Assembly: GCA_016201405.1 (NCBI GenBank) | Contig: JACQCZ010000014.1 | Coordinates: 106,631 to 170,630, forward strand | Length of the DNA: 64,000 bases | Direction: 5' to 3' | From: Candidatus Acetothermia bacterium | GTDB lineage: Bacteria > Bipolaricaulota > Bipolaricaulia > RBG-16-55-9 | Shown here: one piece after another, positions 1 through 64,000 of the stretch | Layout: the number at the start of each line of letters is the position of its first letter | Position numbering within the stretch: the first letter of the stretch is position 1 | Program-made: the position numbers and the translations under genes | Notes under the pieces: model-generated | Told to the model about the DNA's origin: nothing | Seen by the model: the letters and a program-made list of their open reading frames with translations, nothing else | Databases searched by the model: none

Positions 1-64
1 TTGCGATGAAGCTAGCCCGCCACTCTAGCCATTCGTAAGTCTGCTCCAAATCGATAAATGAAGA

Positions 65-101
65 GATGCCCGCTTTATCGGCGGGCATCTTCACTTTATT
101 C
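65..101. terminator. GC-rich hairpin (gatgcccgc / 7-nt loop / gcgggcatc) with T-rich flank; possible bidirectional intrinsic terminator downstream of the M32 peptidase gene
   Basis: Perfect 9-bp inverted repeat at 65-73 and 81-89, followed by ttcactttattc on the + strand and a U-rich tract on the - strand. Confidence 0.5.
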
Positions 102-119
102 AGCCGATCAACTCTAATC

Positions 120-1694
120 TTAGTCTAGCTCTCCATAAATGTCTGAGAATTTTGTCTTTATATAGTTGAGATAGCTCCTCGACTGCAACGGCTCACCCGT
201 CACACGCTCAAGAAGCTCATTGGCGGTGAACTTTCGTCCGTGCACATGAATCTTCTTGCGCAGCCAGCTGAGCAAGCCGTCGAACTTGCCGGACTCGATC
301 TGCTTTCCAAGACCTGAAATATCTTTTTGAGCCCGTTCATAGAGCTGAGCAGACATCAAGTTGCCAAGCGCATAAGTCGAGAAGTAGCCAATCCCTCCCA
401 TGGACCAGTGGATGTCTTGCAGAACTCCCTCCGTGTCATTGGAGGGCTTGATTCCGAGATATTCTTCTACTTTTGCATTCCAAAGCTTTGGCAGATCCTT
501 GACGGCAATCTTGCCCGATACCATCTGCGTCTCTAGCTCAAAGCGCAGCATGATGTGAAGGTTGTAGGTCACTTCATCAGCCTCAACCCGAATCAGAGAA
601 GGCTTGACTCTGTTGATGGCCCGATAGAATGTCTCCATAGGCAAACTCTTCAGCTGAGCCGGAAAGGCCTTCTGAATTTTGGGGTAACAAAACTTCCAGA
701 AGCCCCGGCTGCGTCCTACAATATTCTCCCACATCCGAGACTGCGACTCATGGACACCCAGTGATGTGCCATCTGCTAGTAAAGTCCTTGCGAGGTTCTC
801 TCGGACCCCTTGCTCATAGAGACCATGACCACATTCGTGGAAGAGCCCAAAGAGACAGGGCGACAGAAAGTCTCTTTCGACACGAGTCGTTAGCCGCACA
901 TCATCTGAGGTGAAGCCGCTGCAAAATGGATGATGCGAGAGATCTTGCCTTCCCCGCTTGAAATCAAAGCCAAACTCAGCAATCGTCTCATTCCCAAATT
1001 TGAGCTGCGCTTGCTCGTCAAAATCGAGATGAATGCAGGAGTCATCAGATGGAGCGCGCTCTGAAATCTGCTCCACCAATGAGACAAGATGCGGCTTCAG
1101 ATCTGAGAAGATTTTGCTGACATGAGCCGTCTTCATTCCAGGCTCATACTCATCTAGCAATGGGTCGTAGATATGATCCTTGTAGCCATAGGCTTCCGCC
1201 TTCTTGATTGTCAAGGCCAGCACCTTCTCAAGGTGAGGCTGAAAAGTTGAGAACTTTGAGGTGTGATAAGCCTCTTTCCAAGCCTCTTTGGCAGCGGTCG
1301 TGACCTGGGCAAATTCTGCTACAAGACTGCTGGGTAACTTGCGAGCAAGCTCATAATCCCGCTTTACAATGCGGATCAGACTGGCATCATCAGAATCATA
1401 GTCAAGCCCTTTGACCTCTTTGGCAGCAGCATCCAGCAAGGTTCCAGTCTCATCCGCTGTAAAAAGCTCGTGAGAGAGTCGTCCAAGGGTAGCGAGCTGA
1501 TAACCGCGGAATTTTGCCGCACCTGGCGGCATATATGTTTCCTGATCCCAGCTAATCATGGCTAGCGATGAATTGATGTCACTGATTGTTCCCAATCTCT
1601 CTTTTAGAGCGGCAAGCTTTTGTCCCATGCGAAGATTCCTCCCGAGGTTCTCGATGTGTTTGATACGATACTGACTCAAAATATCTTGAGTCAA
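120..1694 (-). CDS. M32 family metallocarboxypeptidase (carboxypeptidase Taq-like)
   Basis: 524 aa; HECGH zinc motif (HEXXH) plus HPF, HESQS and DIHWS motifs typical of M32. Confidence 0.85.
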   Translation of the reverse strand: MTQDILSQYRIKHIENLGRNLRMGQKLAALKERLGTISDINSSLAMISWDQETYMPPGAAKFRGYQLATLGRLSHELFTADETGTLLDAAAKEVKGLDYDSDDASLIRIVKRDYELARKLPSSLVAEFAQVTTAAKEAWKEAYHTSKFSTFQPHLEKVLALTIKKAEAYGYKDHIYDPLLDEYEPGMKTAHVSKIFSDLKPHLVSLVEQISERAPSDDSCIHLDFDEQAQLKFGNETIAEFGFDFKRGRQDLSHHPFCSGFTSDDVRLTTRVERDFLSPCLFGLFHECGHGLYEQGVRENLARTLLADGTSLGVHESQSRMWENIVGRSRGFWKFCYPKIQKAFPAQLKSLPMETFYRAINRVKPSLIRVEADEVTYNLHIMLRFELETQMVSGKIAVKDLPKLWNAKVEEYLGIKPSNDTEGVLQDIHWSMGGIGYFSTYALGNLMSAQLYERAQKDISGLGKQIESGKFDGLLSWLRKKIHVHGRKFTANELLERVTGEPLQSRSYLNYIKTKFSDIYGELD

Positions 1695-1786
1695 GGAGCC
1701 ACCGGAACATCTTGCATTGATTTTGAGGCTTTAGTACATTTGGCATAATGAGGGCAACAACACTGCCGATCAGAAAGGAATAGAGA

Positions 1787-2209
1787 ATGGCCAAGGCGCG
1801 AGTCATCTGGAATCAAGATATGCAATTTGTGGGGATCACCGAGAGCGGACATGCCGTTGTAGTCGATGCAACGCCGGATCACGGCGGCTATGGCTCTGCG
1901 CCCAGCAACACAGAGATGATCGCGGTTGCCCAGGGCGGCTGCACTGGGATGGACATCGTTTCGATCCTGCAAAAGAAGCGTGTTGCGTTTGACCGCTTTG
2001 AGATGGAAGTTGATTTGCAGCCCACAAAAGAGCATCCACGGTATATTCAGAGAGTCGAGATCACTTACAAAATCTGGGGTGAAGACCTCTCGAAAGACGC
2101 CATCCACCGCGCCGTTGAGTTATCGCTTGAGAAATATTGCATTGTGGCGCACACCTTGCGCGGACGCGCGGAGTTAAGCTACAAGATTCTGATCAATCCA
2201 TCAGAATAG
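1787..2209 (+). CDS. OsmC/Ohr family protein
   Basis: 140 aa; size and conserved Cys/Gly pattern (AQGGCTGMD) consistent with OsmC-like peroxiredoxin fold. Confidence 0.75.
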   Translation: MAKARVIWNQDMQFVGITESGHAVVVDATPDHGGYGSAPSNTEMIAVAQGGCTGMDIVSILQKKRVAFDRFEMEVDLQPTKEHPRYIQRVEITYKIWGEDLSKDAIHRAVELSLEKYCIVAHTLRGRAELSYKILINPSE

Positions 2210-3454
2210 ATCGGGGAAATCTCCGCTCACATCCATAACGTCCAACTCGATGATCTTGGCTGTAAAACCAAGTAGCTCTGCCAGATTTGGATCTGTGCGC
2301 CCGCCATCTCCGGAGATCAGTTCTTTCACATAAAGCCCGCCATCACAGCGAAGCTCTATCATAGCCTCTGTAGGGCTTAACAACTCTCCTTGGATAGAAA
2401 ATAGATAGCGCCATCGCGTCAGGTTGGCGCGGCGATGAAGCACTCGCTCTGGCGTCTGCTGCGAGATCTTTCCAGTCAACTTTGCGAGTGTACCATTAAG
2501 AACGACAGAATTTATCGGCTTCTCGAAAGTCACTTTTGCCCGATACGACTTTTGAGCCTTCCCTTCTTTGATCTCTTCAACGACTTTTCTTGAAACAAAA
2601 TGGAGATCTCCGGCTTCGACTTTTCCGCTGGCAGTGGCGTTGATTTCACTCTTTAATCCAGCAAGTTTCAACGTACGTACTTTGGGGCTCTTAATCTCCA
2701 GCACAAAAGGCCGCCCAGTGCCGAGCATTCGCGCGTCAATATCCTCGCGACCAGCGCCATGAAAGGCATGCTCTTTGCTTTTTGCCGCCTCTAGCACGGG
2801 AGCGGCAATCAGCTCTCCCACGCTCTCTGGGTACTGCTTCCCCGTCCCCTTGCAATGAGCACAGCCCTTGCCTTTGCATTTTCGGCAGGGCCAGATAGTT
2901 TGCGGAATATTTCGTACAAATTTTTGGTACCGCCCATAGATGTAGAGCGAATGAATTTCAATTTCCAGTTTCTTTCGTTCCAAATCGATTAAAAAGACGA
3001 CTTCAGGTTGGTTAAAATCGACGGCAATCTCCCGTCCTGTTACGTTTTGAGCCTGGCCGAATCTCTTGCCCACCAACCGATTGAACTCCTGTTTGAAAGG
3101 CTCCACTTGTTCTTGAGGAATCGCATAGCGACTCCAGAAGCTCTGCTCAGCCCGGACCACATTCTCAGGAGGGCGCGTTCCCACCAGGTATTTTGCAAAT
3201 TCGACTCCTTCAATACGATCGGCAGAGAGCCTGCTCCATTCTGCTACCTGCTCGAATAGATTATTGCAGATTGAGCAGATAGCAGGGCTATCGGGCTTCT
3301 TTCCTGATTCCATCGCATAGAGGACGCGAAGCGCCCTTCCCCGCTCTTCAACGCTAAGAGCCGTACCTAGTTTGGCAAAACAGCGACCTAAGCAGTGATC
3401 GCAAATGACTTCGTTTGCCAAGATCTCTCTTGCCATCTCAATGAGTGGTTTCAT
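2201..3454 (-). CDS. pus10: tRNA pseudouridine synthase Pus10 (archaeal/eukaryotic type)
   Basis: 417 aa; N-terminal CxxC...CxxC zinc motif, a second Cys cluster (CRKCKGKGCAHCKG) and catalytic-looking GREDIDARMLGTGRPF motif. Confidence 0.7.
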   Translation of the reverse strand: MKPLIEMAREILANEVICDHCLGRCFAKLGTALSVEERGRALRVLYAMESGKKPDSPAICSICNNLFEQVAEWSRLSADRIEGVEFAKYLVGTRPPENVVRAEQSFWSRYAIPQEQVEPFKQEFNRLVGKRFGQAQNVTGREIAVDFNQPEVVFLIDLERKKLEIEIHSLYIYGRYQKFVRNIPQTIWPCRKCKGKGCAHCKGTGKQYPESVGELIAAPVLEAAKSKEHAFHGAGREDIDARMLGTGRPFVLEIKSPKVRTLKLAGLKSEINATASGKVEAGDLHFVSRKVVEEIKEGKAQKSYRAKVTFEKPINSVVLNGTLAKLTGKISQQTPERVLHRRANLTRWRYLFSIQGELLSPTEAMIELRCDGGLYVKELISGDGGRTDPNLAELLGFTAKIIELDVMDVSGDFPDLF

Positions 3455-3528
3455 TCAGTATGACTCACTCTCTCAATTACTGGAATAACCATTATAGCGT
3501 TTGATCTGGTTCAATCCTTCCGGTATCT

Positions 3529-4467
3529 TTGCACATTGTGAGTAAGCCGATGGAGTGGTGGAAGTATCTCATTTTGGCGATCTTTGGCATTGGCATTGTC
3601 GAAGGGATTAGGCATTTGGAGACAGAGGCACTTCTAGCGCTCTTCTTAGGATCTTCGTTCGTGGCCGCAACATGGCTCATCACTCGATCTTCAATCGGAG
3701 AGGCGATTGCAGACCGCATTCGCAGCAGCCCAAAAACTCCTTCCATTAGCGATGCGGTTGCAGAGCACATCCGAGGTAAGACTCTGGCGCAGTTGGACAA
3801 GATAGACAGACCCGACCTGATCTCTCAGCCTGACAAACTCTTCTCAAAGGGTGACAAGAAGAAGATTGAGTCAGATTTTCCAGAAGGAATCATCGCCATC
3901 ATGTTTACCGACATGGAGAATTTTACAGGTCTCATCGAGCGTGGCGATGAAGAGGCTTATCGATTGTTGAAGAAACACAACCAAGTCATCCATGAATCGG
4001 CCAAGCAGTGGAAGGGATATGTTGTCAAGAGCTATGGCGATGGCTTCATGGTCGCCTTTCCGAGCGCGCGCCGCGCTGTCTATGCCGCCATCAGCATCCA
4101 ACAGCTTCTGGAGAACCAGAATTGCAATTTGATGGCCGATGAACAGATTCATGTGCGCATCGGCATTGATGCGGGAGAGCCGATCAAAGAGGGCGATGAT
4201 TACATTGGCAGGGCGGTCAACCGGGCAGCCCGCATCTCAGCACTTGCCAGCGGCAAGCAGATCTATGTATCCGACACGGTGAGGCAGCTCGTCGGCCCTA
4301 TCCAAAATCTGCAATACATTGATCTCGGAGACCAGTCGCTAAAAGGATTCAAAGACCAGCACCAGATCTTTGAGATCAGCCGCGTCGAGGCCCTGGCCCA
4401 CCCGCTAGATTCTGAGATTGACCGCGGCATTGCAGAGCTGGAGAAGCGCGTCAACACCGGAAAATGA
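3529..4467 (+). CDS. membrane-anchored class III adenylate/guanylate cyclase
   Basis: 312 aa; N-terminal TM helices, then cyclase core (FTDMENFT...YGDGFMVAF...RIGIDAGEPI). Stop overlaps ruvX start (ATGA). Confidence 0.8.
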   Translation: MHIVSKPMEWWKYLILAIFGIGIVEGIRHLETEALLALFLGSSFVAATWLITRSSIGEAIADRIRSSPKTPSISDAVAEHIRGKTLAQLDKIDRPDLISQPDKLFSKGDKKKIESDFPEGIIAIMFTDMENFTGLIERGDEEAYRLLKKHNQVIHESAKQWKGYVVKSYGDGFMVAFPSARRAVYAAISIQQLLENQNCNLMADEQIHVRIGIDAGEPIKEGDDYIGRAVNRAARISALASGKQIYVSDTVRQLVGPIQNLQYIDLGDQSLKGFKDQHQIFEISRVEALAHPLDSEIDRGIAELEKRVNTGK

Positions 4468-4922
4468 GAATCTTGGGGATTGATCTTGGCTCAAAGCGCA
4501 TCGGCCTCGCCCTCAGCGACGAGACAGGAGCACTCGCGTCAGGCTTTGGAACCTATCAGCGCAGAACACAGCCTCAGGACCTTGAATATTTTCGCACTCT
4601 TGTAGAGGACCAGAATATCTCAACCATTGTGCTGGGCATGCCTTTCAACATGAACGGCTCGTTAGGGCCCAAAGCCGATGAGTCGCTGCTCTTCAAAGCA
4701 GAGCTTGAGAGATTGGTGAAGATTCCAGTCGAGCTATTTGATGAGCGCCTCACCTCTGTCGAAGCCGAGCGCGTGCTCATTGAAGCCAATCTGAGCCGCA
4801 AGAGACGCAAAGAGATTCTGGATCAGCAGGCGGCTATTCTTATCCTGCAAGGCTTTCTGGATCAAAGGCGCTTTCAGAACTCAAACAACCAACCAGGCAT
4901 TCCACTGGATAATGCACTCTAG
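4464..4922 (+). CDS. ruvX: Holliday junction resolvase-like protein RuvX/YqgF
   Basis: 152 aa; N-terminus MRILGIDLGSKRIGLALSD is the YqgF/RuvX signature. Confidence 0.9.
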   Translation: MRILGIDLGSKRIGLALSDETGALASGFGTYQRRTQPQDLEYFRTLVEDQNISTIVLGMPFNMNGSLGPKADESLLFKAELERLVKIPVELFDERLTSVEAERVLIEANLSRKRRKEILDQQAAILILQGFLDQRRFQNSNNQPGIPLDNAL

Positions 4923-5016
4923 ATGGCTCCTCAATATTGACTGCCTGCTTCAAATCCTGTACAAACTTTTTCAATGATTGTGCTGAAAATCCAGCATCAT
5001 TCATCAGGAGGTCGCT

Positions 5017-6363
5017 GTGACCACACGGGATAGCAGAGGGCATTGGAGCCGGAGAGAATTTTTGAAAACGGCCGGAGTCGGGTTAGGTGCGCTCTCACTC
5101 GCTTCGTTTGTAGGCTTCTCTCAAGCCACCCCAGCCATTCGCATCGGGCTCATCGATCCACTGCTCTTGCCCGTTGGAACGGCTGCTACGCGCGGCGCAT
5201 CGATTGCTGTCGATGAGATCAACGCCGCCGGGGGCGTCTTGGGCCGGCCCTTCAAAGTTGACTCGTACATCAAAGATGATGGCCTCGACACAAGCGTTGG
5301 GCCACAAAACTTTGAGACGCTTGTCGTTGAGGATAAAGTCTTGGCTGTCGTCGGAGGCTTTCTCGATGAAGTGACTCTGGCCATTGTAGACACAGTTCTG
5401 CCGCGTCTTCGCACCCCATTTTTAAATACAGGAACTGCCACTCCAGAGACAACAGATCGTGTGCGAACTGACTATGCCAATTTCAAATATTATTTCCGGC
5501 TGATGCTGGACACCGACATCCTGACGGCGGACACCGTCAGTGCCGCAGCAGGGGTCCTCGGCAAAGAGGTCCATGTCACATCTGCCGGGATTCTCGTCGA
5601 AGATGGTGTCTTTGGCCGCGATTTCCAAAGCTTCATGGAGACCAAGCTCCCAGGCGTCGGAATCAGCGTCCCAAGCGGTGCTTCCTTCCGCTTTCCAGAG
5701 AGCGGAAGTTTTGATTTCAGCAGCATCCTAAATCAATCGAAAGAGGCTGGTGTGGAGGCATTTATCATTGCCTTTGCCCGAAACGATGGCGTTGGCTTTG
5801 TGACACAGTGGTTCAATCAGGGTCCGCGTGTCCCTGTGCTTGGCATCAATGTCTCTGGCCAGGCCTTTGAATATTATGCAAGCACGCTAGGCAAAGTCGT
5901 CTCACACGTCTATGCGGACGCCGCAACCGGTGCGACGGCCATCACCGAGAAGACTCTCCCATTTTTCAATAGCTATGTGAGCCGTTATACAACGCCTCCA
6001 GTGCAGCCCCTCTTTACGGGATATACGACCTATGATTCTATCTACATCTTAAAGCAGGCGATCGAGCGCATCGGAGAGACGCCGCCACTCACAGGCGATG
6101 AAGCTGGCTATAGCGCTTATAAAGACGAGCTTGTCGCGGCCATCGAGCAGACCGACATCATCTCAACAGTTGGACACGTCCGCTTCCAAGGAAAGAGTGA
6201 CCCTAAGCCTCATGATCCCTTTACTTTAGATGCCCAGGGCAATGTCTTCGTCGTTCCCAAGTGGGTCCAGTGGCAAGTGGAGAATGGCAAAGCGGATCGA
6301 AAGGTCGTCTGGCCAACGGAGTATAAGAACTCGCAATTTGTTCCTCCGCCGCCACAGTCGTGA
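5017..6363 (+). CDS. ABC transporter substrate-binding protein (type 1 periplasmic binding fold, branched-chain amino acid/amide family) with Tat signal
   Basis: 448 aa; twin-arginine motif SRREFLK and hydrophobic region; followed by two permease genes. Confidence 0.75.
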   Translation: MTTRDSRGHWSRREFLKTAGVGLGALSLASFVGFSQATPAIRIGLIDPLLLPVGTAATRGASIAVDEINAAGGVLGRPFKVDSYIKDDGLDTSVGPQNFETLVVEDKVLAVVGGFLDEVTLAIVDTVLPRLRTPFLNTGTATPETTDRVRTDYANFKYYFRLMLDTDILTADTVSAAAGVLGKEVHVTSAGILVEDGVFGRDFQSFMETKLPGVGISVPSGASFRFPESGSFDFSSILNQSKEAGVEAFIIAFARNDGVGFVTQWFNQGPRVPVLGINVSGQAFEYYASTLGKVVSHVYADAATGATAITEKTLPFFNSYVSRYTTPPVQPLFTGYTTYDSIYILKQAIERIGETPPLTGDEAGYSAYKDELVAAIEQTDIISTVGHVRFQGKSDPKPHDPFTLDAQGNVFVVPKWVQWQVENGKADRKVVWPTEYKNSQFVPPPPQS

Positions 6364-6411
6364 TTTTATCTTCGAGTGAGACTGCACTCTGACATGATCG
6401 CGTAAAACTCT

Positions 6412-7281
6412 ATGGAGCAAATTCTGCTCTTTGCCCTATTGAAAAGCTCGCTCTATGCGCTGGTTGCGCTGGGTTTTACGCTCATCTTTAGCGTAGGCGG
6501 GATTCTCAATCTGGCGCACGGAGCGATGCTGATGGCTGGTGGATATTTTGCGCTGATCGCATTTCAATTTCTGGGCGTTCCATTAGAGCTGGCTATAATG
6601 CTGGCCATTGCCGCATCCGCTCTCTTAGCCGCGGCTCTCTATTGGTGCATTGTGCGGCATATTCAATATTCTGGTGTCTTGACGCTGGTAGTAACCCTAT
6701 CATTTGCTCTCGCTCTCCAGATCGGTGCAGTGATTGCCTTTGGAGTCAATGCACGCAGCCTTGAGCCTGTCATTGGCGGGATCTCTCTCATCGCCAATGT
6801 GAGTGTCGAGAATGTGCGAATCGCGGCCTTTGCCAGCTCATGGCTGGCGCTTCTCCTCTTCTGGCTCCTTGTGGAGCGAACAAAGCTTGGCAAAGCGATT
6901 CGCGCCATCTCTATGAGCCAGAAGGGCGCCGCTCTCGCCGGCATTCGCATCGAAAGGACCTATCTCTGGACATGGGCCATCTCGGGCGCACTGGCGGGTC
7001 TGGCAGGAATCTTCTTTGCCTACCCTGGTGGCATCTCACCCACAATGTGGATTGATCCGCTCATCATCTCATTCGCGATTGTAATTTTAGGTGGAATAGG
7101 AAGTCTTTCTGGCTCCATCATCGCGGCCTATCTGATCGGCTTTGTCGAGACTTTTACGTTCTATGCGCCGCAGTTGAAGGTTCCTCTCGGAGCGGCATGG
7201 GTTGGAGTGCCATCTCTATTAATTACCATTCTGATCTTGATCTTCCGCCCGCGCGGGCTCTTGGGGAAGCCCGTCGAATGA
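6412..7281 (+). CDS. branched-chain amino acid ABC transporter permease (LivH-like)
   Basis: 289 aa polytopic membrane protein with typical LivH N-terminus (ALLKSSLYALVALGFTLIF). Confidence 0.8.
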   Translation: MEQILLFALLKSSLYALVALGFTLIFSVGGILNLAHGAMLMAGGYFALIAFQFLGVPLELAIMLAIAASALLAAALYWCIVRHIQYSGVLTLVVTLSFALALQIGAVIAFGVNARSLEPVIGGISLIANVSVENVRIAAFASSWLALLLFWLLVERTKLGKAIRAISMSQKGAALAGIRIERTYLWTWAISGALAGLAGIFFAYPGGISPTMWIDPLIISFAIVILGGIGSLSGSIIAAYLIGFVETFTFYAPQLKVPLGAAWVGVPSLLITILILIFRPRGLLGKPVE

Positions 7282-8342
7282 TCACGCGCAAACGTACGTC
7301 TGCTCACGCTTATCTCATTCTGGTCGGAGTGCTTGCAATCCTTGCCATCTTGCCATGGCTAGGCATCCTCTCCCCGGCGTGGTATCGCACACTGATCGCT
7401 GCTCAATTTTTAGCGATCTTTGCGATGAGCTGGGACTTGCTCGGCGGATGCACAGGGCAAGTCAATTTAGGACAAGCCCTTTTCATTGGAGGAGCTGCCT
7501 ATGCCAGCGGCTTGATTGGCCTCTATCTGCACTGGCCTCCGCTGTTTGCCATTCTGGCTGGAGCGCTGGCTGCTATGCTGATCGGGCTGCTTGTGGTAGT
7601 TCCGGCCATTCGCCTGCGGGGTCCATATTTGGCGCTCGTCACGCTGATCGCGCTGATCGCGGCTCTCAAACTGGTGCTCATCTATTCAGATGTGACAGGC
7701 GGGCTGGCTGGCTTCTCCTTCAAGCCGAATGATTTCTTCCCCCCGCTCGGCTACAGCGTGCCGCTAAAGCAAGCTCTGTCCATTTCGTATTATTATGCGC
7801 TCGGGCTGCTTGCACTCCTTGGGTTCGCAATCCTCTGGATCACCCGATCGCGCTGGGGCGCGATCTTTGAGGGGATACGTGAAGATGAGATGGCCCTTGC
7901 TGCCGTCGGGGTCAATCCTGCAAAATTTAAGATTCTGGCTTTTCTAATCAGCTCGGGCGCAGCAGGGCTTGCGGGTGCTGCATATGTCCACTTGCCCATA
8001 CTTCCCGTAGTTCAACCCGCAGGAGCGGGCGGCGTGCTCAGTCTGGATCTCTCTCTTCTGGTAATTGTGGCCAGCGTGGTTGGCGGACTGGGCACGATCG
8101 TAGGCCCTCTCATTGGAGCCTTTGTTCTGAAATTGGGGGAGTTTGGACTCAATCAGCTGCCAAGCCAGTTTGATGACTTAAAAAACATTGAAGGAACAGG
8201 CTGGATCACACTGGTCTTTCTGCTCTTGTTGATATTTTGGGTGCGTTTTATGCCGCGAGGTCTGGTGCCCACTCTCTTTGGGAATGCGATTCGCGGGGCG
8301 AATCTGACTCTTTTAGGATCGGAAAAGAATCGACCCAACTAG
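7278..8342 (+). CDS. branched-chain amino acid ABC transporter permease (LivM-like)
   Basis: Polytopic membrane protein; in-frame ATG at 7278 overlaps the upstream stop (ATGA), so the 7197 ORF start is probably an artefact. Confidence 0.75.
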   Translation: MITRKRTSAHAYLILVGVLAILAILPWLGILSPAWYRTLIAAQFLAIFAMSWDLLGGCTGQVNLGQALFIGGAAYASGLIGLYLHWPPLFAILAGALAAMLIGLLVVVPAIRLRGPYLALVTLIALIAALKLVLIYSDVTGGLAGFSFKPNDFFPPLGYSVPLKQALSISYYYALGLLALLGFAILWITRSRWGAIFEGIREDEMALAAVGVNPAKFKILAFLISSGAAGLAGAAYVHLPILPVVQPAGAGGVLSLDLSLLVIVASVVGGLGTIVGPLIGAFVLKLGEFGLNQLPSQFDDLKNIEGTGWITLVFLLLLIFWVRFMPRGLVPTLFGNAIRGANLTLLGSEKNRPN

Positions 8343-8902
8343 CCATTAAAGCGGTTCATGGCCGTATCAACGTCATTCTTCAGAAAGCAATCGATCGCTT
8401 CAGCAGCCTGATCTAAGAAGTCATCTAGCTCTTTCTCTTGTTCTTTTGAGAAGGGCTGCAATACATAATCTGCGAGCTCGCTTCGTGCTGTGCCATCACC
8501 AATGCCTAGGCGCAGTCTGGGGAACTCTTCGGTCCCCAAGATGTCGATGATCGACCTCATGCCATTATGGCCACCGGCACCTCCCAGCTTGCGAACCCGA
8601 AGGGTTCCAAAGGGGAGCGCATAATCATCATAGATAACAAGAATATCTTGAGGCTGGATGTTGTAGGTCACGCAAAGCTCGGCGACGGCAACTCCGCTGC
8701 GATTCATAAAGGTCTCAGGTTTGGCTGATAAGAAGCTGCCCACTTTAGATGTGCGAGAAAATTTTGTAGAGATGAGCTTGCTGCCCTTTCCGAAATTGGC
8801 CAGATAATGATCGATGACCAGAAAACCCAAATTGTGGCGAGTCCAGTGATATTGCAGACCGGGGTTTCCTAAGCCAAAGACTGCCTTACGATAGGCAGGC
8901 AT
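8339..8902 (-). CDS. pth: peptidyl-tRNA hydrolase
   Basis: 187 aa; GLGNPG and HNLGF motifs of bacterial Pth. Confidence 0.9.
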   Translation of the reverse strand: MPAYRKAVFGLGNPGLQYHWTRHNLGFLVIDHYLANFGKGSKLISTKFSRTSKVGSFLSAKPETFMNRSGVAVAELCVTYNIQPQDILVIYDDYALPFGTLRVRKLGGAGGHNGMRSIIDILGTEEFPRLRLGIGDGTARSELADYVLQPFSKEQEKELDDFLDQAAEAIDCFLKNDVDTAMNRFNG

Positions 8903-8935
8903 AATCTATGGGAATTGCCAGGCAATAGAGAGAGG

Positions 8936-9670
8936 CTACTTGCCCTTCTTCTCTTCCTTGGGTGCCTCTTTGCCGCCCTTGGCCCCTTCCTTGGAAGGCC
9001 CACCCTTACCCGCTTCCTTTGGCGCAGCTCCCTTGGCTCCCTCTGCAGCCGGAGCAGCACCAGGCTCTCCAGTTGCAGCCGCGCCTTCGGCAGCGGCCTC
9101 GCCTTCGGCAGGTGCAGCCACAGCCTCCTCAATCTTGCGCGGGATCATCACTTGAACCAGCAAGATCTCTTTAGGTGTCAGAAGCTGGATGGCGGATGGC
9201 ACTTTTACCTCTCCGGCCCGGACAGAGTCACCAACATCCAGATGTGAGATATCGACTTCAAGGAGCTCCGGGATTGAGTCGCTCGCTCCCGCCACTTGGA
9301 TTGCATCGCGCAGGCGGTTTGTGGCACCGCCCTTCTTCTTGCCCACGGGCTCACCCACGAACTTTACGGGCACCTGAATCTTTATGGGCTTCCCTTCTGC
9401 GGGGCGGAAGAGATCGATGTGCAGCACTCGATCCGAGAGGGGGTGATAATGAATCTCTTTTATAAAAGTGGGAAAGACTTGTCCATCCAGCTTGAGCGAG
9501 ATGCGCGAGCTTCGGGTGATCTTGGACAAAAGCTTTTCGAGATCATGCTGTGGGATCGTGATCTCTTTGTGAAATTCGCGCCCATAGACGACACCTGGAA
9601 CGAGCCCAGAGCGTCTTAGCTCTTTTGGATTCTTAACCTCGCGAACTGCTGCCGTCAATGTATAGGCCAT
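8936..9670 (-). CDS. ctc: 50S ribosomal protein L25 / general stress protein Ctc with Ala/Glu/Lys/Gly-rich C-terminal tail
   Basis: 244 aa; L25 N-domain (LRRSGLVPGVVYG) plus low-complexity tail; sits in the conserved prs-ctc-pth order. Confidence 0.85.
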   Translation of the reverse strand: MAYTLTAAVREVKNPKELRRSGLVPGVVYGREFHKEITIPQHDLEKLLSKITRSSRISLKLDGQVFPTFIKEIHYHPLSDRVLHIDLFRPAEGKPIKIQVPVKFVGEPVGKKKGGATNRLRDAIQVAGASDSIPELLEVDISHLDVGDSVRAGEVKVPSAIQLLTPKEILLVQVMIPRKIEEAVAAPAEGEAAAEGAAATGEPGAAPAAEGAKGAAPKEAGKGGPSKEGAKGGKEAPKEEKKGK

Positions 9671-9731
9671 ATCGTTTCCCCTCTGGATGAATGGTTATCA
9701 TAACAAACCCAGTAAATCCTTGCCAGTGCCG

Positions 9732-10676
9732 CTAATAGTGCGGGAAGAGCTGGCTGACAGATTCACCACTATAGATGAGCTGAATAATCTCTGCAAAGAC
9801 CTTGCCAACGGAGATCGGGAGGATCTTGGAACTCTTGGGCGGAAGGATGGTATTGGTCACACGCACCGACTTGATCTCAGAGCGCTCGATTCTAGCCACA
9901 GCCTCACCGGCAAAGACGCCGTGCGAGAATGCCGCATGGACTTCGCTCGCTCCTCGCTCTAATAACAACTCAGCAGCAGCCACCACAGTGCCACCCGTGG
10001 CGATAATGTCATCGACGATGATGGCTCGCTTCCCTCCGACGCTGCCGATAAGCGTACGCGCCTCGACCTCGCCTGTCTTCTCGCTGATGCGCGATTTCTC
10101 CACGATGGCATAAGGAAGATTGAGCCGCTCTGCTACAGCGCTGGCACGCTTTGCCGCTCCAACGTCTGGCGCAACAATTACTGCGTTTTCAGCCAATTTT
10201 GCCTGCTGAAGGTGATCGGCCAGAATCGGATCGATGCGCAGATTATCGACGGGAATATTAAAAAAGCCCTGAATCTGTCCGGCGGGAAGATCGAGCGTCA
10301 GCATTCGGTCTGCTCCGGCCGTCTCGATGAAGTTAGCAATCAGCCTGGCGCTGATCGGCACTCTTCCGATGTGCTTGCGGTCCTGGCGTGCATAGCCATA
10401 GTAGGGCACTACAGCCGTGATCTGCCGAGCCGATGCCCGTTTCAGGGCATCGATCATCAGCAGCAATTCCATCGTATGGTCGTTGACAGGCTGAGATGTT
10501 GATTGGATGACGAAGACGTCTTCACCGCGCACGGTCTCGCGGATATGGACGTTGATCTCGCCATCTGGAAAACGGCCTACCGTCACTTCGCAAAGTGCAA
10601 TGTTTAAGGAAGAGCTGATCTCTTGCGCCAATTGCGGATTGGAATTCCCTGCGATCAGTTTCAGTTGGCCAGCCAT
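9732..10676 (-). CDS. prs: ribose-phosphate pyrophosphokinase
   Basis: PRPP synthetase motifs (KLIAGNSNP, DRKHIGRVPISA, IVDDIIATGGT). Start chosen at MAGQLK; the ORF extends to 10694. Confidence 0.9.
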   Translation of the reverse strand: MAGQLKLIAGNSNPQLAQEISSSLNIALCEVTVGRFPDGEINVHIRETVRGEDVFVIQSTSQPVNDHTMELLLMIDALKRASARQITAVVPYYGYARQDRKHIGRVPISARLIANFIETAGADRMLTLDLPAGQIQGFFNIPVDNLRIDPILADHLQQAKLAENAVIVAPDVGAAKRASAVAERLNLPYAIVEKSRISEKTGEVEARTLIGSVGGKRAIIVDDIIATGGTVVAAAELLLERGASEVHAAFSHGVFAGEAVARIERSEIKSVRVTNTILPPKSSKILPISVGKVFAEIIQLIYSGESVSQLFPHY

Positions 10677-10740
10677 CGTCCCCCCTCGACTCAAATTTTA
10701 GCTTATCGAATTTGACAAAAGCCTTCAAATGAAGTGAGGT

Positions 10741-11919
10741 TCATTCATAGCGCAGCGCCTCTACCGGGCGGAGCCCAGCGGCCCGCCGTGCAGGAAGCGC
10801 TCCAGCGATGACGCCAAGCACCACGGCAAGCAGAAGTGCGATGAGCATCAATTCAAAATTGAAGTCTGGCCGAAGCGCAGACAATCCCAGTGCAGGAGCA
10901 AGAAGGAGAGTGAGACTGGCCGAGAGTGAAGCGCCTAAAATGAGCCCCAAGATTCCACCCACCAGCCCCAATGTGGCTGCCTCAACCATGAATAGATTTA
11001 TTATCTGGCTCCGTTTTGCGCCAAGTGCCACAAAGACCCCGATCTCGCGAGTGCGCTCCAGCACAGCCATAAACATGGTATTGGTCAACCCCAATACACC
11101 GACAAAAATTGCAATGCCAGCCATCGAGCCCAGAGCGACGCGAATGAGCGAAAAGATTCCCTCAACAGCATCTTTGAGGCGCCCGGGGGTCTGTATGTTG
11201 ATGGACGTGCCTGAGCTGGCAAATGCGCTGCGCAAAGCCGATTCCAGATCATCCATCGCTGCATCGGGGGCTGCGCGCACCCACGCAAATGAGATCTGGT
11301 CTGTGACAGCCTTGAGCTGCCAAAGCCTTTCAATCTCAATTAAAAAAGAGTTCTCCAGATTCTGATCCCCAGTTGGCGCAAGCAGACCTACGACTTGAAA
11401 CTGCCGTCCCTGAATCTGCAAAGAATCTCCCAGGCTAAGTTGAAGTGAACTGGCCGCCCCATGGGTCAGTAAGACTTCATCGGCATTTGAATTGGGAAGC
11501 CTTCCCTCTGCGATCTGAAAGCTCTGAAAGAAGCGGTCTGCCAAAGAGAATGTGCTCTCGGTGAGCCCCAATCCTGTCAAAAAGCCTTTCGCTTTGTTTG
11601 ATGAGACGGCCAGAGTTGTGCGGAGCACCCATCCCGATTGTAAGACTCCAGGGATCTTCTCGATCTTCTGCGGATCGACCTCAATAGACTCGTCGGATGA
11701 GGGGCTATGAGGCGTTGGTTCAGGCAGAATCAGAATCATGTCAGGTCCAAGCCGCTCAAGTTGCGATGACAACGCCCTCTGTACTCCACCACTGATCGAG
11801 AAGAGGGCCACTACGGCGGTCATTCCTGCTGCTATCCCCAAGATCGTCAGAAAAGATCGAATAGGCCGTCGTCTTATATTCTTAAGGGCGAGTCGTGTGA
11901 GATCAAGAGTCTGCCGCAA
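10741..11919 (-). CDS. ABC transporter permease, FtsX/MacB-like
   Basis: 392 aa; N-terminal TM, large periplasmic domain, C-terminal FtsX-type 3-TM bundle. No ATPase gene adjacent. Confidence 0.75.
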   Translation of the reverse strand: MRQTLDLTRLALKNIRRRPIRSFLTILGIAAGMTAVVALFSISGGVQRALSSQLERLGPDMILILPEPTPHSPSSDESIEVDPQKIEKIPGVLQSGWVLRTTLAVSSNKAKGFLTGLGLTESTFSLADRFFQSFQIAEGRLPNSNADEVLLTHGAASSLQLSLGDSLQIQGRQFQVVGLLAPTGDQNLENSFLIEIERLWQLKAVTDQISFAWVRAAPDAAMDDLESALRSAFASSGTSINIQTPGRLKDAVEGIFSLIRVALGSMAGIAIFVGVLGLTNTMFMAVLERTREIGVFVALGAKRSQIINLFMVEAATLGLVGGILGLILGASLSASLTLLLAPALGLSALRPDFNFELMLIALLLAVVLGVIAGALPARRAAGLRPVEALRYE

Positions 11920-11928
11920 CGGGACTCG

Positions 11929-12585
11929 TCACTCCCGCCGCTCAAAAGCTGTGAGTCTTAGCTGAAAGGTCGTTGTAAATTTCTGAGAGGTGTTTTGCAG
12001 AACGGATAGAACGGAAGTGCAGAAGGGAAGATCGTTTGAGCCCGTCCCCTTGATGTTCTCTCCGGTCTTTTGAAGTTGAATAAACGGCGGAAAGGGAAGC
12101 GTGGGATCCGCCGTGATAGCCAATATCGTTCTTTCGGCAGGTTTTGCATCGGTTGTCAAAACTCCACAGAGTGCTGAGACGCCTTCAATCGTCTCTTGAG
12201 CCCCAGTGACAAAATGCGCTCCGCCTGGCACGATAAATGTGGTGCTGGGGGTCAAGCTGGAGTGGTTTTGCAAAAGCGTCCTGACCGCCTCATCCTGGAT
12301 GATCAGCTGAGTCTGCGCGATGCCATTGACGACGCCATTCTCCATCTCATTGCGTGTCGCCAGCACCTGATTGGTGGTGGTCACCATGAGCTGATGATCA
12401 GCCGTCTCTTCGACTTTCCAGCCCAATTCGAGGGGATTCTGCAAGTCTGCCGTTAGAACTTCATAGGCAGTCTGGGTAAAGCCACCTGGATATTGCGAAA
12501 AATAGTCGCTCGTCTGTGCAAACAAAACCGAGCCGCAAACAACAACCAGAACTCCTGCGAGCACCCAACGATATTCACGTCTCAT
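11929..12585 (-). CDS. hypothetical secreted protein
   Basis: 218 aa; N-terminal signal peptide (VLAGVLVVVCGSVLFA); no recognised motif. Confidence 0.45.
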   Translation of the reverse strand: MRREYRWVLAGVLVVVCGSVLFAQTSDYFSQYPGGFTQTAYEVLTADLQNPLELGWKVEETADHQLMVTTTNQVLATRNEMENGVVNGIAQTQLIIQDEAVRTLLQNHSSLTPSTTFIVPGGAHFVTGAQETIEGVSALCGVLTTDAKPAERTILAITADPTLPFPPFIQLQKTGENIKGTGSNDLPFCTSVLSVLQNTSQKFTTTFQLRLTAFERRE

Positions 12586-12756
12586 AGCGCATCACCTGAC
12601 ACGATCATAGCTTGAAGCCGATAGAGTGGCAATATCGTCCCAAAATGATCGGAATCTCGGAATGTAACCCATATTACACTTGCAAATTTCAATTTTCTGT
12701 ATAATGACAAGTGTCCCTCTACTCTAATTTCCTCTCACCACCGCAAGTGGAGGACA

Positions 12757-12788
12757 AAGCCCTCGCCCCCACCATACGGCGAGGGCTT
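12757..12788. terminator. GC-rich hairpin (aagccctcgcc / 10-nt loop / ggcgagggctt) downstream of the DUF1028 gene
   Basis: Perfect 11-bp inverted repeat; the U tract is only on the + strand side, so assignment is uncertain. Confidence 0.35.
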
Positions 12789-12818
12789 CTATATTTACAT
12801 AGCTTTTGAAGGAAAGTT

Positions 12819-13691
12819 TCACTTCTGTTCGGTGCGGTGTTTCTCTCTCATAAAGTGGAGAACTTTGATATCAATCTGACCTGGCTCGCCCTGCCAGCGC
12901 ATCTCCAGGTTCTCGATATTGTGAAAATTCTGCAGGGCGTCTCGGGTGGGCTGGTCGAGCTCGCCGCTGATCGCTCCGGAGTAGAGCTTGAAATCCAGAA
13001 GCATGGCTTGAATCTCTTTAATATCACCCATTTTGAGCTGGATCGTCTCTCGGGTCTCGCCAAAGTAAAGCTGCTGCAAATGAAAGATACGCTCTAACTC
13101 TTCAATGGGTCTTGTGTGGTCATCCACTCTCAGATCAACGAAGCGATCGGTGTAGCCGCCATAGCCACCTTGGACTTTCACGACATGGAGGGATGCCGAC
13201 TGCTGGCCGCGGCGATCTCCACCAGCGGCCTGACCTGCATGCAAAGAAGCAAGGGGGCGCTCCGCGAGCGCCCCCTTCGTGCTTTCAAATGCTTTAGACA
13301 TGCCGCGCACGACTTCCCCACCGGCTAAGATATTCCCCTGGCAGGCATACTGCTGCCCAACGTGATGCCCTGCCCACGGGAAGCACTCTTCGCCAGTAAA
13401 GGCGGCCGCACGCCCATTTGAATCTACAATCCCAACTTGCCGTTTCTCTCGGTCCTTATCGGCTTCAATCAGTCTCCTTAAGACCTCTTGCGCACTCAGC
13501 CCAGAGCGGAGCAGTCGCAGACCCTGTGCGCCGAAGCTCGTATTGGCATGCGATTGCGTCGCAATCACGCCCACTTCTGCCTCTGCCCACGGAACAACGG
13601 GTCCTACCGCCAGAAACTTCGACTGGACGGCCACACCCCACTCACGAGCCTCCAAATCGCAAGCGACGATCGAGAAGGTCGAGAGTCTCAT
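12819..13691 (-). CDS. DUF1028 family protein (Ntn-hydrolase-like) with C-terminal extension
   Basis: 290 aa; characteristic N-terminus MRLSTFSIVACD...GVAVQSKFLAVGPVVPWAEA...ATQSHAN. Confidence 0.65.
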   Translation of the reverse strand: MRLSTFSIVACDLEAREWGVAVQSKFLAVGPVVPWAEAEVGVIATQSHANTSFGAQGLRLLRSGLSAQEVLRRLIEADKDREKRQVGIVDSNGRAAAFTGEECFPWAGHHVGQQYACQGNILAGGEVVRGMSKAFESTKGALAERPLASLHAGQAAGGDRRGQQSASLHVVKVQGGYGGYTDRFVDLRVDDHTRPIEELERIFHLQQLYFGETRETIQLKMGDIKEIQAMLLDFKLYSGAISGELDQPTRDALQNFHNIENLEMRWQGEPGQIDIKVLHFMREKHRTEQK

Positions 13692-13707
13692 TCTTCTAAG
13701 CTTGCAA

Positions 13708-14736
13708 CTACATCCCTTTTGCCATTGTTATCTCAGCATTCAAGGCATCTTGCTCTGGCTTCGAGAGACCACCGATAAAGGCCGGGCTAAGATCCGAATA
13801 TGAGCCCACGACAATGATCCCGACCTGTCCCATGGCAAAGTGGAGAGCGCAAAAATACGGATAGCTTCCAGCAGGAGCATCGGCTGGGATTTTCCAGTCA
13901 TAGGTTCCACCTGGCATCAGCGTTCCCGTGTCGAATGAGTTCGCCGTACCGGCTGGAATCCCCTGGGTCTTGCCATTCTGGGCGGAGTAGGCAGTAGCGG
14001 TGTGAGGCATGCTTGCGTCTGTGTTGACGAAGTGAATGGTGTCCCCTGGGCTGGCCTTGACGACCTTGGGATCAAAGACGGCCTTGCCGTCGGCAGTCAT
14101 CAACAAGTCGACCTCAATGGTCTGACCCGTCGGCTTGGGTGTGGTGACCGTGATGGCCGTGGCCTTGGAGGCGTTTGTTCCCTTGTCGTTGTCGGTGACT
14201 GTAAGCGTCACATTGTAGGTGCCTGCTGCTGCGTATGGGTGATGAACTTTTGCACCAGAGCCCTTTGTGTTGTCGCCAAAGTCCCACTGATAGTCCGTGA
14301 TCGTTCCATCTGTGTCCTTAGATGAGCTGCCATCAAAGCTGACGTCGAGTGGAGCATCTCCGCTCGTCTTGTCCGCGGTGAAGGCTGCAGTTGGGTTGGC
14401 GTTCTTGACCGTGATGTTGATCGTAACCACTTTGCCCGCTGCGCCTTTGGCTGAATTTGCGGTCACTTTAACAGGGTATGAACCAGGCTTGTCGTAGGTG
14501 TGGCTAGTGGTGGCCGTGGCAACCTTGTCCGCCTTCTTGCCATCTCCAAAGTCCCAGGAGTAGGTCACGCCCGTTTCTTTGCTGTCCGATGAGGCCGTGA
14601 AGCTCACCACTTTGCTGTCCGTCGTGGCTTTGTCTTTTGGAGCAGTGATTGTTGCAGTTGGAGCTGCTGCGCCACAACCTGTGATGATCAACCCGACTAC
14701 GAACAGACACAAAACGAACGACAGTACTTTACTCAT
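13708..14736 (-). CDS. lipoprotein with two PKD domains and a C-terminal amicyanin/plastocyanin-like cupredoxin domain
   Basis: 342 aa; lipobox LIITGC; two PKD repeats (WDFGDG, YQWDFGDN); type-1 copper ligand pattern H...C-x2-H-x2-M (FCALHFAMG). Confidence 0.7.
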   Translation of the reverse strand: MSKVLSFVLCLFVVGLIITGCGAAAPTATITAPKDKATTDSKVVSFTASSDSKETGVTYSWDFGDGKKADKVATATTSHTYDKPGSYPVKVTANSAKGAAGKVVTINITVKNANPTAAFTADKTSGDAPLDVSFDGSSSKDTDGTITDYQWDFGDNTKGSGAKVHHPYAAAGTYNVTLTVTDNDKGTNASKATAITVTTPKPTGQTIEVDLLMTADGKAVFDPKVVKASPGDTIHFVNTDASMPHTATAYSAQNGKTQGIPAGTANSFDTGTLMPGGTYDWKIPADAPAGSYPYFCALHFAMGQVGIIVVGSYSDLSPAFIGGLSKPEQDALNAEITMAKGM

Positions 14737-14868
14737 TCTATATCTTCCCCCTTTAGGTGAAATGCTTTAGCAATCTCTTGATCGATCTCGTTCCGACTGG
14801 ACTCTGCAATGTCATGGCCCGACAGAATCTAACCATCAATGATTCAATCCTGTCAAGGCGGGAGACTC

Positions 14869-15501
14869 TTAACCATGGAGTGTTCTCTCTCTTTCTGGCC
14901 AACCTTCTTTCCCTAAAAGAGGCAAAAAGCTGCAGTCGCAGATCTCGCATTTGATGATCTCTCCTGCAGTCTTCTTCACGAGCAAAAGCTTCTGGATTTG
15001 GCGATTCCCCACAGGGATCACCAGGCGGCCTCCTTCACGAAGCTGCTCTACCAAAGAGGCGGGGATTTCGGGTGCAGCGGCTGTCGAGATTATGGCATCA
15101 AAAGGAGCCTTCTCCGCCCAGCCCTGCGTCCCATCTCCGATCTTGTACTGAATATTCCGATAGCCGATTCTGCTGAGGCGTCCCATCGCCTGACGGGAGA
15201 GAGCTGCCAAACGCTCCACCGTAAAGACTGCGGATGCCAGCTCAGCCAAAATGGCCGTTTGATACCCAGAGCCAGTCCCGATCTCCAAGACCCCATCCGA
15301 TGGCTGAAGCGCCAGACTCTCCGTCATTTTAGCCACAATATAGGGCTGCGAGATCGTCTGACCCTCGTCAATCGGCAATGGATAGTTGGCATACGCCTCT
15401 TCCCATCTCTCGGGTGCAATAAACTGGTGCCTTGGGATCATGCCCATCACATTCAATATCCGTTCATCTTGAATGCCCTGAGCTACCAGATGTCCAATCA
15501 T
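14869..15501 (-). CDS. pcm: protein-L-isoaspartate O-methyltransferase
   Basis: SAM-binding motif VLEIGTGSGYQTAILAEL and Pcm-like N-terminus. Start chosen at MIGHL; the ORF extends to 15567. Confidence 0.85.
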   Translation of the reverse strand: MIGHLVAQGIQDERILNVMGMIPRHQFIAPERWEEAYANYPLPIDEGQTISQPYIVAKMTESLALQPSDGVLEIGTGSGYQTAILAELASAVFTVERLAALSRQAMGRLSRIGYRNIQYKIGDGTQGWAEKAPFDAIISTAAAPEIPASLVEQLREGGRLVIPVGNRQIQKLLLVKKTAGEIIKCEICDCSFLPLLGKEGWPERERTLHG

Positions 15502-15604
15502 CAATTTGCGATCCTTCTGAGGCGAACCGCAAAACCCCTCTGCTCCCCTTTGACCATAATTCCTCACCCTTAAATTCTATGGAAGAAGTGGCCACTCTTC
15601 AACC

Positions 15605-15982
15605 TCAGGAAGGTGAACCGGCCGGAGAAGGTCTGGAATTGACGAAATAATGGCGCGTAGACTTGGGAGGATAGAGTTCGCCACTCAACCCCCTCCGAAT
15701 GACCTCGGTCTTTGAAACATGAATTTCGGGGCGGCGCGATTCCAGCTCGACCTCCACCTCATAGTCGACCAATAAACATGGAACCAGGGCGATCCCCAGC
15801 GCTTTACAGGCGGCATGGCGGTGATGGCCATCTAAGATCACATACGTCTCTTCGTCTACCAGTATCGGGTAATCCTGCAAAAGCTCTCCATTTTTGATCT
15901 CTTGAATTGTCCGCGCCAAATTCGTGGGATCCACCTCTTCATGGGGGCGAAGCGTATCGACTGGCAAAGTGGCCCGGGTCAT
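15605..15982 (-). CDS. ParB/Srx-fold (ParB N-terminal nuclease-like) domain protein
   Basis: 125 aa; DGHHR motif in a ParB-N-like context. Stop/start overlap with the upstream thioesterase gene. Confidence 0.45.
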   Translation of the reverse strand: MTRATLPVDTLRPHEEVDPTNLARTIQEIKNGELLQDYPILVDEETYVILDGHHRHAACKALGIALVPCLLVDYEVEVELESRRPEIHVSKTEVIRRGLSGELYPPKSTRHYFVNSRPSPAGSPS

Positions 15983-16452
15983 CTCAGCTCTTCCCGCAGT
16001 TTTAGCTTGTACTCCCGGTGCTTCTTGGCCTCTTCATACTGCATCTTTTCTTCGGCCGTCTCTGGGATGACTGGAGGAATGGCAGTGGGTCGCCCATCAC
16101 TCCCGAGTGCCACGAATGTGAGATATCCCGAAGTCGTCTTTTTGCGCTCGCCCGTCATGGGGTTTTCAGACTCAATAGAGACTCCGACTTCCATGGATGT
16201 CGTGCCGACATAGTGGACTGCAGCCTTAATGACGACGAATTCCCCAATCTGGATCGGGTGCAGGAAGCTGAGGCTGTCAATCGAAGCGGTGACGACGGGC
16301 ATTCGGGCATGTCGCATCGCGGCCACCGCGGCGGCGCTGTCGATCCATGCGACTACAGCGCCTCCGAAGGCGATTCCAAGCGGATTTGCATCATCGGGGC
16401 GCACAATCTGGATCATTTCGACTATCGATTCTCGGACCGGCTTGCCTTTCAT
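15979..16452 (-). CDS. acyl-CoA thioesterase (hotdog fold)
   Basis: Hotdog-fold thioesterase pattern (IVRPDDANPLGIAFGGAVVAWID). Start chosen at MKGKP to avoid overlap with trmY. Confidence 0.7.
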   Translation of the reverse strand: MKGKPVRESIVEMIQIVRPDDANPLGIAFGGAVVAWIDSAAAVAAMRHARMPVVTASIDSLSFLHPIQIGEFVVIKAAVHYVGTTSMEVGVSIESENPMTGERKKTTSGYLTFVALGSDGRPTAIPPVIPETAEEKMQYEEAKKHREYKLKLREELR

Positions 16453-16462
16453 ACTCTTTATA

Positions 16463-17074
16463 TTAGCTGTGGAGAGAGCGGCGATCCAATTCGTTGTGGA
16501 CAACCGAAATGCAGTGATCTGCGTGGAGCACAACGGGGCCTAGGCTCACTTTTGTGCACTCTTTAAGCAGAAGCTCTTCATCGGGCGAAAAATTCTGGTG
16601 ATCGCTGAGCACAAATGCTACTGGCTGCTGAACTGGAGCAGACCGAATGTCAGTGCCGTGCTCATCTAAAACGTGACACAAGATATTGGTCTTTGCAAAG
16701 AATTCTAAAAGCACTCGCAATCCGCGTCTGGCCACATAGACACCAGGGGTGCTCTCTATCTCTTCGGCTTGGTCTGCAATATTCAATCTCTGAGCGCTTT
16801 CGATTGCATGTTTGATGAGCGCGCCCGTGCTTCGCTCATCGGGATTGAGGCGTTTTACTGTTGCGCCATCAAAACGCAGCGTGAGCTGATCCCGCAGAAT
16901 CAAATAGACTGCCACATCCTTGCGAATGCCATGGGAGAGACAGAACGAAGTGGTAATACAGCGCGCCAAGATGTCCATACGCCCGGCACTGCCCGGAAGA
17001 TCATTCAGAGTAAAATCAGGTGTGATGGAAGCTGCATGTCCCAAAATGACAAAGGTTCTCTGGTGATCAATCAT
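16463..17074 (-). CDS. trmY: tRNA (pseudouridine54-N1)-methyltransferase TrmY-like (SPOUT family)
   Basis: 203 aa; motifs LNDLPGSAGRMDILARCI...LSHGIRKDV and C-terminal LHADHCISVVHNELD match the archaeal TrmY pattern. Confidence 0.7.
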   Translation of the reverse strand: MIDHQRTFVILGHAASITPDFTLNDLPGSAGRMDILARCITTSFCLSHGIRKDVAVYLILRDQLTLRFDGATVKRLNPDERSTGALIKHAIESAQRLNIADQAEEIESTPGVYVARRGLRVLLEFFAKTNILCHVLDEHGTDIRSAPVQQPVAFVLSDHQNFSPDEELLLKECTKVSLGPVVLHADHCISVVHNELDRRSLHS

Positions 17075-17172
17075 GAGTTGTTCTTGAGGCTATTCTAGGC
17101 TCTTTTCATGCAGTTTCAACGGGAGAGCGAGTTGCTGCAGATGACGACATCGCGCTAAAATGGAGTCTCGAA

Positions 17173-18018
17173 ATGGAATTCTTAGAGAAGACTCTCTTAA
17201 TGGCCGGGAAAAATTCGAGCTTGCTTTGTGTGGGGCTTGATCCAGAGATAACACAAATTCCTTCTTCTCTTACCCGACAATATGGCGAGAACGCCGTTGT
17301 TGAATTCAATCGAAGAATTATAGAAAACACAAAAGACCTCGTCTGCGCTTATAAACCAAACAGCGCTTTCTACGAGGCGCTCGGTCCGCATGGCCTGGAG
17401 ATTCTGAGAGAGACGCGCAAGCTCATTCCCAAAGGGATCCCCATGATCTTGGACATCAAGCGCGGCGATATTGATAACACCAATCGAAAGTACGCCGAAG
17501 CGGCATTTGATGTTTACAACGCGGATGCCGTGACCCTCAACCCCTATCTTGGACTAGATTCAATTGAGCCTTTTCTTAGCTATAAAGAACGAGGGCTTTT
17601 ATTGCTCTGTCGCACGTCAAATCCTGGCGCAAAAGATATTCAAGACCTGATCTGCAATGGAAAGCCACTCTACCACGTCATGGCTGAGCGAATTCGTGAA
17701 TGGAGCTCGATCAAAAAAACTTTGCAGATTGGGGCAGTGGTTGGTGCAACTTACCCAGCGGAGCTGGTCAGCGTGCGTCAGATTTTGGGCGATGAGCTGA
17801 TCATTCTCGTTCCTGGCGTCGGCAAACAGGCGGGTGAGCTGGAGAAATCCGCAAAGGCCGCAATCAATTCTCAGGGCGAGCGAGCCGTGATCAATGCCTC
17901 ACGCAGCGTCCTCTATGCTTCACCGAATGAGGATTTTGCCGATGCCGCCCGCAGGGAAGCGATGCGCCTGCGAGAGATCATCCATCAGACGATTGAGCGG
18001 GTGACTCAGTCATCTTAA
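17173..18018 (+). CDS. pyrF: orotidine 5'-phosphate decarboxylase (long type)
   Basis: 281 aa; LCVGLDPE, KPNSAFYEALG and MILDIKRGDI motifs. Confidence 0.9.
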   Translation: MEFLEKTLLMAGKNSSLLCVGLDPEITQIPSSLTRQYGENAVVEFNRRIIENTKDLVCAYKPNSAFYEALGPHGLEILRETRKLIPKGIPMILDIKRGDIDNTNRKYAEAAFDVYNADAVTLNPYLGLDSIEPFLSYKERGLLLLCRTSNPGAKDIQDLICNGKPLYHVMAERIREWSSIKKTLQIGAVVGATYPAELVSVRQILGDELIILVPGVGKQAGELEKSAKAAINSQGERAVINASRSVLYASPNEDFADAARREAMRLREIIHQTIERVTQSS

Positions 18019-18064
18019 CGTTTGGTCAAACCGATCCACATGGCTACAATGTCAGTCAACAAGC

Positions 18065-18316
18065 ATGGCCCAGTTGATCATTGAATACTGCCATGAGTGC
18101 ATGTTTTTGGGACGAGCCATCGAGGTCGCTCAAAAGGCACTTCATCATTACCCTGATGCTTTGGAGTCGGTGACTCTTATCCCTGGCTCAAATGGAGTCT
18201 TTACGGTGATGCTTGATCATCTGCCCATTTACACAATCAATGAAGAAGGATTATTGCCATCTTCAGACCAAGTCCAAAATCTGCTCGCAAAGAAGCTAGG
18301 AGCGAAGCTCGCATGA
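18065..18316 (+). CDS. SelW/Rdx family thioredoxin-like protein (Cys-containing homologue)
   Basis: 83 aa; IEYCHEC (CxxC) at the N-terminus and LIPGSNGVF pattern of the Rdx family. Confidence 0.7.
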   Translation: MAQLIIEYCHECMFLGRAIEVAQKALHHYPDALESVTLIPGSNGVFTVMLDHLPIYTINEEGLLPSSDQVQNLLAKKLGAKLA

Positions 18317-18885
18317 AGAAGAGCACCCGAGCCTTATTTCTTGGGAGATTTCAGCCCTATCACAATGGCCATGATGCGGTCATCCGCAAAATCACGGCAG
18401 AAGTAAACGAGCTGATCATCGCGGTTGGCTCAGCTCAATACAGCCACACTCTGCGCGATCCTTTTACCGCCGGTGAGCGCATTATGATGATCACCCGAGC
18501 TCTGGCTGGCCTGAAGAGCACAAAATATGTCTTGCCCATCGAAGATATTGAGCAAAACGCGCTTTACGTTGCGCATATTCGGCGCCTCACACCCGCGTTT
18601 GATCTTGTCTATTCCAATAATTCACTTGTGATCCGGCTCTTTGAAGAGGCTGGCATTGCCGTAAAACAGCTTCCTCTCATTGATCGTGGCCATCTCTGGG
18701 GAACGAAGATTCGTGACCTAATGACCCAGGGCGGCCTATGGCAAACGTACGTGCCCCCTGCCGTATGCACAATCATTGAAGAGATCGGCGGAATCGAGAG
18801 GCTGCAGCAGATCCAGCAGAGCGATCTGCTCAGTACCGGCCCTTCGAGCAGTGCCTCCAGTCCGAGAAGAGGGGAGTCCGATTGA
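18313..18885 (+). CDS. nadM: nicotinamide-nucleotide adenylyltransferase, archaeal NadM type
   Basis: 190 aa; hallmark GRFQPYHNGH plus IAVGSAQYSHTLRDPFTAGER. Start overlaps upstream stop. Confidence 0.85.
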   Translation: MKKSTRALFLGRFQPYHNGHDAVIRKITAEVNELIIAVGSAQYSHTLRDPFTAGERIMMITRALAGLKSTKYVLPIEDIEQNALYVAHIRRLTPAFDLVYSNNSLVIRLFEEAGIAVKQLPLIDRGHLWGTKIRDLMTQGGLWQTYVPPAVCTIIEEIGGIERLQQIQQSDLLSTGPSSSASSPRRGESD

Positions 18886-19652
18886 ATCTCAGTCTGCCGC
18901 TTCAAGATAACGCAAAGCTCAAGATTGTCGTTGGACGAATCGAGCAGCACATTGCTCTCGAGACTTTTTGGCAATGTTCCAATATTAACGCGGTAGATCG
19001 GCTCGGCTATAACGATCATGGGCCCATCCATATCAAGATTGTGGCCAATCTGGCTCTGAAACTTTTGCGAATGCTCGTAAAGTCGGGAATCAAGACAAGC
19101 ATAGAGCTCAATTACAAAATGACCAGAGAGGATGCCGAGATTGTGGTCATTCTGGCAGCCTGCCTTCATGACATCGGCCACATTGTCCACCGAGCCAACC
19201 ACGAAGAGTTTTCAGTGGCGCTCGCTCCTCCGCTGATCGATGAGCTCTTGGCGGGTGTCTATGAGGGGGCACAAAAAGCGATTATGCTCTCCGAGACATT
19301 GCACGCAATCTACTCGCACCGCGCTGAGATCAGGCCGCTTACTCTGGAAGCGGGGGTCGTCAAGATCGCGGATGCGCTTGATATGGAGCACGGGAGGGCA
19401 CGCATCCCCTTCTCCAAAGGCACGCCATCCATTCATGCTGTCTCAGCCATGGCCATTGAAAAAGTGAGCATTCGCGAGGGTGAGAAGAAGCCGATCTGCA
19501 TTGACATCCGCATGTCAAACTCTGCCGGAATATATCAGCTCGACAATCTTCTCAAAGACAAAGTCGAGAGCTCGGGCATCAAAGAGTATTTTGAGGTCCA
19601 GGCTGAGATCACCGGTGAAGAGAAAAAAATTGTGAGCCGGTACGAGATTTAG
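18882..19652 (+). CDS. HD domain phosphohydrolase
   Basis: 256 aa; HD motif region CLHDIGHIVHR; translationally coupled to nadM. Confidence 0.8.
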   Translation: MNLSLPLQDNAKLKIVVGRIEQHIALETFWQCSNINAVDRLGYNDHGPIHIKIVANLALKLLRMLVKSGIKTSIELNYKMTREDAEIVVILAACLHDIGHIVHRANHEEFSVALAPPLIDELLAGVYEGAQKAIMLSETLHAIYSHRAEIRPLTLEAGVVKIADALDMEHGRARIPFSKGTPSIHAVSAMAIEKVSIREGEKKPICIDIRMSNSAGIYQLDNLLKDKVESSGIKEYFEVQAEITGEEKKIVSRYEI

Positions 19653-19966
19653 CCAGGGGTTGGCGTAATGGCGCTTCGTTGACCTTGTATTGGTTGACTT
19701 TTTACAGACCCCCGTCCTATTTTCCACGTGGGAAATTCTTGGGTGTGGGATTAGCGACCGAGTTGCACAGTACCCCTAATTGACATGTTGCACCCCAGAA
19801 GTATCTCTCGTCCCTAAAGCCGGGCTGATTCCTAGGGATTGGCCCGGCCCCCTAGGGCTCTCTCAAACTCACATCACAAATGTTGATCAAGCTCCAATTG
19901 GCCTGTCAGCACAGGCGTAGAGAATAAGATAATCAATGGGACAATGCATTCATCGAGCATGCCGCC

Positions 19967-19993
19967 TTGACAGCATGCAGATGCAGGCATAAT
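19967..19993 (+). promoter_or_regulatory. putative sigma70-type promoter for the seven-gene operon
   Basis: TTGACA at 19967-19972, 15-nt spacer, CATAAT at 19988-19993; GGAGG RBS at 20021-20025 before ATG 20031. Confidence 0.45.
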
Positions 19994-20030
19994 CTTTCAA
20001 CCAACATCGCGGGCGCGAGCGGAGGCATTG

Positions 20031-21905
20031 ATGAGGGGGGCATTATTTCGCTGGATTCTGAGAGTTCTATTCTCTCTTCTTCTGGTCCTCTCCTTCGCTT
20101 ACCAAACTGGGCTTGCAGATGTCAGTCTAGATGTCGAAGTGGGCTTTGGAGGCCAATTCATGTCCGGCCAGTACACTCTCGTCCAGGTCGTCTTGCAATA
20201 TCAGGGCCCGCCTCTCACGGGAGAGCTGGCACTTCACCAAGAGTACAAATCTCCGCTCGAGAGCGAGAAGTCCTTTTCTGAGCGGCGCACGGTGCGCCTG
20301 GGCTCAAATGTCAACCAGCTCTATCAATTCTATTTCCCCGTCTCCCGCTCTCCCTGGCCCAATGAGGATCAGCCCGCTCTCTCCATCACGCTCTCATCCA
20401 ATGGGAGCGTGGTATTTTCGAAGCGCGTTCCCCTCGCCGGCGACGTTGAGCCACAGCCGCTCGTGCTCGGAGTGAGTGAGACCAACTTTCCCCGCATGCT
20501 CACGACAGGAGAGCGGATAGAGAGCGTGGGACTCAATCAGCTGCCGGAGGACTGGCGAGGATATGACGGAGTGAGAAGAATCTATCTGGGCCGCGCGAGA
20601 ACCGACCAGCTCACCAAGCGCCAACAAGACGCGATCCAGCAGTGGATCACACGGGGCGGAGAATTCGTGGTGCTCGGCGGTGAGAATTTCTACTTGCAGG
20701 ATTCTTCGTGGCTGCGCCAGATCATTCCGTTTGATGTCTCAGGAATCGAAGCGGCACAGGCCTCGTCCGATCTGCCCACGTATGTTGCAGGCAAGCCTCT
20801 CGGGGAAGTCCTCATTCAGCGGGCTGCGATCCCACTTCTGGTAGAGCAGCGGGTCGTCAATGGCATCATCTTCTTTTCCGTGCTCGACTTATCACAGCAG
20901 ACGGAATTGTCTCAAGCCATCTGGAACGACTTGCGGCAGACCTCTTCTCTGCTCGACAATCAGCCTCCTGATCTGGGCTCAAAGATTTTGGGAAACACCC
21001 AGCTCGCTTATCCATCAAAGCCGCTCCTTGGCGCTCTGTTGATTCTTTATCTAATAGGCTTTGCCTATATCAGCCTTTGGATGCTGCGGCAGCCCCTCAA
21101 CACCTTGCTCTCCTCTCCCGAGGGCGGTGAGATGCGCAGAAAGAGGCAGGGCTGGAAGGTGCTCGCCTTTGTTGTCGGCTGGATGCTCATCTTTGCAGTC
21201 CCGAGCCTTGCCTATCTGGGCCAGCCCAGATTTCACAGTTATTTTCAGTCTCTTGAGGTCGGGTTGATCAGAGCCCAGGAGGGATCGTCCTGGGGCTGGA
21301 GCCAGAGCTGGTACAGTGTCATCTCCAAGAAGGAGCGCAGCCTCTCGCTGGCAGCCAGCGACAACTCTCTCATCCTGCCCCTGGGGCAGACGCAGCTGGA
21401 ACTGCTGCAAGAACGCCCCGATGCGTGGGATTTGGACTTTTCACCCAACCCTATGAAAAGCTGGTCCACAGAGAACCTCTATACCGAAGAGATGGTGCCG
21501 CTTGACATCGGCGTACGCGCGGACAAAGAGGGTGGAGATGTCAGAGGCTCTCGGATTCAGGTCTATAATGGCAGCCAATGGAACCTGCGGGATGCCGTGC
21601 TCTTTCGCAACGGAGTCTATTATCCCATCGGAGAGGTCCCAGCCGGAAAGTCGCTCACCGCTGAGCTTAGCGGTCTGGGACTCAATGAGTGGTCACCATG
21701 GAGTGGCTTCAAAGACCTCTGGAGCATCGAGGAGCGGGTGAAGAATGTCATCATGAATCAGCTCGGGATTACGGATGAATTGAAGAGGGATCGCAGCCAA
21801 TGGGTCTTGCTCGGCTGGGCCGAAGTTCGCGCGCTGACTCAGGCTTACCGCGAAAATCGTCAGGGACTTTCACTCATTCTCATTCGCTCCAAGGAGCAAG
21901 AGTAG
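20031..21905 (+). CDS. hypothetical exported/membrane protein, first gene of the MoxR-VWA operon
   Basis: About 624 aa; N-terminal signal peptide, two central TM helices, no recognised catalytic motif. The ORF formally starts at TTG 20028. Confidence 0.5.
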   Translation: MRGALFRWILRVLFSLLLVLSFAYQTGLADVSLDVEVGFGGQFMSGQYTLVQVVLQYQGPPLTGELALHQEYKSPLESEKSFSERRTVRLGSNVNQLYQFYFPVSRSPWPNEDQPALSITLSSNGSVVFSKRVPLAGDVEPQPLVLGVSETNFPRMLTTGERIESVGLNQLPEDWRGYDGVRRIYLGRARTDQLTKRQQDAIQQWITRGGEFVVLGGENFYLQDSSWLRQIIPFDVSGIEAAQASSDLPTYVAGKPLGEVLIQRAAIPLLVEQRVVNGIIFFSVLDLSQQTELSQAIWNDLRQTSSLLDNQPPDLGSKILGNTQLAYPSKPLLGALLILYLIGFAYISLWMLRQPLNTLLSSPEGGEMRRKRQGWKVLAFVVGWMLIFAVPSLAYLGQPRFHSYFQSLEVGLIRAQEGSSWGWSQSWYSVISKKERSLSLAASDNSLILPLGQTQLELLQERPDAWDLDFSPNPMKSWSTENLYTEEMVPLDIGVRADKEGGDVRGSRIQVYNGSQWNLRDAVLFRNGVYYPIGEVPAGKSLTAELSGLGLNEWSPWSGFKDLWSIEERVKNVIMNQLGITDELKRDRSQWVLLGWAEVRALTQAYRENRQGLSLILIRSKEQE

Positions 21906-21907
21906 CG

Positions 21908-22666
21908 GTGTCCGCGCAAGAGCGCGCATCAGTAGCCAATCCCAAGAGCACTGCCCCGAAAATCCCTTGGCTGGGAACCGATTGGGACTACTGGTTCGAC
22001 CGCGAGACGTGGTCATCCCTGATGGCGTTTCTTCTGCTGTCGGGAGGCATCTTGCTCGTTGCCTTGCCGAACACAACCGAAGTCGGCAGGCTCACTCCCA
22101 AATCCATGGAAGCGACTGATCTCTTCTCGGCCCTCTATTCAATCTTATTTGGGATTCTGGCGATCACGCTTGGACAGGCCGAGTTGTCTTGGGGACATCG
22201 GCTCAGCAGCCAGGAGCATTTTGTTCATCTATTTAGCCGTCTGGTGGTGCCGCTGGTGCTCAGTCTGCCCTACTGGATTCTTTATATCTTCGCCAATATC
22301 ATGAGCCCACTTTTAATTATTGTACTCCTTGTGCATTTTATTTTATATGGTTATGTGCTCGGGCTTTGCGGCTGGCGGCTATCGCTGATGGGGCAGTCCG
22401 AGATCTTCCAATTCAACATCAAATATCTGAGCTACTTTGGGCTGGTCGCGATTACCTTCTTTGCTGCGCCGCTCCAGTTCATCAATCCCATCTTGGCGAT
22501 CACGGAGATTTTGGGGGAGAATGGCATGGCTCCCGCACTCAATCTGTTGGGCTTCTATACCGCATGGCTGGCGCTGGGTGCGGTCATAGCGTACTTGATC
22601 TTGCACAAACTGAATACGGAGAATCGAGAAATGGAGGAGTATGAAAACGAACTATCTCGTCGTTGA
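21908..22666 (+). CDS. hypothetical polytopic membrane protein
   Basis: About 253 aa with about 6 predicted TM helices; GTG start immediately after the upstream stop (the ORF track begins at 21800, overlapping the previous gene). Confidence 0.45.
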   Translation: MSAQERASVANPKSTAPKIPWLGTDWDYWFDRETWSSLMAFLLLSGGILLVALPNTTEVGRLTPKSMEATDLFSALYSILFGILAITLGQAELSWGHRLSSQEHFVHLFSRLVVPLVLSLPYWILYIFANIMSPLLIIVLLVHFILYGYVLGLCGWRLSLMGQSEIFQFNIKYLSYFGLVAITFFAAPLQFINPILAITEILGENGMAPALNLLGFYTAWLALGAVIAYLILHKLNTENREMEEYENELSRR

Positions 22667-24380
22667 GCAAGAGGTGATTGAGGCGCGGCGGCGGTTGAAT
22701 CGCCTTCAGGGTGTGCGGCTGGGGTTGACTCTCTCAGCCTCGCTGACGCTCGTCTATCTCATTCTCTTCTTCTTTGGCTGGGTACAGTTGATTCAGCCCT
22801 GGCCGATTCTCATTCTCTTTAACGCCATCTGCGGCGGACTCGGCATGATGTGGGGAGATCGGCGTCCAACGCGCCTCCAGCACGACCTGCTCCGTGTCGA
22901 CCGCGCGCTAGGGCTTGGCGAGAAGCTCACGACGATCTTTGAGCTTCGCCGGGGTGAGCGCTCATCCGACATCTTGGAAGCCCTCTATCGCCGGATTGAC
23001 CAGAGCCACGTCGATCCCAAAGAAGTCTTCAAGCTCCCCCGCACGGAGCAGAATGGCTGGTATGCGCTCGGCGGGATCACTGCCGGCATCTTGCTGATGA
23101 TCGGGCTTTGGGGGAATGGCCTCAGTCTCCTCCATATTGAGCAATGGCTCCAAGGTCTGCCGATAAATGAGCTTTCCAGTCAACAGACTCTCCTGGGTAA
23201 AGATGCACTGGATGGCTCACAAAGCGTTTTAGGGAAGGGCCAGAATCAATCGAATGCCAAAGATAAGAAGAGTGATGACGCAGCCTGTGAAAAGCAAGAC
23301 TCTTCTTCAACAGCCCTGAGCAGCGATGCAAATTGCGTCAATGGCAGAGATCAGAATTCACCTACAGATTCGCAAAATCAGACGGCGAAGAATCAAAATG
23401 GCCAGAATATGCCGCCAAACTTTCCACAGAGTCTGTCCGATTTGCTGCAACAGCTCCAGCAGGGGAATATCTCACAAGATGAAGTGCAAAAAGATCTGAG
23501 CAGCCTCGCCAATCAGCTTCCGCCAGGCCTGTTGCAAGATATGCTAAAAGACGCAGCAAAGAGCATGGATCCTGCTGACCTTGCGAAGCGGCTGGCCGAT
23601 GCCCTCAAGGAAGCACAACGTCAGGATGAGAACCAGAAGAAGCGGGCTCAATCCAATGACAAAAATGACAACCAGCCCTCTCCTCAAGGGGGCCCAGGCT
23701 CCAAAGGCCAGGGGATCCCGGGTATGGCCTCTGGAGACCAATTGGCAAATCAGAATCAAAACAACTCGAATAAATCAGGCACAGAAGCCCCGAACAGCGG
23801 GAGCTCTTCCTCACAATCCGGTGAGAACCCAGATCAGCCCAAAGGTGGGGATCAGTCAAACCAGTCTGGGCAGGCCGGGGGCAAGCAGGGCAGCAGTGAC
23901 TCCCTCTCCCAGAATGGCAAGAGCAAAAATGACTCACCCGACAAGAAAGATGAAAACGGGAAGAGCTCTGATGGCTCCGGCACGAACGACGGATCCAATA
24001 ACAGCGGAAGTAGTAGCGGCTCCCCTGAAAGCTCATCGGATGACGAGGGCTCTGGTGGCAAAGACTCATCGGGTGGCAATGGAGCCGGTGACACCGCTGG
24101 AAATGGCAAGGATGGGAAGAAGGATCAGTCTTTGACCATGGATAAGAGCCTGCTCATCCACGGCGCCAGTCTTCCGCAGGATGCTGAGCAGCTCAAGCGG
24201 TTAATTACGCTTGGATTGCCCGTGGATTTGCAAGGCACTCAAGCCGATGGGACACCCACGCTCAAGCTCAATATCGAGCGTGTCGAGTCGCTGCTCCAGC
24301 TCCGCGAGCTTCCCCCCAATCTGAGAGCGCTGGTCCGGGCCTATTTCTTGGCTATCGCCGGAGAAAAATCGTCCAAATAA
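22641..24380 (+). CDS. hypothetical membrane protein with a roughly 300-aa Q/N/S/D/G/K-rich disordered region
   Basis: 579 aa; N-terminal TM helices, third TM near residue 150, long low-complexity polar segment, conserved-looking C-terminal 80 aa. Start overlaps upstream stop by 26 nt. Confidence 0.5.
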   Translation: MKTNYLVVEQEVIEARRRLNRLQGVRLGLTLSASLTLVYLILFFFGWVQLIQPWPILILFNAICGGLGMMWGDRRPTRLQHDLLRVDRALGLGEKLTTIFELRRGERSSDILEALYRRIDQSHVDPKEVFKLPRTEQNGWYALGGITAGILLMIGLWGNGLSLLHIEQWLQGLPINELSSQQTLLGKDALDGSQSVLGKGQNQSNAKDKKSDDAACEKQDSSSTALSSDANCVNGRDQNSPTDSQNQTAKNQNGQNMPPNFPQSLSDLLQQLQQGNISQDEVQKDLSSLANQLPPGLLQDMLKDAAKSMDPADLAKRLADALKEAQRQDENQKKRAQSNDKNDNQPSPQGGPGSKGQGIPGMASGDQLANQNQNNSNKSGTEAPNSGSSSSQSGENPDQPKGGDQSNQSGQAGGKQGSSDSLSQNGKSKNDSPDKKDENGKSSDGSGTNDGSNNSGSSSGSPESSSDDEGSGGKDSSGGNGAGDTAGNGKDGKKDQSLTMDKSLLIHGASLPQDAEQLKRLITLGLPVDLQGTQADGTPTLKLNIERVESLLQLRELPPNLRALVRAYFLAIAGEKSSK

Positions 24381-24402
24381 ATCTCATTCAACGAGGGATA
24401 TC

Positions 24403-25389
24403 ATGACCATCGAGATGCAACTGGCAAAAACAGAAGAGGTCTTCCAGAAGCTGACGCGTGACATTCAGAAAGTTATTGTCGGCCACCAGGAGACTATCCG
24501 GGGGACGCTGATCTGCCTGCTCTGTGGCGGGCATGCTCTTCTCGAAGGCGTACCCGGGCTCGGCAAGACCCTCACCGTAAAGACGCTGGGTAAATTATTG
24601 GGGCTCTCTTTCTCCAGAATTCAGTTTACGCCCGATCTCATGCCCGCAGACATTTTGGGAACCAATATCATTGTGGAAGAGGGAGGCCGGAGGGCCTTTG
24701 AGTTTTCAAAGGGCCCCATCTTTGCCCATATTGTGCTGGCGGACGAGATAAACCGCGCCACCCCCAAGACGCAATCTGCGCTCCTCGAAGCGATGCAGGA
24801 GCGCGGGGTCACCATCTCCGGCAAAACTTATGTACTGGACGAGCCATTTATCGTTCTGGCCACGCAGAACCCCATCGAGATGGAAGGCACATATCCTCTG
24901 CCTGAGGCACAAGTAGACCGCTTCTTCTTCAAGATTGTCCTCGATCAGCCGACGCAAGAAGAGCTGGACGAGATTCTCAAGCGCCACATGACATCACCGG
25001 AAGTGAAGCACATCGCCGGAAGCGCCATCTCGCGCGAGACTCTAGTCGACGCAAAGAAGCTGATGGCTCAGATCCCTATTGCGGAGCCGTTGCGCCATTA
25101 CATCGTGCGGCTGGTCAATGCCACGCATCCCAAGCGGGATGAGGCAGCTCCGCTGGTCAAAGAATACGTCGAATATGGAGCGAGCCCGCGCGCTGGCATC
25201 GCCCTTCTCTGGGGCGCAAAGGCCAATGCATTCTTAGATGGCCAATTGAACGTTCGCATCGAAGATATTCAGCGCGTCTTTGTGCCTGCATTCCGGCACC
25301 GAATCATCCGCAACTTCCGGGGCGAGGCGGAGGGCATCGCCGTCGATGAGATCTTAAAACAAGTGATCGAGAAGACTCCCGAGGTATAG
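24403..25389 (+). CDS. MoxR family AAA+ ATPase
   Basis: 328 aa; Walker A GVPGLGKT, Walker B VLADEINR, and the MoxR sensor region. Confidence 0.9.
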   Translation: MTIEMQLAKTEEVFQKLTRDIQKVIVGHQETIRGTLICLLCGGHALLEGVPGLGKTLTVKTLGKLLGLSFSRIQFTPDLMPADILGTNIIVEEGGRRAFEFSKGPIFAHIVLADEINRATPKTQSALLEAMQERGVTISGKTYVLDEPFIVLATQNPIEMEGTYPLPEAQVDRFFFKIVLDQPTQEELDEILKRHMTSPEVKHIAGSAISRETLVDAKKLMAQIPIAEPLRHYIVRLVNATHPKRDEAAPLVKEYVEYGASPRAGIALLWGAKANAFLDGQLNVRIEDIQRVFVPAFRHRIIRNFRGEAEGIAVDEILKQVIEKTPEV

Positions 25390-25395
25390 CGGCAC

Positions 25396-26268
25396 ATGCC
25401 CCTTCTGCTCGATTCAGCCTATCTCAAAAAGCTCGAAAACCTGGGTCTGGTCATTCGGGGGCGCTTTCATGGCTATATGACCGGAAAGCGGCTCACTTCC
25501 CGCTCCGGGATGAGCCTGGAATTTGCTGAATACAAAGAATATTCGCCGGGGGATGATTTTCGCTATGTAGACTGGAATCTCTATGGACGCCTTGGGAAGC
25601 TCTTTGTCAAACGCTTTAACCGCGAAGAGGACGTTCCGATCTATCTCTTTTTGGACATTAGCCATTCGATGGCCATCGGAGAAAAGCTCAATTACGCCGT
25701 TCTGCTGGCGGGCACGCTGGCCTATTTAGGACTGAAAGAATTCAATCGCGTCGGGATCTTTCCGTTTGCCAGCGATCTGGCTCTCGGCGTGCCTCCCAAA
25801 GGGAGCTACAAACAGCTCTTCCAGATCTTCCATTTCTTAGAGAAAGTCGTGCCAGCGGGAGAGACCTCCATCAATGAGTCCCTGACGCGCTTTACGCGCA
25901 TCCGCCGTGAGAGCGGGCTGGCCGTCATTATCAGCGACATGCTCAGCGAGGATGGCTTTGAAGAGGGACTGGCACAGCTCCTCTATCATGGCTATGAGGT
26001 GATCGTCCTTCATCTGTTGGCTCCCGATGATTTGAATCCAGCGTGGAATGGCGAGATTCGCCTCAAAAATATTGAAGACCAGAAGGAGATTACAGTCCAT
26101 GTGGATCGCGCTGCGCTGAACGAGTACCAGACGGCCTTGGATAATTATCGTTCAAGACTGGAAGCATTCTGTCGTGAGCGCGGCATCCGCTATGCCCTGG
26201 TCTCTACGGACAGCCCTCTTGAGAAGACAGTCTTCGAGACCTTGCGGGAAGGGGCGCTGGTTCAATGA
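25396..26268 (+). CDS. DUF58 domain protein (MoxR partner)
   Basis: 290 aa; DUF58 signature YVDWNLYGRLGKLFVKRF and LFLDISHSM; directly downstream of MoxR. Confidence 0.85.
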   Translation: MPLLLDSAYLKKLENLGLVIRGRFHGYMTGKRLTSRSGMSLEFAEYKEYSPGDDFRYVDWNLYGRLGKLFVKRFNREEDVPIYLFLDISHSMAIGEKLNYAVLLAGTLAYLGLKEFNRVGIFPFASDLALGVPPKGSYKQLFQIFHFLEKVVPAGETSINESLTRFTRIRRESGLAVIISDMLSEDGFEEGLAQLLYHGYEVIVLHLLAPDDLNPAWNGEIRLKNIEDQKEITVHVDRAALNEYQTALDNYRSRLEAFCRERGIRYALVSTDSPLEKTVFETLREGALVQ

Positions 26269-28154
26269 CCTTTCTATCGGGCATTGCGCTCTGGCTTCTA
26301 GGCCTTGGTGCGATCATCACATTTATTTATTTCTTAAAGCGCCAGGCGCGGGTGCAGCCCGTCTCGACGCTCTTTCTCTGGCAAAGGATTGAGCAGAGGC
26401 CCCAGAGCGCGCTCCGTTTTCAGTGGACCCAGCTCCTCGGGCTCATCTTGCAGTTACTGGCTCTCACAGCCATTGTGGTGGGGATTGCCCAGCCGGTGAT
26501 CTACTCTGCCAGCGGCGGTGTGGGACGAATGGCCATTCTGCTCGATGGAAGCGCCAGCATGCGAGCGCTCATGCCTTCTGAAAAGATCACACGCTTTGAG
26601 CGGGCCGTACAGCGGGCTCAAGGGTTGCTCGATGAGAATCCGGCTGCCGAGGTGACCTTGGTCGAGGCACAGACGCACAGCGCAATCCTTGTACCGCCTA
26701 CCCATGATCATTCCTTCATTCGCAAGGCTCTGAGCGACGCCAGGCCGACGTATCAGGGGAATGCTGACTCGGGCGAGCTGCTCAGCCTTCTTCAAAGTCA
26801 GAGCAGCACAGGCTATGACCAAGTTGTCCTGATCAGCGATCAAGCTGCCAAGCCGCAGCAGCAGCAATTGGGGATTGATGTTGAGTCCGTCTTGGGAGAT
26901 GAATCTTCTGAAAATATTGCCCTTACGGACTTTTCTGTGCGTGAGCAGCCCAATGGCAAGGGGTATGACTTCTATCTCCAAGCCTGGAACTCATCGAGTG
27001 ATGCAGTAAACGTTCCGCTGGATATAGAAGCCGATGGGAAATCCGTCCAGTCGGATGTGATCACCATCCCCGCGCATGGCTCTCTCTCACGAACTTTCTC
27101 ATCGTCGCTTCGCTATGCGGATGAGTTTCGAGCCAAGATCGATACCACGGCTCTTCCCGACGACTGGAGCGATGATGACGTACGCTATGCGACATCTCCA
27201 CAGCCACCCCCCTGGAAGATTTTATGGGTAGGCAAGATCAATTTTTATCTAGAGAGCTTTTTGCAGAATTCAGGAGAGGTTGACCTGACCGAGAAGGCGA
27301 CCCTGGATGAAGCGGGAGATCTCAACCGCTATGACGTGGTCCTGCTCAATCAAGTCGATCTTTCGGATGCTCAGGCTGGCGCGGGTCATTATCTGGCATT
27401 TGGCGGCTCTTTTGGAAGCTATATCCTCTCCAAAAGCATTCATGATCTGACGAGTGGCGCGGTGGATGTCCAGAAAGATGACCCACTCTTGCAAGGGATG
27501 GACCCGACCGCTTGGCGACTGCTCCACATTCCGGACGCGGCCGTCGATCCCAAGGGAGAGGTCTTATTATCTTCCGAGAGTCTTCCGTTTCTTTATATTT
27601 ATGAGAAGCCGGGTCTGCGGCTTTCGTATATCGGAGCCGATTTGGAGGCTTCCAATCTTGTATTGTCGATTGATTTTCCAATACTGATCTATCGTCTGCT
27701 CTCTTGGCTTTCTCCCCGCTCTGGGGAGAGCACAACGCTGACGGCTGGAGACGAGCTTCCGCTATCATCATTAGAAAATATAAAGAGCATTGTCGATCCG
27801 CAAGGCAAGACCTGTCAATACAATTCTTCCGCAAGCCAGTGCGGCAGCTTGGGCGAGATCGGTTTCTATCAGGCCACGCGAGCCGATGGAGAGGCCGTGA
27901 CTTTCGCCGCCAATGCGGATCCAACAGAGTCTATTTGGGAGGATGCTTCGGATGCGGCTGCAACTGCAGTGACTCCGACGAGCTCACAGCAGGCAGGGTC
28001 ACTGGGCGACACGCCGCAAGCGTTAAAAGCGGCGATCCCTGTATGGCCCTATTTGCTGGCGATTGGATTGATCTTATTACTGGCTGAGCTCTTCACATTT
28101 CACCGTCCAACGGCAATTCCATGGCTGCCCTCCCTGGGGAGGAAGAGGGCATGA
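26265..28154 (+). CDS. BatA-like membrane protein with VWA domain
   Basis: 629 aa; N-terminal BatA-type TM region, MIDAS-like DGSAS motif, C-terminal TM helix. Start overlaps upstream stop. Confidence 0.7.
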   Translation: MTFLSGIALWLLGLGAIITFIYFLKRQARVQPVSTLFLWQRIEQRPQSALRFQWTQLLGLILQLLALTAIVVGIAQPVIYSASGGVGRMAILLDGSASMRALMPSEKITRFERAVQRAQGLLDENPAAEVTLVEAQTHSAILVPPTHDHSFIRKALSDARPTYQGNADSGELLSLLQSQSSTGYDQVVLISDQAAKPQQQQLGIDVESVLGDESSENIALTDFSVREQPNGKGYDFYLQAWNSSSDAVNVPLDIEADGKSVQSDVITIPAHGSLSRTFSSSLRYADEFRAKIDTTALPDDWSDDDVRYATSPQPPPWKILWVGKINFYLESFLQNSGEVDLTEKATLDEAGDLNRYDVVLLNQVDLSDAQAGAGHYLAFGGSFGSYILSKSIHDLTSGAVDVQKDDPLLQGMDPTAWRLLHIPDAAVDPKGEVLLSSESLPFLYIYEKPGLRLSYIGADLEASNLVLSIDFPILIYRLLSWLSPRSGESTTLTAGDELPLSSLENIKSIVDPQGKTCQYNSSASQCGSLGEIGFYQATRADGEAVTFAANADPTESIWEDASDAAATAVTPTSSQQAGSLGDTPQALKAAIPVWPYLLAIGLILLLAELFTFHRPTAIPWLPSLGRKRA

Positions 28155-30721
28155 TTCGGTTCAGCCAGCTCTGGCCGCTTCTCTTACTGCTTATCCCTAT
28201 CGGACTGCTCCTCTGGCAGTGGGAGGCGCTGAAGCGCTTTACCCTCGGCGACCGCATTTCGTTTGGGGCGCGGCTCGGAGTTGTGGCGCTTGGCATCCTC
28301 GCACTCTCAGGACCGCAATTGTTGAGCTGGACGGAATCGCACTACGTCTATTTTCTGGCAGATCTTTCCAAAAGCGTGAGCCCTCAAGACCGGGGTCAGC
28401 TGCTCTCGGAGCTTCGCGCACTCGCCAAGCCGCAAGAGTACACTCAATACGGCCTGATCGTCTTTGGGGTCAAGCCGTATGTCGAAGCTCCATTCAGCCC
28501 AATGTTAAATTTGAACGAGGTCTTGACGAATGTCGATAGTGAAGGAACAGATTTGCAGGCCGCACTGGAGCTGGCCATGTCAACCTTCCCCCGTGATGGC
28601 AAGAAGACGATTGTGCTTCTTTCCGATGGCCAGCCAAGCCAGGGAGAGACGACAGAGGCGCTGGCCCGCGCCAAACGGGAAGGGGTAGAGATCTTCACTT
28701 TGCCGATGGACCCGCCAGCCTCTGAGTTTTCAATCCAGACGATCCAGGCTCCACAAGAGGTCGCAGTCCAGCTCCCCTTCTCATTCCAGAGCGTCGTCTA
28801 TGCCTCACGATCCAGCACCGGAAAGCTGCTCACATACCGCAATGAGACACTGATTGACACAAAAGATGTCGCTCTGCGTCCTGGGCTCAATTACTTTTCG
28901 TATAGCGACAAAGTGAATGACCCCGGCAGCTATGAGTACCGAGCCGAGCTTGTTGTCGCTGGCGATGCGCTCCCTCAGAACAATCATTATCGCGCATTGG
29001 TCGATGCGATCGGCGATCCGCGCATTCTTCTGGTAGAGAACAATTCTTCAGAGCAAGAATCGGTGATGGGAAAGCTGTTAAAAAACTCTGGCTATGCCTT
29101 CTCCAAAGTGAGCCTGAATGAGCTGGCGCCGACAGCCAGCTCCCTGCTCTCATACCGAGCTGTGATTATGAACGAAGTGCCGCTCAAAGATCTCACGGCA
29201 CGGCAGACCGAATTTCTAGAAAATTATGTGCGCGATCTCGGCGGAGGGCTCTTCCTCGTCCAGGGCAGGCAGTCCGTCGAAGAGTTTTATGACCGCCAGT
29301 TTGAGCAGATGCTGCCCATCACCTATGAAGGTCCGCAAGAGATCCAGCGCCCCGCGCTCGCTTTGGTGATGCTGCTCGACCGCTCCGGCAGCATGGGCGA
29401 GATCGCCGGCGGTGATACCAAGGGCAGCTATATGAAGATCGATCTCTTAAAACAGGCAGCACGAGAGGCCGTCTCCAAGCTCGATGACAACAGCCTTGTC
29501 GGCATCATCGGCTTTGACTCGACCTACGACTGGCTGGTAGACATTGGCCCCGTGAAAGGTCGGAAAGATGAGATTTTAGCTGCAGTTGATAAGCTCTATG
29601 CCAATGGCGGGACAGACATCTATCAGCCTCTCAAAGATGCCGTCGCCCAGTTGCAGAAGCTGACCGCGCGCGTCAAGCACATTCTGGTCTTCTCCGATGG
29701 AAAAGTATCCCAGCAGGGGCGCGATTTCGATCAAATCTTCCAGGAGATTGCCGGCAGCACGATCAGCGCCTCATCCATTGCCATCGGAGCACAAGCCGAT
29801 TTTGACTTCATGTGGAAGCTGGCGGATGCGGGGAGCGGCGCCAAATATCCAGTGGCCGATGCGCGGGATCTGCCACGAATCACGCTGGAAGAGATGGTGC
29901 GGCTGGAACGCGCCCGCTGGGTCAAAGGGCCATTGGGTGTCGAGGCCGGACCCTTTGCAAATCAGCTGACTGGAATTGACCCCAGCACCATCCCCAATGT
30001 CGATGGCTATGTTCTGACGTTTGAGAAGCCAACGGCGCAGACGCAGCTTCAGGTCCGTGCTGACAAAGATCATGCAGACCCTCTGGTGAGTCAGTGGCAC
30101 TATGGTCTGGGCAAGGTCTTTGTGCTCAACACCAGCTTTGAAGGCGAAGGCCTGGAGCGCTGGAAGTCCTGGAGCGGACTGGGCGAGCTGAGCTCTGAGA
30201 TTCTGAGCCAGGTCTACAGCGAGAGCACCATCAAGCCCAAAGAGCTAGCCGTCTGGACAGATTCTTCTAACTCAACGCTGAGCGTCCATGTTGAAGCGGA
30301 CCGCGACGGCAAATGGCTGGATCAATTGGTAATGAATGGGCAACTCAACACACCGGATGGCAAGTCAATTCCTCTCGACTTGGAACAGACGGGACCAGGG
30401 ACCTATCAGGCCACCGTAAAAGATCTGAGCGAAGGCGTCTATCTGCTCAATTTGGGTGAAGATTCACTCGGTCAAGTCCAAGAGGCTGTCCAGATTCCCT
30501 ATGCAGCGGAGTACAAAAAGATTGGGCTGAATGAGCCACTTTTGCAACAGATCGCAGAAGTGACTGGAGGAGAATATCTTGAGAATCCAGATCGCTTGCA
30601 AGGCCTGTTGCAGGGCCGGACACTGATCTACCGGGATATCTGGCAGGAGATTTTATTGGCAGCCCTCTTCTTCTTTCTGGCCGATCTGGCTCTGAGAAAA
30701 GTGCCTTTTCTGCACGCTTAA
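28151..30721 (+). CDS. BatB-like membrane protein with two VWA domains
   Basis: About 856 aa from ATG 28151 (ATGA overlap); N-terminal TM, two MIDAS-like motifs (DLSKS and DRSGS), C-terminal TM anchor. Confidence 0.7.
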   Translation: MIRFSQLWPLLLLLIPIGLLLWQWEALKRFTLGDRISFGARLGVVALGILALSGPQLLSWTESHYVYFLADLSKSVSPQDRGQLLSELRALAKPQEYTQYGLIVFGVKPYVEAPFSPMLNLNEVLTNVDSEGTDLQAALELAMSTFPRDGKKTIVLLSDGQPSQGETTEALARAKREGVEIFTLPMDPPASEFSIQTIQAPQEVAVQLPFSFQSVVYASRSSTGKLLTYRNETLIDTKDVALRPGLNYFSYSDKVNDPGSYEYRAELVVAGDALPQNNHYRALVDAIGDPRILLVENNSSEQESVMGKLLKNSGYAFSKVSLNELAPTASSLLSYRAVIMNEVPLKDLTARQTEFLENYVRDLGGGLFLVQGRQSVEEFYDRQFEQMLPITYEGPQEIQRPALALVMLLDRSGSMGEIAGGDTKGSYMKIDLLKQAAREAVSKLDDNSLVGIIGFDSTYDWLVDIGPVKGRKDEILAAVDKLYANGGTDIYQPLKDAVAQLQKLTARVKHILVFSDGKVSQQGRDFDQIFQEIAGSTISASSIAIGAQADFDFMWKLADAGSGAKYPVADARDLPRITLEEMVRLERARWVKGPLGVEAGPFANQLTGIDPSTIPNVDGYVLTFEKPTAQTQLQVRADKDHADPLVSQWHYGLGKVFVLNTSFEGEGLERWKSWSGLGELSSEILSQVYSESTIKPKELAVWTDSSNSTLSVHVEADRDGKWLDQLVMNGQLNTPDGKSIPLDLEQTGPGTYQATVKDLSEGVYLLNLGEDSLGQVQEAVQIPYAAEYKKIGLNEPLLQQIAEVTGGEYLENPDRLQGLLQGRTLIYRDIWQEILLAALFFFLADLALRKVPFLHA

Positions 30722-31299
30722 TCAGGCTCAATGATCTTCGCGCTGGGCCGCTCTCTCCCCAATTCGCGCCGCAGCTCGGGGCCAATCTTCTGACCAAAGA
30801 CAACGACCATCTTTTCACTATGAAGGGGCTTCTCGAGCTGGTGCAGCTGATGAAGCAACTGACTTGTCCTTTCGGCAGTCGAAGGGATTTCCGCTAATAT
30901 AATGTTGTATTCATCTCCAACGACGAAGGCAACGGCATTATCCAGGGGGACTTCGGCTAGCTCGATATCGGGCAACTCGCCTGCAACTCTGTGATGGAAT
31001 GCATTGCCCCAGTCTATAAACGGCGTGCGCCAAGGCTCTCCGGAAAGATCGCTCATCAGGAGCTCCCTGATTGTCTTATCGGGCTGTAAAGCATAGCGCA
31101 GTGCGCTGGCCGGGCTCTTCAATCTGGAAAAGAGCATATAGAGCGCAAGAGCTCCGACGACAATCGCTATTCCCCCTACCAAAGAGCCCTCACTCAACGG
31201 CTCCGAAGTAAGCAGCAGATAGATGCCAAAGAGCGGCGTAATCAAGTACGTCACCATGCGGATGAGAAAGCGCTTGCGCGATCCAAATTCAGGTCGCAT
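30718..31299 (-). CDS. hypothetical membrane protein
   Basis: Two N-terminal TM helices and a cytoplasmic domain; start uncertain (the ORF extends to 31338 and overlaps the rhomboid gene). Confidence 0.4.
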   Translation of the reverse strand: MRPEFGSRKRFLIRMVTYLITPLFGIYLLLTSEPLSEGSLVGGIAIVVGALALYMLFSRLKSPASALRYALQPDKTIRELLMSDLSGEPWRTPFIDWGNAFHHRVAGELPDIELAEVPLDNAVAFVVGDEYNIILAEIPSTAERTSQLLHQLHQLEKPLHSEKMVVVFGQKIGPELRRELGRERPSAKIIEPD

Positions 31300-31303
31300 A
31301 GAG

Positions 31304-32047
31304 TCAAACAGGGCTGGGTGGGCTTGGCCTTTTTGCAAAGAAGCGCACGAAGAGCAAGCCTGTTATGAAGCCGCCAATGTGAGCCATATAGGCAATACCA
31401 CCCCCCTGAATTGCACCACCTCCAAGCAGAGAGCTAATCACTTGCAGCAAGAACCAGAAGCCCAAGACAATCATCGCTGGCATCTCGATCAACTGCACGA
31501 TGACAAAGAGGAAGAGAATTGTGAGAACGCGGGCAAAGGGATACAGGAGCAGGTATGCACCCAAGACCCCGGCAATCGCTCCGCTTGCCCCCACCATCGG
31601 GCTCACACTATGGGTGTTCGTCAGAATCTGCGCAATCGCTGCCACTAAGCCAGCCATGAAGTAGAAGAGTGCAAAGCGCACTTTGCCCATGGCATCTTCT
31701 ACATTGTCGCCAAAGATCCATAGAAACCACATATTACTCGCAATGTGCAGAATGTCTCCGTGCAAAAACATGGATGAAAAAAGCTTCATCCAGACTGGAA
31801 AATCTGTGACAGAAAAGAGGGGACAGTTGGACAGAATCTCACAGGGCGTCAGTCCGTATTTGTAGATAAAGTAGTCGTAGTGTGAGATCACGCCGACTTC
31901 GCCGCCAATTTGCACGCGAACTTTGGAGGGATTCTGCCCCATAACCAGCGCCTGATAGAGAAAGACAATCACGTTGATGGCAATAATGAGTACCGTGACC
32001 CAGGGAAAGGACTGGCTACGTCTATAATCCCGCAATGGGAAGAGCAA
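31304..32047 (-). CDS. rhomboid family intramembrane serine protease
   Basis: 247 aa; catalytic Ser in GASGAIAGVLGAY and His in AHIGGF; 6-7 TM helices. Confidence 0.85.
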   Translation of the reverse strand: MLFPLRDYRRSQSFPWVTVLIIAINVIVFLYQALVMGQNPSKVRVQIGGEVGVISHYDYFIYKYGLTPCEILSNCPLFSVTDFPVWMKLFSSMFLHGDILHIASNMWFLWIFGDNVEDAMGKVRFALFYFMAGLVAAIAQILTNTHSVSPMVGASGAIAGVLGAYLLLYPFARVLTILFLFVIVQLIEMPAMIVLGFWFLLQVISSLLGGGAIQGGGIAYMAHIGGFITGLLFVRFFAKRPSPPSPV

Positions 32048-32141
32048 AAGTCCACCTCCTGGTCATTCGTAACTTAGCTCAATGTACAGATCGAATTCAT
32101 TGGCTTCAAGTTGTACAATGCGGCACATAAGGAGACCCATG

Positions 32142-32537
32142 AAGCAAGGAGCCGTCATCAAATTTATTGCGCGCTGGGTAGTGGCCACAATCTCCATCTA
32201 CGCCATCGCTTGGCTCTTTCCGGGCATCATCCAGATTGATGACTTCTCAACAGCGATTTGGGCGGGATTGGCTCTTGGTTTTCTCAACGCAATTGTGAGA
32301 CCCATTCTCATTGTTTTTACGCTGCCAGCCACAATTCTAACCCTTGGGCTTTTTATTCTCGTGATCAATGCTCTAATGCTCTATCTTGTAGGCGCGCTGG
32401 TGGCTGGAGTTCATGTGACTAGCTTTGGCTCAGCATTTTTGGGAGCACTGCTCATCAGCATTCTCTCCTCTGTTATTCACTTCGTATTGTTCCCTGAGGA
32501 GCGCCGCCTGCACGTACAGATCAAGCGAAACTTGTAA
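32142..32537 (+). CDS. DUF360 / phage-holin-family 4-TM membrane protein
   Basis: Four TM helices with conserved NAIVRPILIVFTLP pattern. Start chosen at MKQGAV; the ORF starts at 32082. Confidence 0.55.
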   Translation, partial: KQGAVIKFIARWVVATISIYAIAWLFPGIIQIDDFSTAIWAGLALGFLNAIVRPILIVFTLPATILTLGLFILVINALMLYLVGALVAGVHVTSFGSAFLGALLISILSSVIHFVLFPEERRLHVQIKRNL

Positions 32538-32558
32538 CATTTCTGGCTAAGATTCTCA

Positions 32559-33239
32559 CTAGGACGCCAAGCGACTAGCCAAAAGCACAGTATAGATCAG
32601 ATAAATCGCGCTTCCCCACATAATGAGAGCTGAGACTTTATTAAGAGCTCTTCTGATTTGTGGAAACGATCCCACCCACCGCCCTGCGATAGCCAGAATG
32701 AAGAACCAGAGCCACGAGACAAAGATGCAGGCCAGCACAAAGCCAATCTTTTCACTCGGCTGATATTGAATAGAGCTCGTTCCAATCACGCCAATGGTGT
32801 CAAGAATCGCATGAGGATTGAGGAGCGACACAGACATCGAAAATAATATCAGCCGAGTGATGGGCCATGGGTTTTGAGTCAAGCCACTCTGCGTGTCGTT
32901 TAAGACATTTTGGACGTCGCATTGGTCATCTGTTGAGGCGACCGATGGGGCGGGCGTGTCACTCTTCCAAGTCATCCAGCCGATGTATCCCAGGAATAAG
33001 ACCCCAACACCCACAAGCAGAAGTTTGACCCACGAAAATGTCAAGACGACAGCCGAGATTCCCAGCACCGCAATCAAGATCAAAAATGTATCGCAGAGTG
33101 AGGCGGTGATGATGACCGGAATGACGCGGACAAATTTGGGCTGAATCGCGCCCTGGGTAAGCACAAATAAATTTTGGGCTCCCAGTGGCAAAATGAGCCC
33201 AAGCGCGAGAAGAAAGCCATGGACTGCGGCTGTAATCAT
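32559..33239 (-). CDS. LysE/ArgO family amino acid exporter
   Basis: 226 aa; LysE-type N-terminus (LGLILPLGAQNLFVLTQG) and 6-TM topology. Confidence 0.75.
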   Translation of the reverse strand: MITAAVHGFLLALGLILPLGAQNLFVLTQGAIQPKFVRVIPVIITASLCDTFLILIAVLGISAVVLTFSWVKLLLVGVGVLFLGYIGWMTWKSDTPAPSVASTDDQCDVQNVLNDTQSGLTQNPWPITRLILFSMSVSLLNPHAILDTIGVIGTSSIQYQPSEKIGFVLACIFVSWLWFFILAIAGRWVGSFPQIRRALNKVSALIMWGSAIYLIYTVLLASRLAS

Positions 33240-33297
33240 GCTCTATAGTAGTGAGTTTGGGAGATTCTTCAATCTCGAGGGAGTAAAATAAAAGCCT

Positions 33298-33774
33298 ATG
33301 AAGATCTGGAATTTTGCATTCGGCTCGCATCTGGATCTGGGGCGCTATGCAGAGATCATTGAAGGAAAGCCTGCACAGCGCATGAAGGCAATACTACGAG
33401 ATCATCGGCTCACGGCGTCGGCACTGACTCGATTCCCCAAAGAGCATGAGGATCTGGCAGGAACTGGCGGCGGGCCGCGATTTATTCCACAACAGGAAAG
33501 TCAAGTCTATGGCGTGCTCTATGAGATTGACTCCAAACAATGGGCGCTCCTGGATCAGTACGAGCGGGCCTGGGCTTATGAGAGTCTTCCAGTCGAAGCG
33601 CAAACCGAGAATGGCAGAATAGTAAAAGCCCTTGCTCACAATCTGGTGGAGTTCGGAAGATTCTCTCCCCCTTCGGATCAATTTCTGAAATATATGGCGC
33701 ACGGGTTACGCGATCTGGGATACTCAGAGAAAATTATTGAAGAAGTGCGAAATTCAGTTTTGCTGCCGATATGA
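33298..33774 (+). CDS. gamma-glutamylcyclotransferase (AIG2/GGCT-like) family protein
   Basis: 158 aa; N-terminal FAFGSHL (YGS/T-x-L type motif) and conserved Glu in GVLYEID. Confidence 0.6.
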   Translation: MKIWNFAFGSHLDLGRYAEIIEGKPAQRMKAILRDHRLTASALTRFPKEHEDLAGTGGGPRFIPQQESQVYGVLYEIDSKQWALLDQYERAWAYESLPVEAQTENGRIVKALAHNLVEFGRFSPPSDQFLKYMAHGLRDLGYSEKIIEEVRNSVLLPI

Positions 33775-33815
33775 AATTTGCCGTACCACTGCATGACACT
33801 GTACGTTGTTAATCA

Positions 33816-34052
33816 ATGCCGACTGTGCTCAAAGTGGGGCCGTATCGATTCTTCTTTTACGCAGGAGATCGAGGTGAGCCTCCGCATGTTCATGTCGAAC
33901 ACGACGATAAGATCGCGAAGTTTTGGCTTGATCCAATCCGAATGCACAGAAGTGGAGGATTTTCTAGGGCCGAGGTGAGCAGAATTCAGAAACTGGCAGG
34001 CACGCATCAAAAGAGATTGCTGGAGGCATGGAATGAGTACTTCTCCAATTGA
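33816..34052 (+). CDS. DUF4160 family protein
   Basis: 78 aa; PPHVHVEHDDKIAKFWLDP pattern; overlaps the next gene by 20 nt. Confidence 0.6.
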   Translation: MPTVLKVGPYRFFFYAGDRGEPPHVHVEHDDKIAKFWLDPIRMHRSGGFSRAEVSRIQKLAGTHQKRLLEAWNEYFSN

Positions 34053-34356
34053 GATCACAATTCCATTCGCACAGAATGTGACGATTTCAGCCGACACATT
34101 GAGTGTCGAGCTGAGCGATGGGCGCACAATTTCAGTACCACTCACTTGGTTTCCCAGACTTGTCCAGGCAACAGCTAAAGAGCGCAAGAACTGGAGATGG
34201 ATTGGCCAGGGAGAAGGTATCCACTGGGAAGAACTCGACGAAGATATCAGTGTCGAGAATCTGTTGACTGGAAAACCTTCAGGCGAGAGTCAGGCTTCCT
34301 TTAAGAAGTGGCTCGCCAAACGCGCACCCCGACAGATTGAACGCGGTAATAAATAG
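34033..34356 (+). CDS. DUF2442 family protein
   Basis: 107 aa; typical partner of DUF4160 (LSVELSDGRTISVPLTWFPRL). Confidence 0.6.
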   Translation: MSTSPIEITIPFAQNVTISADTLSVELSDGRTISVPLTWFPRLVQATAKERKNWRWIGQGEGIHWEELDEDISVENLLTGKPSGESQASFKKWLAKRAPRQIERGNK

Positions 34357-34401
34357 CCCACTAGGGCTGCAGGCAAAGCCCACAGCCCCAGTGGCACATG
34401 C

Positions 34402-34617
34402 TTAGCTACTACAACAGCCGTCGGAGCAGCAGCCGGGTGGACAACAGTCCACGCAGCACTTTTCATCCTTACCCGATGCAGGCTGCTGGGCTGCCGTCGC
34501 CCTGCTGCTCGCTGCCGCGACTCCTAGCGCGCCCAAGGCCAGCACAGAAGCAGTCTGACCCAGTTTGTGCAGGAAGGAGCGGCGGTCTGCTCTCTCGTCC
34601 AGCGAAGCGGCATTCAT
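34402..34617 (-). CDS. small Tat-signal secreted protein with C-terminal four vicinal-Cys pairs
   Basis: 71 aa; RRSFLHKLG twin-arginine motif, hydrophobic region, then CCVDCCPPGCCSDGCC; 16 nt downstream of the ArsR gene on the same strand. Confidence 0.5.
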   Translation of the reverse strand: MNAASLDERADRRSFLHKLGQTASVLALGALGVAAASSRATAAQQPASGKDEKCCVDCCPPGCCSDGCCSS

Positions 34618-34633
34618 AAGAAATTCCCCCTTT

Positions 34634-35053
34634 CTATGATTGAGATTGCCGAGAACAGCAGCAGCACGCTGGCTGCTCCGGCTTTGAACTGAGATTATGG
34701 GAAAGCTCTTCCCATTGTCTTGAGAACTTCGATGAGATCTCGAAATAACTCCATCTCCCTTCTCGCTGATTCTCTAATATGCCAGCCTGTACGAGCTGAT
34801 TGAGATGATGAATCACCGTAGAGTGCGAAAGCTCAAAGGCAGACTCAATCTCACAGCCGCAGAGCCGGCCATACTGCCGGACCAATTTGAAGATGGCCAG
34901 CCGATTTTTATCAGCCAAAGCGACCATGGTTCCCAAATCCACGGCAAAGCAGGAGTCATGGGTCAGCCCTTTTACGGCTTGCCGAAAGTCTGCGCTGCAA
35001 CAGCGCGCATCTTCATGAAGCTTCGAGAGTCTCTCTTTTAGCTCATTTTTCAT
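34634..35053 (-). CDS. ArsR/SmtB family metalloregulatory transcription factor
   Basis: ArsR HTH with LCGCEIE metal-site-like motif and C-terminal CCCC cluster. Start chosen at MKNELK (GAGGAG RBS upstream); the ORF extends to 35203. Confidence 0.7.
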   Translation of the reverse strand: MKNELKERLSKLHEDARCCSADFRQAVKGLTHDSCFAVDLGTMVALADKNRLAIFKLVRQYGRLCGCEIESAFELSHSTVIHHLNQLVQAGILENQREGRWSYFEISSKFSRQWEELSHNLSSKPEQPACCCCSRQSQS

Positions 35054-35065
35054 TGTGGCTCTCCT

Positions 35066-35087
35066 CATGTCGATATAAATAGACATG
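35066..35087. promoter_or_regulatory. perfect palindrome CATGTC-N10-GACATG upstream of the ArsR-family gene; candidate autoregulatory operator
   Basis: 6-bp arms, AT-rich 10-nt spacer (gatataaata), directly upstream of the RBS. Confidence 0.45.
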
Positions 35088-35180
35088 GAAGAATAGCACC
35101 AAGAGCTCCATGTTGTCAAGCCAGGGTGTTTGTGCGGGTCGATTTCTAGATAACATGTCCAGTGGTACAATGTCATCGAA

Positions 35181-35774
35181 ATGAACGAGATCCCAAAAGC
35201 CAAATTCTTCCGATCTCAAGCTCAATTGCATGCGTGGTTTGTCAAAAACCACACCGATACAACAGAAGTCTGGATTGGATTTTACAAGAAGGGCTCTGAC
35301 AAAAAGGGAGTCAGCTATTCAGAAGCCGTCGATGAAGCTCTCTCTTTCGGCTGGATCGATGGCATCATGAAGAGCATAGACGAGATCAGCTATGCCAATC
35401 GCTTCACGCCGCGAAGAGCGCGCAGCAACTGGAGCGAAGCCAATATCAAGCGTGTGGCCGAGCTTAGAAAACTGGGACGCATGCAACCATCCGGTCTTAA
35501 AGCTTTTCAAATGCGCGATGCGAAGAAGCCCGCCCAATATTCATACGAAAAGAGCTTCACGCTGGATTCAAAGTACTTAAAAGAGTTTAAGAAGAACAAG
35601 AGTGCCTGGGCATCCATTCAAGCTCAATCTGCTACCTATCAGCGCTCAGCAAGCTGGTGGGTGATGAGTGCAAAGCGAGAGGAGACACGCCTCAGGCGTC
35701 TAGCAATACTGATTGCTGACTCAGAGAATGGACGCAGAATCAGAGAGTTGACGCGTCCTGTCAAACCGAAGTAA
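35181..35774 (+). CDS. YdeI/OmpD-associated family protein
   Basis: 197 aa; WFVKNH...EVWIGFYKK...EALSFGWIDG and C-terminal RLRRLAILI pattern. Confidence 0.6.
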   Translation: MNEIPKAKFFRSQAQLHAWFVKNHTDTTEVWIGFYKKGSDKKGVSYSEAVDEALSFGWIDGIMKSIDEISYANRFTPRRARSNWSEANIKRVAELRKLGRMQPSGLKAFQMRDAKKPAQYSYEKSFTLDSKYLKEFKKNKSAWASIQAQSATYQRSASWWVMSAKREETRLRRLAILIADSENGRRIRELTRPVKPK

Positions 35775-35821
35775 ATAAGTATACTAGTTCGGAACAATCC
35801 ACAAGAAAGGGGAGAAGTATT

Positions 35822-36613
35822 GTGCCAAGGAAGCTCGTTCTATTGGCTCTGCTAAGCTTGGTATTTGGATTAGCAGGTATTCCAATTCTATCCGCACAAT
35901 CATCACAGCCATCCGCAGAAATCACCGTTGCCGCCGCCTCCAATTTGACGAACGCCTTTATGGCCATCGCGGACCAGTTCCAGAGTGCTACCGGAATCAA
36001 AGTGACTCTTAGCTTTGGCTCTACCGGAAGCCTCTCACAGCAGATCAGGAATGGAGCGCCCTTTGATCTCTTTGCCGCAGCCGATGTGGCCACGGTCGAT
36101 TCGCTAGTTCAAGGGGATTTTATTCTTCCAGAGAGTGAGAAATTGTACGCACGCGGAAAGCTCATCATCTGGTGGACTGCAGACAGCACAGTTCAAGTGA
36201 CAAAACTGGATGATCTGCTCGACCCGAAAATTGGTCGAATCGCCATCGCCAATCCTGATGTTGCTCCATACGGCGCCGCTGCCAAAGATACATTGATCGC
36301 AGCGGGTCTCTGGGATGTCTTGCAGCCAAAGATCGTCATAGCCGACAACGTCACGGCTACCAAACAAGTGGTAGCCACGGGTAATGCCGAAGTCGCCTTT
36401 ATTCCGATCTCTCTTGTAACACCTGGGAGAGACGGCTTCTTCGCTATTAGCGGCCAACTGCACAAGCCGCTCGATCAGGCTCTTGGTATTCTAAAGACAT
36501 CAACCCATCAAGATGCCGCACAACAGTTCATCACATTTTTGACAACGGGCGTGGGACGCGTAATTCTAGAAGACTACTGGTACAGCGCTCCCTGTGCTGA
36601 TCCATCTCTATGA
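35822..36613 (+). CDS. modA: molybdate ABC transporter substrate-binding protein
   Basis: 263 aa; signal peptide and ModA motifs (AAASNLTNAF, SFGSTGSL, FAAAD). Confidence 0.9.
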   Translation: MPRKLVLLALLSLVFGLAGIPILSAQSSQPSAEITVAAASNLTNAFMAIADQFQSATGIKVTLSFGSTGSLSQQIRNGAPFDLFAAADVATVDSLVQGDFILPESEKLYARGKLIIWWTADSTVQVTKLDDLLDPKIGRIAIANPDVAPYGAAAKDTLIAAGLWDVLQPKIVIADNVTATKQVVATGNAEVAFIPISLVTPGRDGFFAISGQLHKPLDQALGILKTSTHQDAAQQFITFLTTGVGRVILEDYWYSAPCADPSL

Positions 36614-37293
36614 GTCTCCCTTTCTGGAATGATATAGACTGGTTTCCGATCCAGCTCTCGTTTCGTGTCGCTGCGATCGCGACGTTTATTGCGCTTGTCG
36701 TCGGTCTGTCGTGTGGCTGGCTGCTGGCACGCAAGCGCTTCTGGGGCAAGGAATTTTTGGATTCGCTCATCACACTTCCTCTCGTTCTGCCACCGACTGT
36801 GCTGGGTTATTATCTGCTGGTGATGCTGGGGAACCGCAGCCCCATTGGGCAATTTATTCAAAATACGTTCGGGACACGCCTCACATTTACAGTGACAGCC
36901 GCTGTGATTGCCGCCTCGATTCATGCATTGCCTCTGTTTGTCAAAGCTGTGCGTGCTGCATTTGAACAGGTCTCACCGCAACTTGAACAAGCAGCGAGGC
37001 TGATGGGGGCTTCCGAGTGGCGCGTCTTTCGCACCGTAACTCTTCCACTCGGAGCACGAACTGTGCTGGCAGCGACGACGCTGGCCTTTGCCAGAGCGCT
37101 TGGCGATTTTGGCGTCACGATTATGATTGCAGGGAACATTCCCGGCAAGACCCAAACCGCCGCCGTCGCCATCTATGATGCTGTACAAGCCGGCAAGGAT
37201 GCACAGGCCGGGGCGCTGGTGTTAATCGTTTCCATACTGGCCATTCTGCTTCTCTATATCACCAACCGCATCAGTGCCAAGGCTCTCTGGTAG
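36610..37293 (+). CDS. modB: molybdate ABC transporter permease
   Basis: 227 aa; ABC permease EAA-type loop (AARLMGASEWRVFRTVTLPL). Confidence 0.9.
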   Translation: MSLPFWNDIDWFPIQLSFRVAAIATFIALVVGLSCGWLLARKRFWGKEFLDSLITLPLVLPPTVLGYYLLVMLGNRSPIGQFIQNTFGTRLTFTVTAAVIAASIHALPLFVKAVRAAFEQVSPQLEQAARLMGASEWRVFRTVTLPLGARTVLAATTLAFARALGDFGVTIMIAGNIPGKTQTAAVAIYDAVQAGKDAQAGALVLIVSILAILLLYITNRISAKALW

Positions 37294-37296
37294 GCT

Positions 37297-38403
37297 ATGC
37301 TCACTGCGCAAATCTCGATCAAGCGCACAACTCGCGATTCAGAGCCATTTCAGATAGAGGTCTCAATCCAAGCCAGGCAGGGAATCACAACTCTCTTTGG
37401 CCCTTCGGGCTCTGGCAAAAGCTCAATCTTGCAGGCCATTGCTGGATTGTTAAAACCCGATGCCGGACACATTGAAGTGGATAATCAAATCTTCTTTGAT
37501 TCCACAAAGCAGATTGATCTGCCTCTGAGAGATCGCTGCGTTGGGTATCTCTTTCAAGATCTGGCTCTCTTCCCACACCTCAGTATTGAAGCCAATGTTG
37601 CGTACGGCCTGCACTCGTTGAATAAAAAAGAGAAGCATGAGAAGGCACTCCAGATTCTTGAGAGCTTTGGACTTCAGGCTATGGCATCGCGCAAGCCCAA
37701 GCAGCTTTCGGGAGGGCAACAGCAGCGAGTCGCATTAGCACGAGCTTTGGTCATCAATCCCAGAATCTTGTTATTAGATGAGCCTTTGTCGGCACTCGAT
37801 TCGGCCACCAAGCGCGATCTGATGGCTGAGATCAAGAGAGTGGCTCAAAATTTGTCTATTCCCATTCTCTATGTGACGCACAGCCGCGATGAAGTCTTGG
37901 CACTGGCGCATCATGTCATTGCCCTTGATCGGGGACGAGTCATTGCAGAGGGCGAGCCGCTTCAGGTCCTTGAGAACGCAAGCAACCCGACCATTGCACG
38001 GCTGACGGGTGTCGAGAATCTATTTGTTGGGAAAATAATGGACAAGCATCTAGAGCGCGGCACGATGACCTTTCAGATTGATAAGACTCTCTTAGAGATT
38101 CCGCTTACTGATCAGGCCGTTGGAGAGGTCATTCAGGTTGCGATTCGGGCTGGTGATATCTTGCTCTCGCTGGCAGAGCCGAAGGGACTGAGCGCACGAA
38201 ATCGCATCGTTGGAAAGGTACTAGAAGTCAATCCGCATGAGCACAATCAGCTAGTGCGAGTGGAGTCCAGTCCTGGGGTCGTCTTTTCGGTCTTGATTAC
38301 GAGCAGCGCTCAACACGAGCTGAATGTGCATCCAGGGAAAAATATTTGGCTGCTCATCAAGACTCATGCCTGTCATATTTTGGCTGGCAGAGATTCATAT
38401 TAA
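37297..38403 (+). CDS. modC: molybdate ABC transporter ATP-binding protein with C-terminal MOP/TOBE domain
   Basis: 368 aa; Walker A GPSGSGKS, signature LSGGQQQR, Walker B LLLDEP. Confidence 0.9.
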   Translation: MLTAQISIKRTTRDSEPFQIEVSIQARQGITTLFGPSGSGKSSILQAIAGLLKPDAGHIEVDNQIFFDSTKQIDLPLRDRCVGYLFQDLALFPHLSIEANVAYGLHSLNKKEKHEKALQILESFGLQAMASRKPKQLSGGQQQRVALARALVINPRILLLDEPLSALDSATKRDLMAEIKRVAQNLSIPILYVTHSRDEVLALAHHVIALDRGRVIAEGEPLQVLENASNPTIARLTGVENLFVGKIMDKHLERGTMTFQIDKTLLEIPLTDQAVGEVIQVAIRAGDILLSLAEPKGLSARNRIVGKVLEVNPHEHNQLVRVESSPGVVFSVLITSSAQHELNVHPGKNIWLLIKTHACHILAGRDSY

Positions 38404-38650
38404 CAGTAAATTTCTGGATTCCGGCTCGCGCTTCGCGTGGCCGGAATGACGGGCAAGAAAGCACCCGTCATTCTTGCTTAATTTCGTATGTCATTCCTGC
38501 GAAAGCAGGAATCCAGCGGCTTTCTGTTTTTGGCAAGATTCGTAGATTCCTGGCTTCCGGGTCTACACTTCGCTTGGCTGGAATGACAATCTTATTGATG
38601 CCTGTCATATTTTGGCTGATAGAAATGAATTTCAGTAAAGGCCCAGAAAT
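38366..38650. repeat. composite palindromic repeat insertion at the 3' end of modC: 21-bp perfect direct repeats flanking nested GGAATGAC/GTCATTCC hairpin units
   Basis: atgcctgtcatattttggctg at 38366-38386 and 38598-38618; hairpin units between them. See finding. Confidence 0.6.
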
Positions 38651-38766
38651 GCCAGAACCAGATTGACGATCCACGAGACCCATTTGATGCGGGGCTTTGA
38701 TTTTGCGGCCTTCTCCGACTCCTGCTGTTGGCCACTCTCTTTTATAACTCGCATATCTAGACCCTA

Positions 38767-39201
38767 TCACCTCTTAGCACACTCTTGACAGACTGATGAT
38801 CCTTTGTCAACCACACGTCCGCATTCGCGGCAATTGGACTTCAAATCTTCGTAACAGTTGGGGCAGATGGCATGCTCACGGCCAACCGGCTTTCCGCAGT
38901 GAGGGCATTTGGAGGTAAATGAAAGGTTAAACTTTGAGGCCTTCTCTGCCAAAGGCTCAGGATAGGCGCGCAGCCAGATGGCGATCTGTCTGCTGGCGCG
39001 GAACGAGAATGGAACCCAGAAAAAGGCAAAGATGACCCAACTGATCCATTCTAAGATGGGGGTCAGCTCGCGGGCAAAGAGAATTCCAACCCAGATCAGC
39101 AGCCAAAAGGGGAGCCAGCGAAGCCAGCCACCTCCAAACCACGAGATCGAGCAGATTCTCCGCTCAGATCTTCTCTCGCGTCTCCACGTGCGATAGCTCA
39201 T
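38767..39201 (-). CDS. membrane protein with C-terminal zinc-ribbon
   Basis: Tryptophan-rich TM helices followed by four CxxC pairs (CPHCGK, CPNCYE, CRECGR, CQEC). Start uncertain; the ORF extends to 39255. Confidence 0.5.
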   Translation of the reverse strand: MSYRTWRRERRSERRICSISWFGGGWLRWLPFWLLIWVGILFARELTPILEWISWVIFAFFWVPFSFRASRQIAIWLRAYPEPLAEKASKFNLSFTSKCPHCGKPVGREHAICPNCYEDLKSNCRECGRVVDKGSSVCQECAKR

Positions 39202-40066
39202 TGACTTCCAGTGACTCCTCGTATTCGACTCGCTCAATCTCGCAGCCCAGGCCAATGATCACATTTTTGCCGCGGACAATCTTGGCTTTGGTCGATTCCA
39301 AGTGAATCTCATCGCCTTCAATCGTTTCGGCTTCGAGCACACCATTGCCAATAAAGCCGCTCACGTGGATGCCAAAGTTACCCAAGCTCTCTTTGAGCTG
39401 CCCCATCATGTCGGCTATCTTCTCCAGATCAACATCAATGTTGACCCCGAAGTCATTGAACTTCCAGCGCTTTCCTCGTGCTTTCTCTTCCATGCGTCTC
39501 TTGAATTTATCTTGGTCAAAGCCGCCAAATTTCTGCAAGACTTCGATCTTTTCGCCGCCAATCTCACGGGCATGAGAATCCCCACCTAGCCGAATTGAGA
39601 TCTCGTCGGCGCTGAGCAGACCGCCAATCTCAAAAGAGCCTTCCGAGTTGAATTTGTCGGCCTCGACGTCACCGCCGACTGCGCATGTGCCGCTGATCTT
39701 GATATAGCTGGTAGTTAGCTTACCGCCGATCTTCTGCGTGCCAGAGCACTTAAAGACATCTGCTGAGACATCGCCATTGACCACCGCTGAGCCTGTGGTG
39801 CGCAGGTCTTCGGCTTTCACGTTGCCATCGACGCGGCATGAGCCTGCTGAGTGAAACTCTTCCGCTTCGGCATCCCCTTCGATCGCGCATGACCCTGCAA
39901 TGCTGATCGACTCGGCTTTGACATCACCGGCAATTGTCCCTGAGCCGGCCACTTTGATGCTCTGGTAGGTGCCGCCGCTGATCCGGCCCGAGCCGGCAAT
40001 CGTGACGCGCTCTGCGCCCTCTTCTTCTTTGGCCTCTGATCTCATGACCATAATCGCTCCTTTCAC
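39164..40066 (-). CDS. bactofilin-like (polymer-forming, beta-helical repeat) protein with two repeat domains
   Basis: 300 aa; repeated G-x-G beta-strand pattern (GSGRISGG, VAGSGTIAGDV, IAGSCAIEGD, ISGTCAVGGDV) typical of bactofilin/YhbE-YhbF-type proteins. Confidence 0.6.
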   Translation of the reverse strand: MKGAIMVMRSEAKEEEGAERVTIAGSGRISGGTYQSIKVAGSGTIAGDVKAESISIAGSCAIEGDAEAEEFHSAGSCRVDGNVKAEDLRTTGSAVVNGDVSADVFKCSGTQKIGGKLTTSYIKISGTCAVGGDVEADKFNSEGSFEIGGLLSADEISIRLGGDSHAREIGGEKIEVLQKFGGFDQDKFKRRMEEKARGKRWKFNDFGVNIDVDLEKIADMMGQLKESLGNFGIHVSGFIGNGVLEAETIEGDEIHLESTKAKIVRGKNVIIGLGCEIERVEYEESLEVNELSHVETREKI

Positions 40067-40260
40067 CGCCCGTATTTCTTATGCTGCAGCCAGCGGAAGA
40101 GCAAGTAGATTCCTCCGCCAATCAGAACCCACGGCAAGACCGCAGCCACCAATTCGACGGCTGCCGTCAGAATCTTGAACAGAATCAATATTCCAATGAG
40201 CAGAAGAACCCCTGCGCCGATGAGAAAGAGCAGATTCTTGAATGGATTGTCATTGTTCAT
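40063..40260 (-). CDS. small two-TM membrane protein
   Basis: 65 aa, two hydrophobic helices; ATGA-type overlap with the downstream bactofilin-like gene. Confidence 0.4.
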   Translation of the reverse strand: MNNDNPFKNLLFLIGAGVLLLIGILILFKILTAAVELVAAVLPWVLIGGGIYLLFRWLQHKKYGR

Positions 40261-40277
40261 GACTAGTCTTCACTCCT

Positions 40278-40931
40278 TCAGATACCCCGTAAGCTCAGTT
40301 TCGTCTCTTCGACAAGCTGACTCAGATCCAGTTGTGCGACAATCTGCGTCTCGGGGTCAAATCGCACCTTCGATTTGGGAGCGATGCAGCAGAGGCTGCT
40401 CCCCTTCTCTTTGCGCAGCACCCATAGAGTCCAGTCGGCTTCGGATTCGCTTGCCGGCAATACATCGGCGTTGAGCGTGGAGAGAACAAGCCTTAACTCT
40501 TCCTGAGCCAGCTCTTTCGTCCCCAGCTCTTCGAGCGCCGCAATCTGAATGACATCTCGAAATGGGAATGGACTCTCATGCCCAGTGATCGTCTGAAAGC
40601 GCTTTAAGGTCTCAGTCGAGATAAATTTATTGACCAGCTCTTTAAGATCAAACCTGGCTTCCGTAGATTCAGGCGAGAGCATCTCTGTGATCTCTTCCAG
40701 GCTGTAATCTTCCTTGAGCTTCATGATCCGCTCGATGCGCTCAATGATCTTATCGCTCGGCAAAAAAGTCTCTTGGCCAGTAAAGGTGCTCTTGCGGATA
40801 AACCAGGACTCGGGGATGAGCCCCTTCCGCTTCCAGCGGTAAAACTGGCCATACGAGATGCCAAATTTATCTAGAATCCCTTTCTTGGAGATCAGTTCCG
40901 GCTCTCGCTGTGTAACCTCTTTGTCAGCCAT
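40278..40931 (-). CDS. DUF4004 (YhbD-like) MerR-type HTH protein
   Basis: N-terminal motif ISKKGILDKFGISYGQFYRWKRKGLIPESWFIRKSTFTGQETF. Start chosen at MADKEV so the pspA promoter lies in intergenic DNA; the ORF extends to 41012. Confidence 0.55.
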   Translation of the reverse strand: MADKEVTQREPELISKKGILDKFGISYGQFYRWKRKGLIPESWFIRKSTFTGQETFLPSDKIIERIERIMKLKEDYSLEEITEMLSPESTEARFDLKELVNKFISTETLKRFQTITGHESPFPFRDVIQIAALEELGTKELAQEELRLVLSTLNADVLPASESEADWTLWVLRKEKGSSLCCIAPKSKVRFDPETQIVAQLDLSQLVEETKLSLRGI

Positions 40932-40980
40932 AACGATTGCATTGTAACATAACACTGTTACGATTACAAGAGGGAAGAGT

Positions 40981-41009
40981 TTTGCAGGACCGGCTCGCTC
41001 TCTTATAAT
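40981..41009 (+). promoter_or_regulatory. putative sigma70-type promoter of pspA-like gene
   Basis: TTTGCA at 40981-40986, 17-nt spacer, TATAAT at 41004-41009; about 65 nt upstream of ATG 41075. Confidence 0.45.
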
Positions 41010-41074
41010 CAATGGGCTAGGCGAGCTTATGAGGATTCAACCCACATGAGACTCGGAGCGAAAGGGGCATCTGA

Positions 41075-42175
41075 ATGAGCATATTTAGCCGTTTTCGAGA
41101 CATCATCAAATCCAATCTCCACGCTGCAGCCGACAAGATTGAGAACCCGGAATATATTCTGGATTCCAAATATGACGACTTGCTCCATGAGCGGAAGCGT
41201 ATCGAGCAAGGCGTGCGGGATTCCATCGCCCACCGCATCATGATCCAGAATGAGATGGAAGATCTGCGCAAAAAGATCGGCAAGGTCTTTGAGCAAGCCA
41301 AGCTTCACCGCCTGAAAGCCCTTTCATTGGAAGAGAAGGCCAAAGAGGACCCCAAGTCACAGGTTCAGCTGGAGAAGCACAATAGCGAAGCCCTAAAGCG
41401 CCTGCAAGACAAGATGCGCATGGAAGAGAAGCTGGGCGAGTTTCAAGAGAAGTTCCAGAAGGCCGAGCTGCGCATCAATGCCATGAAAGAGAAGCAGATC
41501 GCTCTCCAAGCCAAGCTGGAAGATCTGAGATTGCGCAAAGAGGAGATCAAGAGCGAGCTGCGCATGGCTGAGGCGGAGCGCAAGATTTCGTCCGCCCTTT
41601 CCGGTCTGGATGGCGACTTTGGCGATGTTGACCTCACCATTCAGCGCATCGAAGACAAAGTGAAGCGGACCAAAGCCCTGGCTGAAGCCACAACCGAGAT
41701 GGCCCTGGAGATGGGGCGCGCACGGGGTGATGTGATCGAGATTGAAGGGGTCACAGAGCTTCGCGCCGAATCGGCATTGAAGAAACTGGATATTGAGCTG
41801 CTTGGCGAAGGACAGATCGAGAGACTCGCTCCAGGTGAGATCGAATTCTTCACTATTGAGGTCTCGGGCGGCGGAACGTGGGCCTTCCCCGCCAGCGATA
41901 AGAAGGAGATCTTGGCATCGCTCAACCAGATTGACAAAGAGATGACCCGACTCAAAGAGAAGAATGAGCTCGACCATGACGGCTTTGAAGAGAATTACAA
42001 AAAGATCTTTCAGATCATCCGCAAGCGCGGCAAACTTGTAGGCCGGGACATCAAGATGAGCGCCGTGGCACGAGACAAAGCCACAACTGAGCCGGCAATT
42101 CGCATCCCACCTGAAGATTTGGAGTACAGCGAGGCGATCAAGCTGCTCGAAGGTGAAGGGCTGATCGCGGATTAA
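41075..42175 (+). CDS. pspA: PspA/IM30 family protein with roughly 130-aa C-terminal extension
   Basis: 366 aa; N-terminus MSIFSRFRDIIKSNLHAAADKIENPE and coiled-coil PspA core to about residue 230; unrecognised C-terminal domain. Confidence 0.8.
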   Translation: MSIFSRFRDIIKSNLHAAADKIENPEYILDSKYDDLLHERKRIEQGVRDSIAHRIMIQNEMEDLRKKIGKVFEQAKLHRLKALSLEEKAKEDPKSQVQLEKHNSEALKRLQDKMRMEEKLGEFQEKFQKAELRINAMKEKQIALQAKLEDLRLRKEEIKSELRMAEAERKISSALSGLDGDFGDVDLTIQRIEDKVKRTKALAEATTEMALEMGRARGDVIEIEGVTELRAESALKKLDIELLGEGQIERLAPGEIEFFTIEVSGGGTWAFPASDKKEILASLNQIDKEMTRLKEKNELDHDGFEENYKKIFQIIRKRGKLVGRDIKMSAVARDKATTEPAIRIPPEDLEYSEAIKLLEGEGLIAD

Positions 42176-43011
42176 TGCTCGATCTCGCGTTTGAGTTTGG
42201 CTTCGAGCTCCATCAATCTCTGCTCTAGCTCGTGCTTTTCTGGTGATTCTAGCGCCTCGATCTTGACCACTTCACAGAGGTGCTGCGGCTCTGTGAATCC
42301 TTGCAAGCGCTGTGTGCCACGCTCCACAAACTGAAAATCCCGTGAGGGCCCGACCAAGTTTCGAATAATATCAGAGACCCAGATCTCTCCACCCCGAGCA
42401 CAATCCGCGATGCGGGCGGCCAGATTGACTGTGCGCCCGATATAATCGCCATGCTCTTGGATCGGCTCACCTGAGTTGATGCCAATACGCACACGAATCG
42501 GCTCCATGTGCTTGAAATTATAAGTCTTAAAGATCTCCTGGATATCGAGCGAGCACTGGACGGCCTTACGCGCCGATGAGAACGAGACCATAAAGCCGTC
42601 GCCGTAATTCTTCACTTCCAGCCCGTCGTGGCTCTTGATCTGATCCCTCATAATGCGATTATGGATCTGCAGAATCTCATGTCCAAGCTCATCCCCTCGG
42701 TCGACAAAACGGGAAAAGTTCTCGATATCACTGAAGAGAATCGTCACAGTCCCTTGTGATGGGCCCATCTCACGCCGGATGCGCTCGGTCTCTTCTTTGC
42801 CGACCCGCTGGGCGAGCTGATCCGCCCTGTCTTTGCGGGAGAGCTTCTTTTCCAGCATCTCGATGCGATCGGCCAGAGCTGGGTCAGAGCCTGACTTTCC
42901 CGCGATGCGGGTCGCCCAAGCCTTGGCCGGCGGTGAGTTCAAGATGATCTTCAAGATCGACCCGGAGAAGATAAAGACGACTGCAATTAGAGCGATTAAG
43001 TCCCAACCCAT
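42172..43011 (-). CDS. membrane-anchored class III adenylate/guanylate cyclase (paralogue of 3529-4467)
   Basis: 279 aa; N-terminal TM helix and cyclase core (FSDIENFS...YGDGFMVSF...RIGINSGEPI). Confidence 0.8.
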   Translation of the reverse strand: MGWDLIALIAVVFIFSGSILKIILNSPPAKAWATRIAGKSGSDPALADRIEMLEKKLSRKDRADQLAQRVGKEETERIRREMGPSQGTVTILFSDIENFSRFVDRGDELGHEILQIHNRIMRDQIKSHDGLEVKNYGDGFMVSFSSARKAVQCSLDIQEIFKTYNFKHMEPIRVRIGINSGEPIQEHGDYIGRTVNLAARIADCARGGEIWVSDIIRNLVGPSRDFQFVERGTQRLQGFTEPQHLCEVVKIEALESPEKHELEQRLMELEAKLKREIEH

Positions 43012-43073
43012 TCGATCCGCCTCATTTATTCAAGTTTGCTTGCTACAATTATGGAGGATAGGAGTTTGAAAGG

Positions 43074-44921
43074 TCAATCTTCGCCCACTTCGACTGGAGC
43101 GCGCTCCGCTTGATCTCTAGTGCTGATGCCCGTCTCGCCAAATTGCAAGGTGTACAAGGCATGATAGAGACCTCTGCGCGCGAAGAGCTCCTCGTGATTG
43201 CCCTGCTCGATGATTCGCCCCTTTTGCAACACAATGATCTGATTTGAATCGCGAATTGTCGAGAGCCGGTGGGCGATCACAATCGAAGTCCTCCCCTTCA
43301 AGATTCGCTCAATCGACTCTTGAATCAGACTTTCGGTTTTTGAGTCAATGTTGGCTGTCGCCTCGTCGAGGACGAGCACCTTGGGATCAAAAGCAATGGC
43401 CCTGGCAAAGGCGAGCAGCTGACGCTGGCCCACGGAGAGCGTGGCGCCACGCTCCTTTACTTCGGTGCTGTACTCATTTGGCAGCTCTTGAATGAAGGGG
43501 TCGGCCTGGACGAATCGCGCTGCGCTCATGGCTTTCTCGGAAGAGATCGAATCAGCCTGCAGCCGAATATTTCCCATGATGTCTCCTGAGAACAAAAAGA
43601 CATCTTGCAAAACCACGGCCATCTTCGAGCGCAGAGATTGCAAATCCATCTCTTTGATATCGACCCCGTCAAAGAGAATCTGCCCCTTCTGAATCTCATA
43701 GAGTCTCAGCAGCAAGCTGATGATTGTCGTTTTGCCTGAGCCAGTCGGCCCGACAATGGCCACCCGCTCTCCAGGCTCAGCCAGAAACGAGACGCCGCGC
43801 AGCACCCAGTCTGAATCTTTTTTCTGCTCGGCCTGATATGAGAACCAGACATTGCGAAACTCGATTCTTCCCAGCCCCGTTTGAAGAGTCTTTCCGTCAT
43901 AGCGCTCTTCTGACTCGTCTAGCAACATGAAAATTCGCTCAGAAGAGGCCATAGCGCCCTGCAAGATGTTATATTTTTCTGCAATGTCTCGAATGGGCTG
44001 GAAGAGCATGTCAACGTAGTTCAAAAACTGAACCAGCATTCCGAGCGTAAAGATGCCAGACAAAATGTTGAGTCCGCCGTACCAGAGAATGACCGCTGTG
44101 GCGATGGCGCTCATCTGGTGGATGAGCGGCTGAAAGACAGCAAAGATATTGATCTGGCGCATGTTGGCTTCATACTCTTCGCGGTTGATCTCGGAAAATC
44201 TGTAAAAACTGGGCTTCTCTTGCACAAAGAGGTGTGTAATCCGCATTCCCGAGATGTTCTCTGCCAGATAGGCGTTGAGCTTGGCCAGCTTACGGCGTAC
44301 TTCGCGATAGGCGTCCCGCACCCGCCTGCGAAATTCAAAGGTGATCCAGAAGAGCAGCGGAAAGAGGATTAGTACAAAGAGCGCGAGCCGCCAGTTGATC
44401 AAGAACATCACAATCAAGACACCCGCAATCAAAAATACATCTTTAAATAGATTGACCAGAACCGCGCTGTACATCTCGTTGATGGCACCCACGTCATTTG
44501 TAGCGCGCGTCACCAGGCGGCCTACCGGATTGCGGTCAAAGAATTTGGCAGGCAGTCTCATCAGGCGGGCAAAGATCTCGGTGCGCATGTCATACATGAT
44601 CTTTTGGCCCGTGTATTGCAAGACATAGACCTGAACGAACGAAAATAAGAGACGAAAGACCAGCAGAATCATAAAAAATAGCGCCAGCTGCGTGATTCCC
44701 TGAACGGCTTCGTCCTTGGGAATGGAAGCTTTTAGATAATTATCAATCATCACGGCAGTCAAGTAGGGCAGCGCCAGCTCGACAACTGTGATCAGCGCGG
44801 ACAGAACGACAGTGATGACAAAGAGCCATTTATAAGGACGAATATATTGTAGAAGTCGGCCCATCAGACCGGCATCAAAGGCTTTGCCCAATTTTTCTTC
44901 TTCCCAAAAAAAATCATCCAT
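43074..44921 (-). CDS. ABC exporter, fused permease/ATP-binding subunit
   Basis: 615 aa; 6-TM domain plus NBD (GPTGSGKTT, LSVGQRQ, LVLDEATA). Confidence 0.85.
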   Translation of the reverse strand: MDDFFWEEEKLGKAFDAGLMGRLLQYIRPYKWLFVITVVLSALITVVELALPYLTAVMIDNYLKASIPKDEAVQGITQLALFFMILLVFRLLFSFVQVYVLQYTGQKIMYDMRTEIFARLMRLPAKFFDRNPVGRLVTRATNDVGAINEMYSAVLVNLFKDVFLIAGVLIVMFLINWRLALFVLILFPLLFWITFEFRRRVRDAYREVRRKLAKLNAYLAENISGMRITHLFVQEKPSFYRFSEINREEYEANMRQINIFAVFQPLIHQMSAIATAVILWYGGLNILSGIFTLGMLVQFLNYVDMLFQPIRDIAEKYNILQGAMASSERIFMLLDESEERYDGKTLQTGLGRIEFRNVWFSYQAEQKKDSDWVLRGVSFLAEPGERVAIVGPTGSGKTTIISLLLRLYEIQKGQILFDGVDIKEMDLQSLRSKMAVVLQDVFLFSGDIMGNIRLQADSISSEKAMSAARFVQADPFIQELPNEYSTEVKERGATLSVGQRQLLAFARAIAFDPKVLVLDEATANIDSKTESLIQESIERILKGRTSIVIAHRLSTIRDSNQIIVLQKGRIIEQGNHEELFARRGLYHALYTLQFGETGISTRDQAERAPVEVGED

Positions 44922-46642
44922 CAGAGCGTCACCCCCTCTTCCGCTTTCTGCAATTCGTAGAGGTGGGCGTAGATGCCATTGGCGTGAATCAGCTCTTCGT
45001 GTGTCCCCTGTTCAATCAGCTTGGAGTGATCGAGCACGATGATGTGGTCCAAGTCTTTTACAGCGGAGATGCGATGCGCGATCACAATGGCCGTCCGCTC
45101 CTGGAAGATCTGGCGCAGGTTGCCCAAAATCTCTTCCTCTTTTTCCGCGTCTACAGCTGAGAGCGCGTCATCCAAAATCAAAATCTTTGGGTCTGTGAGA
45201 AGCGCTCGGGCAATCGCGACGCGCTGCTTCTGCCCACCGGAGAGCGAGACGCCGCGCTCTCCCAATAATGTATTAAATTGCTGTGGCATATCGAGAATCT
45301 CTTCGTAAATCCCGGCCAGCTTTGCGACACGCTCGATCTCTTCTTGTGTCGCCTCCGGTTTCCCGTAGGCCAGGTTGTCCCGAATGGTTGTAGAGAAGAG
45401 AAAGCCATCTTGAGGGACAAGCGCAATCTGACGGCGCAGGTCATAGAGTTGATATTCATGGACTGGGAGCCCATCAATCAGAAGCTGGTCTCGCTGCGGC
45501 TCAAAGAGACGCACCATCAAATGAACGAGCGTGCTCTTGCCAGAGCCTGTCAGGCCGATCACACCCAGCGTCTCTCCAGGCTCGATAGAAATATTTATAT
45601 GCTCAAGCACGTTGGTGCCTTGGAGATAGGCAAAGGTCAGGTCTTTATATTCAATTCGCCCTGGGCCATCGAAGGGCTTGGCGCCAGGAACATCTTTGAT
45701 CTCCGGAATGCTGGCCAAAATCGTCTCGATGCGCTTCATCGAGGCGCTGCCACGCTGCATCATGTTGACCATCATCCCCACCGCCATCATCGGCCAGGTG
45801 AGAAGTCCCAGATAGAGCATGAAGGCGACAAAATCGCCAATATTGATCTCTTGATGAACAACTGCCAATCCACCAAAGAAGAGGACCATCAGAAACGACA
45901 ACTCGCTGAGCGTTGAGATCATCGGGTCGAGCAGACCAGAGATCTTGACGAGGCTCATGTTCTGGTCAATGAAGAGCTGATTCGTCTTGGCGAAGTCGCG
46001 GCTCATCCCCTCTTCCTGCGTAAAGCTCTTGATGACTCGAATCCCGGCGAGCGATTCGCGAACTTTCTCCATCAGCAATGAGAAGGTCTCTTGGACGGCC
46101 TCGAAGCGGTTATGAATAATCCGGCCAAAGAAGATGACGATAAAGGTCAGTATGGGAAGCGGCAAAAAGGCATAGAGCGTCAGCATGGGGTGAATCGAGA
46201 TCATCGCGGCGATGCAGAAGGTCATCATGATGCAGAAGTCGGCGCAAGCGAGCACGCCAAAGCCGCAGGCCATCATCACCGCATCGGCGTCGTTGGTGAA
46301 ATGGGCCATCAAGTCTCCAGTGGTGTTGTTATAAAAAAATTTGGCAGAGAGCTTGACAATATGCTGATAGATCTGATTGCGGACGTCGCGGCGGATGCGG
46401 CGCGACGCACCTAACAGAAAGAAGCGCCAGAAGAAGCGGCCAATCCCGACGAGAATGGCCATAGCCACAATGAGCAGCGCATTTCGCACCAGCGCCTCTG
46501 AGCTCCCAGCCGTCAGTTGGTTGACCGCGTTTCGGATGAAGAGGGGCACGAAGAGCTGTCCCGCGTCCACCAGCAGCAACGCGAAGAGCCCGATCAGCAC
46601 TCGGCCTCGATAGCGTCTGAGATGCTTGAAGATGCCACGCAT
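44921..46642 (-). CDS. ABC exporter, fused permease/ATP-binding subunit (heterodimer partner)
   Basis: TMD plus NBD (GLTGSGKST, LSGGQKQR, LILDDALS). Start chosen at MRGIFK; the ORF extends to 46696; 1-nt overlap with the downstream partner. Confidence 0.85.
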   Translation of the reverse strand: MRGIFKHLRRYRGRVLIGLFALLLVDAGQLFVPLFIRNAVNQLTAGSSEALVRNALLIVAMAILVGIGRFFWRFFLLGASRRIRRDVRNQIYQHIVKLSAKFFYNNTTGDLMAHFTNDADAVMMACGFGVLACADFCIMMTFCIAAMISIHPMLTLYAFLPLPILTFIVIFFGRIIHNRFEAVQETFSLLMEKVRESLAGIRVIKSFTQEEGMSRDFAKTNQLFIDQNMSLVKISGLLDPMISTLSELSFLMVLFFGGLAVVHQEINIGDFVAFMLYLGLLTWPMMAVGMMVNMMQRGSASMKRIETILASIPEIKDVPGAKPFDGPGRIEYKDLTFAYLQGTNVLEHINISIEPGETLGVIGLTGSGKSTLVHLMVRLFEPQRDQLLIDGLPVHEYQLYDLRRQIALVPQDGFLFSTTIRDNLAYGKPEATQEEIERVAKLAGIYEEILDMPQQFNTLLGERGVSLSGGQKQRVAIARALLTDPKILILDDALSAVDAEKEEEILGNLRQIFQERTAIVIAHRISAVKDLDHIIVLDHSKLIEQGTHEELIHANGIYAHLYELQKAEEGVTL

Positions 46643-46756
46643 GTGAGTACGTCCCCCCAAAAACTCTCCCGGATCAGGGGAGAAAGAAGAATTCAATTCT
46701 AAGTGTCAATTTTAGGATTGTCAAAAATCTCGTGATTTGTGGACAGGATGATATTT

Positions 46757-49450
46757 TTATGAGCCAAGCTTTGTTTGTAGCGTCTTTCTCACTTCTTGCA
46801 AGGCTCTCTCAAGATGCTTAGGCTGGTCGCCGCCGCCCTGGGCGAAGCGCGGATTCCCGCCGCCCTTGCCGCCCACAATCTGGGCTGCATCCCGAACGAG
46901 ATCGCCAGCGCGAATCTTCTTGGTGAGTGATTCGCTCACTTTTGCGATGAGCAGGGCACGTCCATTCTGCTCGCTGCCAAATAAAACTACACCGTGCTCC
47001 AATTGCCCTTCGACGAGATCCGCCAGCTCTTTGAGGGCATCCACATCAAGATCAATTTTTTTGAAAAGAATCTGACAATCAGAGACCCGCTCAGCACTTT
47101 GAACCAGCTCATCGCGCATCGTTATGAGACTGGCTGTCGTAAGTTTCTTGAGTTGTTGCTCTAGTTGTGATTTCTCGTTGATTAATAATTCAAGCTTGGA
47201 TGGAATCTCACTCTCAGACGTCTTCAATTGAGTTGAGAGTGTGCTGAGAATCTGCTCTTTCTCATGAAGATAACGCAACAGATTTTCGCCAGTGGCCACA
47301 TAGACACGCCGCACCCCCGCAGCCACTCCCTCTTCTCGAACAATCTTGAAGAGCCCAATCTCGCCTGTGCGGCTGACATGAGTTCCGCCGCAGAGCTCAA
47401 TGCTAAAGGGCGAGCCAATTCCAGTCTCGCTCACAATCGAGACGACACGGACCTTCTCTTTGCCTTGATAATCTTCGGGGAAGAGCGCCATTGCGCCTTT
47501 TGCCTTGGCATCTTCCAATCTCTCTTCTGCAATACGCACCGGCAGATCGCGCAAGATTATTTCGTTTGACATCTCGTCGATCTTGCGAATCTCATCCTCA
47601 GTAAGCGCGGAAAAGTGTGTGAAGTCAAAGCGCAGCTCATCGGGAGCCACTAGCGATCCCGCTTGAATTCCCGTTTTGTGATTCAAGACTTTGCGAAGCG
47701 CCGCATGCAAAATATGCGTGGCGGTATGGTTTCGCTGCGTTGCTTTGCGAGATGGAAGGTCAATTTCAAGTTTGCAATTCTCTCCTTTTTCAAAATAGCC
47801 ATCAATCACCTCTACCTGATGGAAGAAAATTCTATGTTGCCGTTTTTCTACATTAATTACCTTCGCTTTACTTGTCTGGTCAATATTTTGGATAATTCCA
47901 GTGTCAGACACTTGACCTCCACCGTCAGGGTAGAAAGGGCTAGCGTTAAACACAATGTATCCTTGCATCCCTGGTGTCAATCTTGTAGTCACACCTATTT
48001 GTTTATCTAGTTGTTTATCGAAAATACCGAGAATTTCTGAGGTTTGTTGAGCTGATTCATACCCAACAAACTGAGTAGGAGGCAAAGCTTCAACCTTATA
48101 TTCAAGCCTCAATGATCCACTTACAGTTACCTTTGACCTCTTTCGCTGCATATCCATCTCTGCTTCAAATCCTACTCGGTCTACTGAAAAACCTTGTTCC
48201 TTGGCAATGTCTTCAATGATTTGAATGTGCAGGCCCTCTCTGTCATGTAGAGGGAAGACCTCTGCACCTGTGAGAACTTTTTCGGCTTTCTTCGATTTGA
48301 TCTCGAACAACTGCTCTAAATATCTCATGCTCGAGTTATAAGTCTTGTCAAAGCGCTCCTCTTCCACAGAGATAGCCTTGAGAATAAAATCATGCCGCCC
48401 GCGTAATTCTGGATATACATCACCCATGTGGTCAATGACAGATTTCGAAACAGAACTCAGAAATGGCCCATTCAGCCCAAGCTTCATGCCAAAGCGGATG
48501 GCGCGGCGGATGAGCATTCGCAGCACATAGCTGCGGTCTTCGTTTCCAGGCAAGACGCCATCTGCAATGAGGAAGGTCATCGCCCGCCCGTGATCAGCAA
48601 TGACGCGATAGGGCACAATCTGCTCTCTCATCTGAGCTACTGAATGACCCGTCAGCTTGCGAATCGCTGCAAAGATTGGCTCAAATAGATCGGTGTCATA
48701 GTTGGCCTCTTTATTCTGGAGGACTGCGGTTATGCGCTCAAGACCCATGCCAGTGTCTACGCTGGGGGTGGCCAAAGGCGTCGTCTTGCCACTGGAGTCG
48801 ATGTTATACTGCATAAAGACCAGATTCCAGATCTCCCAGAAGCGCTCGCACTTTTCCACTTCAGATGAGGTCTTTGGCGTGCACTTTCCTTTGAGCGAGC
48901 AGATGCAGCGCTCAATGCCTCGATCATAATAGATCTCGGAATTGGGGCCATTGGGACCCGTATCCCCCATCGACCACCAGTTGTCTGCTTTGCCTAAGCG
49001 CTCGATACGGGATTCAGGAAGCTTTGCGATCTCGCGCCACAGACTGGCGGCTTCATCATCGTCTTGATAGACCGTGACTGAGATGAGCATGGGGTCTATT
49101 TTCAATGTTTTGGTGACAAACTCCCAAGCGTAAAAAATGGCCTCCCGCTTGAAATAGTCGCCAAAGCTGAAGTTACCCAGCATCTCGAAAAAGGTCTGAT
49201 GGCGCGGGCTAGGCCCGACCTCTTCGAGGTCATTGTGCTTTCCTGAGAGGCGGGCGCATTTCTGAGCCGTCGTTGCCCGCGTGTATGGGCGCTTTTCGCG
49301 CCCCAGAAATAGATCCTTGAACTGCACCATGCCCGAATTGACCAGCAACAGTGTTGGGTCGTCAGGCACAAGCGACGAGCTCGGGACAATGGTATGCCCC
49401 TGAGCCTCAAAATACTTCAAAAATGCCTTGCGAATCTCAAATGATTTCAT
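46757..49450 (-). CDS. alaS: alanine--tRNA ligase
   Basis: 897 aa; class II core, editing domain zinc motif (HTATH...CGGTH) and C-terminal DHHA1-like domain. Confidence 0.95.
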   Translation of the reverse strand: MKSFEIRKAFLKYFEAQGHTIVPSSSLVPDDPTLLLVNSGMVQFKDLFLGREKRPYTRATTAQKCARLSGKHNDLEEVGPSPRHQTFFEMLGNFSFGDYFKREAIFYAWEFVTKTLKIDPMLISVTVYQDDDEAASLWREIAKLPESRIERLGKADNWWSMGDTGPNGPNSEIYYDRGIERCICSLKGKCTPKTSSEVEKCERFWEIWNLVFMQYNIDSSGKTTPLATPSVDTGMGLERITAVLQNKEANYDTDLFEPIFAAIRKLTGHSVAQMREQIVPYRVIADHGRAMTFLIADGVLPGNEDRSYVLRMLIRRAIRFGMKLGLNGPFLSSVSKSVIDHMGDVYPELRGRHDFILKAISVEEERFDKTYNSSMRYLEQLFEIKSKKAEKVLTGAEVFPLHDREGLHIQIIEDIAKEQGFSVDRVGFEAEMDMQRKRSKVTVSGSLRLEYKVEALPPTQFVGYESAQQTSEILGIFDKQLDKQIGVTTRLTPGMQGYIVFNASPFYPDGGGQVSDTGIIQNIDQTSKAKVINVEKRQHRIFFHQVEVIDGYFEKGENCKLEIDLPSRKATQRNHTATHILHAALRKVLNHKTGIQAGSLVAPDELRFDFTHFSALTEDEIRKIDEMSNEIILRDLPVRIAEERLEDAKAKGAMALFPEDYQGKEKVRVVSIVSETGIGSPFSIELCGGTHVSRTGEIGLFKIVREEGVAAGVRRVYVATGENLLRYLHEKEQILSTLSTQLKTSESEIPSKLELLINEKSQLEQQLKKLTTASLITMRDELVQSAERVSDCQILFKKIDLDVDALKELADLVEGQLEHGVVLFGSEQNGRALLIAKVSESLTKKIRAGDLVRDAAQIVGGKGGGNPRFAQGGGDQPKHLERALQEVRKTLQTKLGS

Positions 49451-49678
49451 TTGTTTTTGCCTTCATTTGGAACGTCCGATTCTAGGCATGATGCTCTAGA
49501 ATTGCAACATTCAGAGTGCGAGCGTGAATCACAGAAGCCACTCGGTTCCGGCTGGAATTTACCCTGGACATGATCCGGGGCAGGAACGACAGGCACTTTA
49601 ATTTGCATGTGTTGTCTGATTACTTGCCGATCAATAGAATGGCTGCATCAAACAAAAAATCACTGTAACGGAGGAATG

Positions 49679-50749
49679 ATGAAGAAGAATTCACTGGCAT
49701 TCTTGAAGAGATTGATGGAGACAATCAGCCCATCTGGCTTTGAGCAGGAGGCCGCCAAAGTCTGGATGGCCGAAGCAAAGACATTTGCCGATAAAGTCTG
49801 GAGCGACCAGCACGGCAATTGCTATGCCCTAATCAATGGCGGTGGTGGCCCCCGCGTGATGCTGGCAGGCCACATCGATGAGATCGGCCTGATGATCACG
49901 CACATTGATGAGAAGGGCTTCTTGTACTTCACCAACATCGGCGGCTGGGATGCGCAAGTGCTCGTTGGACAGCGCGTCTGGGTCAATGCCAAGCGCGGGC
50001 GGGTGCTGGGCGTCATCGGGAAGAAGCCGATTCACCTGATGCAGGCCAAAGAGCGCGAAAATGCCGTCAAGATTGATGATCTTTGGATCGATATCGGCTC
50101 CAAAGATAAGAAGGACGCCGAGAAGCGCGTGGGCGTTGGCGATCCAACGGTATTGGCCTATGGAATGGAAGAGCTTCCCAATGACCTGCTAGTCTCTCGG
50201 GGTTTTGATGATAAAGCGGGCGCATTTGTCGTTCTAGAGGCCGCTCGCTTGCTCTCCCAGATGAATCCCAAAGCGGAAGTCTATGCAGTGGCGACTGTGC
50301 AAGAAGAGATTGGGCTGCGCGGCGCAACGACCAGTTCCTTCCACATCGATCCGCAAGTCGGAATCGCCGTAGACGTCGAATTTGCGACAGACTTCCCATC
50401 AATGGACAGCGAGAAGAAGAAGCTGGGCGAGATTTTGATCGGTAAAGGACCAGGAGTCATGCGTGGGGCAAATATCAACCACGTTCTCTTTGATCTGATG
50501 GTCGAGGCTGGCGACAAAGAGAAGATCCCCTACCAGGTGACGGGCTATCCAGGCGGGACTGGGACCGATGCCAATGCGATGCAGCTTGCGCGTGCAGGGG
50601 TTGCAACAGGTTTGATCGGCGTACCCAACCGCTACATGCACAGCCCATGCGAGATTGTTCATATGGATGATCTGGAGAACTCAGCCAAGATCATTGCTCA
50701 TGCTGTCAGGAGAATTGACAAGAAGAGTGATTTCACCTGGGCAAAGTAG
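49679..50749 (+). CDS. M42 family peptidase (aminopeptidase/FrvX-like)
   Basis: M42 motifs (GHIDEIGLMITHID, RGFDDKAG, VQEEIGLRGA). Start chosen at MKKNSL; the ORF starts at 49607. Confidence 0.85.
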   Translation: MKKNSLAFLKRLMETISPSGFEQEAAKVWMAEAKTFADKVWSDQHGNCYALINGGGGPRVMLAGHIDEIGLMITHIDEKGFLYFTNIGGWDAQVLVGQRVWVNAKRGRVLGVIGKKPIHLMQAKERENAVKIDDLWIDIGSKDKKDAEKRVGVGDPTVLAYGMEELPNDLLVSRGFDDKAGAFVVLEAARLLSQMNPKAEVYAVATVQEEIGLRGATTSSFHIDPQVGIAVDVEFATDFPSMDSEKKKLGEILIGKGPGVMRGANINHVLFDLMVEAGDKEKIPYQVTGYPGGTGTDANAMQLARAGVATGLIGVPNRYMHSPCEIVHMDDLENSAKIIAHAVRRIDKKSDFTWAK

Positions 50750-50758
50750 AGTATTGAT

Positions 50759-51550
50759 TTAACGCGGCGCAGCCTTGCGCATCATTTTGGCAAAGCGGTT
50801 GGGGAAGAATCTCTTGATGTAAATGAGCTTTATATCCCGTCCCGCGATGAAGATCTCATTCTCGTCTTGCTCGATTCCTTGCAGAATCTTCTCTGCACAG
50901 ACCGCAGGGGGCTGGCCATTCGCCACAGCCTGGTCCATTTTGTTAAAAACTGCCCCGTCGCCTTTAAGCGCATTGAGCGAGATATTCGTGTGAATGTAGC
51001 CAGGACAGACAATCATGACTTTGATCCCATCTTGCCACGTCTCAGCGCGGAGCGATTCGAAGAAGCCGTGCAGAGCGTGCTTTGAGGCCGAATAAGCCGA
51101 GCGCAGCGGCGTCCCGAACTTTCCGGCCAAGCTGCTGATGGCCACAATGTGACCCGATTTCTGTTTCAACATGATGGGCAGAACGGCCTTTGTCAGTGCC
51201 ACTGTGCCAAAGTAATTGACGGCCATGATCTTCTTGTCGACTTCAAGTCTCGTATCTTTGGTGAGTGCACGCTGGCTGATTCCGCCATTGTTGACGAGAA
51301 CATCAATTCTTCCGAATTTTGCGAGCGCCGTCTCAGTTTTCTTGGTAAGAGAGTCGTGATCAGCCAGATCAAGGGGCAAAACAAGTATATCCTCTGGTTT
51401 AGCTCCCAAACTGGCTTGAGCCCGGTTGAGCTCGTCCTCGCGGCGCGCTGACAGAATCACTTTCGCGCCCTTCTGATAAAACAAACGAGCCAGAGCCTCC
51501 CCAATTCCTGAAGATGCACCCGTGATCCATACGACTTTTTCTTGAAAGCT
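50759..51550 (-). CDS. SDR family oxidoreductase
   Basis: Rossmann motif TGASSGIGEA, NNGG and catalytic YSASK. Start chosen at MSFQEK; the ORF extends to 51592. Confidence 0.85.
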   Translation of the reverse strand, partial: SFQEKVVWITGASSGIGEALARLFYQKGAKVILSARREDELNRAQASLGAKPEDILVLPLDLADHDSLTKKTETALAKFGRIDVLVNNGGISQRALTKDTRLEVDKKIMAVNYFGTVALTKAVLPIMLKQKSGHIVAISSLAGKFGTPLRSAYSASKHALHGFFESLRAETWQDGIKVMIVCPGYIHTNISLNALKGDGAVFNKMDQAVANGQPPAVCAEKILQGIEQDENEIFIAGRDIKLIYIKRFFPNRFAKMMRKAAPR

Positions 51551-52245
51551 CATGCTTGCACCCCACGCTTGAGATAGTTGCACCAGCCGCACTCCGGATC
51601 AGCCTCTGGCGCTTCGACTCTCTCCAGTACATCCAGAACATTGTCTAGCAGCCTCAAGAAGACTTGTGGGTCTTGCCTCACTTCAATCCAGGAGAGAGAA
51701 CCAGCCATCGTCGCGCTGCCGCCTCCATTATGCACAAAGAGCTCTGGCTCAAAGATGAGCAGCCCCAATCGGGTGACTGGGCTTAGCGAAAGCTTTCCAA
51801 GGGCTGCATTTTGCAAGGAGTAAGCATATGCATTGAGCTGCTTAAAATAGACATCGGCGTGGGCTGCCGATGGCCTTGAGGTCTTGAAGTCAATCACCCC
51901 ATAGGAGCCATCATCAAAGGCCACAACCGCATCGAGCTTGCCTCGAATATAGCAGCTTGTTGAATGATTTTTAAGCGAAATGGGCTTCGATTCGATCCAC
52001 TTCTCTCCAAATTTGACGATGCCACTGGGAAGCTGGCTGCTGATGCGCTCTGTGCGCTCATTGATGAGACAATCTTTCATCTTGGAGTCAATCACCGTAA
52101 AGATCTTGGGCATGGCCATTCGCGGGCGGTCAAAATGATCAACAAGCTTGAGGTAAAAGCAGCGTTTGCACTCTTCCCAAAGAAAGACCAGATCACTCGG
52201 CGTCAGTTTCCAGCAGGCCTCTTCTGGAAAGAGGGACTTGATCAT
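51550..52245 (-). CDS. PD-(D/E)XK nuclease superfamily protein, Cas4/RecB-like with Cys clusters
   Basis: 231 aa; N-terminal CKRC, nuclease motifs VIDFKTS and YFKQLNAYAYSL (QxxxY), C-terminal CGWC. Confidence 0.6.
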   Translation of the reverse strand: MIKSLFPEEACWKLTPSDLVFLWEECKRCFYLKLVDHFDRPRMAMPKIFTVIDSKMKDCLINERTERISSQLPSGIVKFGEKWIESKPISLKNHSTSCYIRGKLDAVVAFDDGSYGVIDFKTSRPSAAHADVYFKQLNAYAYSLQNAALGKLSLSPVTRLGLLIFEPELFVHNGGGSATMAGSLSWIEVRQDPQVFLRLLDNVLDVLERVEAPEADPECGWCNYLKRGVQA

Positions 52246-52440
52246 TGAGATGTTCGCTCGCCTCCTCAGTTTTCACGATTGTCAAGCCGCGTAATGTAAT
52301 CTTTAGAACCGCCTGCCCTATAGCCTACCAGTAAGATGAGCGAGGAGCCAAATAGTAGATGAGCGATCTACTGATTTATTATGCATGGGTAGCGACCCAT
52401 GCTATAGCGTTACCGAATGAGGTAAGCAATAGGAGGGCAC

Positions 52441-54954
52441 ATGTTTAAGGGAACCTTAGCAAAGCCATACAAACTATTATTTTGTCTGCTCGCCTTGGCA
52501 GGGCTGTTGGCATTCTTTAGCAATGCATCTGTCTTAGCCCAGCGGCAGCCCGCCACTTCGAACCCGGCGCCGACGACGCTCCCTAAAGGGGACATCGTCT
52601 TTGTGATGGATGAATCTGGCAGCATCTTCAATGATGCGATGGCCGTAGACGCCAATTTGAACCAGATTGTCCAGCTCCTTGAGGGCGTCCTTGATTATCA
52701 AGTCGGCATCGTCGGCTTTGGCTCATATGTGGGGCACATGGGCACTCAATATGAAGGCCAGCCCTACATCAACCTAAAGCTGACGTCTGACATGAAGGCT
52801 TTTTCAAAAGCCCTCAAGACGCTAGTGACAGATGGCAATTTTGAGTATGGATTCGATGCCGTCAAGCTGGCCACTCAGGACGAGCTGGGCTTCCGCCCAG
52901 GCGCGGGCGTCTGCGTCGTGCTCATCACCGATGAAGATGCCGATCTCTCCAGTGAGCAGCCAGTCAGCCGCGAGGATGCTATTGCGGCCTTACAGAAGAT
53001 CCACGCCGATTTTCTCGGAATTGTGGACCCGTCGTATGGAACGACCATGCAAGATTACGGGCCATTGGCTGGAAGTCTGGCGCAGGCGACCGGTGGAAAA
53101 ATCTTTGATATCGCGAAGTTCCGCAAAGATGCAGGCCCGGTCCTGCGTGAGCTGATCTCATCGTGCGTCAGCACGGTTCAGAATAATAATCAAAACAATA
53201 ACCAAAACAACGGAAACACGGGCACCCCAAGCACACAGCCTCAACAACCCCAGCCTAGCTATGCAACCAGCGAAGAGCTCGATCAGCTCAAGATCGCCTT
53301 CACGGCGCTCTCCAACCAGAACACGGACTTTTTGGCTCGCCTGAGCCAGATTGTGAGCCGCATCGAGGCACTGGAAGCGAAGGGCAATGGGCTGCCAGCC
53401 GATCTTGAAGCGCGGCTCACGACCTATGAGCGCAACTTCCAGCGCATTGACATCACTTTCCAGAACTTTACTGCCAACTTCAATCAGTACAATTTGCGCC
53501 TTAATGACGCCGAGCAGAATATTGCCTCGCTACGGACTACAATTGCCGCTCTGCAAGAATCCAACCAGAATATGGCGATCCGAATGCAGAGCTTGGAGGA
53601 CCGCATCAAAGCCCTGGAAGGCTCTGACATTGGCGACCGCGTCAAGGCACTCGAAGCCGTCTTTGTCGAATTTGACAGCTTCAAGACCGACTTTGGCGCT
53701 CTGCTCAACTGGCGTGACGACGCCAAGCAGAGACTGGATGCGCTGGAGAAGGCATTTGCCGATGCGAATAACCAATTCAATGCTATCCACGCAACCCTGA
53801 CAGACTTACAAAACTCAGACAGCGGCATAAACTCGCGCGTCGACGACCTGACGGGACGTCTGAAGAGCTTGGAGGATCAGACCGCACAGCTCTCTTCGGG
53901 TCTTGGAGCACGGATCGATGCATTAGAGAAGCAGCTCGCCGGATTTGCTGGATATGAGGCCCGCTTCCAGGAGATCGAATCGAAACTCAATGGCATTGAT
54001 CTGAGTGTATATGATGCCAAATTCCAAACATTTGCTGGCGAGATTGATGCACTGCAAAAAGCCGTCACAGAGAACTCTCAAGATATCGCTTCGTTCAAAG
54101 ACCGGGCTTCCGCTTGGGATTTGGATCTTTCTAACTTGAAAGGAGCGGTTGGCTCCCTGGTCGATAAAGTGAGCGCCCTGGGCGGCCTGGTCCAGCAGGT
54201 CGCAGACTTGCAATCCGCCGTTCAGGGACTTCAGACAAAGCTCCAGGATACGCAAGACTCATTCTCAGCCCGATTTCAGACGAACGAAGCAAATTTGGAT
54301 GCCCTTAAGAAAGAGATCGATGGCGTCAATAGCGATCTTCAAGATTTGATCAAGCGCCTCAGCGACAAACCGTTCGCGCTTCAATCCGACTTGGATTCGC
54401 TCGCCTCAAGCTTGGGCAGCCGCATCCAGTCTCTCTTGCACCGCATCCAAAACTTGGAGGCGGCAGGACAGGGACCTGATCCCGAGACGAAGAGCCAGCT
54501 TGAGAACCTGGCCAACTTGATCTCGCAGCTCCAGGTGAGCCTGGCACAGCAGGCATCGAAACAGAATGCCGATTACGAAGAAGTGAAGAATCTGATCGCG
54601 GGTCATGAGGAATGGCTCCAAAAGATCGAGGCTTGGAAGTCGATGGATGACGAGCGGGTGGCTGGCCTCGATCAACGACTGACGACTGTGGAGGGTAGTC
54701 TCAATGACCTCTCTGCACAGCTGAAAGATAGCCAGAACAAGCTGACTGCGAATCAGAAGACGATGGGAGATCTCCAGCACTCTCTCACCGACTTGAAGAC
54801 CAAGCTGGATGACCTTGCCAATCGAATGGATGGACAGAGCAATGCGCTCGATCCCGCCAAGCTGCGCTCGGCTCAGCGTCTGGCAGAGATTGCCTTCCTG
54901 ACCGCAGTGGCAGCCATCGGAATCTCGCTGCTCTTCTTTCTATCCAAATCGTAA
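52441..54954 (+). CDS. secreted VWA-domain protein with long coiled-coil region and C-terminal TM anchor
   Basis: 837 aa; signal peptide, VWA with MIDAS DESGS, N/Q-rich linker, about 550 aa of heptad-like repeats (RIEALEA, RIKALEG, RVKALEA, RIDALEK), C-terminal TM helix. Confidence 0.7.
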   Translation: MFKGTLAKPYKLLFCLLALAGLLAFFSNASVLAQRQPATSNPAPTTLPKGDIVFVMDESGSIFNDAMAVDANLNQIVQLLEGVLDYQVGIVGFGSYVGHMGTQYEGQPYINLKLTSDMKAFSKALKTLVTDGNFEYGFDAVKLATQDELGFRPGAGVCVVLITDEDADLSSEQPVSREDAIAALQKIHADFLGIVDPSYGTTMQDYGPLAGSLAQATGGKIFDIAKFRKDAGPVLRELISSCVSTVQNNNQNNNQNNGNTGTPSTQPQQPQPSYATSEELDQLKIAFTALSNQNTDFLARLSQIVSRIEALEAKGNGLPADLEARLTTYERNFQRIDITFQNFTANFNQYNLRLNDAEQNIASLRTTIAALQESNQNMAIRMQSLEDRIKALEGSDIGDRVKALEAVFVEFDSFKTDFGALLNWRDDAKQRLDALEKAFADANNQFNAIHATLTDLQNSDSGINSRVDDLTGRLKSLEDQTAQLSSGLGARIDALEKQLAGFAGYEARFQEIESKLNGIDLSVYDAKFQTFAGEIDALQKAVTENSQDIASFKDRASAWDLDLSNLKGAVGSLVDKVSALGGLVQQVADLQSAVQGLQTKLQDTQDSFSARFQTNEANLDALKKEIDGVNSDLQDLIKRLSDKPFALQSDLDSLASSLGSRIQSLLHRIQNLEAAGQGPDPETKSQLENLANLISQLQVSLAQQASKQNADYEEVKNLIAGHEEWLQKIEAWKSMDDERVAGLDQRLTTVEGSLNDLSAQLKDSQNKLTANQKTMGDLQHSLTDLKTKLDDLANRMDGQSNALDPAKLRSAQRLAEIAFLTAVAAIGISLLFFLSKS

Positions 54955-54990
54955 CGCTAAGGTTCCCATACCGGAGACGCGTGCGCTGGG

Positions 54991-55797
54991 TCACATATAG
55001 CCCAGCGCGCGGAGTCTCTCCATCAATTCTTCTTTATCCTGCTCACGGCCTGCGCGCTCATTGACGCCCAGCTCTTGCTCCCAGGCCGGGCGGTCGTCGA
55101 GCGGCTCGGCACCAATCGAATCAAGAGAGCGAAAGCCCTTTGCATAGAGCGGATGGATGGGGAGCTTCTCCTGCATCATCACAGTCCAAATATCCCGCTC
55201 AGTCAATGGCAGAATTGGGTGGACGCGGAAGTGATCGGGAGCCGTTCGTTTTGAAAAGAAAGTCTCCGTGGCGCGGGCAGGATGCTCATCCCAGCGGATT
55301 CCTACAAATGCATAATCAAAGCCATGCTCCCGGAACGCCTGATTCATAGCGACTGTTTTTAATAGATGATTCCCCACATCGGAATCTAGGCTGAAAGGGA
55401 ATGTGGCATTGTGATAGCTCAATCGATCTGTCACTTCATGCTGGTTCTCAGCACTTAGACTTGAGACTGAGATTGGCTCACCCATTCGCCTAGCTTCTTT
55501 CAGCACATCGGCGTTGCGGGCAATCACAAGCTTGAAGTTGTATCTCTTCTGCATTTCTCCAATGAACTTCCACGTCTCGGGAAAGTGCAGGCCGTGATCC
55601 AAGATCAACGCCGGGATCTTTTCAAGCGAGCCAACGGTCTGGTGAATCATCCATAAGAGAATAGTCGAATCTTTGCCACCGGTATAGAGCAGCACGGGAT
55701 GTCTGGCTTTTTGCAGTGTTTCTCGCACAATCTGTTGCCCGTGATCTGTTCTTTCTTTCAAAGTTCTAAACAAATGCTGATGTGAGTCGGTCGTCAT
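54991..55797 (-). CDS. PAPS reductase / sulfate adenylyltransferase subunit 2 (CysD)-like PP-loop protein
   Basis: 268 aa; PP-loop LYTGGKDS and CysD-like blocks including C-terminal LRALGYM. Confidence 0.6.
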   Translation of the reverse strand: MTTDSHQHLFRTLKERTDHGQQIVRETLQKARHPVLLYTGGKDSTILLWMIHQTVGSLEKIPALILDHGLHFPETWKFIGEMQKRYNFKLVIARNADVLKEARRMGEPISVSSLSAENQHEVTDRLSYHNATFPFSLDSDVGNHLLKTVAMNQAFREHGFDYAFVGIRWDEHPARATETFFSKRTAPDHFRVHPILPLTERDIWTVMMQEKLPIHPLYAKGFRSLDSIGAEPLDDRPAWEQELGVNERAGREQDKEELMERLRALGYM

Positions 55798-55890
55798 CTA
55801 ATATTTCCTCCCAGTGGCACCCTTCTCGAGAATTAGGCGCATCCAGAACGATACTAGGAGAGAGAGAAGCGTGCAATCGCCACCCAAAAC

Positions 55891-56850
55891 CTAGGCCCGA
55901 ATGGAAACTCGATCTCTCTCCAGCGCGTTGAGCGCTCGCTTCAGCAGCCCAGCCAAGGCCGCCATTCCGTTCAAGCCATTGCGTTCCTCGACGGCTGGTG
56001 AGTAGTTGGTCGTGCCATTGACATCATAAGTGACCTTGCGCCCATTGCGGTCTTCAATAAACTCAATTCCAGCCAAGTCAAGTCCATTGGCCTCCATAAA
56101 TTGGATGTATTGAGCCACAATTGGGTCATCAAAATCTTCACGGAGTGAAAAGAGACTCTGAGGATCGATCTGCAGCGACTCTTCCGGTGCGCAGCCATCT
56201 GCCGGACAGAGCAGAAATCCCCGGCTGGTCTCTGAGCGAATGGCATAAAGAAATTGGCCAGCTACGATCTCGACCCGTGTGATATAGGGTTCTGGCGCTT
56301 CGATGTACTCTTGCAAGAGAGTGATATTGTCGATCGGGTATTCAAATTCCGGTGAGTCTGCATATTCCTCAAATTCATGGTGAGAGCGGAAGAGCCGCAC
56401 ACCAAGCCCTTTGCCGCCCCGATTGTGTTTGGTAATAAATGGCGTCTCAATCTTCTTCGCGGCATCTTTGAGCGACTTTCCAGTGCCCGACGCGACAATT
56501 GTGTGAGGAGTTTGAATCTCGAATCTTCTTAAGCACTCATATTGGCGCACTTTGCTGATCTCAAGGCTGAAAGCACGGCTGCCATTGATGACGCGCCGCC
56601 CGTGGCTCTCCAGCCAGACGAGCAGCTCTCTTGTGAAATCGACGCTCTCGCGGTGGTCGCGGGTATGGGATGAGGGGCTCATCCTGTTCAGAAAGATGCC
56701 GATCGGAGGCACTTCGCTGAGATCGAAGCTGCCGGTGTGAATCAGCCACTTTTCGTAGGGCAGTCTTGCACGCTCGAGCTCCCGAATGAGGGGCGGCAGC
56801 CAAGCATCATTCTCATAGAGAATATAAATTTTCGGCTCTTTAAAATTCAT
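55891..56850 (-). CDS. ATP-grasp domain protein
   Basis: 319 aa; ATP-grasp-like region PFITKHNRGGKGLGVRLF with acidic residues downstream; specific family not recognised. Confidence 0.55.
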   Translation of the reverse strand: MNFKEPKIYILYENDAWLPPLIRELERARLPYEKWLIHTGSFDLSEVPPIGIFLNRMSPSSHTRDHRESVDFTRELLVWLESHGRRVINGSRAFSLEISKVRQYECLRRFEIQTPHTIVASGTGKSLKDAAKKIETPFITKHNRGGKGLGVRLFRSHHEFEEYADSPEFEYPIDNITLLQEYIEAPEPYITRVEIVAGQFLYAIRSETSRGFLLCPADGCAPEESLQIDPQSLFSLREDFDDPIVAQYIQFMEANGLDLAGIEFIEDRNGRKVTYDVNGTTNYSPAVEERNGLNGMAALAGLLKRALNALERDRVSIRA

Positions 56851-57097
56851 GAGTCCTCCCTATTGAAAGATTTGAATTCAGTTCTAAACGGGATATTCGC
56901 TCTGTGAGAAACGCCAATCGGGTCAAATTCCGAAGTGATGCTGATCTGTCTCTGCAGAGTTAAATTTGGTGGAGCATGATTTGAATCAAAAGCCAGGTGG
57001 GAAGACTCAACAAATGCAGTTGCTGATGCTAAACAATTCTACAAAGGCGCTCGCGTGACATCGCTTCCTCCCTTCAAAAGCTAATAACTCAACTCAT

Positions 57098-58204
57098 CTA
57101 TCGTCTTCCTCTCGGATCGAGTGCGTCGCGCAATCCGTCGCCAAGGAAGTTAAAGCAGAGCACCGTGAGAAAAATGCAGATGCCTGGGAAGAGGGCCACA
57201 AAGATACCATTCGGCTGAAAGATTAGATCTTGGGCCATCGCCAGCATGTTGCCCCAGGAGACTGTCGGCTCTTTGATCCCGAATCCGAGAAATGAGAGAC
57301 CCGATTCGGTCAGAATTGCATCTCCCACCCAGAGTGTTGCCTGAACAATGATGAGATGCATCGTGTTAGGCAGTAGATGGCGCACAATAATCCGGAGTTT
57401 TGAGAAGCCCATCGAATGGGCGGCCTGAATGAAGTCACGCTCACGCAGGCTGAGGATCTCTCCTCGCACCAGGCGCGCCGTGCTCATCCAAGAGAGTAAG
57501 ACAATGACCAAGATAATAATCACAATACTTTCGGAATCTCCCAGCGCCGCCCGCATATTTTTGATGAATGCTGCGTCGCTTGTAGCCAGCAGACCTGACG
57601 TAATGAGAAGCAGGGGCAAAGTGGGAATTGAAAGCATAATATCAATGAAGCGGCTGATCAGAACATCAATACGCCCTCCGAAGAAGGCGGCGAACCCACC
57701 CAGCATCGCTCCCAGCAGAGTCGCTGCAAGCGCCGCCACAAATCCTACGATCAGCGAAACACGCCCCCCATACATGACCCGCGTCAAAATGTCACGACCC
57801 AGCTGATCTGTCCCCAAAGGATGTAAGCCACACTCCCAGATGAGAACTTCCGGTCTGATGCAGTGGCCCACGAGACGTGAGTCCGACGGGACTTCGGTGA
57901 TTGGGCCGCATGGATGCGCGGCTCCAAATTGCCCTGGCGGCAGACCTCCACATTCCCGGAGAAGAAGCTGACGATTCTGTTCAGTCGGCTCGTAGGGGCT
58001 TAAAATGGGTGCCAAAATGGCGACCAGCACGAAGAAGGTGATGAACGAGATGCCAACGATCGCTCCTTTATGCCGGCGAAAGCGCCTCCAGGCGAGTTGT
58101 CCCGCAGAGGGCCCATAATCAATCTTTTGATTACGATTTCGCGACCCGGGAGCCTTACCTTGCTTACCCGCTAAGCTCTTATTCTTTTCGTGAACTCGGA
58201 TCAT
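57098..58204 (-). CDS. ABC transporter permease (peptide/nickel, DppC/OppC-like)
   Basis: 368 aa; N-terminal extension, 6 TM helices, EAA-type loop. Confidence 0.85.
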   Translation of the reverse strand: MIRVHEKNKSLAGKQGKAPGSRNRNQKIDYGPSAGQLAWRRFRRHKGAIVGISFITFFVLVAILAPILSPYEPTEQNRQLLLRECGGLPPGQFGAAHPCGPITEVPSDSRLVGHCIRPEVLIWECGLHPLGTDQLGRDILTRVMYGGRVSLIVGFVAALAATLLGAMLGGFAAFFGGRIDVLISRFIDIMLSIPTLPLLLITSGLLATSDAAFIKNMRAALGDSESIVIIILVIVLLSWMSTARLVRGEILSLRERDFIQAAHSMGFSKLRIIVRHLLPNTMHLIIVQATLWVGDAILTESGLSFLGFGIKEPTVSWGNMLAMAQDLIFQPNGIFVALFPGICIFLTVLCFNFLGDGLRDALDPRGRR

Positions 58205-58219
58205 AGTCTCAGCTTTGCC

Positions 58220-59257
58220 TTATTCGTACCGAATTCGCGGATCGACCAGTGCGTAGACAATGTCCGCCATCAGATTGAAGAAGAGAATTAAGATGGAAAT
58301 GAACAAGAGAGAGACCATCGCCACATTAAAATCGTTGTTCAGAACTGCCTCAAAGATAGCCCTTCCCATCCCCGGCCAATTGAATACTGTCTCGGTAAGC
58401 ACAGCGCCCGACATCAGGAGTGGCACAGCCAGAGCGACCAGTGTAATGATGGGTAGAATCGCATTGCGTATCTCGTGCTTGAGCACGATCGATCGCTCTG
58501 AAAGCCCTTTGGCACGTGCTGTTCTCACATAATCAAGATTCAGCACTTCCAGCATAGAGCTTCGCATAAAGCGGGTCCATGAGGCCATCTGCAGGGAGGA
58601 GAGGGCTGCTACTGGCAAGATCAGGTGCGCGATGCGATCTAAAATGACGGGCCAGAGCCCCTGAATATACATGCCGATCCCGCTTAGGCCTCCGCCAGTC
58701 TGAGCCACAACGTCATTCCACGAGGCAGCTTGCAGGCCTGCGGTCTGGACGCTGCCCGCAGGCAAAATATTCCATTTGACAGAGAAGAGATACATGAGCA
58801 TGATTCCAAGCCAAAAAATGGGAATGGAGACCCCAATAAAGTTGATGAAGGTCACACTATAGTCAAAGATGCTATGTTGCTTTAACGAGCTAAGAACACC
58901 CGTCGGTATGGCAATACAAAACGCAATTAAGAGCGACAATCCAGAAAGAATAAGCGTCAGTGGAAGTCGTTCATAAAATACATACTGTGCCGCAGGGATG
59001 CCGTGCTGTCTCGAGGGGCCAAAATCTCCTTGGGCGGCCCGCGCCAACCAGTACCAGTAGCGCACGTACCAAGGCTGATTGAGGCCATAGAGCTGAGCTA
59101 AGCGCTCATAATCAGCCGAAGTGAAGCCGGGGTTGCCGCGTCGCAATTCATCCAGCGGGTCTCCGGGCTTCAGGGCAAGGAGGCCATAGACAATGACCGA
59201 AATAATAAAAATCGTCGGAATGATCTGTAAGAGCCTTCGTAAAATATAGGTCAGCAT
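58220..59257 (-). CDS. ABC transporter permease (peptide/nickel, DppB/OppB-like)
   Basis: DppB-like N-terminus YILRRLLQIIPTIFIISVIVYGL. Start chosen at MLTYIL; the ORF extends to 59275. Confidence 0.85.
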   Translation of the reverse strand: MLTYILRRLLQIIPTIFIISVIVYGLLALKPGDPLDELRRGNPGFTSADYERLAQLYGLNQPWYVRYWYWLARAAQGDFGPSRQHGIPAAQYVFYERLPLTLILSGLSLLIAFCIAIPTGVLSSLKQHSIFDYSVTFINFIGVSIPIFWLGIMLMYLFSVKWNILPAGSVQTAGLQAASWNDVVAQTGGGLSGIGMYIQGLWPVILDRIAHLILPVAALSSLQMASWTRFMRSSMLEVLNLDYVRTARAKGLSERSIVLKHEIRNAILPIITLVALAVPLLMSGAVLTETVFNWPGMGRAIFEAVLNNDFNVAMVSLLFISILILFFNLMADIVYALVDPRIRYE

Positions 59258-59350
59258 CTTGCCCCTTGTCACCAACGCCGGGGAAGGTTGGCAGCCCCTT
59301 CCCCGGTGTCGTGATTATAGCTGATTGTATCATGAACTCTGACGAACAGA

Positions 59351-61237
59351 CTAGCGGACGGATTGAGCTCCGTTCGCGGTCCAGCCCCACTCCCATGCGT
59401 TCCAGAAGGGGGTCCTCGTCAATGGATTGCCCTTTACATAGTTGGCCAATCCAGTCTTAGCACTGATGATATCCGTTCTCTCATAGAGCGGAATGAAGGG
59501 GAGCTCGGCGCTGAAGATATCTTGCATTTTGCTGATAACGGCAGCTCTTGCGTCCAGATCGAACGTCGCAAGTGCCTGGACTCGCAATTTATCGAAATCG
59601 GAGTTGATCCAACCGATGACGTTGCCACCTGAGAAGTTGTTCGAGGCTCGGGCCAGGTTGTCATAAGCAGCCGGAGTGCTTGGATCATCAGCCCACAGCC
59701 CACCTGAGAGCTCATCGGCAGGGGCCTCGCCGATGCCACCGGCGCTCGCGAACTCAATGATTCCTTGCCAGTTGCAGTTCGATCCATTGACATAGTTGGT
59801 GCTGAAGAGAATCGCCGCTGGCTCATTGGTCGGCTCAAGAGCGATGCCCACACCCTTGAGGTCTTGCTGCAAGAAGGCTTGGGTGTTCTTACGGAAGCCG
59901 GCTGTGGTCGTCACATGAGGCAGGCGGAACTCAACTCGGCGCCCGTCTGTAGTCAATCGATCCAGAATGCCATTGCCATCGGAGTCAGCCCAGCCCAGTT
60001 GAGCCAAAATCGTCTTGGCCGCATCTTGGTTGAACTCGTAAGTATTTAAATTGGGGTTGTACCCGGTGTCACCCTTGACCACGAATGAGTTGCTTGGCAC
60101 GCCGCCAGGGAAGACGACCGGTGCAAGTGTCGCCCGGTCAATGGCCTGGATGATGGCCTGCCGGGTTCGTGGATCGCCAAGCTGCAGGTCATCAGCAATT
60201 TGACACTCTGGAAGACCGAGACCTCGCTTGGTGTAGCTGTTGAAGTTGAGCTGCTCAATAAATCCAGATGGGCTCACTTCTACGGTACCCGCATTCCCCA
60301 ACGATGTCTGAAGCTGAGACGGGTTGACGCCGGCCAAGCCGATGTCATCGGTGGCATCAACAGCTCCATTGAGAACGTTGGCCTGTAGAGTCTCTTGCGC
60401 AACGAAGTACTGAACGACTACTTCTTGGACATATTTGCTGGCATCTCCACCTGGAGGAGCAATGAAGAAGTCGCCGCGGCGGGCGAGCCTCATAAACTGG
60501 CCGCGCTGCCACTCAACGAGCTTGAATGCACCGCTGCCTACTACAGAGGTCGCTTTAGCACCTGCTGGGTCAGCACCAAGGAACTGTGCTGAAATGATGG
60601 AGGCGGCATTCCCCTGGTCCGCTTGTGCGGCGGCAACGGCACTGTTGAAGACACTCTCCCAAACGTGCTTGGGAGCCACATCATAGAAACGGGCGAGACC
60701 CAATCGGCCCGTCGGGCTGGCGTAAAAGAGATTGGGCTGGTTGTACACAATCGTGAAGCTCTTTGGATCTTTGACTTTGATCTCTTTGACGGTGTCAGAG
60801 AATGTGCGGAATGAGGCAGGAATGAACTGGTTCTGCTGTACGGTATAGGTGAAGGTCACATCGTCCGTGGTGATATCGACCCCATCACTCCACTTGGCGT
60901 CCGTGCGGATTGTCCAATCCACTTCCTGGCTGACGAAGTTGCCGCTTGAGTCTTTGTTGATCCGGACGCGGCCATTGGCCTCCGTTGGAATCTCAGTTGC
61001 CAGCCCTGGCTGGATCTTTCCGTTAGAATCAAAATAGCTAAAGCCGATGTCCATGAGCGCCAGCGCGTTCTCTTTCGTGTCCGCTGAGCCTTCCCACGGA
61101 TTGAGATTGTCCGGCTCTTGGTTGGCGCCGATGACCAAGTTGTTATGATCTGCACTGTTTACGACGGGGCTAGCGCCCGCCCACCCGGTAGAGATAAGCA
61201 TGAGAACGGCTAATACAGCTAACGACAGTCTTTTCAT
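59351..61237 (-). CDS. ABC transporter substrate-binding protein, family 5 (peptide/nickel type)
   Basis: 628 aa; signal peptide and family-5 SBP architecture; no ATPase genes in the cluster. Confidence 0.8.
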   Translation of the reverse strand: MKRLSLAVLAVLMLISTGWAGASPVVNSADHNNLVIGANQEPDNLNPWEGSADTKENALALMDIGFSYFDSNGKIQPGLATEIPTEANGRVRINKDSSGNFVSQEVDWTIRTDAKWSDGVDITTDDVTFTYTVQQNQFIPASFRTFSDTVKEIKVKDPKSFTIVYNQPNLFYASPTGRLGLARFYDVAPKHVWESVFNSAVAAAQADQGNAASIISAQFLGADPAGAKATSVVGSGAFKLVEWQRGQFMRLARRGDFFIAPPGGDASKYVQEVVVQYFVAQETLQANVLNGAVDATDDIGLAGVNPSQLQTSLGNAGTVEVSPSGFIEQLNFNSYTKRGLGLPECQIADDLQLGDPRTRQAIIQAIDRATLAPVVFPGGVPSNSFVVKGDTGYNPNLNTYEFNQDAAKTILAQLGWADSDGNGILDRLTTDGRRVEFRLPHVTTTAGFRKNTQAFLQQDLKGVGIALEPTNEPAAILFSTNYVNGSNCNWQGIIEFASAGGIGEAPADELSGGLWADDPSTPAAYDNLARASNNFSGGNVIGWINSDFDKLRVQALATFDLDARAAVISKMQDIFSAELPFIPLYERTDIISAKTGLANYVKGNPLTRTPFWNAWEWGWTANGAQSVR

Positions 61238-61476
61238 AGATACCCTCCTCTGGGATTTGATGATCTTTTGTCTCTACAGCCGGAAGCCGATGATCGCGTC
61301 ACCTCCTGCGCACCACATCCAGCCAAGAGTTTGCCTCATCAGAACATTAGCACAACTGGCTGAAACGAATCAAGTCACGGCCATCCTACCTGTAATTTTC
61401 GCCCCGCTGACAACACGGGCCGGCTCACATCTTGTCCTCTCAGAAATTGTTTTGGGAAGAGATCACTGCCATGCCC

Positions 61477-61506
61477 TTGACATGGGTGCATCTTGAAGTT
61501 TATAAT
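61477..61506 (+). promoter_or_regulatory. sigma70-type promoter of hsp20
   Basis: TTGACA at 61477-61482, 18-nt spacer, TATAAT at 61501-61506. Confidence 0.6.
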
Positions 61507-61507
61507 A

Positions 61508-61538
61508 ACTTAGCAGTCGTTAGTATAGACTGCTAAGT
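61508..61538 (+). promoter_or_regulatory. CIRCE-like inverted repeat (TTAGCAGTC-N9-GACTGCTAA) between the -10 box and the hsp20 start
   Basis: Perfect 11-bp arms with 9-nt spacer; one compensatory change per arm relative to CIRCE (TTAGCACTC-N9-GAGTGCTAA). Confidence 0.55.
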
Positions 61539-61571
61539 GAATGCGAACCATTCAGAAGGAGTGATAAGAAT

Positions 61572-62006
61572 ATGATTAGATTGCCACGAGTGTGGGTGCA
61601 GCCAGCAGGTCTAAGCCGTCATATGGATGAGATGTTCAATGAGCTCTTCACGGACTGGCCAGAGGCAGCTTCGTTCGGTCGCACAGACATCTATGAGAAG
61701 GATGGAACTCTTCTCTTTGAGACGGAGATGCCTGGGGTAAAGCGCGAGGACATCAATATCAGAGTCGAGGAGGGCCACCTCATCATAAGCGGAGAGACGA
61801 AGCGTGAGGAGAAGATTGAAGAGCAGAACTTCTTCCGCATGGGACGCCGCTATGGAAAGTTCCAGCGCTCCTTCCCGCTCCCAGAGGAGGCTGGCGATCC
61901 CAGGAAGATCGAGGCCAAGTTCCAAGATGGAATCTTGAAGGTCTCCGTGCCTCTTAGCCATTCGCTGAGAGAGAAGGATAAGCCCGTCCAGATAGCAGTC
62001 GGATAA
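61572..62006 (+). CDS. Hsp20/alpha-crystallin family small heat shock protein
   Basis: 144 aa; alpha-crystallin domain (FETEMPGVKREDINIRVEEGHLIISGE...GILKVSVP). Confidence 0.9.
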   Translation: MIRLPRVWVQPAGLSRHMDEMFNELFTDWPEAASFGRTDIYEKDGTLLFETEMPGVKREDINIRVEEGHLIISGETKREEKIEEQNFFRMGRRYGKFQRSFPLPEEAGDPRKIEAKFQDGILKVSVPLSHSLREKDKPVQIAVG

Positions 62007-62036
62007 ACACGAATAAACGGGATTTCTTGCTAGACA

Positions 62037-62076
62037 GGGGCATGGTGCTGGCTGCCATGCCCCACTTCCTTTCTTG
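62037..62076 (+). terminator. intrinsic terminator downstream of hsp20
   Basis: 9-bp GC-rich stem (ggggcatgg / ccatgcccc), 9-nt loop, T-rich tail acttcctttcttg. Confidence 0.6.
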
Positions 62077-62103
62077 ATCTGGATACATCCTCTTTTTTAT
62101 AAT
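62074..62103 (+). promoter_or_regulatory. putative sigma70-type promoter of pyrBI
   Basis: TTGATC at 62074-62079, 18-nt spacer, TATAAT at 62098-62103; RBS GAGAGGGG before ATG 62126. Confidence 0.45.
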
Positions 62104-62107
62104 GTGA

Positions 62108-63500
<1,393 letters not shown>

Positions 63501-63501
<1 letters not shown>

Positions 63502-64000
63502 TGAGGGCCTTCTTCTGCCTCGAGCTTGATTCCACTCTTAGAGAAGCAATCTCAAAGATTTCATCAAGGCTTAAACGCTCAGATGCGCGGGTTAGCTGGG
63601 TAAGACCTGCCAGCCTGCACATCACACTCAAATTTCTTGGCGACATTTCAGAAGATCTGATCCCGAAACTTAAAGAGTCCGTGCATCATGCAATCCACTC
63701 GACAGAGACGACAAGTCCTGTTTCATGTCAATTCAATCAACTGGGAGCCTTCCCCAATATCAATCGCCCGCGTGTGGTCTGGGTCGGCTGCAAAGAAGAA
63801 CCCGCAAGGCTTCAGGCTTTGGCAAAGCGGCTCGAAGAATCGCTCGCTCAATTGGGCTTTGAACCAGAGCGCGGTGGAATTGTAACGCACGTCACACTCG
63901 GCCGGGTGAAGGAAGAGGGCGCTGGCGTTGCCCGACTGGTGCAATCTATGCAAAAGATTGAGCCCTTCTCATTTCCAACAAAACTCGATCACATCACGCT
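63501..64000 (+). CDS. thpR: RNA 2',3'-cyclic phosphodiesterase / 2'-5' RNA ligase (LigT/ThpR family), 3'-partial at window end
   Basis: Hand-translated from ATG 63501 (1-nt overlap with the pyrI stop): MRAFFCLELD...; two H-x-T-x motifs (HITLKF and HVTLGRV). Not in the ORF track because no stop lies within the window. Confidence 0.7.

Follow-up and report, generated by a model that had tools for sequence, protein, structure and literature searches.

The 64,000-nt stretch of Candidatus Acetothermia DNA analysed here (the window) encodes a PspA/IM30 homologue back-to-back with an operon for a DUF4004 (YhbD-like) regulator, a bactofilin and two membrane proteins, raising the question of whether the two units work as one envelope-stress system. 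The initial annotation took the locus to combine two themes, the yhbD-bactofilin association of Bacillus and the pairing of LiaH-type PspA proteins with small membrane anchors. We find it probable that the locus instead holds two separable back-to-back units, a BacR-type bactofilin operon with a BacR operator in its promoter and an independent PspA-PspAA gene.

The open reading frames of all five annotated genes are present in the arrangement first described (Table 1), and profile searches bear out the assignments to PspA/IM30, DUF4004, bactofilin and zinc ribbon. The five-gene layout is syntenic on related contigs, where it is seen directly in loci L001/L002, L089 and L090 and presumably recurs in P0001, P0002 and P0003. 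The operon reads bacR, small transmembrane (TM) protein, bactofilin, zinc-ribbon (ZnR) protein on the minus strand (40931 to 38767), with gaps of 17 nt and then about 11 nt up to the bactofilin gene.

Table 1. Features of the bacR-pspA locus, in window coordinates.
Feature	Position	Strand	Remarks
ZnR membrane protein	ORF 38767..39255, likely 38767..39201	-	~144 aa; DZR PF12773 + PF18912
Bactofilin-family protein	39164..40051 (alternative GTG start 40066)	-	295 aa; PF04519
65-aa two-TM protein	40063..40260	-	ORF; homologues at equivalent operon position
BacR/YhbD (DUF4004) HTH regulator	40278..40931	-	217 aa; PF13171; first gene of operon
18-bp candidate BacR operator GTAACAGTGTTATGTTAC (bacR-sense strand)	40944..40961	-	conserved upstream of yhbD
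bacR promoter-like site, TTGTAA / 17-nt spacer / TG-extended TACAAT	40941..40969	-	promoter scan
pspA promoter-like site, TTTGCA / 17 nt / TATAAT	40981..41009	+	promoter scan
PspA-PspAA fusion	41075..42175	+	366 aa; PF04012 + PF22743
Membrane-anchored class III adenylate/guanylate cyclase	42172..43011	-	PF00211, E 1.4e-21

The regulator matches PF13171 (E 1.9e-55 to 2.8e-55) over profile positions 1-196 of 197. Its start is the ATG at 40931 rather than the TTG at 41012, and the resulting protein is 100% identical to the 217-aa NCBI entry 'DUF4004 family protein [Candidatus Acetothermia bacterium]'. The N-terminal HTH motif printed for the family, ISKK..L....ISYGQ[FL]YRWKR (PMC13649987, PMC5050335), is present; its core is invariant among 26 sequences, and the residues Y-G-Q-x-Y-R-W-K-R show no variation across phyla. 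A MerR-family HTH was considered and rejected, MerR_1 giving only a weak, sub-threshold match in 12 of the 26 family members. A bactofilin gene accompanies yhbD in 77 of 88 loci of the genome set and in 90 of 120 metagenome loci, lying downstream in the same operon here and in nearly all loci. The link that the initial annotation gave for Bacillus is thus real and nearly universal (~200 loci), and the pair is the BacR-bactofilin module already known from work on B. subtilis (2026, PMC13649987) and C. acetobutylicum (2016, PMC5050335).

Between the divergent genes lies an inverted repeat, GTAACA-N6-TGTTAC, which the initial annotation had recognised but placed 2 nt away, at 40942-40959 rather than 40944..40961. 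Taken by itself, the window does not set the repeat apart from chance: when the 143-bp intergenic region is shuffled, 27% of the shuffled versions contain a perfect repeat with 6-bp arms and a 0-12 nt spacer. Only its conservation across phyla makes the repeat significant. The repeat forms the outer palindrome of an 18-bp element that occurs once in the window (0 expected). Across many phyla, from Bacillota to Methanobacteriaceae, 72 of 82 loci carry the element immediately before yhbD with at least 15 of 18 positions identical, and 26 of them carry it exactly. Element positions 3-6, 8-10 and 16 are invariant and the flanks are unalignable. The element is almost exclusive to yhbD loci (113/120 metagenomic occurrences of the exact 19-mer have yhbD on the same locus), and additional copies drive small ORFs just upstream of yhbD.

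The element fills the spacer between the -35 and -10 sites of the bacR promoter and overlaps the -10. This geometry of -35, 17 nt and -10 is fixed across loci, with the consensus TT(G/T)ACA-AC-operator-A-n-T. MerR-type activation was rejected on this spacing: both the window and the cross-phylum consensus have 17 nt, not the over-long 19-20 bp. The bacR ATG follows the -10 by 9 nt, and the bacR mRNA is therefore leaderless or nearly so. The comparison of loci suggests that the 18-bp element is probably the binding site of BacR, and as a testable operator candidate it is the most useful result of this analysis.

The same conservation bears on the alternative that the 18-mer is the site of another conserved factor, or an intrinsic promoter or DNA-structure feature, with BacR acting elsewhere or non-specifically; we regard this as rather improbable. 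The element accompanies yhbD in different bacterial phyla and also in the Methanobacteriaceae, archaea without sigma-70-type promoters. Its 15 near-invariant spacer positions exceed what promoter function alone requires, the recognition helix of YhbD varies as little, and no other gene is constant across the loci. In favour of this alternative, part of the element doubles as the TG-extended -10, and GtBacR bound DNA without evident specificity, with hardly any preference for its own region over unrelated DNA. The single footprint available for this protein family also points this way: Cap0037 protected ATATTTTCATATAAAT, which is AT-rich and unlike the 18-mer (PMC5050335). pSOL1 carries an 18-mer variant, GTAACAATGTTATGTTAT, 40-60 nt before the CA_P0037 ATG; the footprinted site is a different sequence ~100 bp further upstream. 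Neither experimental paper (PMC13649987, PMC5050335) reports the element.

Bound to the candidate operator, BacR would occlude an otherwise near-consensus bacR promoter and so repress its own operon, as shown for Cap0037, a regulator of the same family that autorepresses 50-68-fold (PMC5050335). The pSOL1 pair Cap0037-Cap0036 shares the order of a DUF4004 regulator upstream of a bactofilin-like gene; it differs in lacking membrane partners and PspA, in its megaplasmid location and in that Cap0037 regulates metabolism globally. In B. subtilis, loss of yhbD lowers operon mRNA rather than raising it, and simple autorepression is therefore disfavoured there (PMC13649987). By analogy with B. subtilis BacR, which binds BacE/BacF and is blocked by them from binding DNA (PMC13649987), the bactofilin polymer may keep BacR off DNA and free it upon envelope stress.

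The B. subtilis yhbDEF operon likewise places a DUF4004 HTH regulator with the same motif first and a YhbE/F-type bactofilin next, and the 18-bp element is found upstream of yhbD in its close relative B. licheniformis (L217). It has two bactofilins where the window has one with an insert, and a Shine-Dalgarno leader where the window has a leaderless-like start; it lacks both the two added membrane-protein genes and the divergent pspA-pspAA. The family is listed in PMC13649987 only from Bacilli, Clostridia and Methanobacterium, whereas the present member is from Bipolaricaulota.

The bactofilin had been described as having two repeat domains. It matches PF04519 in two stretches (E 1.8e-11, 44.6 bits against a cut-off of 27.9), and its family profile finds BacA among PDB sequences (2n3d, E 1.2e-5; 6ria, E 0.006). 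Rungs of 17 residues occupy residues 15-173 and 3-4 more lie at 239-294, separated by ~65 charged, disordered and poorly conserved residues. The protein models as one continuous long beta-helix interrupted by this insert, rather than as a double bactofilin; a Foldseek search with the model did not retrieve the solved bactofilins.

The two added proteins are lineage-specific (Bipolaricaulota, Thermotogae, Fraserbacteria). The N-terminus of the ZnR protein is basic; two TM segments are present, and the C-terminal double zinc ribbon, predicted to be cytoplasmic, contains four CxxC pairs (CPHC, CPNC, CREC, CQEC) and scores 31.9 bits against 27.3 for PF12773 and 32 against 27 for PF18912. The real start of the protein is probably the ATG at 39201 ('MSYRTW'): it gives a 38-nt overlap with the bactofilin gene that is kept in L001, L089 and L090. 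The 65-aa protein combines two TM segments with a basic motif conserved at its C-terminus (Y-L-x-[YF]-R-W-x-Q/K...), and small multi-TM proteins of other Bipolaricaulota and Thermotogae yhbD operons share that motif. Both partners recur, ZnR homologues following the bactofilin gene in L001, L089, L090, L009, L011, L024, L214 and L215 and the 65-aa protein occupying the equivalent slot in L001, L089, L090 and L213-L215. We infer that these two proteins would hold the bactofilin polymer at the membrane, because no other anchor is evident. The 65-aa protein reaches the cut-off of no Pfam family and matches no LiaI-like or PspC-like profile, which leaves the proposed likeness to the small membrane anchors of LiaH without support.

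A purely cytoskeletal or morphogenetic role for the operon, in cell shape or flagellar assembly and with PspA a coincidental neighbour, would require no stress sensing. The functions first linked to BacE/BacF were motility and the assembly of the flagellar hook and filament (PMC4627819), BacR loss is reported to leave fitness under sublethal vancomycin unaffected (PMC13649987), and the genes next to yhbD operons differ widely. This reading is nonetheless unlikely: vancomycin sends B. subtilis BacR to the nucleoid (PMC13649987), selection for resistance to a cinnamycin-like lantibiotic yielded, among other changes, a yhbD nonsense mutation of small effect (PMC12837462), and Toastrack and ABC-transporter genes follow yhbD operons related to this one.

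On the other side of the intergenic region, the N-terminal part of PspA consists of ESCRT-III-like PspA/IM30 helices. It matches PF04012 over residues 2-211 (E 2.3e-14, 54.0 bits against 33.9), as do all 30 family members. The AF2 model shows the extended hairpin (alpha1-alpha3) and ensuing alpha4 of solved PspA and Vipp1 structures, with helices at 25-89, 93-181 and 183-207 (pLDDT about 90), and its top Foldseek matches are Vipp1 (6zvr, 8qbs, 7o3w; E 2e-4 to 1e-3), with PspA (4whe, 7abk) also retrieved. About 155 C-terminal residues remain, which the initial annotation regarded as a novel, unassignable extension. Beyond a low-confidence linker (residues 205-254) they form a PspAA domain (~258-366) with invariant SGGGTWA, LVGRD and PPEDLE motifs. 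PF22743 matches residues 277-366 (E 1.5e-6) at a marginal 28.9 bits against a cut-off of 27, and is found in 29 of the 30 family members (best E 1.1e-10). [quoted passage not shown] Such fusions are already published, from Actinobacteria and Chloroflexi (Ravi et al. 2024, PMC11237479), whereas this one is from Bipolaricaulota; by analogy the protein is a predicted ESCRT-III-like membrane-remodelling protein. The family is small (29 hits), and its gene contexts add to those of that survey: here DUF4004/bactofilin, in relatives CDP-alcohol phosphatidyltransferase. Bactofilin, DUF4004 and YhbD are not mentioned in it.

The pspA gene has its own promoter, with TATAAT at -71/-72 from the ATG, and a conventional leader, and the unit would run from this promoter. 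An integrated system would use the one BacR operator for both divergent promoters: membrane damage would free BacR from membrane-tethered bactofilin, with the TM and ZnR proteins as anchors or sensors, and BacR would shut its own operon and activate pspA-pspAA from a class-I-like position, coupling a bactofilin sensor to an ESCRT-III-like repair effector. The promoters are indeed back-to-back, with their -35 elements 11 bp apart. The distance from operator centre to pspA -10, 51.5 nt here, is kept at 51.5-53.5 nt in four loci (the window, L001, L089 and L090) whose intergenic sequence has otherwise diverged, and by this constancy the units could be coupled after all. The five-gene layout is kept while YhbD identity drops to 53-64%. 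The authors of the BacR study also speculate on a stress line parallel to Lia/LiaH (PMC13649987).

The wider distribution of the two units speaks against this integration, and we hold it doubtful. PspA and yhbD are adjacent only in a narrow subclade in which the surrounding ~20 kb, AlaRS included, is syntenic too, and retention of the adjacency is therefore not independent evidence of coupling. PspA is near yhbD in 0 of 80 genome loci and 0 of 120 metagenome loci, about 200 other loci in all. Closely related organisms carry the two units apart, as in the pairs L091/L213 and L092/L215, each from one sample. A pspA gene that stands away from yhbD has no operator-like site in front of it, and the pspA of this locus has a promoter and a conventional leader of its own. 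The earlier claim that the locus functionally combines both themes is weak, and functional coupling to PspA is possible but weakly supported. Under the preferred reading of two separable units, their juxtaposition would have arisen in one Bipolaricaulota subclade. It may still let BacR influence pspA, because the operator centre falls at about -63 relative to the pspA promoter. It is unlikely that within this subclade the bactofilin partner switch has been wired to the ESCRT-III-like effector, one operator serving both promoters and turning PspA-PspAA on at damage; if true, bactofilins would for the first time be connected, in genomic context and in mechanism, to phage-shock/ESCRT-III membrane repair.

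The gene neighbourhood offers further points of comparison. Among the window genes scanned (Pfam/NCBIfam) there is no LiaI-LiaF-TM, PspB/PspC, PspF, Toastrack, band-7 or TPM protein. A Toastrack (DUF4097) protein appears only in the related locus L213, where it and an ABC transporter come after the yhbD operon; both are themes associated with PSP, which favours integration. So does the precedent of B. subtilis ydjFGHL, in which PspA adjoins zinc-ribbon membrane proteins, YdjG and YdjL (PMC11237479). LiaIH and ydjFGHL both encode a PspA homologue beside small membrane proteins; they differ from the present locus, where there is no two-component system and the genes for the membrane proteins lie in the divergent bacR operon rather than with pspA. 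The cyclase gene occupies the equivalent place in L089 and L090, and L214, a locus without pspA, has a homologue (E 3.6e-50) immediately upstream of yhbD. The pspA gene thus sits exactly between two genes that are contiguous in L214, again consistent with integration; the cyclase, whose membership of the system is uncertain, is a recurrent neighbour of this type of bacR operon.

The five genes that the initial annotation placed in this locus were all recovered by ORF calls and profile assignments, at the coordinates it gave; only its inverted repeat was 2 nt off. The window derives from a Candidatus Acetothermia/Bipolaricaulota genome, an NCBI protein of which matches the yhbD product at 100% identity. 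Four close-packed minus-strand genes, encoding the DUF4004 (PF13171) HTH regulator YhbD (BacR), a 65-aa TM protein, a bactofilin-family protein and a double-zinc-ribbon protein (ZnR), form one operon with gaps of 17 nt and ~11 nt; the ZnR and bactofilin genes share 38 nt, an overlap kept in the related loci L001, L089 and L090. The stop codons of pspA and the cyclase gene convergent on it overlap by 4 nt. The locus sets two known kinds of unit side by side, a BacR-bactofilin operon enlarged by membrane partners and a fusion of PspA with PspAA whose phylum and setting are new. The initial interpretation is upheld in part, for the BacR-bactofilin operon and not for a novel PspA tail.

Coordinates of features at the bacR-pspA locus of the window
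Feature	Position	Strand or orientation	Evidence
Two-TM protein with C-terminal double zinc ribbon (ZnR)	39201-38767	minus	ORF call and profile match
Bactofilin-family protein	40051/40066-39164	minus	ORF call and profile match
65-aa two-TM protein	40260-40063	minus	ORF call
YhbD/DUF4004 regulator (BacR)	40931-40278	minus	ORF call and profile match
18-bp element (inverted repeat)	40944-40961	bacR-sense strand
PspA homologue, 366 aa	41075-42175	divergent from yhbD, 143 bp off	profile match
Membrane-anchored class III adenylate/guanylate cyclase	42172-43011	minus; convergent on pspA 3′ end	profile match

The DUF4004-bactofilin unit is the BacR module, and the pairing is already in the literature. 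In C. acetobutylicum, the gene of the autorepressor Cap0037 lies upstream of a bactofilin-like gene (PMC5050335). YhbD of B. subtilis, named BacR in September 2026, is a DNA-binding dimer that affects only its own operon, yhbDEF; the bactofilins BacE and BacF bind BacR and block its DNA binding, and BacR sits in bactofilin-dependent membrane foci from which it moves to the nucleoid upon vancomycin treatment (PMC13649987). When genomes were scanned with an alignment of YhbD, 80 yhbD loci came to light in Bipolaricaulota, Bacillota, Thermotogae, Bacteroidota and relatives, Dehalococcoidia, an actinobacterial MAG, Fraserbacteria and Methanobacteriaceae. In 77/88 loci, a count that includes eight loci reached through PspA, yhbD has a bactofilin-like gene beside it. 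Judged by the searchable literature, the existence of BacR operons well beyond the Firmicutes is new. The two bactofilin domains first proposed for the window protein were dropped, as structure modelling points instead to one split β-helix. A YhbD profile searched against PDB sequences gave only a marginal match (7xn2, E 0.2). In the Acetothermia yhbD operon of L017, a gene for a PEMT/ICMT-family membrane methyltransferase (9047-9520) separates the small TM gene from the bactofilin genes.

The inverted repeat in the divergent intergenic region (GTAACAGTGTTATGTTAC on the bacR-sense strand) is unremarkable by itself, as such a repeat occurs in 27% of shuffles of that region. The same 18-mer is found directly upstream of yhbD with at least 15/18 identity in 72/82 loci, with at least 17/18 in 52 and exactly in 26. 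These loci span all phyla of the yhbD scan, including four Methanobacteriaceae loci, and their flanks are unalignable. The consensus of the element and its flanks, TT(G/T)ACA-AC-GTAACA(G/a)TGTTATGTTA(C/T)A-n-T, corresponds to a −35 hexamer, a nearly invariant 17-nt spacer and a TG-extended −10. Scanning metagenome contigs for exact matches gave 120 loci, 113 of which have yhbD on that stretch; yhbD is directly 3′ of the element in 78 loci, and in most of the remainder a small ORF separates an additional copy of the element from yhbD. In the window clade 9 nt lie between the −10 and the yhbD ATG, so that the mRNA is leaderless-like; Bacillota yhbD has a 30-40-nt leader with GGAGG.

As no neighbour of the element other than yhbD is constant, and the phyla that have it show no variation in the YhbD HTH residues YGQxYRWKR, the most economical reading of these sequences is that the 18-mer is a candidate BacR operator. 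Because the element fills the spacer of a near-consensus promoter, this reading predicts autorepression of the bacR operon, in agreement with the 50-68-fold derepression in a Cap0037 mutant (PMC5050335) but not with the reduced operon mRNA in a B. subtilis yhbD deletion (PMC13649987). An RNA feature was rejected, as the element has no Rfam match in the window and overlaps the −10, so that most of it is not transcribed; MerR-like activation does not fit the spacer length. Within the window we found no further copy of the candidate BacR operator, and a text search of the literature for the 18-mer string returned only unrelated primer matches. That bacR promoters as far apart as those of Bacillota, Bipolaricaulota and methanogens contain a near-invariant 18-bp element is, as far as can be searched, new. 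ORF callers over-extended the yhbD 5′ end in the window (40932-41012, TTG start) and, in JGI calls, in L213 (6001-6078) and L089 (5861-5928), so that these ORFs take in the promoter and the putative operator; a comparable yhbD mis-annotation has been remarked for B. subtilis (PMC13649987). The yhbD of L090 (5204-5879) is split into two overlapping ORFs, which reflects a frameshift or pseudogene or else an assembly error, with the five-gene layout otherwise intact.

The element is also present in one of the two experimental systems, that of C. acetobutylicum, and in B. licheniformis, which is closely related to the B. subtilis of the other. In B. licheniformis it follows the trmL(cspR) terminator and lies 24 nt before the yhbD ATG (L217 1187-1204). 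The study of B. subtilis BacR predicted a promoter inside cspR, could not define a specific BacR site and does not mention the element (PMC13649987); its placement between terminator and ATG in B. licheniformis suggests that the yhbDEF promoter of the B. subtilis group is intergenic rather than inside cspR. On pSOL1 of C. acetobutylicum (L216) the element, GTAACAATGTTATGTTAT, occupies 2439-2456, 40-60 nt upstream of CA_P0037, within a TTGCAA/17 nt/TATATT promoter just before that gene. The reported Cap0037 footprint, ATATTTTCATATAAAT, is unlike the 18-mer, which that report does not mention (PMC5050335). This footprint sequence maps to 2337-2352, ~100 bp 5′ of the 18-mer, and the true promoter and operator of the Cap0037 operon may have been missed earlier. 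The cross-phylum promoter element, the unexpected product of our check, offers a precise, cheap test target for both systems and makes the question of what BacR binds directly testable.

Several yhbD loci (L009 6238, L010 7670, L012 7658, L014 7692, L015 4989, L018 1836, L215 5710) and many of the 120 metagenomic loci carry the promoter and 18-mer twice, with the additional copy, often a perfect one, ~270 bp upstream of the yhbD copy. This additional copy drives small ORFs of ~60-80 aa, of which two types recur, ‘MFNIFDEL...FLALAFKAFGTNGQMNWKL’ and a ‘...A.ERYRELLRQAE.ER...’ helix. These small ORFs probably belong to the regulon as well.

At the identical operon position, L001, L089, L090 and L213-L215 encode homologues of the 65-aa protein that have in common the C-terminal motif GGxxYLxYRWxQ; operons of other Bipolaricaulota and of Thermotogae encode related small multi-TM proteins in which this motif also occurs. 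A profile search found no Pfam family for either group, and LiaI, PspC and holins as relatives of the 65-aa protein gave only sub-threshold noise. The ZnR gene is located 3′ of the bactofilin gene in the window clade, L009, L011, L214, L215 and one Fraserbacteria locus, often as two paralogues in L009, L011, L214 and L215. Both 65-aa-type and ZnR proteins are absent from Bacillota operons. The charge distribution suggests that both termini, hence the zinc ribbons, are cytoplasmic, which would suit a role at the membrane, and we infer that these proteins might tether the bactofilin or BacR. Also new, judged by the searchable literature, are BacR operons that in some phyla include dedicated small membrane proteins, candidate membrane anchors for bactofilins.

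The C-terminal extension of PspA, initially called novel, is the known domain PspAA. Pfam PF22743 (‘PspA-associated protein’) covers residues 277-366 (28.9 bits, cut-off 27) and is matched by 29/30 members of the PspA family, with a best E of 1.1e-10. An AlphaFold2 model built from 30 homologues contains PspA/ESCRT-III helices, for which Foldseek ranks Vipp1 and PspA structures highest; a linker modelled with low confidence (residues 205-254); and a compact domain of four strands and three long helices (residues 258-358). The published description of the PspAA fold is identical to this modelled tail, and direct PspA-PspAA fusions are known in Actinobacteria and Chloroflexi (Ravi et al. 2024, PMC11237479). 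The phylum is new, and so, judging from the aligned sequences, are the motifs SGGGTWA, LVGRD and PPEDLE, which are strongly conserved. A profile search with the domain found no solved structural relative. Outside the window clade, pspA-pspAA is divergent from or close to a CDP-alcohol phosphatidyltransferase gene (L003 7320-7877, L004, L092 4147-4701, L005 5631-6179, L007 1682-2245), with HSP20 and Band_7/NfeD genes also nearby in the most distant relatives, and a phospholipid-synthesis context for this family is possible.

The bactofilin and PspA themes that the locus was suggested to combine lie next to each other in the window clade only. A co-occurrence check found the five-gene layout kept in L001/L002, L089 and L090 (PspA identity 66-68%, YhbD 53-60%), and the related P0001, P0002 and P0003 probably have it too. 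In this clade synteny takes in the whole region, through VWA, rhomboid, holin-like and GGACT genes in one direction and through the two ABC exporters, AlaRS and the M42 peptidase in the other, and retained pspA/yhbD adjacency is thus not independent evidence of coupling. HMMs of the PspA and PspAA halves (E ≤ 10) found no PspA or PspAA near yhbD in ~200 other loci, whose flanks also gave nothing with an E. coli PspA probe; on the basis of these flanks a general PspA-YhbD linkage was rejected.

Functional coupling of the bacR operon to pspA as an integrated system would fit the spacing of the two −35 elements, 11 bp apart, and the distance of 51.5-53.5 nt from the candidate operator to the pspA −10 in four diverged loci, which places the element near −63, as well as the Toastrack and ABC-transporter genes that follow related yhbD operons. 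We consider it unlikely, as adjacency is retained only under regional synteny and pspA genes not adjacent to yhbD lack an operator-like site upstream. Where PspA identity falls to 63% (L091), the backbone is the same but pspA is directly beside a CMD-family gene without the yhbD operon, and a relocated operon at the end of that contig was ruled out (no phmmer match); at 58-59%, pspA adjoins the CDP-alcohol phosphatidyltransferase gene. The yhbD operons L213 and L215 come from the same two samples as the pspA loci L091 and L092 but are on other contigs. L214, which lacks pspA, has a cyclase homologue (1668-2510, E 3.6e-50) directly upstream of the yhbD promoter, so the window layout equals that of L214 with an oppositely oriented pspA between cyclase and yhbD. 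The class III cyclase flanks pspA in the window, L089 and L090, and may belong with the bacR operon in this lineage.

DUF4097 (Toastrack) genes and/or ABC_tran + ABC2_membrane pairs are located 3′ of the yhbD operons at L213 8723-9628, L214 5332-8789 and L215 8857-10599; a PSP survey ties both themes to envelope stress (PMC11237479). Cross-talk between bactofilins and PspA was a speculation of the BacR authors (PMC13649987), for which the back-to-back BacR module and PspA-PspAA of this one lineage, an arrangement not found in the searchable literature, is the only genomic hint so far.

At the 3′ border of the operon, ArsR-like, OmdA-like and ModABC molybdate-transporter genes (34634-38403) stand beside the ZnR gene in place of the relatives' CMD-family gene, a local replacement. 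The convergent modC/ZnR gap (38400-38600) holds ~3 copies of a ~40-nt REP- or MITE-like palindromic unit (…GGATTCC…GGAATGAC / GTCATTCC…GGAATC…), whose 24-nt core is confined to that gap within the window.

Follow-up and report, generated by a model that had tools for sequence, protein, structure and literature searches.

We analyzed a 64,000-nucleotide stretch of the genome of Candidatus Acetothermia bacterium (the window). An earlier note, made from the sequence alone, had drawn attention to a gene in it for an orphan Cas4/RecB-like PD-(D/E)XK nuclease with a pair of cysteines near each end. This gene lies on the minus strand, which the note had not stated, and its deposited counterpart (MBI1730000.1, Candidatus Acetothermia bacterium) is annotated 'PD-(D/E)XK nuclease family protein'. 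It is followed by a gene for an SDR oxidoreductase and is flanked on the other side by a divergent gene for a vWA/coiled-coil protein. Coordinates are given in Table 1; each nuclease motif was verified against the DNA itself.

Direct Pfam scans of the ORFs showed that the large ORFs of the window are transport, translation, nucleotide-metabolism, and envelope genes. One ORF matches Pus10, a tRNA pseudouridine synthase found typically in archaea and eukaryotes, in a genome labelled bacterial. Upstream of the MoxR operon lie three consecutive ORFs (20028-24380; 625, 288, and 579 aa) for which Pfam gave nothing at E<=0.01. The surroundings of the Phage_holin_4_2 ORF are otherwise non-prophage.

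Table 1. Coordinates of features in the window and of related features at homologous loci (L numbers; positions within each locus)
Feature	Position	Strand	Remarks
Pus10-like ORF	2201-3454	-	Matches to Pus10 C-terminal domain (E 3e-71) and archaeal Pus10 THUMP domain
4-nt overlap pair	3529-4467/4464-4922	same strand	
4-nt overlap pair	18313-18885/18882-19652	same strand	
MoxR AAA+ / DUF58 / BatA-vWA / large vWA operon	24403-30721	+	Bat-like aerotolerance cluster
4-nt overlap pair	25396-26268/26265-28154	same strand	
Phage_holin_4_2 ORF	32082-32537	+	151 aa, E 1e-31; between rhomboid protease and LysE exporter
4-nt overlap pair	35822-36613/36610-37293	same strand	
Classical SDR oxidoreductase	50759..51553	-	264 aa; lineage-specific downstream neighbour
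ATGA stop/start overlap, nuclease/SDR	51550..51553	-	TGA 51550-51552, SDR ATG 51551-51553
Stand-alone Cas4/RecB-like PD-(D/E)XK nuclease CDS	51550..52245	-	231 aa, ATG start
C-terminal CX2C (C219-G-W-C222)	51580..51591	-	Residues 219-222; second half of putative four-Cys metal site
QxxxY motif of RecB-type nucleases (Q136-L-N-A-Y140)	51826..51840	-	Residues 136-140
Catalytic D-x-K (D119-F-K121), RecB motif III	51883..51891	-	In VIDFKTS (residues 117-123); invariant
First catalytic aspartate D105 (RGKxD), RecB motif II	51931..51933	-	Invariant in 114 sequences
D53 in IFxxID helix	52087..52089	-	Candidate RecB motif I; acidic, near-invariant
N-terminal CX2C (C26-K-R-C29)	52159..52170	-	Residues 26-29; first half of putative four-Cys metal site
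AGGAGG, Shine-Dalgarno-like hexamer	52261..52266	-	15 nt upstream of ATG, 9 nt upstream of in-frame ATC
21-nt intergenic motif GGCGGTTNNNAAGATTACATT	52293..52313	-	Between nuclease and divergent vWA/coiled-coil gene
vWA/coiled-coil protein	52441-54954	+	837 aa; divergent neighbour of nuclease
4-nt overlap pair	62111-63043/63040-63501	same strand	
GGCGGTTNNNAAGATTACATT copies in relatives	L072 6475-6495; L073 6055-6075; L074 621-641; L075 2800-2820		
Uncalled N-terminal stretch of nuclease	L072 6537-6668; L075 2870-3001		
DprA-like fusion	L053 5407-6684		Armatimonadota
Leucine-rich-repeat fusion	L032 5971-9324		Latescibacterota; tail roughly 900 aa

Residues 80-224 of the nuclease matched Pfam PF12705 (PDDEXK_1) at 34.8 bits (E 2.1e-8), above the gathering cutoff of 22, and this family was annotated on all 120 homologues listed. 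The nuclease motifs read in the earlier note, VIDFKTS and QLNAY, are both present in the DNA and are more than chance, because the PDDEXK_1 match exceeds its cutoff and the motifs are invariant in 114 homologues. Invariant positions in the 114 aligned sequences include C26, C29, D105, D119, K121, Q136, Y140, C219, and C222. Among 150 cluster representatives, D105, D119, and K121 are each kept in 146-148 (D105 in 148), and the QxxxY residues that follow the D-x-K strand, Q136 and Y140, in 140 and 143, respectively; the loss of the catalytic triad on alignment, which the note had allowed for, was not seen. At the position of D53, 113 of 141 aligned representatives have D. Strong purifying selection acts on the gene, with a dN/dS of 0.088 against its 89%-identical orthologue (L072).

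An AlphaFold2 model of the nuclease made with 114 homologues (pLDDT 95, pTM 0.90) has a restriction-endonuclease-like alpha/beta core, with D105, D119, and K121 located on strands 97-104/106-110 and 115-122. Its best structural matches were Cas4, AdnA, Dna2, and Exo5; scores were 14.4 for Cas4-Cas1 (7mi4), 14.1 for AdnA, 12.7 for Dna2, 12.2 for MGME1, 11.9 for type I-C Cas4, 11.3 for SSO0001 Cas4, 10.8 each for RecE and Exo5, 10.3 for Pcal_0546 Cas4, and 8.8 for ACE1. By sequence profile, the nearest solved proteins were ACE1 (9iab, E 1.3e-3) and SSO0001 (4ic1, E 0.03). Both alignments span the D-x-K strand, placing D119-x-K121 on the active-site strand of Cas4 SSO0001 and ACE1, and that with SSO0001 also covers the C-terminal CxxC. 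The Pfam match, the D...D-x-K and QxxxY motifs, and the model all back the assignment as an orphan Cas4/RecB-like PD-(D/E)XK nuclease. The HMM searches upheld the PD-(D/E)XK part of this assignment and not membership of the Cas4 models: TIGR00372 scored 25.9 bits against a cutoff of 65, in a match limited to the core (residues 77-146), PF01930 gave no match at E<=1, and the PADLOC Cas4 models matched weakly and partially (E 2e-6 to 3e-3). As judged by profile score and curated cutoff, the nuclease is outside Cas4 sensu stricto (TIGR00372 / PF01930).

Homologues of the nuclease number in the hundreds and are about 227 aa long. An exhaustive HMM search of 1.84 billion cluster representatives returned 372 clusters at E<=1e-30, rising to 939 at E<=1e-10, which puts the family at 372 or more clusters at 50% identity. 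When one genome per species was scanned with a pattern, 71 family loci were obtained, nearly all in MAGs. The hosts span many phyla, mostly uncultured: Zixibacteria, Chloroflexota (Anaerolineae and Dehalococcoidia), Planctomycetota, Acidobacteriota, Rokubacteria, Nitrospinae, Acidimicrobiia, Armatimonadota, Latescibacterota, and several CPR lineages. No family copies were found by tblastn in phage and plasmid collections. Three matches on viral contigs (L078-L080) were rejected as family members, being remote phage exonucleases that have no cysteines. A contig search returned nothing for the nuclease itself or for an 866-aa vWA protein, and a single 1.4-kb contig for L25.

Within the family, 218 of 233 full-length proteins carry all nine of the residues listed above, including all four cysteines. 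Three or four cysteines are jointly lost, with the catalytic residues retained, in five family proteins; P0222, P0224, and P0265 have lost all four and keep D-D-K-Q-Y. The reverse is seen in P0203, P0248, and P0272, where the cysteines are kept and the active site is degraded; these three proteins may be inactivated DNA-binding derivatives. Fusions are rare, and the family is otherwise unfused. P0153 ends in a C4 zinc ribbon of the topoisomerase type (PF01396, scoring over the Pfam cutoff), P0166 and L053 begin with a DprA-like domain (PF02481, E about 3e-5, below cutoff), and L032 has a leucine-rich-repeat tail. The zinc-ribbon and DprA-like fusions point to DNA, probably in single-stranded form. 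That the PD-(D/E)XK protein acts on RNA or nucleotides instead of DNA seems to us very unlikely.

The two cysteine pairs that the earlier note had read near the ends of the protein, CKRC and CGWC, are present in the DNA, and the four conserved cysteines bracket the nuclease core from both termini. In the predicted model, C26 and C29 sit at the junction of helices 16-25 and 27-36, and C219 and C222 at the start of the last helix. C26 is kept in 122 and C29 in 121 of 127 aligned cluster representatives, and all four cysteines in 109 of 117 full-length representatives. Cas4-family proteins and the AddAB/AdnAB nuclease domains are described as carrying a single cysteine near the N terminus and three near the C terminus, which hold an Fe-S 'iron staple' (PMC12094033). 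The hallmark of the present family is a 2+2 arrangement, CX2C at the N terminus and CX2C at the C terminus, in place of the canonical 1+3 layout (C...CX2CX5C). C219 and C222 align with CKYC, the first two C-terminal ligands of Cas4 SSO0001, and the third C-terminal cysteine of canonical Cas4 (CX5C) is missing. Going by the Cas4 motif CPRK(F/Y)(Y/W)L, C26 may be the canonical N-terminal cysteine, and C29 would replace the missing CX5C ligand. A PDB profile search with the N-terminal 55 residues, meant to map C26 and C29 onto the Cas4 N-terminal cysteine, matched nothing but the C terminus of PvuII (E 0.12 per single-copy chain), with no cysteine aligned; we took it as chance.

Loss of the cysteines as a set with the active site kept, and the reverse, indicates that the four cysteines form one structural, non-catalytic unit. 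Clusters of the Cas4 family have likewise been reported to be structural and not catalytic (PMC12501428). That the metal is an Fe-S cluster, as the earlier note had suggested, we infer, and a CX2C...CX2C pattern is by sequence equally typical of zinc sites; the balance leans slightly toward Fe-S. The cysteines might instead bind zinc, or a single iron as in rubredoxin, with fold and catalysis the same. Paired CX2C motifs are the commonest zinc-ribbon or zinc-knuckle signature, the canonical CX2CX5C spacing is gone (a further cysteine within 10 residues after C222 occurs in 4 of 117 representatives), and some members that have lost all four cysteines keep the active site, so that the cysteine site is structural. 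Weighed against these points, the C-terminal CX2C is homologous to two of the Cas4 Fe-S ligands, the closest structural relatives (Cas4, AdnA, Dna2, Exo5, and ACE1) all have an Fe-S cluster at that position, and many host lineages are anaerobic, where Fe-S is cheap. We give zinc an appreciable chance, short of even. A zinc staple is an alternative cofactor inside the main explanation set out below; if present, it would make the family an oxygen-insensitive 'zinc-stapled' version of the iron-staple nucleases.

Orthologues in the same lineage bear on the start of the gene and on its leader. An in-frame ATC lies 6 nt upstream of the nuclease ATG in the window, and L072 carries TCG where the window has this ATG. 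The first 40 codons, upstream of the called start, are in frame and 97% identical, with a dN/dS of 0.045. The sequence suggests that the in-frame ATC, 9 nt past AGGAGG, may be a non-canonical start codon. Gene callers place the nuclease start of L072, L073, and L075 at an internal Met, giving a 189-aa protein that lacks the N-terminal CX2C. The core of the intergenic motif is identical in L072-L076, including relatives at 62-65% identity whose flanking intergenic DNA has diverged; the motif occurs once in the window and at none of the 71 loci of other phyla. It probably serves as a promoter or operator shared by the two divergent genes, and we treat it as a candidate for such an element. It has no stable RNA fold, and an RNA element in the 5' leader was rejected (no Rfam match; fold z-score +0.76). 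Between an N-terminal signal or TM segment and a C-terminal TM helix, the 837-aa protein on the other side of the motif has a vWA domain followed by an N/Q-rich linker and some 550 aa of coiled coil. Its gene is kept as the divergent neighbour of the nuclease throughout the lineage, and the pairing is absent outside it, at the 71 loci of other phyla. We rejected a role for this protein in JetC/LmuB/DruC-type (SMC-type) defence: the PADLOC matches fall in the coiled coil, there is no ATPase head, and they look like compositional artefacts.

We found no CRISPR array in the window by TRF, direct-repeat scan, Rfam, or k-mer scan, and no tandem repeats or Rfam families. Pfam annotation of about 50 ORFs, essentially all the large ones, turned up neither cas nor defence genes. 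The statement in the earlier note that the window has neither cas genes nor a CRISPR array thus holds under repeat scans and Pfam annotation. A window of +/-6 kb around each nuclease-family locus is likewise free of CRISPR-like arrays, and no cas gene is among 117 immediate neighbours at 68 other loci. These 117 neighbours fall into 98 different Pfam families, of which only a luciferase-like monooxygenase recurs, in ten related Dehalococcoidia, and all-against-all clustering of the flanking ORFs revealed no neighbour conserved across phyla. A C5 methylase, an HsdR-like protein, and an integrase are the defence-like neighbours, each found once. With PADLOC, the nuclease gave only weak partial matches to Cas4, Aga-Cas4-like, and DruK models, and no partner genes of the defence systems in PADLOC-DB lie near it. 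The locus does not conceal a CRISPR or defence island.

These results also bear on whether the protein is a solo-Cas4 that serves CRISPR-Cas adaptation, or another defence system such as pAgo in the manner of ACE1, encoded elsewhere in the genome. Its TIGR00372 score is well under the cutoff (25.9 bits vs 65) and PF01930 does not match it at E<=1; arrays and cas genes are absent within 64 kb here and within +/-6 kb in 71 other genomes; the cysteine layout is unlike that of all Cas4-family proteins described; there are no copies on phages or plasmids; and the defence-like neighbours are singletons among 117. We consider this reading improbable.

The earlier note had also proposed that the overlap of the nuclease stop with the start of the SDR gene marks a small DNA-processing or defence module. 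The overlap itself is real, an ATGA in the DNA, and the 264-aa SDR that begins at the overlapping ATG agrees with the deposited protein. The SDR matches PF00106 (E 6e-58) and NF004825 (260 bits vs a cutoff of 215, aligned from residue 2), and its translation contains TGASSGIG (TGxxxGxG), NNGG, and YSASK (YxxxK). A functional module of the two translationally coupled genes, in which, for example, the nuclease is controlled by a small molecule that the oxidoreductase produces or detects, would fit an overlap that is kept in the closest relative, and co-transcription of both genes is probable, with no terminator-like site between them. The identical 4-base overlap occurs, however, only in this 89%-identical, fully syntenic relative (L072 and L073). 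At L074 (62% identity), a small convergent ORF comes after the nuclease, with the same M42 peptidase next, and at L075 (65% identity) ProRS comes after it, with no SDR at either locus; in other phyla, an SDR adjoins the nuclease at none of the 71 loci, and adh_short is not among the recurrent neighbour families. The neighbourhood analysis thus yielded no partner conserved across phyla and confined the SDR link to the nearest relative. In tblastn of the window neighbours against the 71 family loci, SDR matches of about 35% identity were found roughly 5 kb away in one Dehalococcoidia clade; we rejected these as generic SDRs. The SDR of the window is itself a generic classical SDR with no PADLOC match. 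Five other same-strand pairs in the window have 4-nt overlaps, one of them between the functionally unrelated cyclase-domain gene and ruvX, so that the overlap is a trait of a compact genome and not of the nuclease/SDR pair. With an SDR that is not co-conserved and overlaps that are common in the window, the module is already largely refuted by the missing co-conservation, and we regard it as scarcely credible. The overlap would reflect co-transcription in a compact genome within one genus-level lineage, with no common function.

We consider it likely that the gene encodes a stand-alone, Mg2+/Mn2+-dependent Cas4/RecB-like DNA nuclease with termini clamped by a four-Cys metal site, that this enzyme has ssDNA or DNA ends as its substrate and a chromosomal role outside CRISPR, and that its overlap with the SDR gene is incidental. 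We base this explanation on the fold, the motifs, their conservation, purifying selection, and the absence of a conserved context; the DNA substrate, the metal, and the cellular role are extrapolated from these. The protein would belong to the divalent-metal-dependent Cas4/RecB/AddB/Dna2/Exo5 branch of the PD-(D/E)XK superfamily. D105, D119, and K121, aided by Q136 and Y140, would form the Mg2+/Mn2+ active site. C26 and C29 from the N-terminal helices and C219 and C222 from the C-terminal helix would hold a single structural metal centre, in all likelihood an Fe-S cluster but possibly zinc, that clamps both chain ends round the nuclease core, as does the 'iron staple' of Cas4, AddB, and Dna2. 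Likely substrates would be ssDNA or DNA ends, such as 5' flaps and resected ends. The nuclease would work by itself or together with partners whose genes lie elsewhere in the genome, and its role would be of a chromosomal DNA end-processing or repair type, not CRISPR adaptation.

A further reading, which we hold only tentatively and think rather unlikely, is that the family is an undescribed 'stapled' Cas4-like clade with CX2C...CX2C ligands, possibly converted from Fe-S to Zn, that works as a minimal, helicase-independent DNA-end or flap nuclease with a cellular role of its own. If so, this role would extend across Chloroflexota, Zixibacteria, Planctomycetota, Acidobacteriota, CPR, and Acetothermia; the nuclease might, for example, stand in for missing AddAB/RecBCD-type end resection, and the DprA-like and zinc-ribbon fusions would mark a link to the handling of single-stranded DNA. 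CRISPR-independent Cas4-like nucleases have been described previously (PMC5704561), and an open-access keyword literature search found no description of a CX2C...CX2C Cas4-like family. The family is uncharacterised and stand-alone, in a superfamily and fold that, like CRISPR-independent Cas4-like nucleases, are already known. Little has been established about the cellular roles of stand-alone Cas4-like nucleases, widespread as these are. Because the present family is compact, strongly conserved, and well predicted in fold, it is an easy biochemical target, and its rearranged cysteine ligands provide a natural test of the function of the 'iron staple' and of its replacement by zinc.

Several known systems resemble the nuclease. 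Among them are Cas4 proper (COG1468 / PF01930 / TIGR00372; for example SSO0001, PDB 4ic1; Cas4-Cas1, 7mi4; I-C Cas4, 8d3l) and archaeal and bacterial solo-Cas4; the nuclease is far below the Cas4 model cutoffs, with a sequence identity of 14-18%. Cas4 has 1+3 ligands (C...CX2CX5C), whereas this family has 2+2 (CX2C...CX2C) and is without cas or CRISPR context in the 64-kb window and at loci in 71 other genomes. The nuclease domains of AddB, AdnA, and AdnB (AddAB, AdnAB) and of Dna2 are partnered by SF1/SF2 helicase motors, either as fusions or as separate proteins, Exo5 excepted; compared with these and with Exo5, the nuclease is a bare 231-aa domain with no helicase neighbour and another cysteine layout. 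The pfam12705 'Cas4-like' proteins of Hudaiberdiev et al. 2017 share its Pfam family, and neither group is CRISPR-associated. The branches described among them (phage Cas4-like proteins, UvrD-Cas4 fusions, and a COG1205-linked group) are carried by phages or are fused or linked to helicases, often in defence contexts, whereas the present family is chromosomal, unfused apart from rare fusions, and has no conserved context. Among solved structures, the best profile match is ACE1, one of the Argonaute-associated, Cas4-family proteins ACE1/ACE2 (PDB 9iab, 9iac). Like the nuclease, ACE1 is a small stand-alone Cas4-family protein with a D-DxK site and a four-Cys cluster; ACE1 is an ssDNA endonuclease.

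Follow-up and report, generated by a model that had tools for sequence, protein, structure and literature searches.

Omp-alpha, SlaB and tetrabrachion are envelope proteins that share one plan, consisting of a head, a coiled-coil stalk and a hydrophobic C-terminus. Omp-alpha (OmpA1) of Thermotoga maritima, the rod-like spacer between cell body and toga, is exported and has an N-terminal binding head, a long parallel coiled coil of 316 aa (about 45-50 nm), and ~20 hydrophobic residues at its extreme C-terminus; its homologues are predicted to be trimeric. Its head is an SLH domain, which recognizes a pyruvylated wall polymer. The archaeal SlaB of Sulfolobus acidocaldarius (PDB 8QOX) has a signal peptide, three N-terminal globular domains of beta-sandwich fold, a trimeric coiled coil of only 132 aa, and a transmembrane (TM) helix at residues 448-470 of 475, 5 residues from the C-terminus. 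The archaeal tetrabrachion of Staphylothermus marinus is a tetrameric, membrane-anchored coiled-coil stalk whose lattice-forming distal region, part of the same polypeptide, lies ~70 nm out. Trimeric autotransporter adhesins (YadA, NadA, EibD) also combine a head, a trimeric coiled-coil stalk and a membrane anchor, and a MIDAS head on a stalk is likewise carried by integrins and ANTXR, both of them type I membrane proteins, although their stalks are Ig/EGF legs rather than coiled coil. Matrilins contain VWA domains together with a C-terminal oligomerising coiled coil.

Bipolaricaulota (Acetothermia) is a deep-branching, recently cultured diderm phylum with a Thermotoga-like toga as outer membrane; how this membrane is built and attached is little understood. 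Omp-alpha comes from a sister phylum with the same toga-type envelope, and Bipolaricaulota have an Omp-alpha/Omp-beta/CsaB tether system of their own. The first cultured member of the phylum shows unexplained filamentous or 'zipper-like' densities by cryo-EM, an S-layer lies outside the toga in a cultured member, and the published analysis of the Ran1 genome reported no surface adhesins.

Within a 64-kb window (the whole stretch of DNA that was analysed) from an uncultured member of Acetothermia/Bipolaricaulota, we investigated a gene whose product follows the same plan:

52431..52436, + strand: Shine-Dalgarno sequence AGGAGG, 4 nt before the ATG, read directly in the sequence
52441..54954, + strand: target open reading frame, 837 aa, start codon ATG
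54952-54954, + strand: stop codon of this frame, after K-S

The first-pass annotation had called the product giant, which is an overstatement for 837 aa, and had seen no characterised equivalent, which is too strong given the three proteins above. None of the three has a VWA head, as the target does. Compared with Omp-alpha, the target has a MIDAS VWA head (for protein ligands) in place of the SLH domain and a rod of ~530 aa (~78 nm) rather than 316 aa. No SLH domain was present among the best 25 of 89 Pfam matches, the region being filled by the VWA fold. An Omp-beta beta-barrel gene adjoins Omp-alpha-type loci, with csaB nearby in Bipolaricaulota, whereas neither lies beside the target gene. 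No sequence homology to Omp-alpha was detected, and the resemblance, including that of the C-terminus, is one of plan only. Similarity to the SlaB stalk is weak (E 0.018 with the single sequence, 1e-9 with the family profile) and probably reflects heptads and composition rather than homology. The NCBIfam SlaB model (NF040788) gave 34.2 bits against a cut-off of 700, confined to aa 320-394 of the rod. Tetrabrachion comes near the length inferred for the target. Trimeric autotransporter adhesins differ in the order of their parts, since the target head is N-terminal behind a Sec signal, and in their anchor, a C-terminal outer-membrane beta-barrel translocator where the target has a single alpha-helix and no barrel. 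We regard the protein as a variant, uncharacterised and restricted to its lineage, of known spacers or stalks of the envelope rather than as a new kind of system.

Export signal, VWA head and hinge

The N-terminal part of the protein contains the following features:

52441..52539, + strand: predicted signal peptide, aa 1-33 (MFKGTLAKPYKLLFCLLALAGLLAFFSNASVLA, cut before QRQ), from a hydrophobicity scan and the pattern in homologues
52585..53205, + strand: VWA head, aa 49-255, with conserved MIDAS loop, T102, E135, D164 (in T-D-E-D-A-D) and Cys pair C158/C242
52609..52623, + strand: MIDAS loop D57-E-S59-G-S61, from conservation and alignment to the integrin alpha1 I domain
53185-53210, + strand: 12-nt tandem repeat AATAACCAAAAC, 2.2 copies, which encodes linker and overlaps the end of the head
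53206..53268, + strand: low-complexity hinge, aa 256-276, N/Q-rich and then P/Q-rich, from AF2 disorder and linker comparison

Scanning for hydrophobicity revealed only two hydrophobic segments, at about aa 5-34 and at aa 813-837. The first bears out the signal peptide claimed earlier: a basic n-region and a hydrophobic core precede a predicted signal peptidase I site after VLA, with Q following, and n-region, core and A-x-A before Q recur in nearly all complete homologues. Judged by this pattern, the protein is most likely Sec-exported. A lipoprotein reading was rejected; Phe at -1 of Cys15 leaves no lipobox, and Cys15 is not conserved.

The N-terminal VWA domain with a DESGS MIDAS motif, also proposed in the first-pass annotation, was confirmed by a Pfam match above cut-off (PF00092, 28.7 bits versus 23.8, aa 51-177), by a confident head model with a Rossmann-like alpha/beta VWA fold, and by conservation of the loop. 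Across 12 members, D57, E58 and S59 never vary and G60 hardly does; S61 is invariant in a 6-member alignment, while one member has T in its place and another has G. Aligned to the integrin alpha1 I domain, the loop pairs with DGSNS, and D57, S59, S61 and D164, all conserved, fall on MIDAS positions of that domain. By alignment, the fourth MIDAS ligand appears to be the invariant E135 and not Thr. The two head cysteines (C158/C242) are invariant among members, which also speaks for export. From established VWA biochemistry, such MIDAS heads would be expected to bind metal and ligand. A BatA/BatB-type VWA protein was considered and rejected: the target is without BatA_N, its gene is monocistronic, and a MoxR-DUF58-BatA-VWA operon lies ~22 kb away, at 24403-30721 of the window.

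The head model matches extracellular ligand-binding VWA domains. Its closest solved folds are integrin betaI/alphaI, ANTXR1/2 and matrilins, which at 15-20% identity are analogues and not relatives, and its structural neighbours include the VWA domains of pilus tips and RTX adhesins (Mfa5, SpaC, PitA, LapA). A word-index search with the head alone returned only P0008, but an exhaustive HMMER search revealed ~100 relatives. The nearest of these all belong to proteins that are exported and carry PEP-CTERM, LPXTG or PEF-CTERM-like anchors. VWA surface proteins of this kind, both small and giant (for example P0008, L010, L012 and L017), share with the target the VWA subtype D[IL]VF[VL]xDESGSM ... 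GxxExG ... ITDEDAD at 33-46% identity, and like it have a signal peptide and a C-terminal membrane-proximal anchor. They are, however, without a coiled-coil rod, and each is anchored by a tripartite sorting signal that includes a basic tail, a type of anchor missing from the target family. The comparison shows a modular swap, with the same VWA head on sortase- or exosortase-type anchors in other phyla and on a probably trimeric stalk with a bare helix here.

The kinship of the head and its structural neighbours speak for the role suggested in the first-pass annotation, that of an outward adhesin fibril. In such a fibril the toga, or the membrane lying outermost, would hold the helix (or the cell would be effectively monoderm at the site of display), and the heads would bind surfaces, minerals, other cells or polymers, much as in M-protein or trimeric-autotransporter fibrils. 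Also in its favour, the paralogue P0134 is located among secreted-protein genes (DUF4384/PKD, a VWA-containing S8 peptidase and a beta-propeller), and the hydrophobic C-terminus of Omp-alpha has been proposed in the literature to insert in the toga. Nevertheless, there is no known route by which an alpha-helical C-terminal anchor would reach the outer membrane with its ectodomain outward, and no gene for a beta-barrel or secretion system, nor any sorting motif, was found near the target gene. The conserved rod length suits a fixed-distance spacer better, as adhesin stalks usually vary; and the Ran1 analysis found no surface adhesins, although it may simply have missed this protein. We regard an adhesin fibril as unlikely, but as a reading to be taken seriously.

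Behind the head, the AF2 model is disordered at aa 252-301 (pLDDT below 50). The N/Q-rich linker noted in the first-pass annotation is present in the target but is not conserved in the family, where other members are Pro/Glu-rich; the linker sequence varies, and a Pro/Glu- or N/Q-rich linker is always there.

The coiled-coil rod and the terminal helix

The remainder of the protein is a rod and a C-terminal helix:

53269..54852, + strand: coiled-coil rod, aa 277-804, from heptad score, AF2 secondary structure and motif count
aa 307, 381, 388, 400, 431, 473, 491, 508, 668 and 746, + strand: starts of R-h-x-x-h-E motifs, from a motif scan
53725..53886, + strand: best match to Pfam DUF7310 ('coiled-coil region of unknown function'), at aa 429-482 with 59.8 bits (cut-off 40)
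54877..54945, + strand: C-terminal hydrophobic helix, aa 813-835 (RLAEIAFLTAVAAIGISLLFFLS), Kyte-Doolittle maximum 2.41, followed by K-S and the stop

The long coiled coil had been put forward with the proviso that a low coiled-coil signal would speak against it. We found a very strong signal. A heptad-register dynamic-programming score of 132 compares with 25 +/- 6 for shuffles (~17 SD above), and every 56-aa window has its best local period at 3.45-3.65. There are only 5 register shifts across 561 residues, giving six uninterrupted heptad segments (277-324, 325-395, 396-520, 521-648, 649-698 and 699-end), and heptad runs without a register shift reach 125-139 residues. All 16 members score 92-127, versus -11 to 21 for shuffles. 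In the AF2 secondary structure the rod is all-helical with short breaks at Gly/Pro sites; the full-length monomer model, with a mean pLDDT of 52.7 and about 35-65 in the rod, was used for secondary structure only. We infer the extension of the rod, which is not seen in this low-confidence model. Its ~530 residues would span ~75-80 nm (~78 nm fully extended at 0.148 nm per residue).

The recurring R-I/V-x-ALE motif, previously described as heptad-like, is real in its recurrence, but it is more specifically the R-h-x-x-h-E motif, a published determinant of parallel three-stranded coils for which 'R-LDALE' is explicitly named. The target has 10 copies of R-h-x-x-h-E where 0.09 are expected, and 8 of R[ILVM]xxLE where 0.04 are expected (none of 2000 shuffles exceeded 1). 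Homologues have 4-11 copies of R-h-x-x-h-E each (two counts), with 0.1-0.4 expected in the six members that were tested by shuffling. Of 9 strict motifs, 7 place the Arg at heptad position g, and beta-branched residues are about evenly divided between a and d (I+V 17 at a, 13 at d). Because the recurring motif is the published parallel-trimer determinant, the fibre is probably a homotrimer. In PDB searches the best single-sequence matches were trimeric coils (reovirus sigma1, SlaB 8qox, P22 gp26 and an autotransporter adhesin stalk), with weak matches to the autotransporter adhesin structures 2wpr, 2yo3 and 2xzr at the level of the stalk only. In the family-profile search the dimeric rods of myosin and SMC came first, a sign of the similarity common to coiled coils in general.

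DUF7310 holds two of the trimer motifs and also appears in the precomputed Pfam annotation of each of the six close homologues; we found no mention of it in the literature. Other coiled-coil families above cut-off were Baculo_PEP_C (43.2 versus 38 bits), Fib_alpha (40.7 versus 29.9), TACC_C (36.8 versus 29.9) and NCBIfam LA_3659 (40.2 versus 36). Such matches are mainly a matter of heptad composition.

The five register breaks at Gly/Pro-containing sites leave room for a different architecture, a compact bundle folded back on itself in the manner of spectrin or apolipoprotein. With its helices antiparallel, such a protein would bind or sense in the periplasm, its head kept near the membrane. 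Three consecutive stretches of 119, 125 and 128 aa could in principle form a three-helix bundle, and the trimer motif is not fully specific. However, segment lengths and break positions vary among homologues while total length is conserved, which is unexpected if specific segments were paired. Uninterrupted heptad runs of up to 139 residues, and the strong enrichment of the parallel-trimer motif in all members, also argue against folding back, which we consider improbable.

The same variation informs the reading of an extended rod. Clustered at 50% identity, the family amounts to only about a dozen groups in a set of 1.84 billion representatives, and four of five named members are from Acetothermia/Bipolaricaulota, with one contig labelled Salinibacter. 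In 15 of 16 members the distance from the head Cys to the TM helix, that is, from head to anchor, is 514-586 aa, even though the most divergent members have 17-19% identity to the target protein and unrelated break positions. Since the head-to-anchor length is kept while the rod sequence is not, the rod is most likely a spacer or tether.

Long coiled coils are also found in cytoplasmic proteins, and the first-pass annotation had raised a match to an SMC or chemoreceptor family as the outcome that would contradict it. Models of SMC, Rad50, JetC and LmuB match the protein weakly through their arms, and the JGI names of the homologues P0006 and P0014 point in this direction; 'chromosome segregation ATPase' and 'SbcCD ATPase subunit' are misleading names that homologues owe to their coiled coil. 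The matches lie in the rod only and far below cut-offs (SMC 89 versus 729 bits, Rad50 65 versus 1000); the protein is without a Walker A motif, begins with a signal peptide and VWA domain, and has no cytoplasmic domain after the helix. An SMC/Rad50/MukB-like, chemoreceptor-like or SMC-type defence protein (JetC, LmuB) therefore has a negligible chance of being correct. PADLOC matches to SMC-type defence were at most 46 bits and in the arms only. For a chemoreceptor, the protein ends 2-3 residues past its C-terminal helix and so has no cytoplasmic domain, and MCPsignal was absent among the best 25 Pfam matches. Phage tail-fibre or tape-measure identity was rejected as well, PHROG matches being weak coiled-coil ones (at most 55 bits) to unrelated families.

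The C-terminal membrane helix claimed earlier was found in all members. It is conserved more strongly than the rod, being near-identical between members that share just 45-53% overall identity, and in a local six-frame motif scan it occurred only in family genes. Every member ends 0-5 residues past it. No basic cluster and no LPXTG, PEP or PGF motif was found at the C-terminus of any of 16 members. A sortase, exosortase or archaeosortase substrate was rejected on these grounds, there being no signature motif before the helix, no Arg/Lys cluster and a tail of 0-5 residues. The basic residues next to the helix lie on its exported side, and hardly any tail is left for the cytoplasm, a layout that is atypical of a stop-transfer anchor and makes any choice of membrane tentative. 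By default, a Sec-exported protein with a C-terminal helix would reside in the cytoplasmic membrane and face the periplasm.

Proposed role in the envelope

The reading that we prefer, with a probability of roughly 0.5, is that of a trimeric, membrane-anchored stalk that presents three MIDAS heads and serves as an envelope spacer or tether; an extended rod projecting a VWA head, as first described, is also the best reading of our analysis. After cleavage of the signal peptide, three chains would zip in parallel and in register into the ~530-residue rod, for which the heptads are observed and the trimer is suggested by R-h-x-x-h-E enrichment. The three C-terminal helices would sit together in the membrane as the anchor, and the three VWA heads would be carried on flexible low-complexity hinges at the distal end. 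There, each MIDAS metal site could hold on to an acidic residue of a protein partner, as established VWA biochemistry would predict for the observed fold and motif. The rod would in this way link the anchoring membrane to a partner ~70-80 nm away, the likeliest site being the enlarged periplasm between cell body and toga, with the anchor by default in the cytoplasmic membrane. In function, the protein would correspond to Thermotoga Omp-alpha or to archaeal SlaB and tetrabrachion, but with a MIDAS head. It is restricted to its lineage and under purifying selection, and its fixed-length rod of ~75 nm, its highly conserved membrane helix and its three putative metal-dependent heads mark it as a candidate structural element of the envelope, or as a candidate for the main adhesin.

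Two observations touch on a periplasmic location. A rod of ~78 nm exceeds an ordinary periplasm, which counts against a periplasmic tether. Also, with Omp-alpha/Omp-beta/CsaB already in Bipolaricaulota, a tether role here would be additional to that system.

A more specific form of the spacer reading, which we advance as a long shot, is a second, MIDAS-based trans-envelope connector found largely in Bipolaricaulota. Anchored in the cytoplasmic membrane, the trimer would act as a ruler of ~75-80 nm, with heads that latch reversibly and in a metal-dependent manner onto a protein of the toga or outer membrane. If this were so, the protein would fix or adjust how far cell body and toga lie apart and how they are attached, could match some of the unexplained filamentous or 'zipper-like' cryo-EM densities, and would represent a tethering principle unlike every known outer-membrane tether (Lpp, Pal, OmpA, OmpM/Omp-alpha).

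The genomic context bears on the question of a partner. We deduced that the target gene is monocistronic because the genes on both sides run on the opposite strand; its neighbours encode a PD-(D/E)XK nuclease, a PAPS reductase, an ATP-grasp protein and an Opp transporter. Comparing the neighbourhoods of family members, we found no partner gene conserved family-wide. One subfamily invariably has, as the next gene downstream, one that encodes a DUF4397 protein bearing a C-terminal TM helix of its own. This gene would fit a SlaB-like pillar, in which the trimer holds a sheet-forming second protein at a fixed distance through MIDAS contacts to make a lattice or canopy. SlaB, with the same plan and a weak sequence match in the stalk, would also fit, as would tetrabrachion, whose stalk holds a lattice ~70 nm above the membrane, and the S-layer of a cultured member of the phylum. 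Yet that S-layer, outside the toga, would be out of reach from the cytoplasmic membrane, the DUF4397 gene is missing beside the target gene, in the 64-kb window and in L002, and the SlaB model scores only 34 bits against its cut-off of 700. We think a lattice pillar has little likelihood, and favour the spacer or tether reading.

No second copy of the family is present in the 64-kb window, the paralogue P0134, apparently from the same assembly, falling outside it. The distant members P0006, P0015 and P0134 have unrelated gene contexts. Synteny of the target locus is restricted to the close relative P0004, and the genes involved are housekeeping genes.

The gene and its predicted exported head

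The open reading frame on the plus strand at 52441..54954 was placed exactly by the first-pass annotation. It starts with ATG and encodes an 837-aa protein identical to the NCBI record 'VWA domain-containing protein [Candidatus Acetothermia bacterium]'. The G+C of the gene is that of its surroundings, and it is monocistronic, since its neighbours on either side lie on the opposite strand. The features in and around it are:

51550-52245, strand opposite to the target gene: flanking gene, PD-(D/E)XK nuclease
52431-52436, plus strand: Shine-Dalgarno AGGAGG, consensus match, 4 nt before the ATG
53185-53210: 12-nt tandem repeat AATAACCAAAAC x2.2, encoding the N/Q run of the hinge
54991-55797, strand opposite to the target gene: flanking gene, PAPS reductase

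A Kyte-Doolittle scan detected only two hydrophobic segments, at aa 5-34 and aa 813-837. The first has the Sec layout of a Lys-rich n-region, a hydrophobic core and VLA|Q, so the N-terminus is of the exported type and the signal peptide read earlier is confirmed. Nearly all complete homologues share this layout with an A-x-A|Q site, as does homologue P0006 once its miscalled start, which omits 48 N-terminal residues including the signal peptide, is extended upstream. From established knowledge, the protein would be exported by Sec.

The predicted N-terminal VWA domain with a MIDAS motif (DESGS) was recovered at aa 49-255, above the Pfam VWA cut-off. A head-only AlphaFold2 model was confident (pLDDT 89.1, pTM 0.87), and Foldseek matched its fold to ANTXR1/2 and integrin I/betaI domains with E about 1e-10. 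D57-E-S59-G-S61 and D164 correspond in alignment to the MIDAS residues of the alpha1 I domain of integrin, and homologues show no or almost no variation at these positions. The invariant E135 appears to lie at or beside the usual MIDAS Thr position, where integrin betaI domains have Glu. By analogy with established MIDAS chemistry, the site would capture an acidic ligand residue in a metal-dependent manner. An outward-facing adhesin is one live rival reading of the protein. C158 and C242, invariant in 12/12 aligned members, could form a disulfide, as would suit an exported domain. The protein belongs to the VWA superfamily and formally also to Pfam DUF7310, on which we found no literature.

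Outside the family, the VWA subtype of the head recurs at 33-46% identity in several protein settings. It is found in small signal peptide, VWA and PEP-CTERM proteins (Marinobacter, Phycisphaeraceae, Opitutales and database homologue P0008) and in very large proteins of Actinomycetes and Chloroflexota; among the latter proteins, one from Microbacterium and two from Iamiaceae have an LPXTG-type signal at the C-terminus. One further carrier is archaeal:

L010 2280-3098: 272-aa protein of an Archaeoglobus sp. MAG, head subtype at 41% identity

Its C-terminus, ...PEFPPIAIAALGLLGAIVLLRRR, is a PEF-CTERM-like archaeosortase signal. Because these relatives carry PEP-CTERM, PEF-CTERM-like or LPXTG-type signals, the head is a module that serves for display beyond the cytoplasmic membrane, and the archaeal protein indicates that this module crosses the boundary between bacteria and archaea with lineage-specific anchors. 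In Bipolaricaulota, a trimeric stalk and a bare helix would have taken the place of the sorting signal.

Hinge, rod and anchor

The head is followed by a hinge of about 20 residues. Its N/Q-rich character, noticed at first reading, holds for the window protein, in which the tandem repeat encodes it; in relatives the hinge is Pro/Glu-rich, and it is the feature rather than the sequence that is conserved. P0002, a 92%-identical homologue, differs from the window protein by indels at the hinge repeat, which suggests that hinge length may vary by slippage.

The rod is a true heptad coil, as the first-pass annotation had proposed: every 56-residue window across aa 271-830 peaks at a hydrophobic periodicity of 3.45-3.65, and a register-aware dynamic programme scored the rod at 132 vs 25 +/- 6 for shuffles. 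There are 5 register shifts in 561 residues, with uninterrupted runs of 125, 128 and 139 residues. AlphaFold divided the rod into about ten long helices, briefly interrupted at Gly/Pro sites, with the low confidence expected for a coiled coil modelled as a monomer.

The recurring R-I/V-x-ALE motif that had been noticed in the rod is real, and corresponds to the published trimerisation motif Arg(g)-h(a)-x-x-h(d)-Glu(e). This motif specifies parallel three-stranded coiled coils, without being fully specific for trimers; the 'R-LDALE' named in the source paper is present at aa 431. The window rod contains 10 copies vs 0.09 expected. Every homologue has 4-11 (two counts combined), the six shuffle-tested members have 5-11 vs 0.1-0.4 expected, and two motif positions are kept in 5-6/6 aligned sequences. 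Arg occupies heptad position g in 7/9 strict motifs, and beta-branched residues are evenly distributed between a and d. Searched as a single sequence, the protein best matched trimeric coils in the PDB (reovirus sigma1, SlaB, P22 gp26 and a TAA stalk); family-profile matches also include dimeric myosin and SMC rods. Given the motif counts, the Arg at g, the a/d spread and the trimeric PDB matches, we consider a parallel homotrimer likely, with a probability of roughly 0.6.

The proposed terminal TM helix is indeed present as a hydrophobic segment, RLAEIAFLTAVAAIGISLLFFLS, followed by only two residues. Its equivalent ends 0-5 residues before the C-terminus in 16/16 family members, and a basic cluster or LPXTG/PEP/PGF motif at the C-terminus was found in 0/16. 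Because the helix is near-identical between proteins of only 45-53% overall identity, its contacts with other helices or with a partner may be specific. On its exported side the helix is flanked by basic residues, an uncommon arrangement for a stop-transfer anchor, so that more than one target membrane is possible.

The family and a probable spacer of conserved length

Word-index searching across 5.8 billion clusters yielded six relatives. When 1.84 billion representatives were searched exhaustively with HMMER, about a dozen full-architecture proteins emerged (P0003, P0004, P0009-P0015 and, more divergent, P0134 and P0140), with about 100 head-only matches ranking below them. Five members are named: two Ca. 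Acetothermia proteins, two from Ca. Bipolaricaulota MAGs (L003, L004) and one from a contig labelled Salinibacter sp. Members discussed individually are:

L045 4291-6801, 11.7-kb contig JBDGQN010000304.1: P0015, full-architecture member, MAG labelled Salinibacter sp.
L044 7682-10168: P0134, probable paralogue of the window protein

Either P0015 takes the family beyond Bipolaricaulota or its contig is misbinned; its neighbours are a Type ISP restriction enzyme on one side and sulfite reductase on the other. P0134, at 22% identity, is probably a paralogue of the window protein in the same genome and lies outside the 64-kb window. Near its gene are a DUF4384/PKD protein, a 900-aa DUF11-TIG-VWA-subtilase, a PQQ-type beta-propeller and a 258-aa secreted protein of unknown family. 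In the JGI annotation, P0006 and P0014 bear the names 'chromosome segregation ATPase' and 'DNA repair exonuclease SbcCD ATPase subunit'; both are wrong, having arisen solely from the coiled coil. For the window protein, a role in the cytoplasm like that of SMC or MCP proteins is excluded.

The spacing between the invariant Cys and the TM helix is conserved, at 514-586 residues in 15/16 members (outlier, 439). The most divergent members share only 17-19% identity with the window protein, and register-break positions differ wholly from member to member. Since length is conserved while sequence is free, the rod bears what would be the signature of a spacer. The same pattern argues against a compact fold-back bundle, a live rival that would need specific pairing of segments. 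Extended as a spacer, at the coiled-coil rise of about 0.148 nm per residue, aa 277-804 would span about 78 nm.

Synteny with the window was seen only for the close relative P0004, through housekeeping genes; the neighbourhoods of P0006, P0015 and P0134 are unrelated to it. In a distant subfamily (L001, L003 and L004), the gene directly after the family gene in every locus, on the same strand, encodes a DUF4397 protein:

L001 12391-13209: DUF4397 protein gene
L003 3009-3878: DUF4397 protein gene
L004 about 10472-11410: DUF4397 protein gene

Besides a signal peptide, the product (about 270-290 aa) carries a conserved TM helix of its own at the C-terminus, PNPPVPxxIWVGLxLWALLLARFVxxHL. The remaining neighbours differ from locus to locus, and the pair looks like a conserved two-gene cassette. 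Because the DUF4397 gene was found neither in the 64-kb window nor in relative locus L002, its product is a possible partner for the distant subfamily only.

Known stalk proteins and the host envelope

Analysis of the Ran1 genome suggested a simple Thermotoga-like diderm envelope, and in the first cultured Bipolaricaulota strain the outer membrane forms toga-like extensions that bear an S-layer on the outer face. [quoted passage not shown] The window protein shares this plan, but has a VWA head and a longer rod, and lacks the SLH domain and adjacent barrel that define Omp-alpha/OmpM. In SlaB, a signal peptide and head domains of the beta-sandwich type precede a coil that is trimeric and, at residues 448-470 of 475, a TM helix; the tetrabrachion stalk measures about 70 nm. 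Both are archaeal and share the principle. The window protein lacks the defining features of SlaB; a SlaB-like pillar for a lattice is a live rival. The barrel of trimeric autotransporters is absent, as are the defining features of sortase-type substrates, BatA/B and SMC.

The view that the protein has no characterised equivalent holds in part. We found no characterised protein of prokaryotes in which a MIDAS VWA head, a ~530-aa trimer-type rod and a bare C-terminal helix occur together, but the plan itself is known from Omp-alpha, SlaB and tetrabrachion, and by analogy the protein would work like this class of membrane-anchored coiled-coil stalks. We propose that a parallel homotrimer, with a head and an anchor helix from each of its three chains, would act as a fixed-length tether or spacer. 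Its most likely place is the enlarged periplasm that separates the cell body from the toga, and its anchor would sit in the cytoplasmic membrane. The protein is a concrete candidate envelope component of a phylum whose toga architecture is just starting to be accessible to experiment.

Elsewhere in the window, a 'Bat'/aerotolerance-type operon (24403-30721, plus strand; MoxR (AAA_3), DUF58, BatA_N/VWA and an 866-aa double-VWA protein) is preceded by three large ORFs without a Pfam match (20028-24380, plus strand; 625, 288 and 579 aa). It lies ~22 kb from the target gene, and we found no evidence linking the two. The window also contains genes for a rhomboid protease (31304-32047, minus strand), a PspA/IM30 protein with a PspA-associated domain (41075-42175, plus strand) and a bactofilin (39164-40066, minus strand), a protein that discussion in the literature links to the polar appendages of Bipolaricaulota.

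Follow-up and report, generated by a model that had tools for sequence, protein, structure and literature searches.

The window, by which we mean the whole 64 kb stretch of DNA that was analysed, carries the small heat-shock gene hsp20, and an inverted repeat resembling the CIRCE operator of heat-shock genes lies between this gene and its promoter. The features of the locus, in the order in which they are read, are as follows.

61477-61482, + strand: -35 hexamer TTGACA (promoter scan), preceded by C
61501-61506, + strand: -10 hexamer TATAAT (promoter scan), with an 18-nt spacer from the -35 hexamer
61508-61518, + strand: left arm of the putative CIRCE, ACTTAGCAGTC, with the core TTAGCAGTC at 61510-61518 and 2 extra paired bases at 61508-61509
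61519-61527, + strand: spacer of the putative CIRCE, GTTAGTATA (gttagtata), 9 nt, which differs in every orthologue
61528-61538, + strand: right arm of the putative CIRCE, GACTGCTAAGT, with the core GACTGCTAA at 61528-61536 and 2 extra paired bases at 61537-61538
61556-61561, + strand: Shine-Dalgarno sequence AAGGAG, 10 nt 5′ of the ATG
61572-62006, + strand: hsp20 coding sequence, from the ATG at 61572 to the stop at 62006, 144 aa, alpha-crystallin domain
62037-62063, + strand: terminator-like GC-rich hairpin of 11 pairs, 7 of them G-C

An earlier note on this DNA had described, between the TATAAT box and the hsp20 start, an inverted repeat whose 11-bp arms pair perfectly across 9 nt, directly downstream of a near-consensus promoter, and present results agree with it on each of these points. 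The promoter hexamers of hsp20 (TTGACA-18-TATAAT) match the sigma-70 consensus at 12 of 12 positions in the promoter scan, and the repeat finder returned a single inverted repeat within 61250-61600, with arms that are 100% complementary and 9 nt between them. The core of the operator begins 3 nt (aac) past the -10 hexamer and ends 35 nt short of the ATG. Because the start of transcription is expected 6–8 nt downstream of the -10 hexamer, and the operator lies only 3 nt past it, the start predicted from the -10 position would be at approximately 61512-61514, inside the left arm. The note had also counted one compensatory change per arm relative to the CIRCE consensus, and this holds exactly: compared with the canonical TTAGCACTC-N9-GAGTGCTAA, the site has 16 of 18 bases the same at a spacing of exactly 9, and the deviations are two symmetric positions that form a C7G/G7′C swap.

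The protein encoded by hsp20 matches the Hsp20 domain (PF00011, E 6.7e-21, 74.7 bits) over residues 40-141 and falls below every NCBIfam equivalog cut-off; it is a generic member of the alpha-crystallin family. Downstream of hsp20 lie pyrB and pyrI (62111-63501), which overlap by 4 nt, the latter encoding the regulatory chain of aspartate carbamoyltransferase, and pyrB has a promoter-like site of its own at 62074-62103 (10/12). Because of this site and the hairpin at 62037-62063, the hsp20 transcript is most likely monocistronic. A 98-aa ORF at 61200-61496 (+) runs through the intergenic region as far as the hsp20 promoter and has no Pfam match; it is probably not a gene, because it overlaps the -35 box as well as the beginning of the divergent SBP_bac_5 gene. 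Elsewhere in the window, and unrelated to the operator, we noted a BatA/VWA-domain gene pair at 26265-30721 (629 and 866 aa) and, at 52441-54954, a protein of 837 aa whose N-terminus carries a VWA domain and which also has a very long stretch of coiled coil.

The hsp20 site was the sole CIRCE match in the 64 kb window with either the variant or the canonical pattern at up to 3 mismatches, and no further copies were found in the window at this threshold. When the window was shuffled with dinucleotide composition preserved, a match was found in 0 of 100 shuffles for the variant pattern and in 1 of 100 for the canonical one. A relaxed search of the window with the outer parts of the arms gave 1 additional match, which is at chance level. 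Searches of the window for hrcA, groES, groEL, clpB, htpG, rpoH, dnaK and dnaJ, by tblastn and by HMMs built from fetched loci, found none of these genes.

The hsp20 operator is conserved in relatives of the source bacterium. In the closest syntenic relative, GCA_037444325.1, Hsp20 is 68% identical, the gene order SBP-hsp20-pyrB-pyrI, and with it the succession hsp20-pyrB-pyrI, is kept, and the operator upstream of hsp20 reads TTAGCAGTC-acagtggta-GACTGCTAA, with the arms as in the window and a different spacer. In this genome dnaK-dnaJ lie ∼8 kb from hsp20, and the hrcA operator, TTAGCAGTC-N9-GAGTGCTAA, is found on the same contig 12 kb away. Orthologues at 97–50% identity include proteins named as Hsp20 of Bipolaricaulota or Acetothermia. 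An alignment of 10 orthologous upstream regions showed conservation only of the -35 and -10 hexamers, the CIRCE arms and the Shine-Dalgarno block: CTTGACAA at -35 is invariant, TATAAT is nearly so, TTAGCAG...CTGCTAA and a GGAGG/AGGAG block are conserved, and promoter spacers, flanks and the 9-nt loop vary freely. As judged from this alignment, the pattern is a classic phylogenetic footprint, which points to a promoter plus an operator.

Moreover, metagenomes were scanned with the Hsp20 protein as query, and in the 80 loci obtained TTAGCA-N15-TGCTAA was present 30–190 nt upstream in approximately 20 of the 27 homologues of at least 40% identity. Human-gut Hsp20 homologues of only ∼32–39% identity also carry canonical or near-canonical CIRCEs. 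No CIRCE was found upstream of the hsp20 homologues L203, L132, L134 and L138/L139, and membership in the HrcA regulon is thus not universal in the phylum. One of these, L203:9359-10456, belongs to Candidatus Bipolaricaulota sp. J31 (complete chromosome of 1.89 Mb); this homologue (48% identity) stands directly behind dnaX-ybaB-recR with neither a CIRCE nor a promoter-like gap, hence the regulation of Hsp20 differs within the phylum. At L138:264-2857 and L139:3001-5594, an hsp20 whose product is 37% identical to the query stands in a row with groES and groEL, and upstream of this hsp20 no CIRCE was recognisable, the best match having 6 mismatches. At another locus, L129, a CIRCE (1029-1055) precedes hsp20 (1107-1538, 59% identity), and the same-strand ORF that follows at 1633-2610 is a sigma-70-family gene with a match to the RpoH-cluster HMM (E 4.7e-34), so that L129 may hold an hsp20-sigma operon under HrcA.

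We scanned one genome per GTDB species for exact copies of the variant, TTAGCAGTC-N9-GACTGCTAA with its 18 specified bases, and found it in the genomes of at least 120 species. Among the matches listed are Clostridia, Dehalococcoidia, Anaerolineae and other Chloroflexota, Patescibacteria, Acidimicrobiia, Acidobacteriota, Cloacimonadota, a Mycoplasma and others, as well as isolates of Xanthomonadales (Stenotrophomonas, Pseudoxanthomonas). For the 120 listed loci, which do not include the source genome, the first ORFs within 300 nt on either side were clustered and the clusters named by Pfam. The gene downstream of the variant encodes GroES at 47 of the 120 listed sites, HrcA at 27, an RpoH-type sigma factor at 12, HtpG at 7, ClpB at 6, GroEL at 5, Hsp20 at 3 and DnaK at 1; hrcA or groES is the downstream gene at 74 listed sites, and 106 of the 120 stand directly 5′ of groES, groEL, hrcA, dnaK, rpoH, htpG, clpB or hsp20. 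Among the 113 listed sites that have enough upstream sequence for the promoter scan, 73 have a sigma-70-like promoter of at least 9/12, mostly ending 1–5 nt before the repeat, and this layout of promoter and then repeat is the same as in the window.

The variant and canonical forms also occur together. In L076 a variant and a canonical site lie at 2504-2530 and 2537-2563, with 6 nt between them (33 nt from start to start), and in L012 and L047 the sites are hybrids in which variant and canonical arms are mixed. Since both kinds of arm are found together at single loci, one HrcA would read both. Hence position 7 of the arm is either C or G for HrcA in many lineages, which is ordinary CIRCE variation, and the variant needs no special regulator. 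This freedom at position 7 across many phyla is useful for profiles in regulon prediction. Paired sites of one kind were observed as well: L028 has two exact variant copies (259-285 and 303-329, 17 nt between), and the contigs L140 (1717, 2889) and L144 (2029, 2675) have two GAG/CTC-type sites each.

Two groups of genes beside the listed variant sites deserve separate description. At 12 of the listed loci the variant ends 1–35 nt 5′ of an RpoH-type sigma-factor gene, for example in L032, where the variant at 3549-3575 is followed by an RpoH-type ORF at 3581-4462. The RpoH-linked loci inspected (L004, L014, L022, L032, L048, L059 and L070 among them) are from Xanthomonadales or other Gammaproteobacteria, and the position of the variant would place sigma-32 under HrcA in them; a CIRCE on rpoH has been reported in Geobacter (PMC545781). 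At 6 of the 120 listed sites, in genomes of Chloroflexota and Actinomycetota, the variant is directly 5′ of a small Zn_ribbon_8 (FmdB-like) gene (L065:3919-4227, L090:703-1050, L093:4824-5162, L103:3227-3541, L106:5520-5774 and L122:270-596), and the protein of L103 has a serine-rich tail. A search for chaperone genes near these CIRCE-linked Zn_ribbon_8 genes found none, and the Zn_ribbon_8 gene may be an unrecognised member of the HrcA regulon.

The earlier note had proposed that the genome be checked for hrcA and for the same inverted repeat upstream of groESL and dnaK; hrcA was found, and so was a similar element before the operon that contains dnaK. The alanyl-tRNA synthetase encoded in the window (AlaRS, 46757-49450, minus strand) matches an NCBI protein from ‘Candidatus Acetothermia bacterium’ at 100% identity, and its next relatives are from Bipolaricaulota/Acetothermia. 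A search with the DnaK of GCA_037444325.1 led to a 15-kb Logan contig of run SRR12113413 (L207) that carries hrcA-grpE-dnaK-dnaJ and whose DnaK is identical to P0258, also named ‘Candidatus Acetothermia bacterium’; contigs with the window's own genes come from the nearby runs SRR12113414, SRR12113415 and SRR12113389. L207 is thus tied to the source organism by protein identity and organism name, not by overlapping DNA. Its HrcA (L207:7841-8896) is a TIGR00331 equivalog, scoring 242.8 bits where the cut-off is 197.2, and has a structural match in Thermotoga maritima HrcA, 1STZ. The operon has a promoter, TTGACA-17 nt-TATCAT, followed by the operator TTAGCAGTC-aaacatgga-GAGTGCTAA (L207:7812-7838), which ends 2 nt before the ATG. 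The G-variant left arm TTAGCAGTC is therefore common to the hrcA operator and the hsp20 operator of the source organism, and the refuting condition set by the earlier note, a genome with neither hrcA nor a similar element before other chaperone genes, thus comes out on the side of control by HrcA.

Three further Bipolaricaulota genomes have hrcA-grpE-dnaK-dnaJ behind a sigma-70-like promoter and a TTAGCAG-type CIRCE, which is TTAGCAGTC-N9-GAGTGCTAA in one of them and TTAGCAGAC-N9-GATTGCTAA in two. Over five Bipolaricaulota genomes (L207:7812-7838, L208:8347-8373, L209:3173-3199, L210:3383-3409 and L211:3353-3379), the hrcA operators are conserved imperfect palindromes, with GTC/GAG or GAC/GAT at the inner positions. 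Each of the five ends at the hrcA start codon or 1–3 nt before it, which leaves no room for normal Shine-Dalgarno spacing. We compared these with 28 distinct operators linked to hsp20, in which the outer 6 bases of each arm are essentially invariant and positions 7–9 vary, mostly in both arms together (GTC/GAC, GAC/GTC, GAG/CTC, CTC/GAG). In these 28 operators 94% of cells are paired, compared with 20–43% in slid controls, and double-change cells number 24 against 9.2 ± 2.0 in column shuffles, none of 500 shuffles reaching 24. The simplest reading of such concerted changes is that a dimer recognises the site symmetrically and that sub-lineages have inherited their versions, the latter being included because the shuffle control does not remove relatedness. 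It is doubtful, but worth naming, that the hsp20 CIRCE of the Bipolaricaulota type has kept its perfect palindrome (GTC/GAC, GAC/GTC, GAG/CTC) under a second constraint beyond half-site recognition by HrcA; such a constraint could be a 5′-terminal mRNA stem-loop for transcript stability, or a need of DNA shape or cruciform formation for especially tight repression.

Three other explanations of the repeat were weighed against control by HrcA. The palindrome could act mainly in the RNA, as a stem-loop at the 5′-end of hsp20 mRNA that sets stability or works as a thermometer, with HrcA secondary or absent. The joint changes of positions 7–9 on both arms of the hsp20 operators, beside the imperfect palindromes conserved before hrcA in the same genomes, would fit such a role, although the column shuffles behind the covariation figure do not correct for relatedness of the sequences; in the centroid fold modelled for the predicted 5′ UTR the CIRCE hairpin is retained, and an effect of CIRCE on the stability of groE mRNA in B. 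subtilis was reported by Yuan and Wong in 1995. However, the Shine-Dalgarno sequence and start codon are free in this fold, whose z-score is only -2.0, no Rfam family matched at gathering score (a lone chance-level match had E 4.3), and the same class of 27-mer precedes hrcA and groES, at which it is established as a site of HrcA repression. Moreover, the invariant TTAGCA/TGCTAA would for the most part be upstream of the point where transcription is predicted to start, so that a role in RNA does not explain the conservation of these outer bases. We thus regard an action mainly in RNA as quite unlikely. An RNA thermometer of the ROSE or fourU kind was considered separately and rejected, with no Rfam match, an unpaired Shine-Dalgarno sequence in the centroid fold and a fold that is unconvincing.

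That a different, lineage-specific repressor reads TTAGCAGTC-N9-GACTGCTAA, and controls hsp20 apart from the chaperone operons, is a still weaker candidate. It was suggested by the two symmetric departures from the textbook consensus and by a window of 64 kb with neither a second copy nor hrcA. Yet the organism's hrcA operon has the G-variant left arm in its operator, 74 listed sites in other genomes have the exact variant before hrcA or groES, some operators combine a variant with a canonical arm, and no candidate regulator gene is adjacent to the hsp20 site. The lineage-specific operator that the earlier note had offered as an alternative therefore does not stand: the exact variant is present in the genomes of at least 120 species from many phyla, mostly 5′ of groES and hrcA, and with repression by HrcA well supported and CIRCE precedents published, this alternative is not needed. 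A palindrome that arose by chance and has no function is the least probable of all, since no shuffle in 100 had a match even at 3 mismatches; it is effectively refuted by the conservation of the arms, which persists in orthologues while spacer and flanks diverge.

We conclude, with a probability of approximately 0.9, that the inverted repeat is a CIRCE operator and that hsp20 is a member of the HrcA regulon (class I heat shock) in the source bacterium. This reading is based on the anatomy of promoter and repeat, on the conservation of the site in orthologues, on the variant at groES and hrcA in other genomes, and on the matching hrcA operator in the same organism, all of which speak at the level of sequence; the HrcA-like repression of hsp20 that the earlier note had suggested is in this sense supported. 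Binding, the GroEL titration loop, induction by heat and the exact start of transcription would follow by analogy with B. subtilis and other HrcA/CIRCE systems. In those systems GroEL/ES maintains HrcA in the form that binds DNA, and stress titrates the chaperonin and relieves repression. Here, at normal temperature, an HrcA dimer that GroEL/ES keeps active would bind TTAGCAGTC-N9-GACTGCTAA, cover the predicted start and block RNA polymerase or the formation of the open complex, and the very strong housekeeping-type promoter would be shut. Heat or unfolded proteins would then tie up GroEL, or inactivate HrcA directly, upon which HrcA would leave the operator and hsp20 would be transcribed at a high rate into a single-gene message.

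To our knowledge, Bipolaricaulota (Acetothermia, OP1) is a candidate phylum known only from metagenome-assembled genomes, and our search of the literature on heat shock or HrcA in Bipolaricaulota/Acetothermia found nothing relevant. With the present analysis the phylum's predicted HrcA regulon gains a small heat-shock gene. By that search the HrcA operator on hsp20 is new for this phylum, but it is not a new kind of operator or of regulation, and the understanding of heat-shock control is unchanged by it.

Among the closest known systems are the class I operators, under CIRCE/HrcA control, of groESL and hrcA-grpE-dnaK-dnaJ in Bacillus subtilis, to which the consensus used here belongs. The hsp20 site shares with them the 9-N9-9 geometry and 16 of 18 consensus bases, and its position between a housekeeping-sigma promoter and the start codon, over the predicted start region; as in B. 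subtilis, the organism also has an hrcA equivalog, whose own operon is preceded by a CIRCE. It differs from them in that position 7 of each arm is G/C-swapped, in that the target is a (most likely) monocistronic hsp20 and not a chaperonin or DnaK operon, and in that the host is an uncultured member of Bipolaricaulota known from sequence alone. CIRCE control over a small heat-shock gene, which the earlier note had treated as unusual, turns out to have precedents, as CIRCE recurs on metagenome hsp20 homologues down to ∼32% identity and has been published in lactobacilli. The hsp16 gene of L. acidophilus has a canonical CIRCE (PMC3179173), hsp1 of L. plantarum has a CtsR box in addition to its CIRCE and is more strongly expressed when hrcA is mutated (PMC3842655), and hsp3 of L. 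plantarum is predicted to be under HrcA alone (PMC6503756). These resemble the present case in having CIRCE in the promoter region of a small Hsp20-family gene, whereas their sites are canonical and their phylum is different; moreover, hsp1 is also controlled by CtsR, and no CtsR-type direct repeat was noticed at the hsp20 of the window. ROSE and fourU thermometers of rhizobia, enterobacteria and cyanobacteria likewise use the 5′ leader to control small heat-shock genes, but the element in the window, with no Rfam match and with the Shine-Dalgarno sequence unpaired, is a DNA palindrome that is shared with hrcA and groES promoters.
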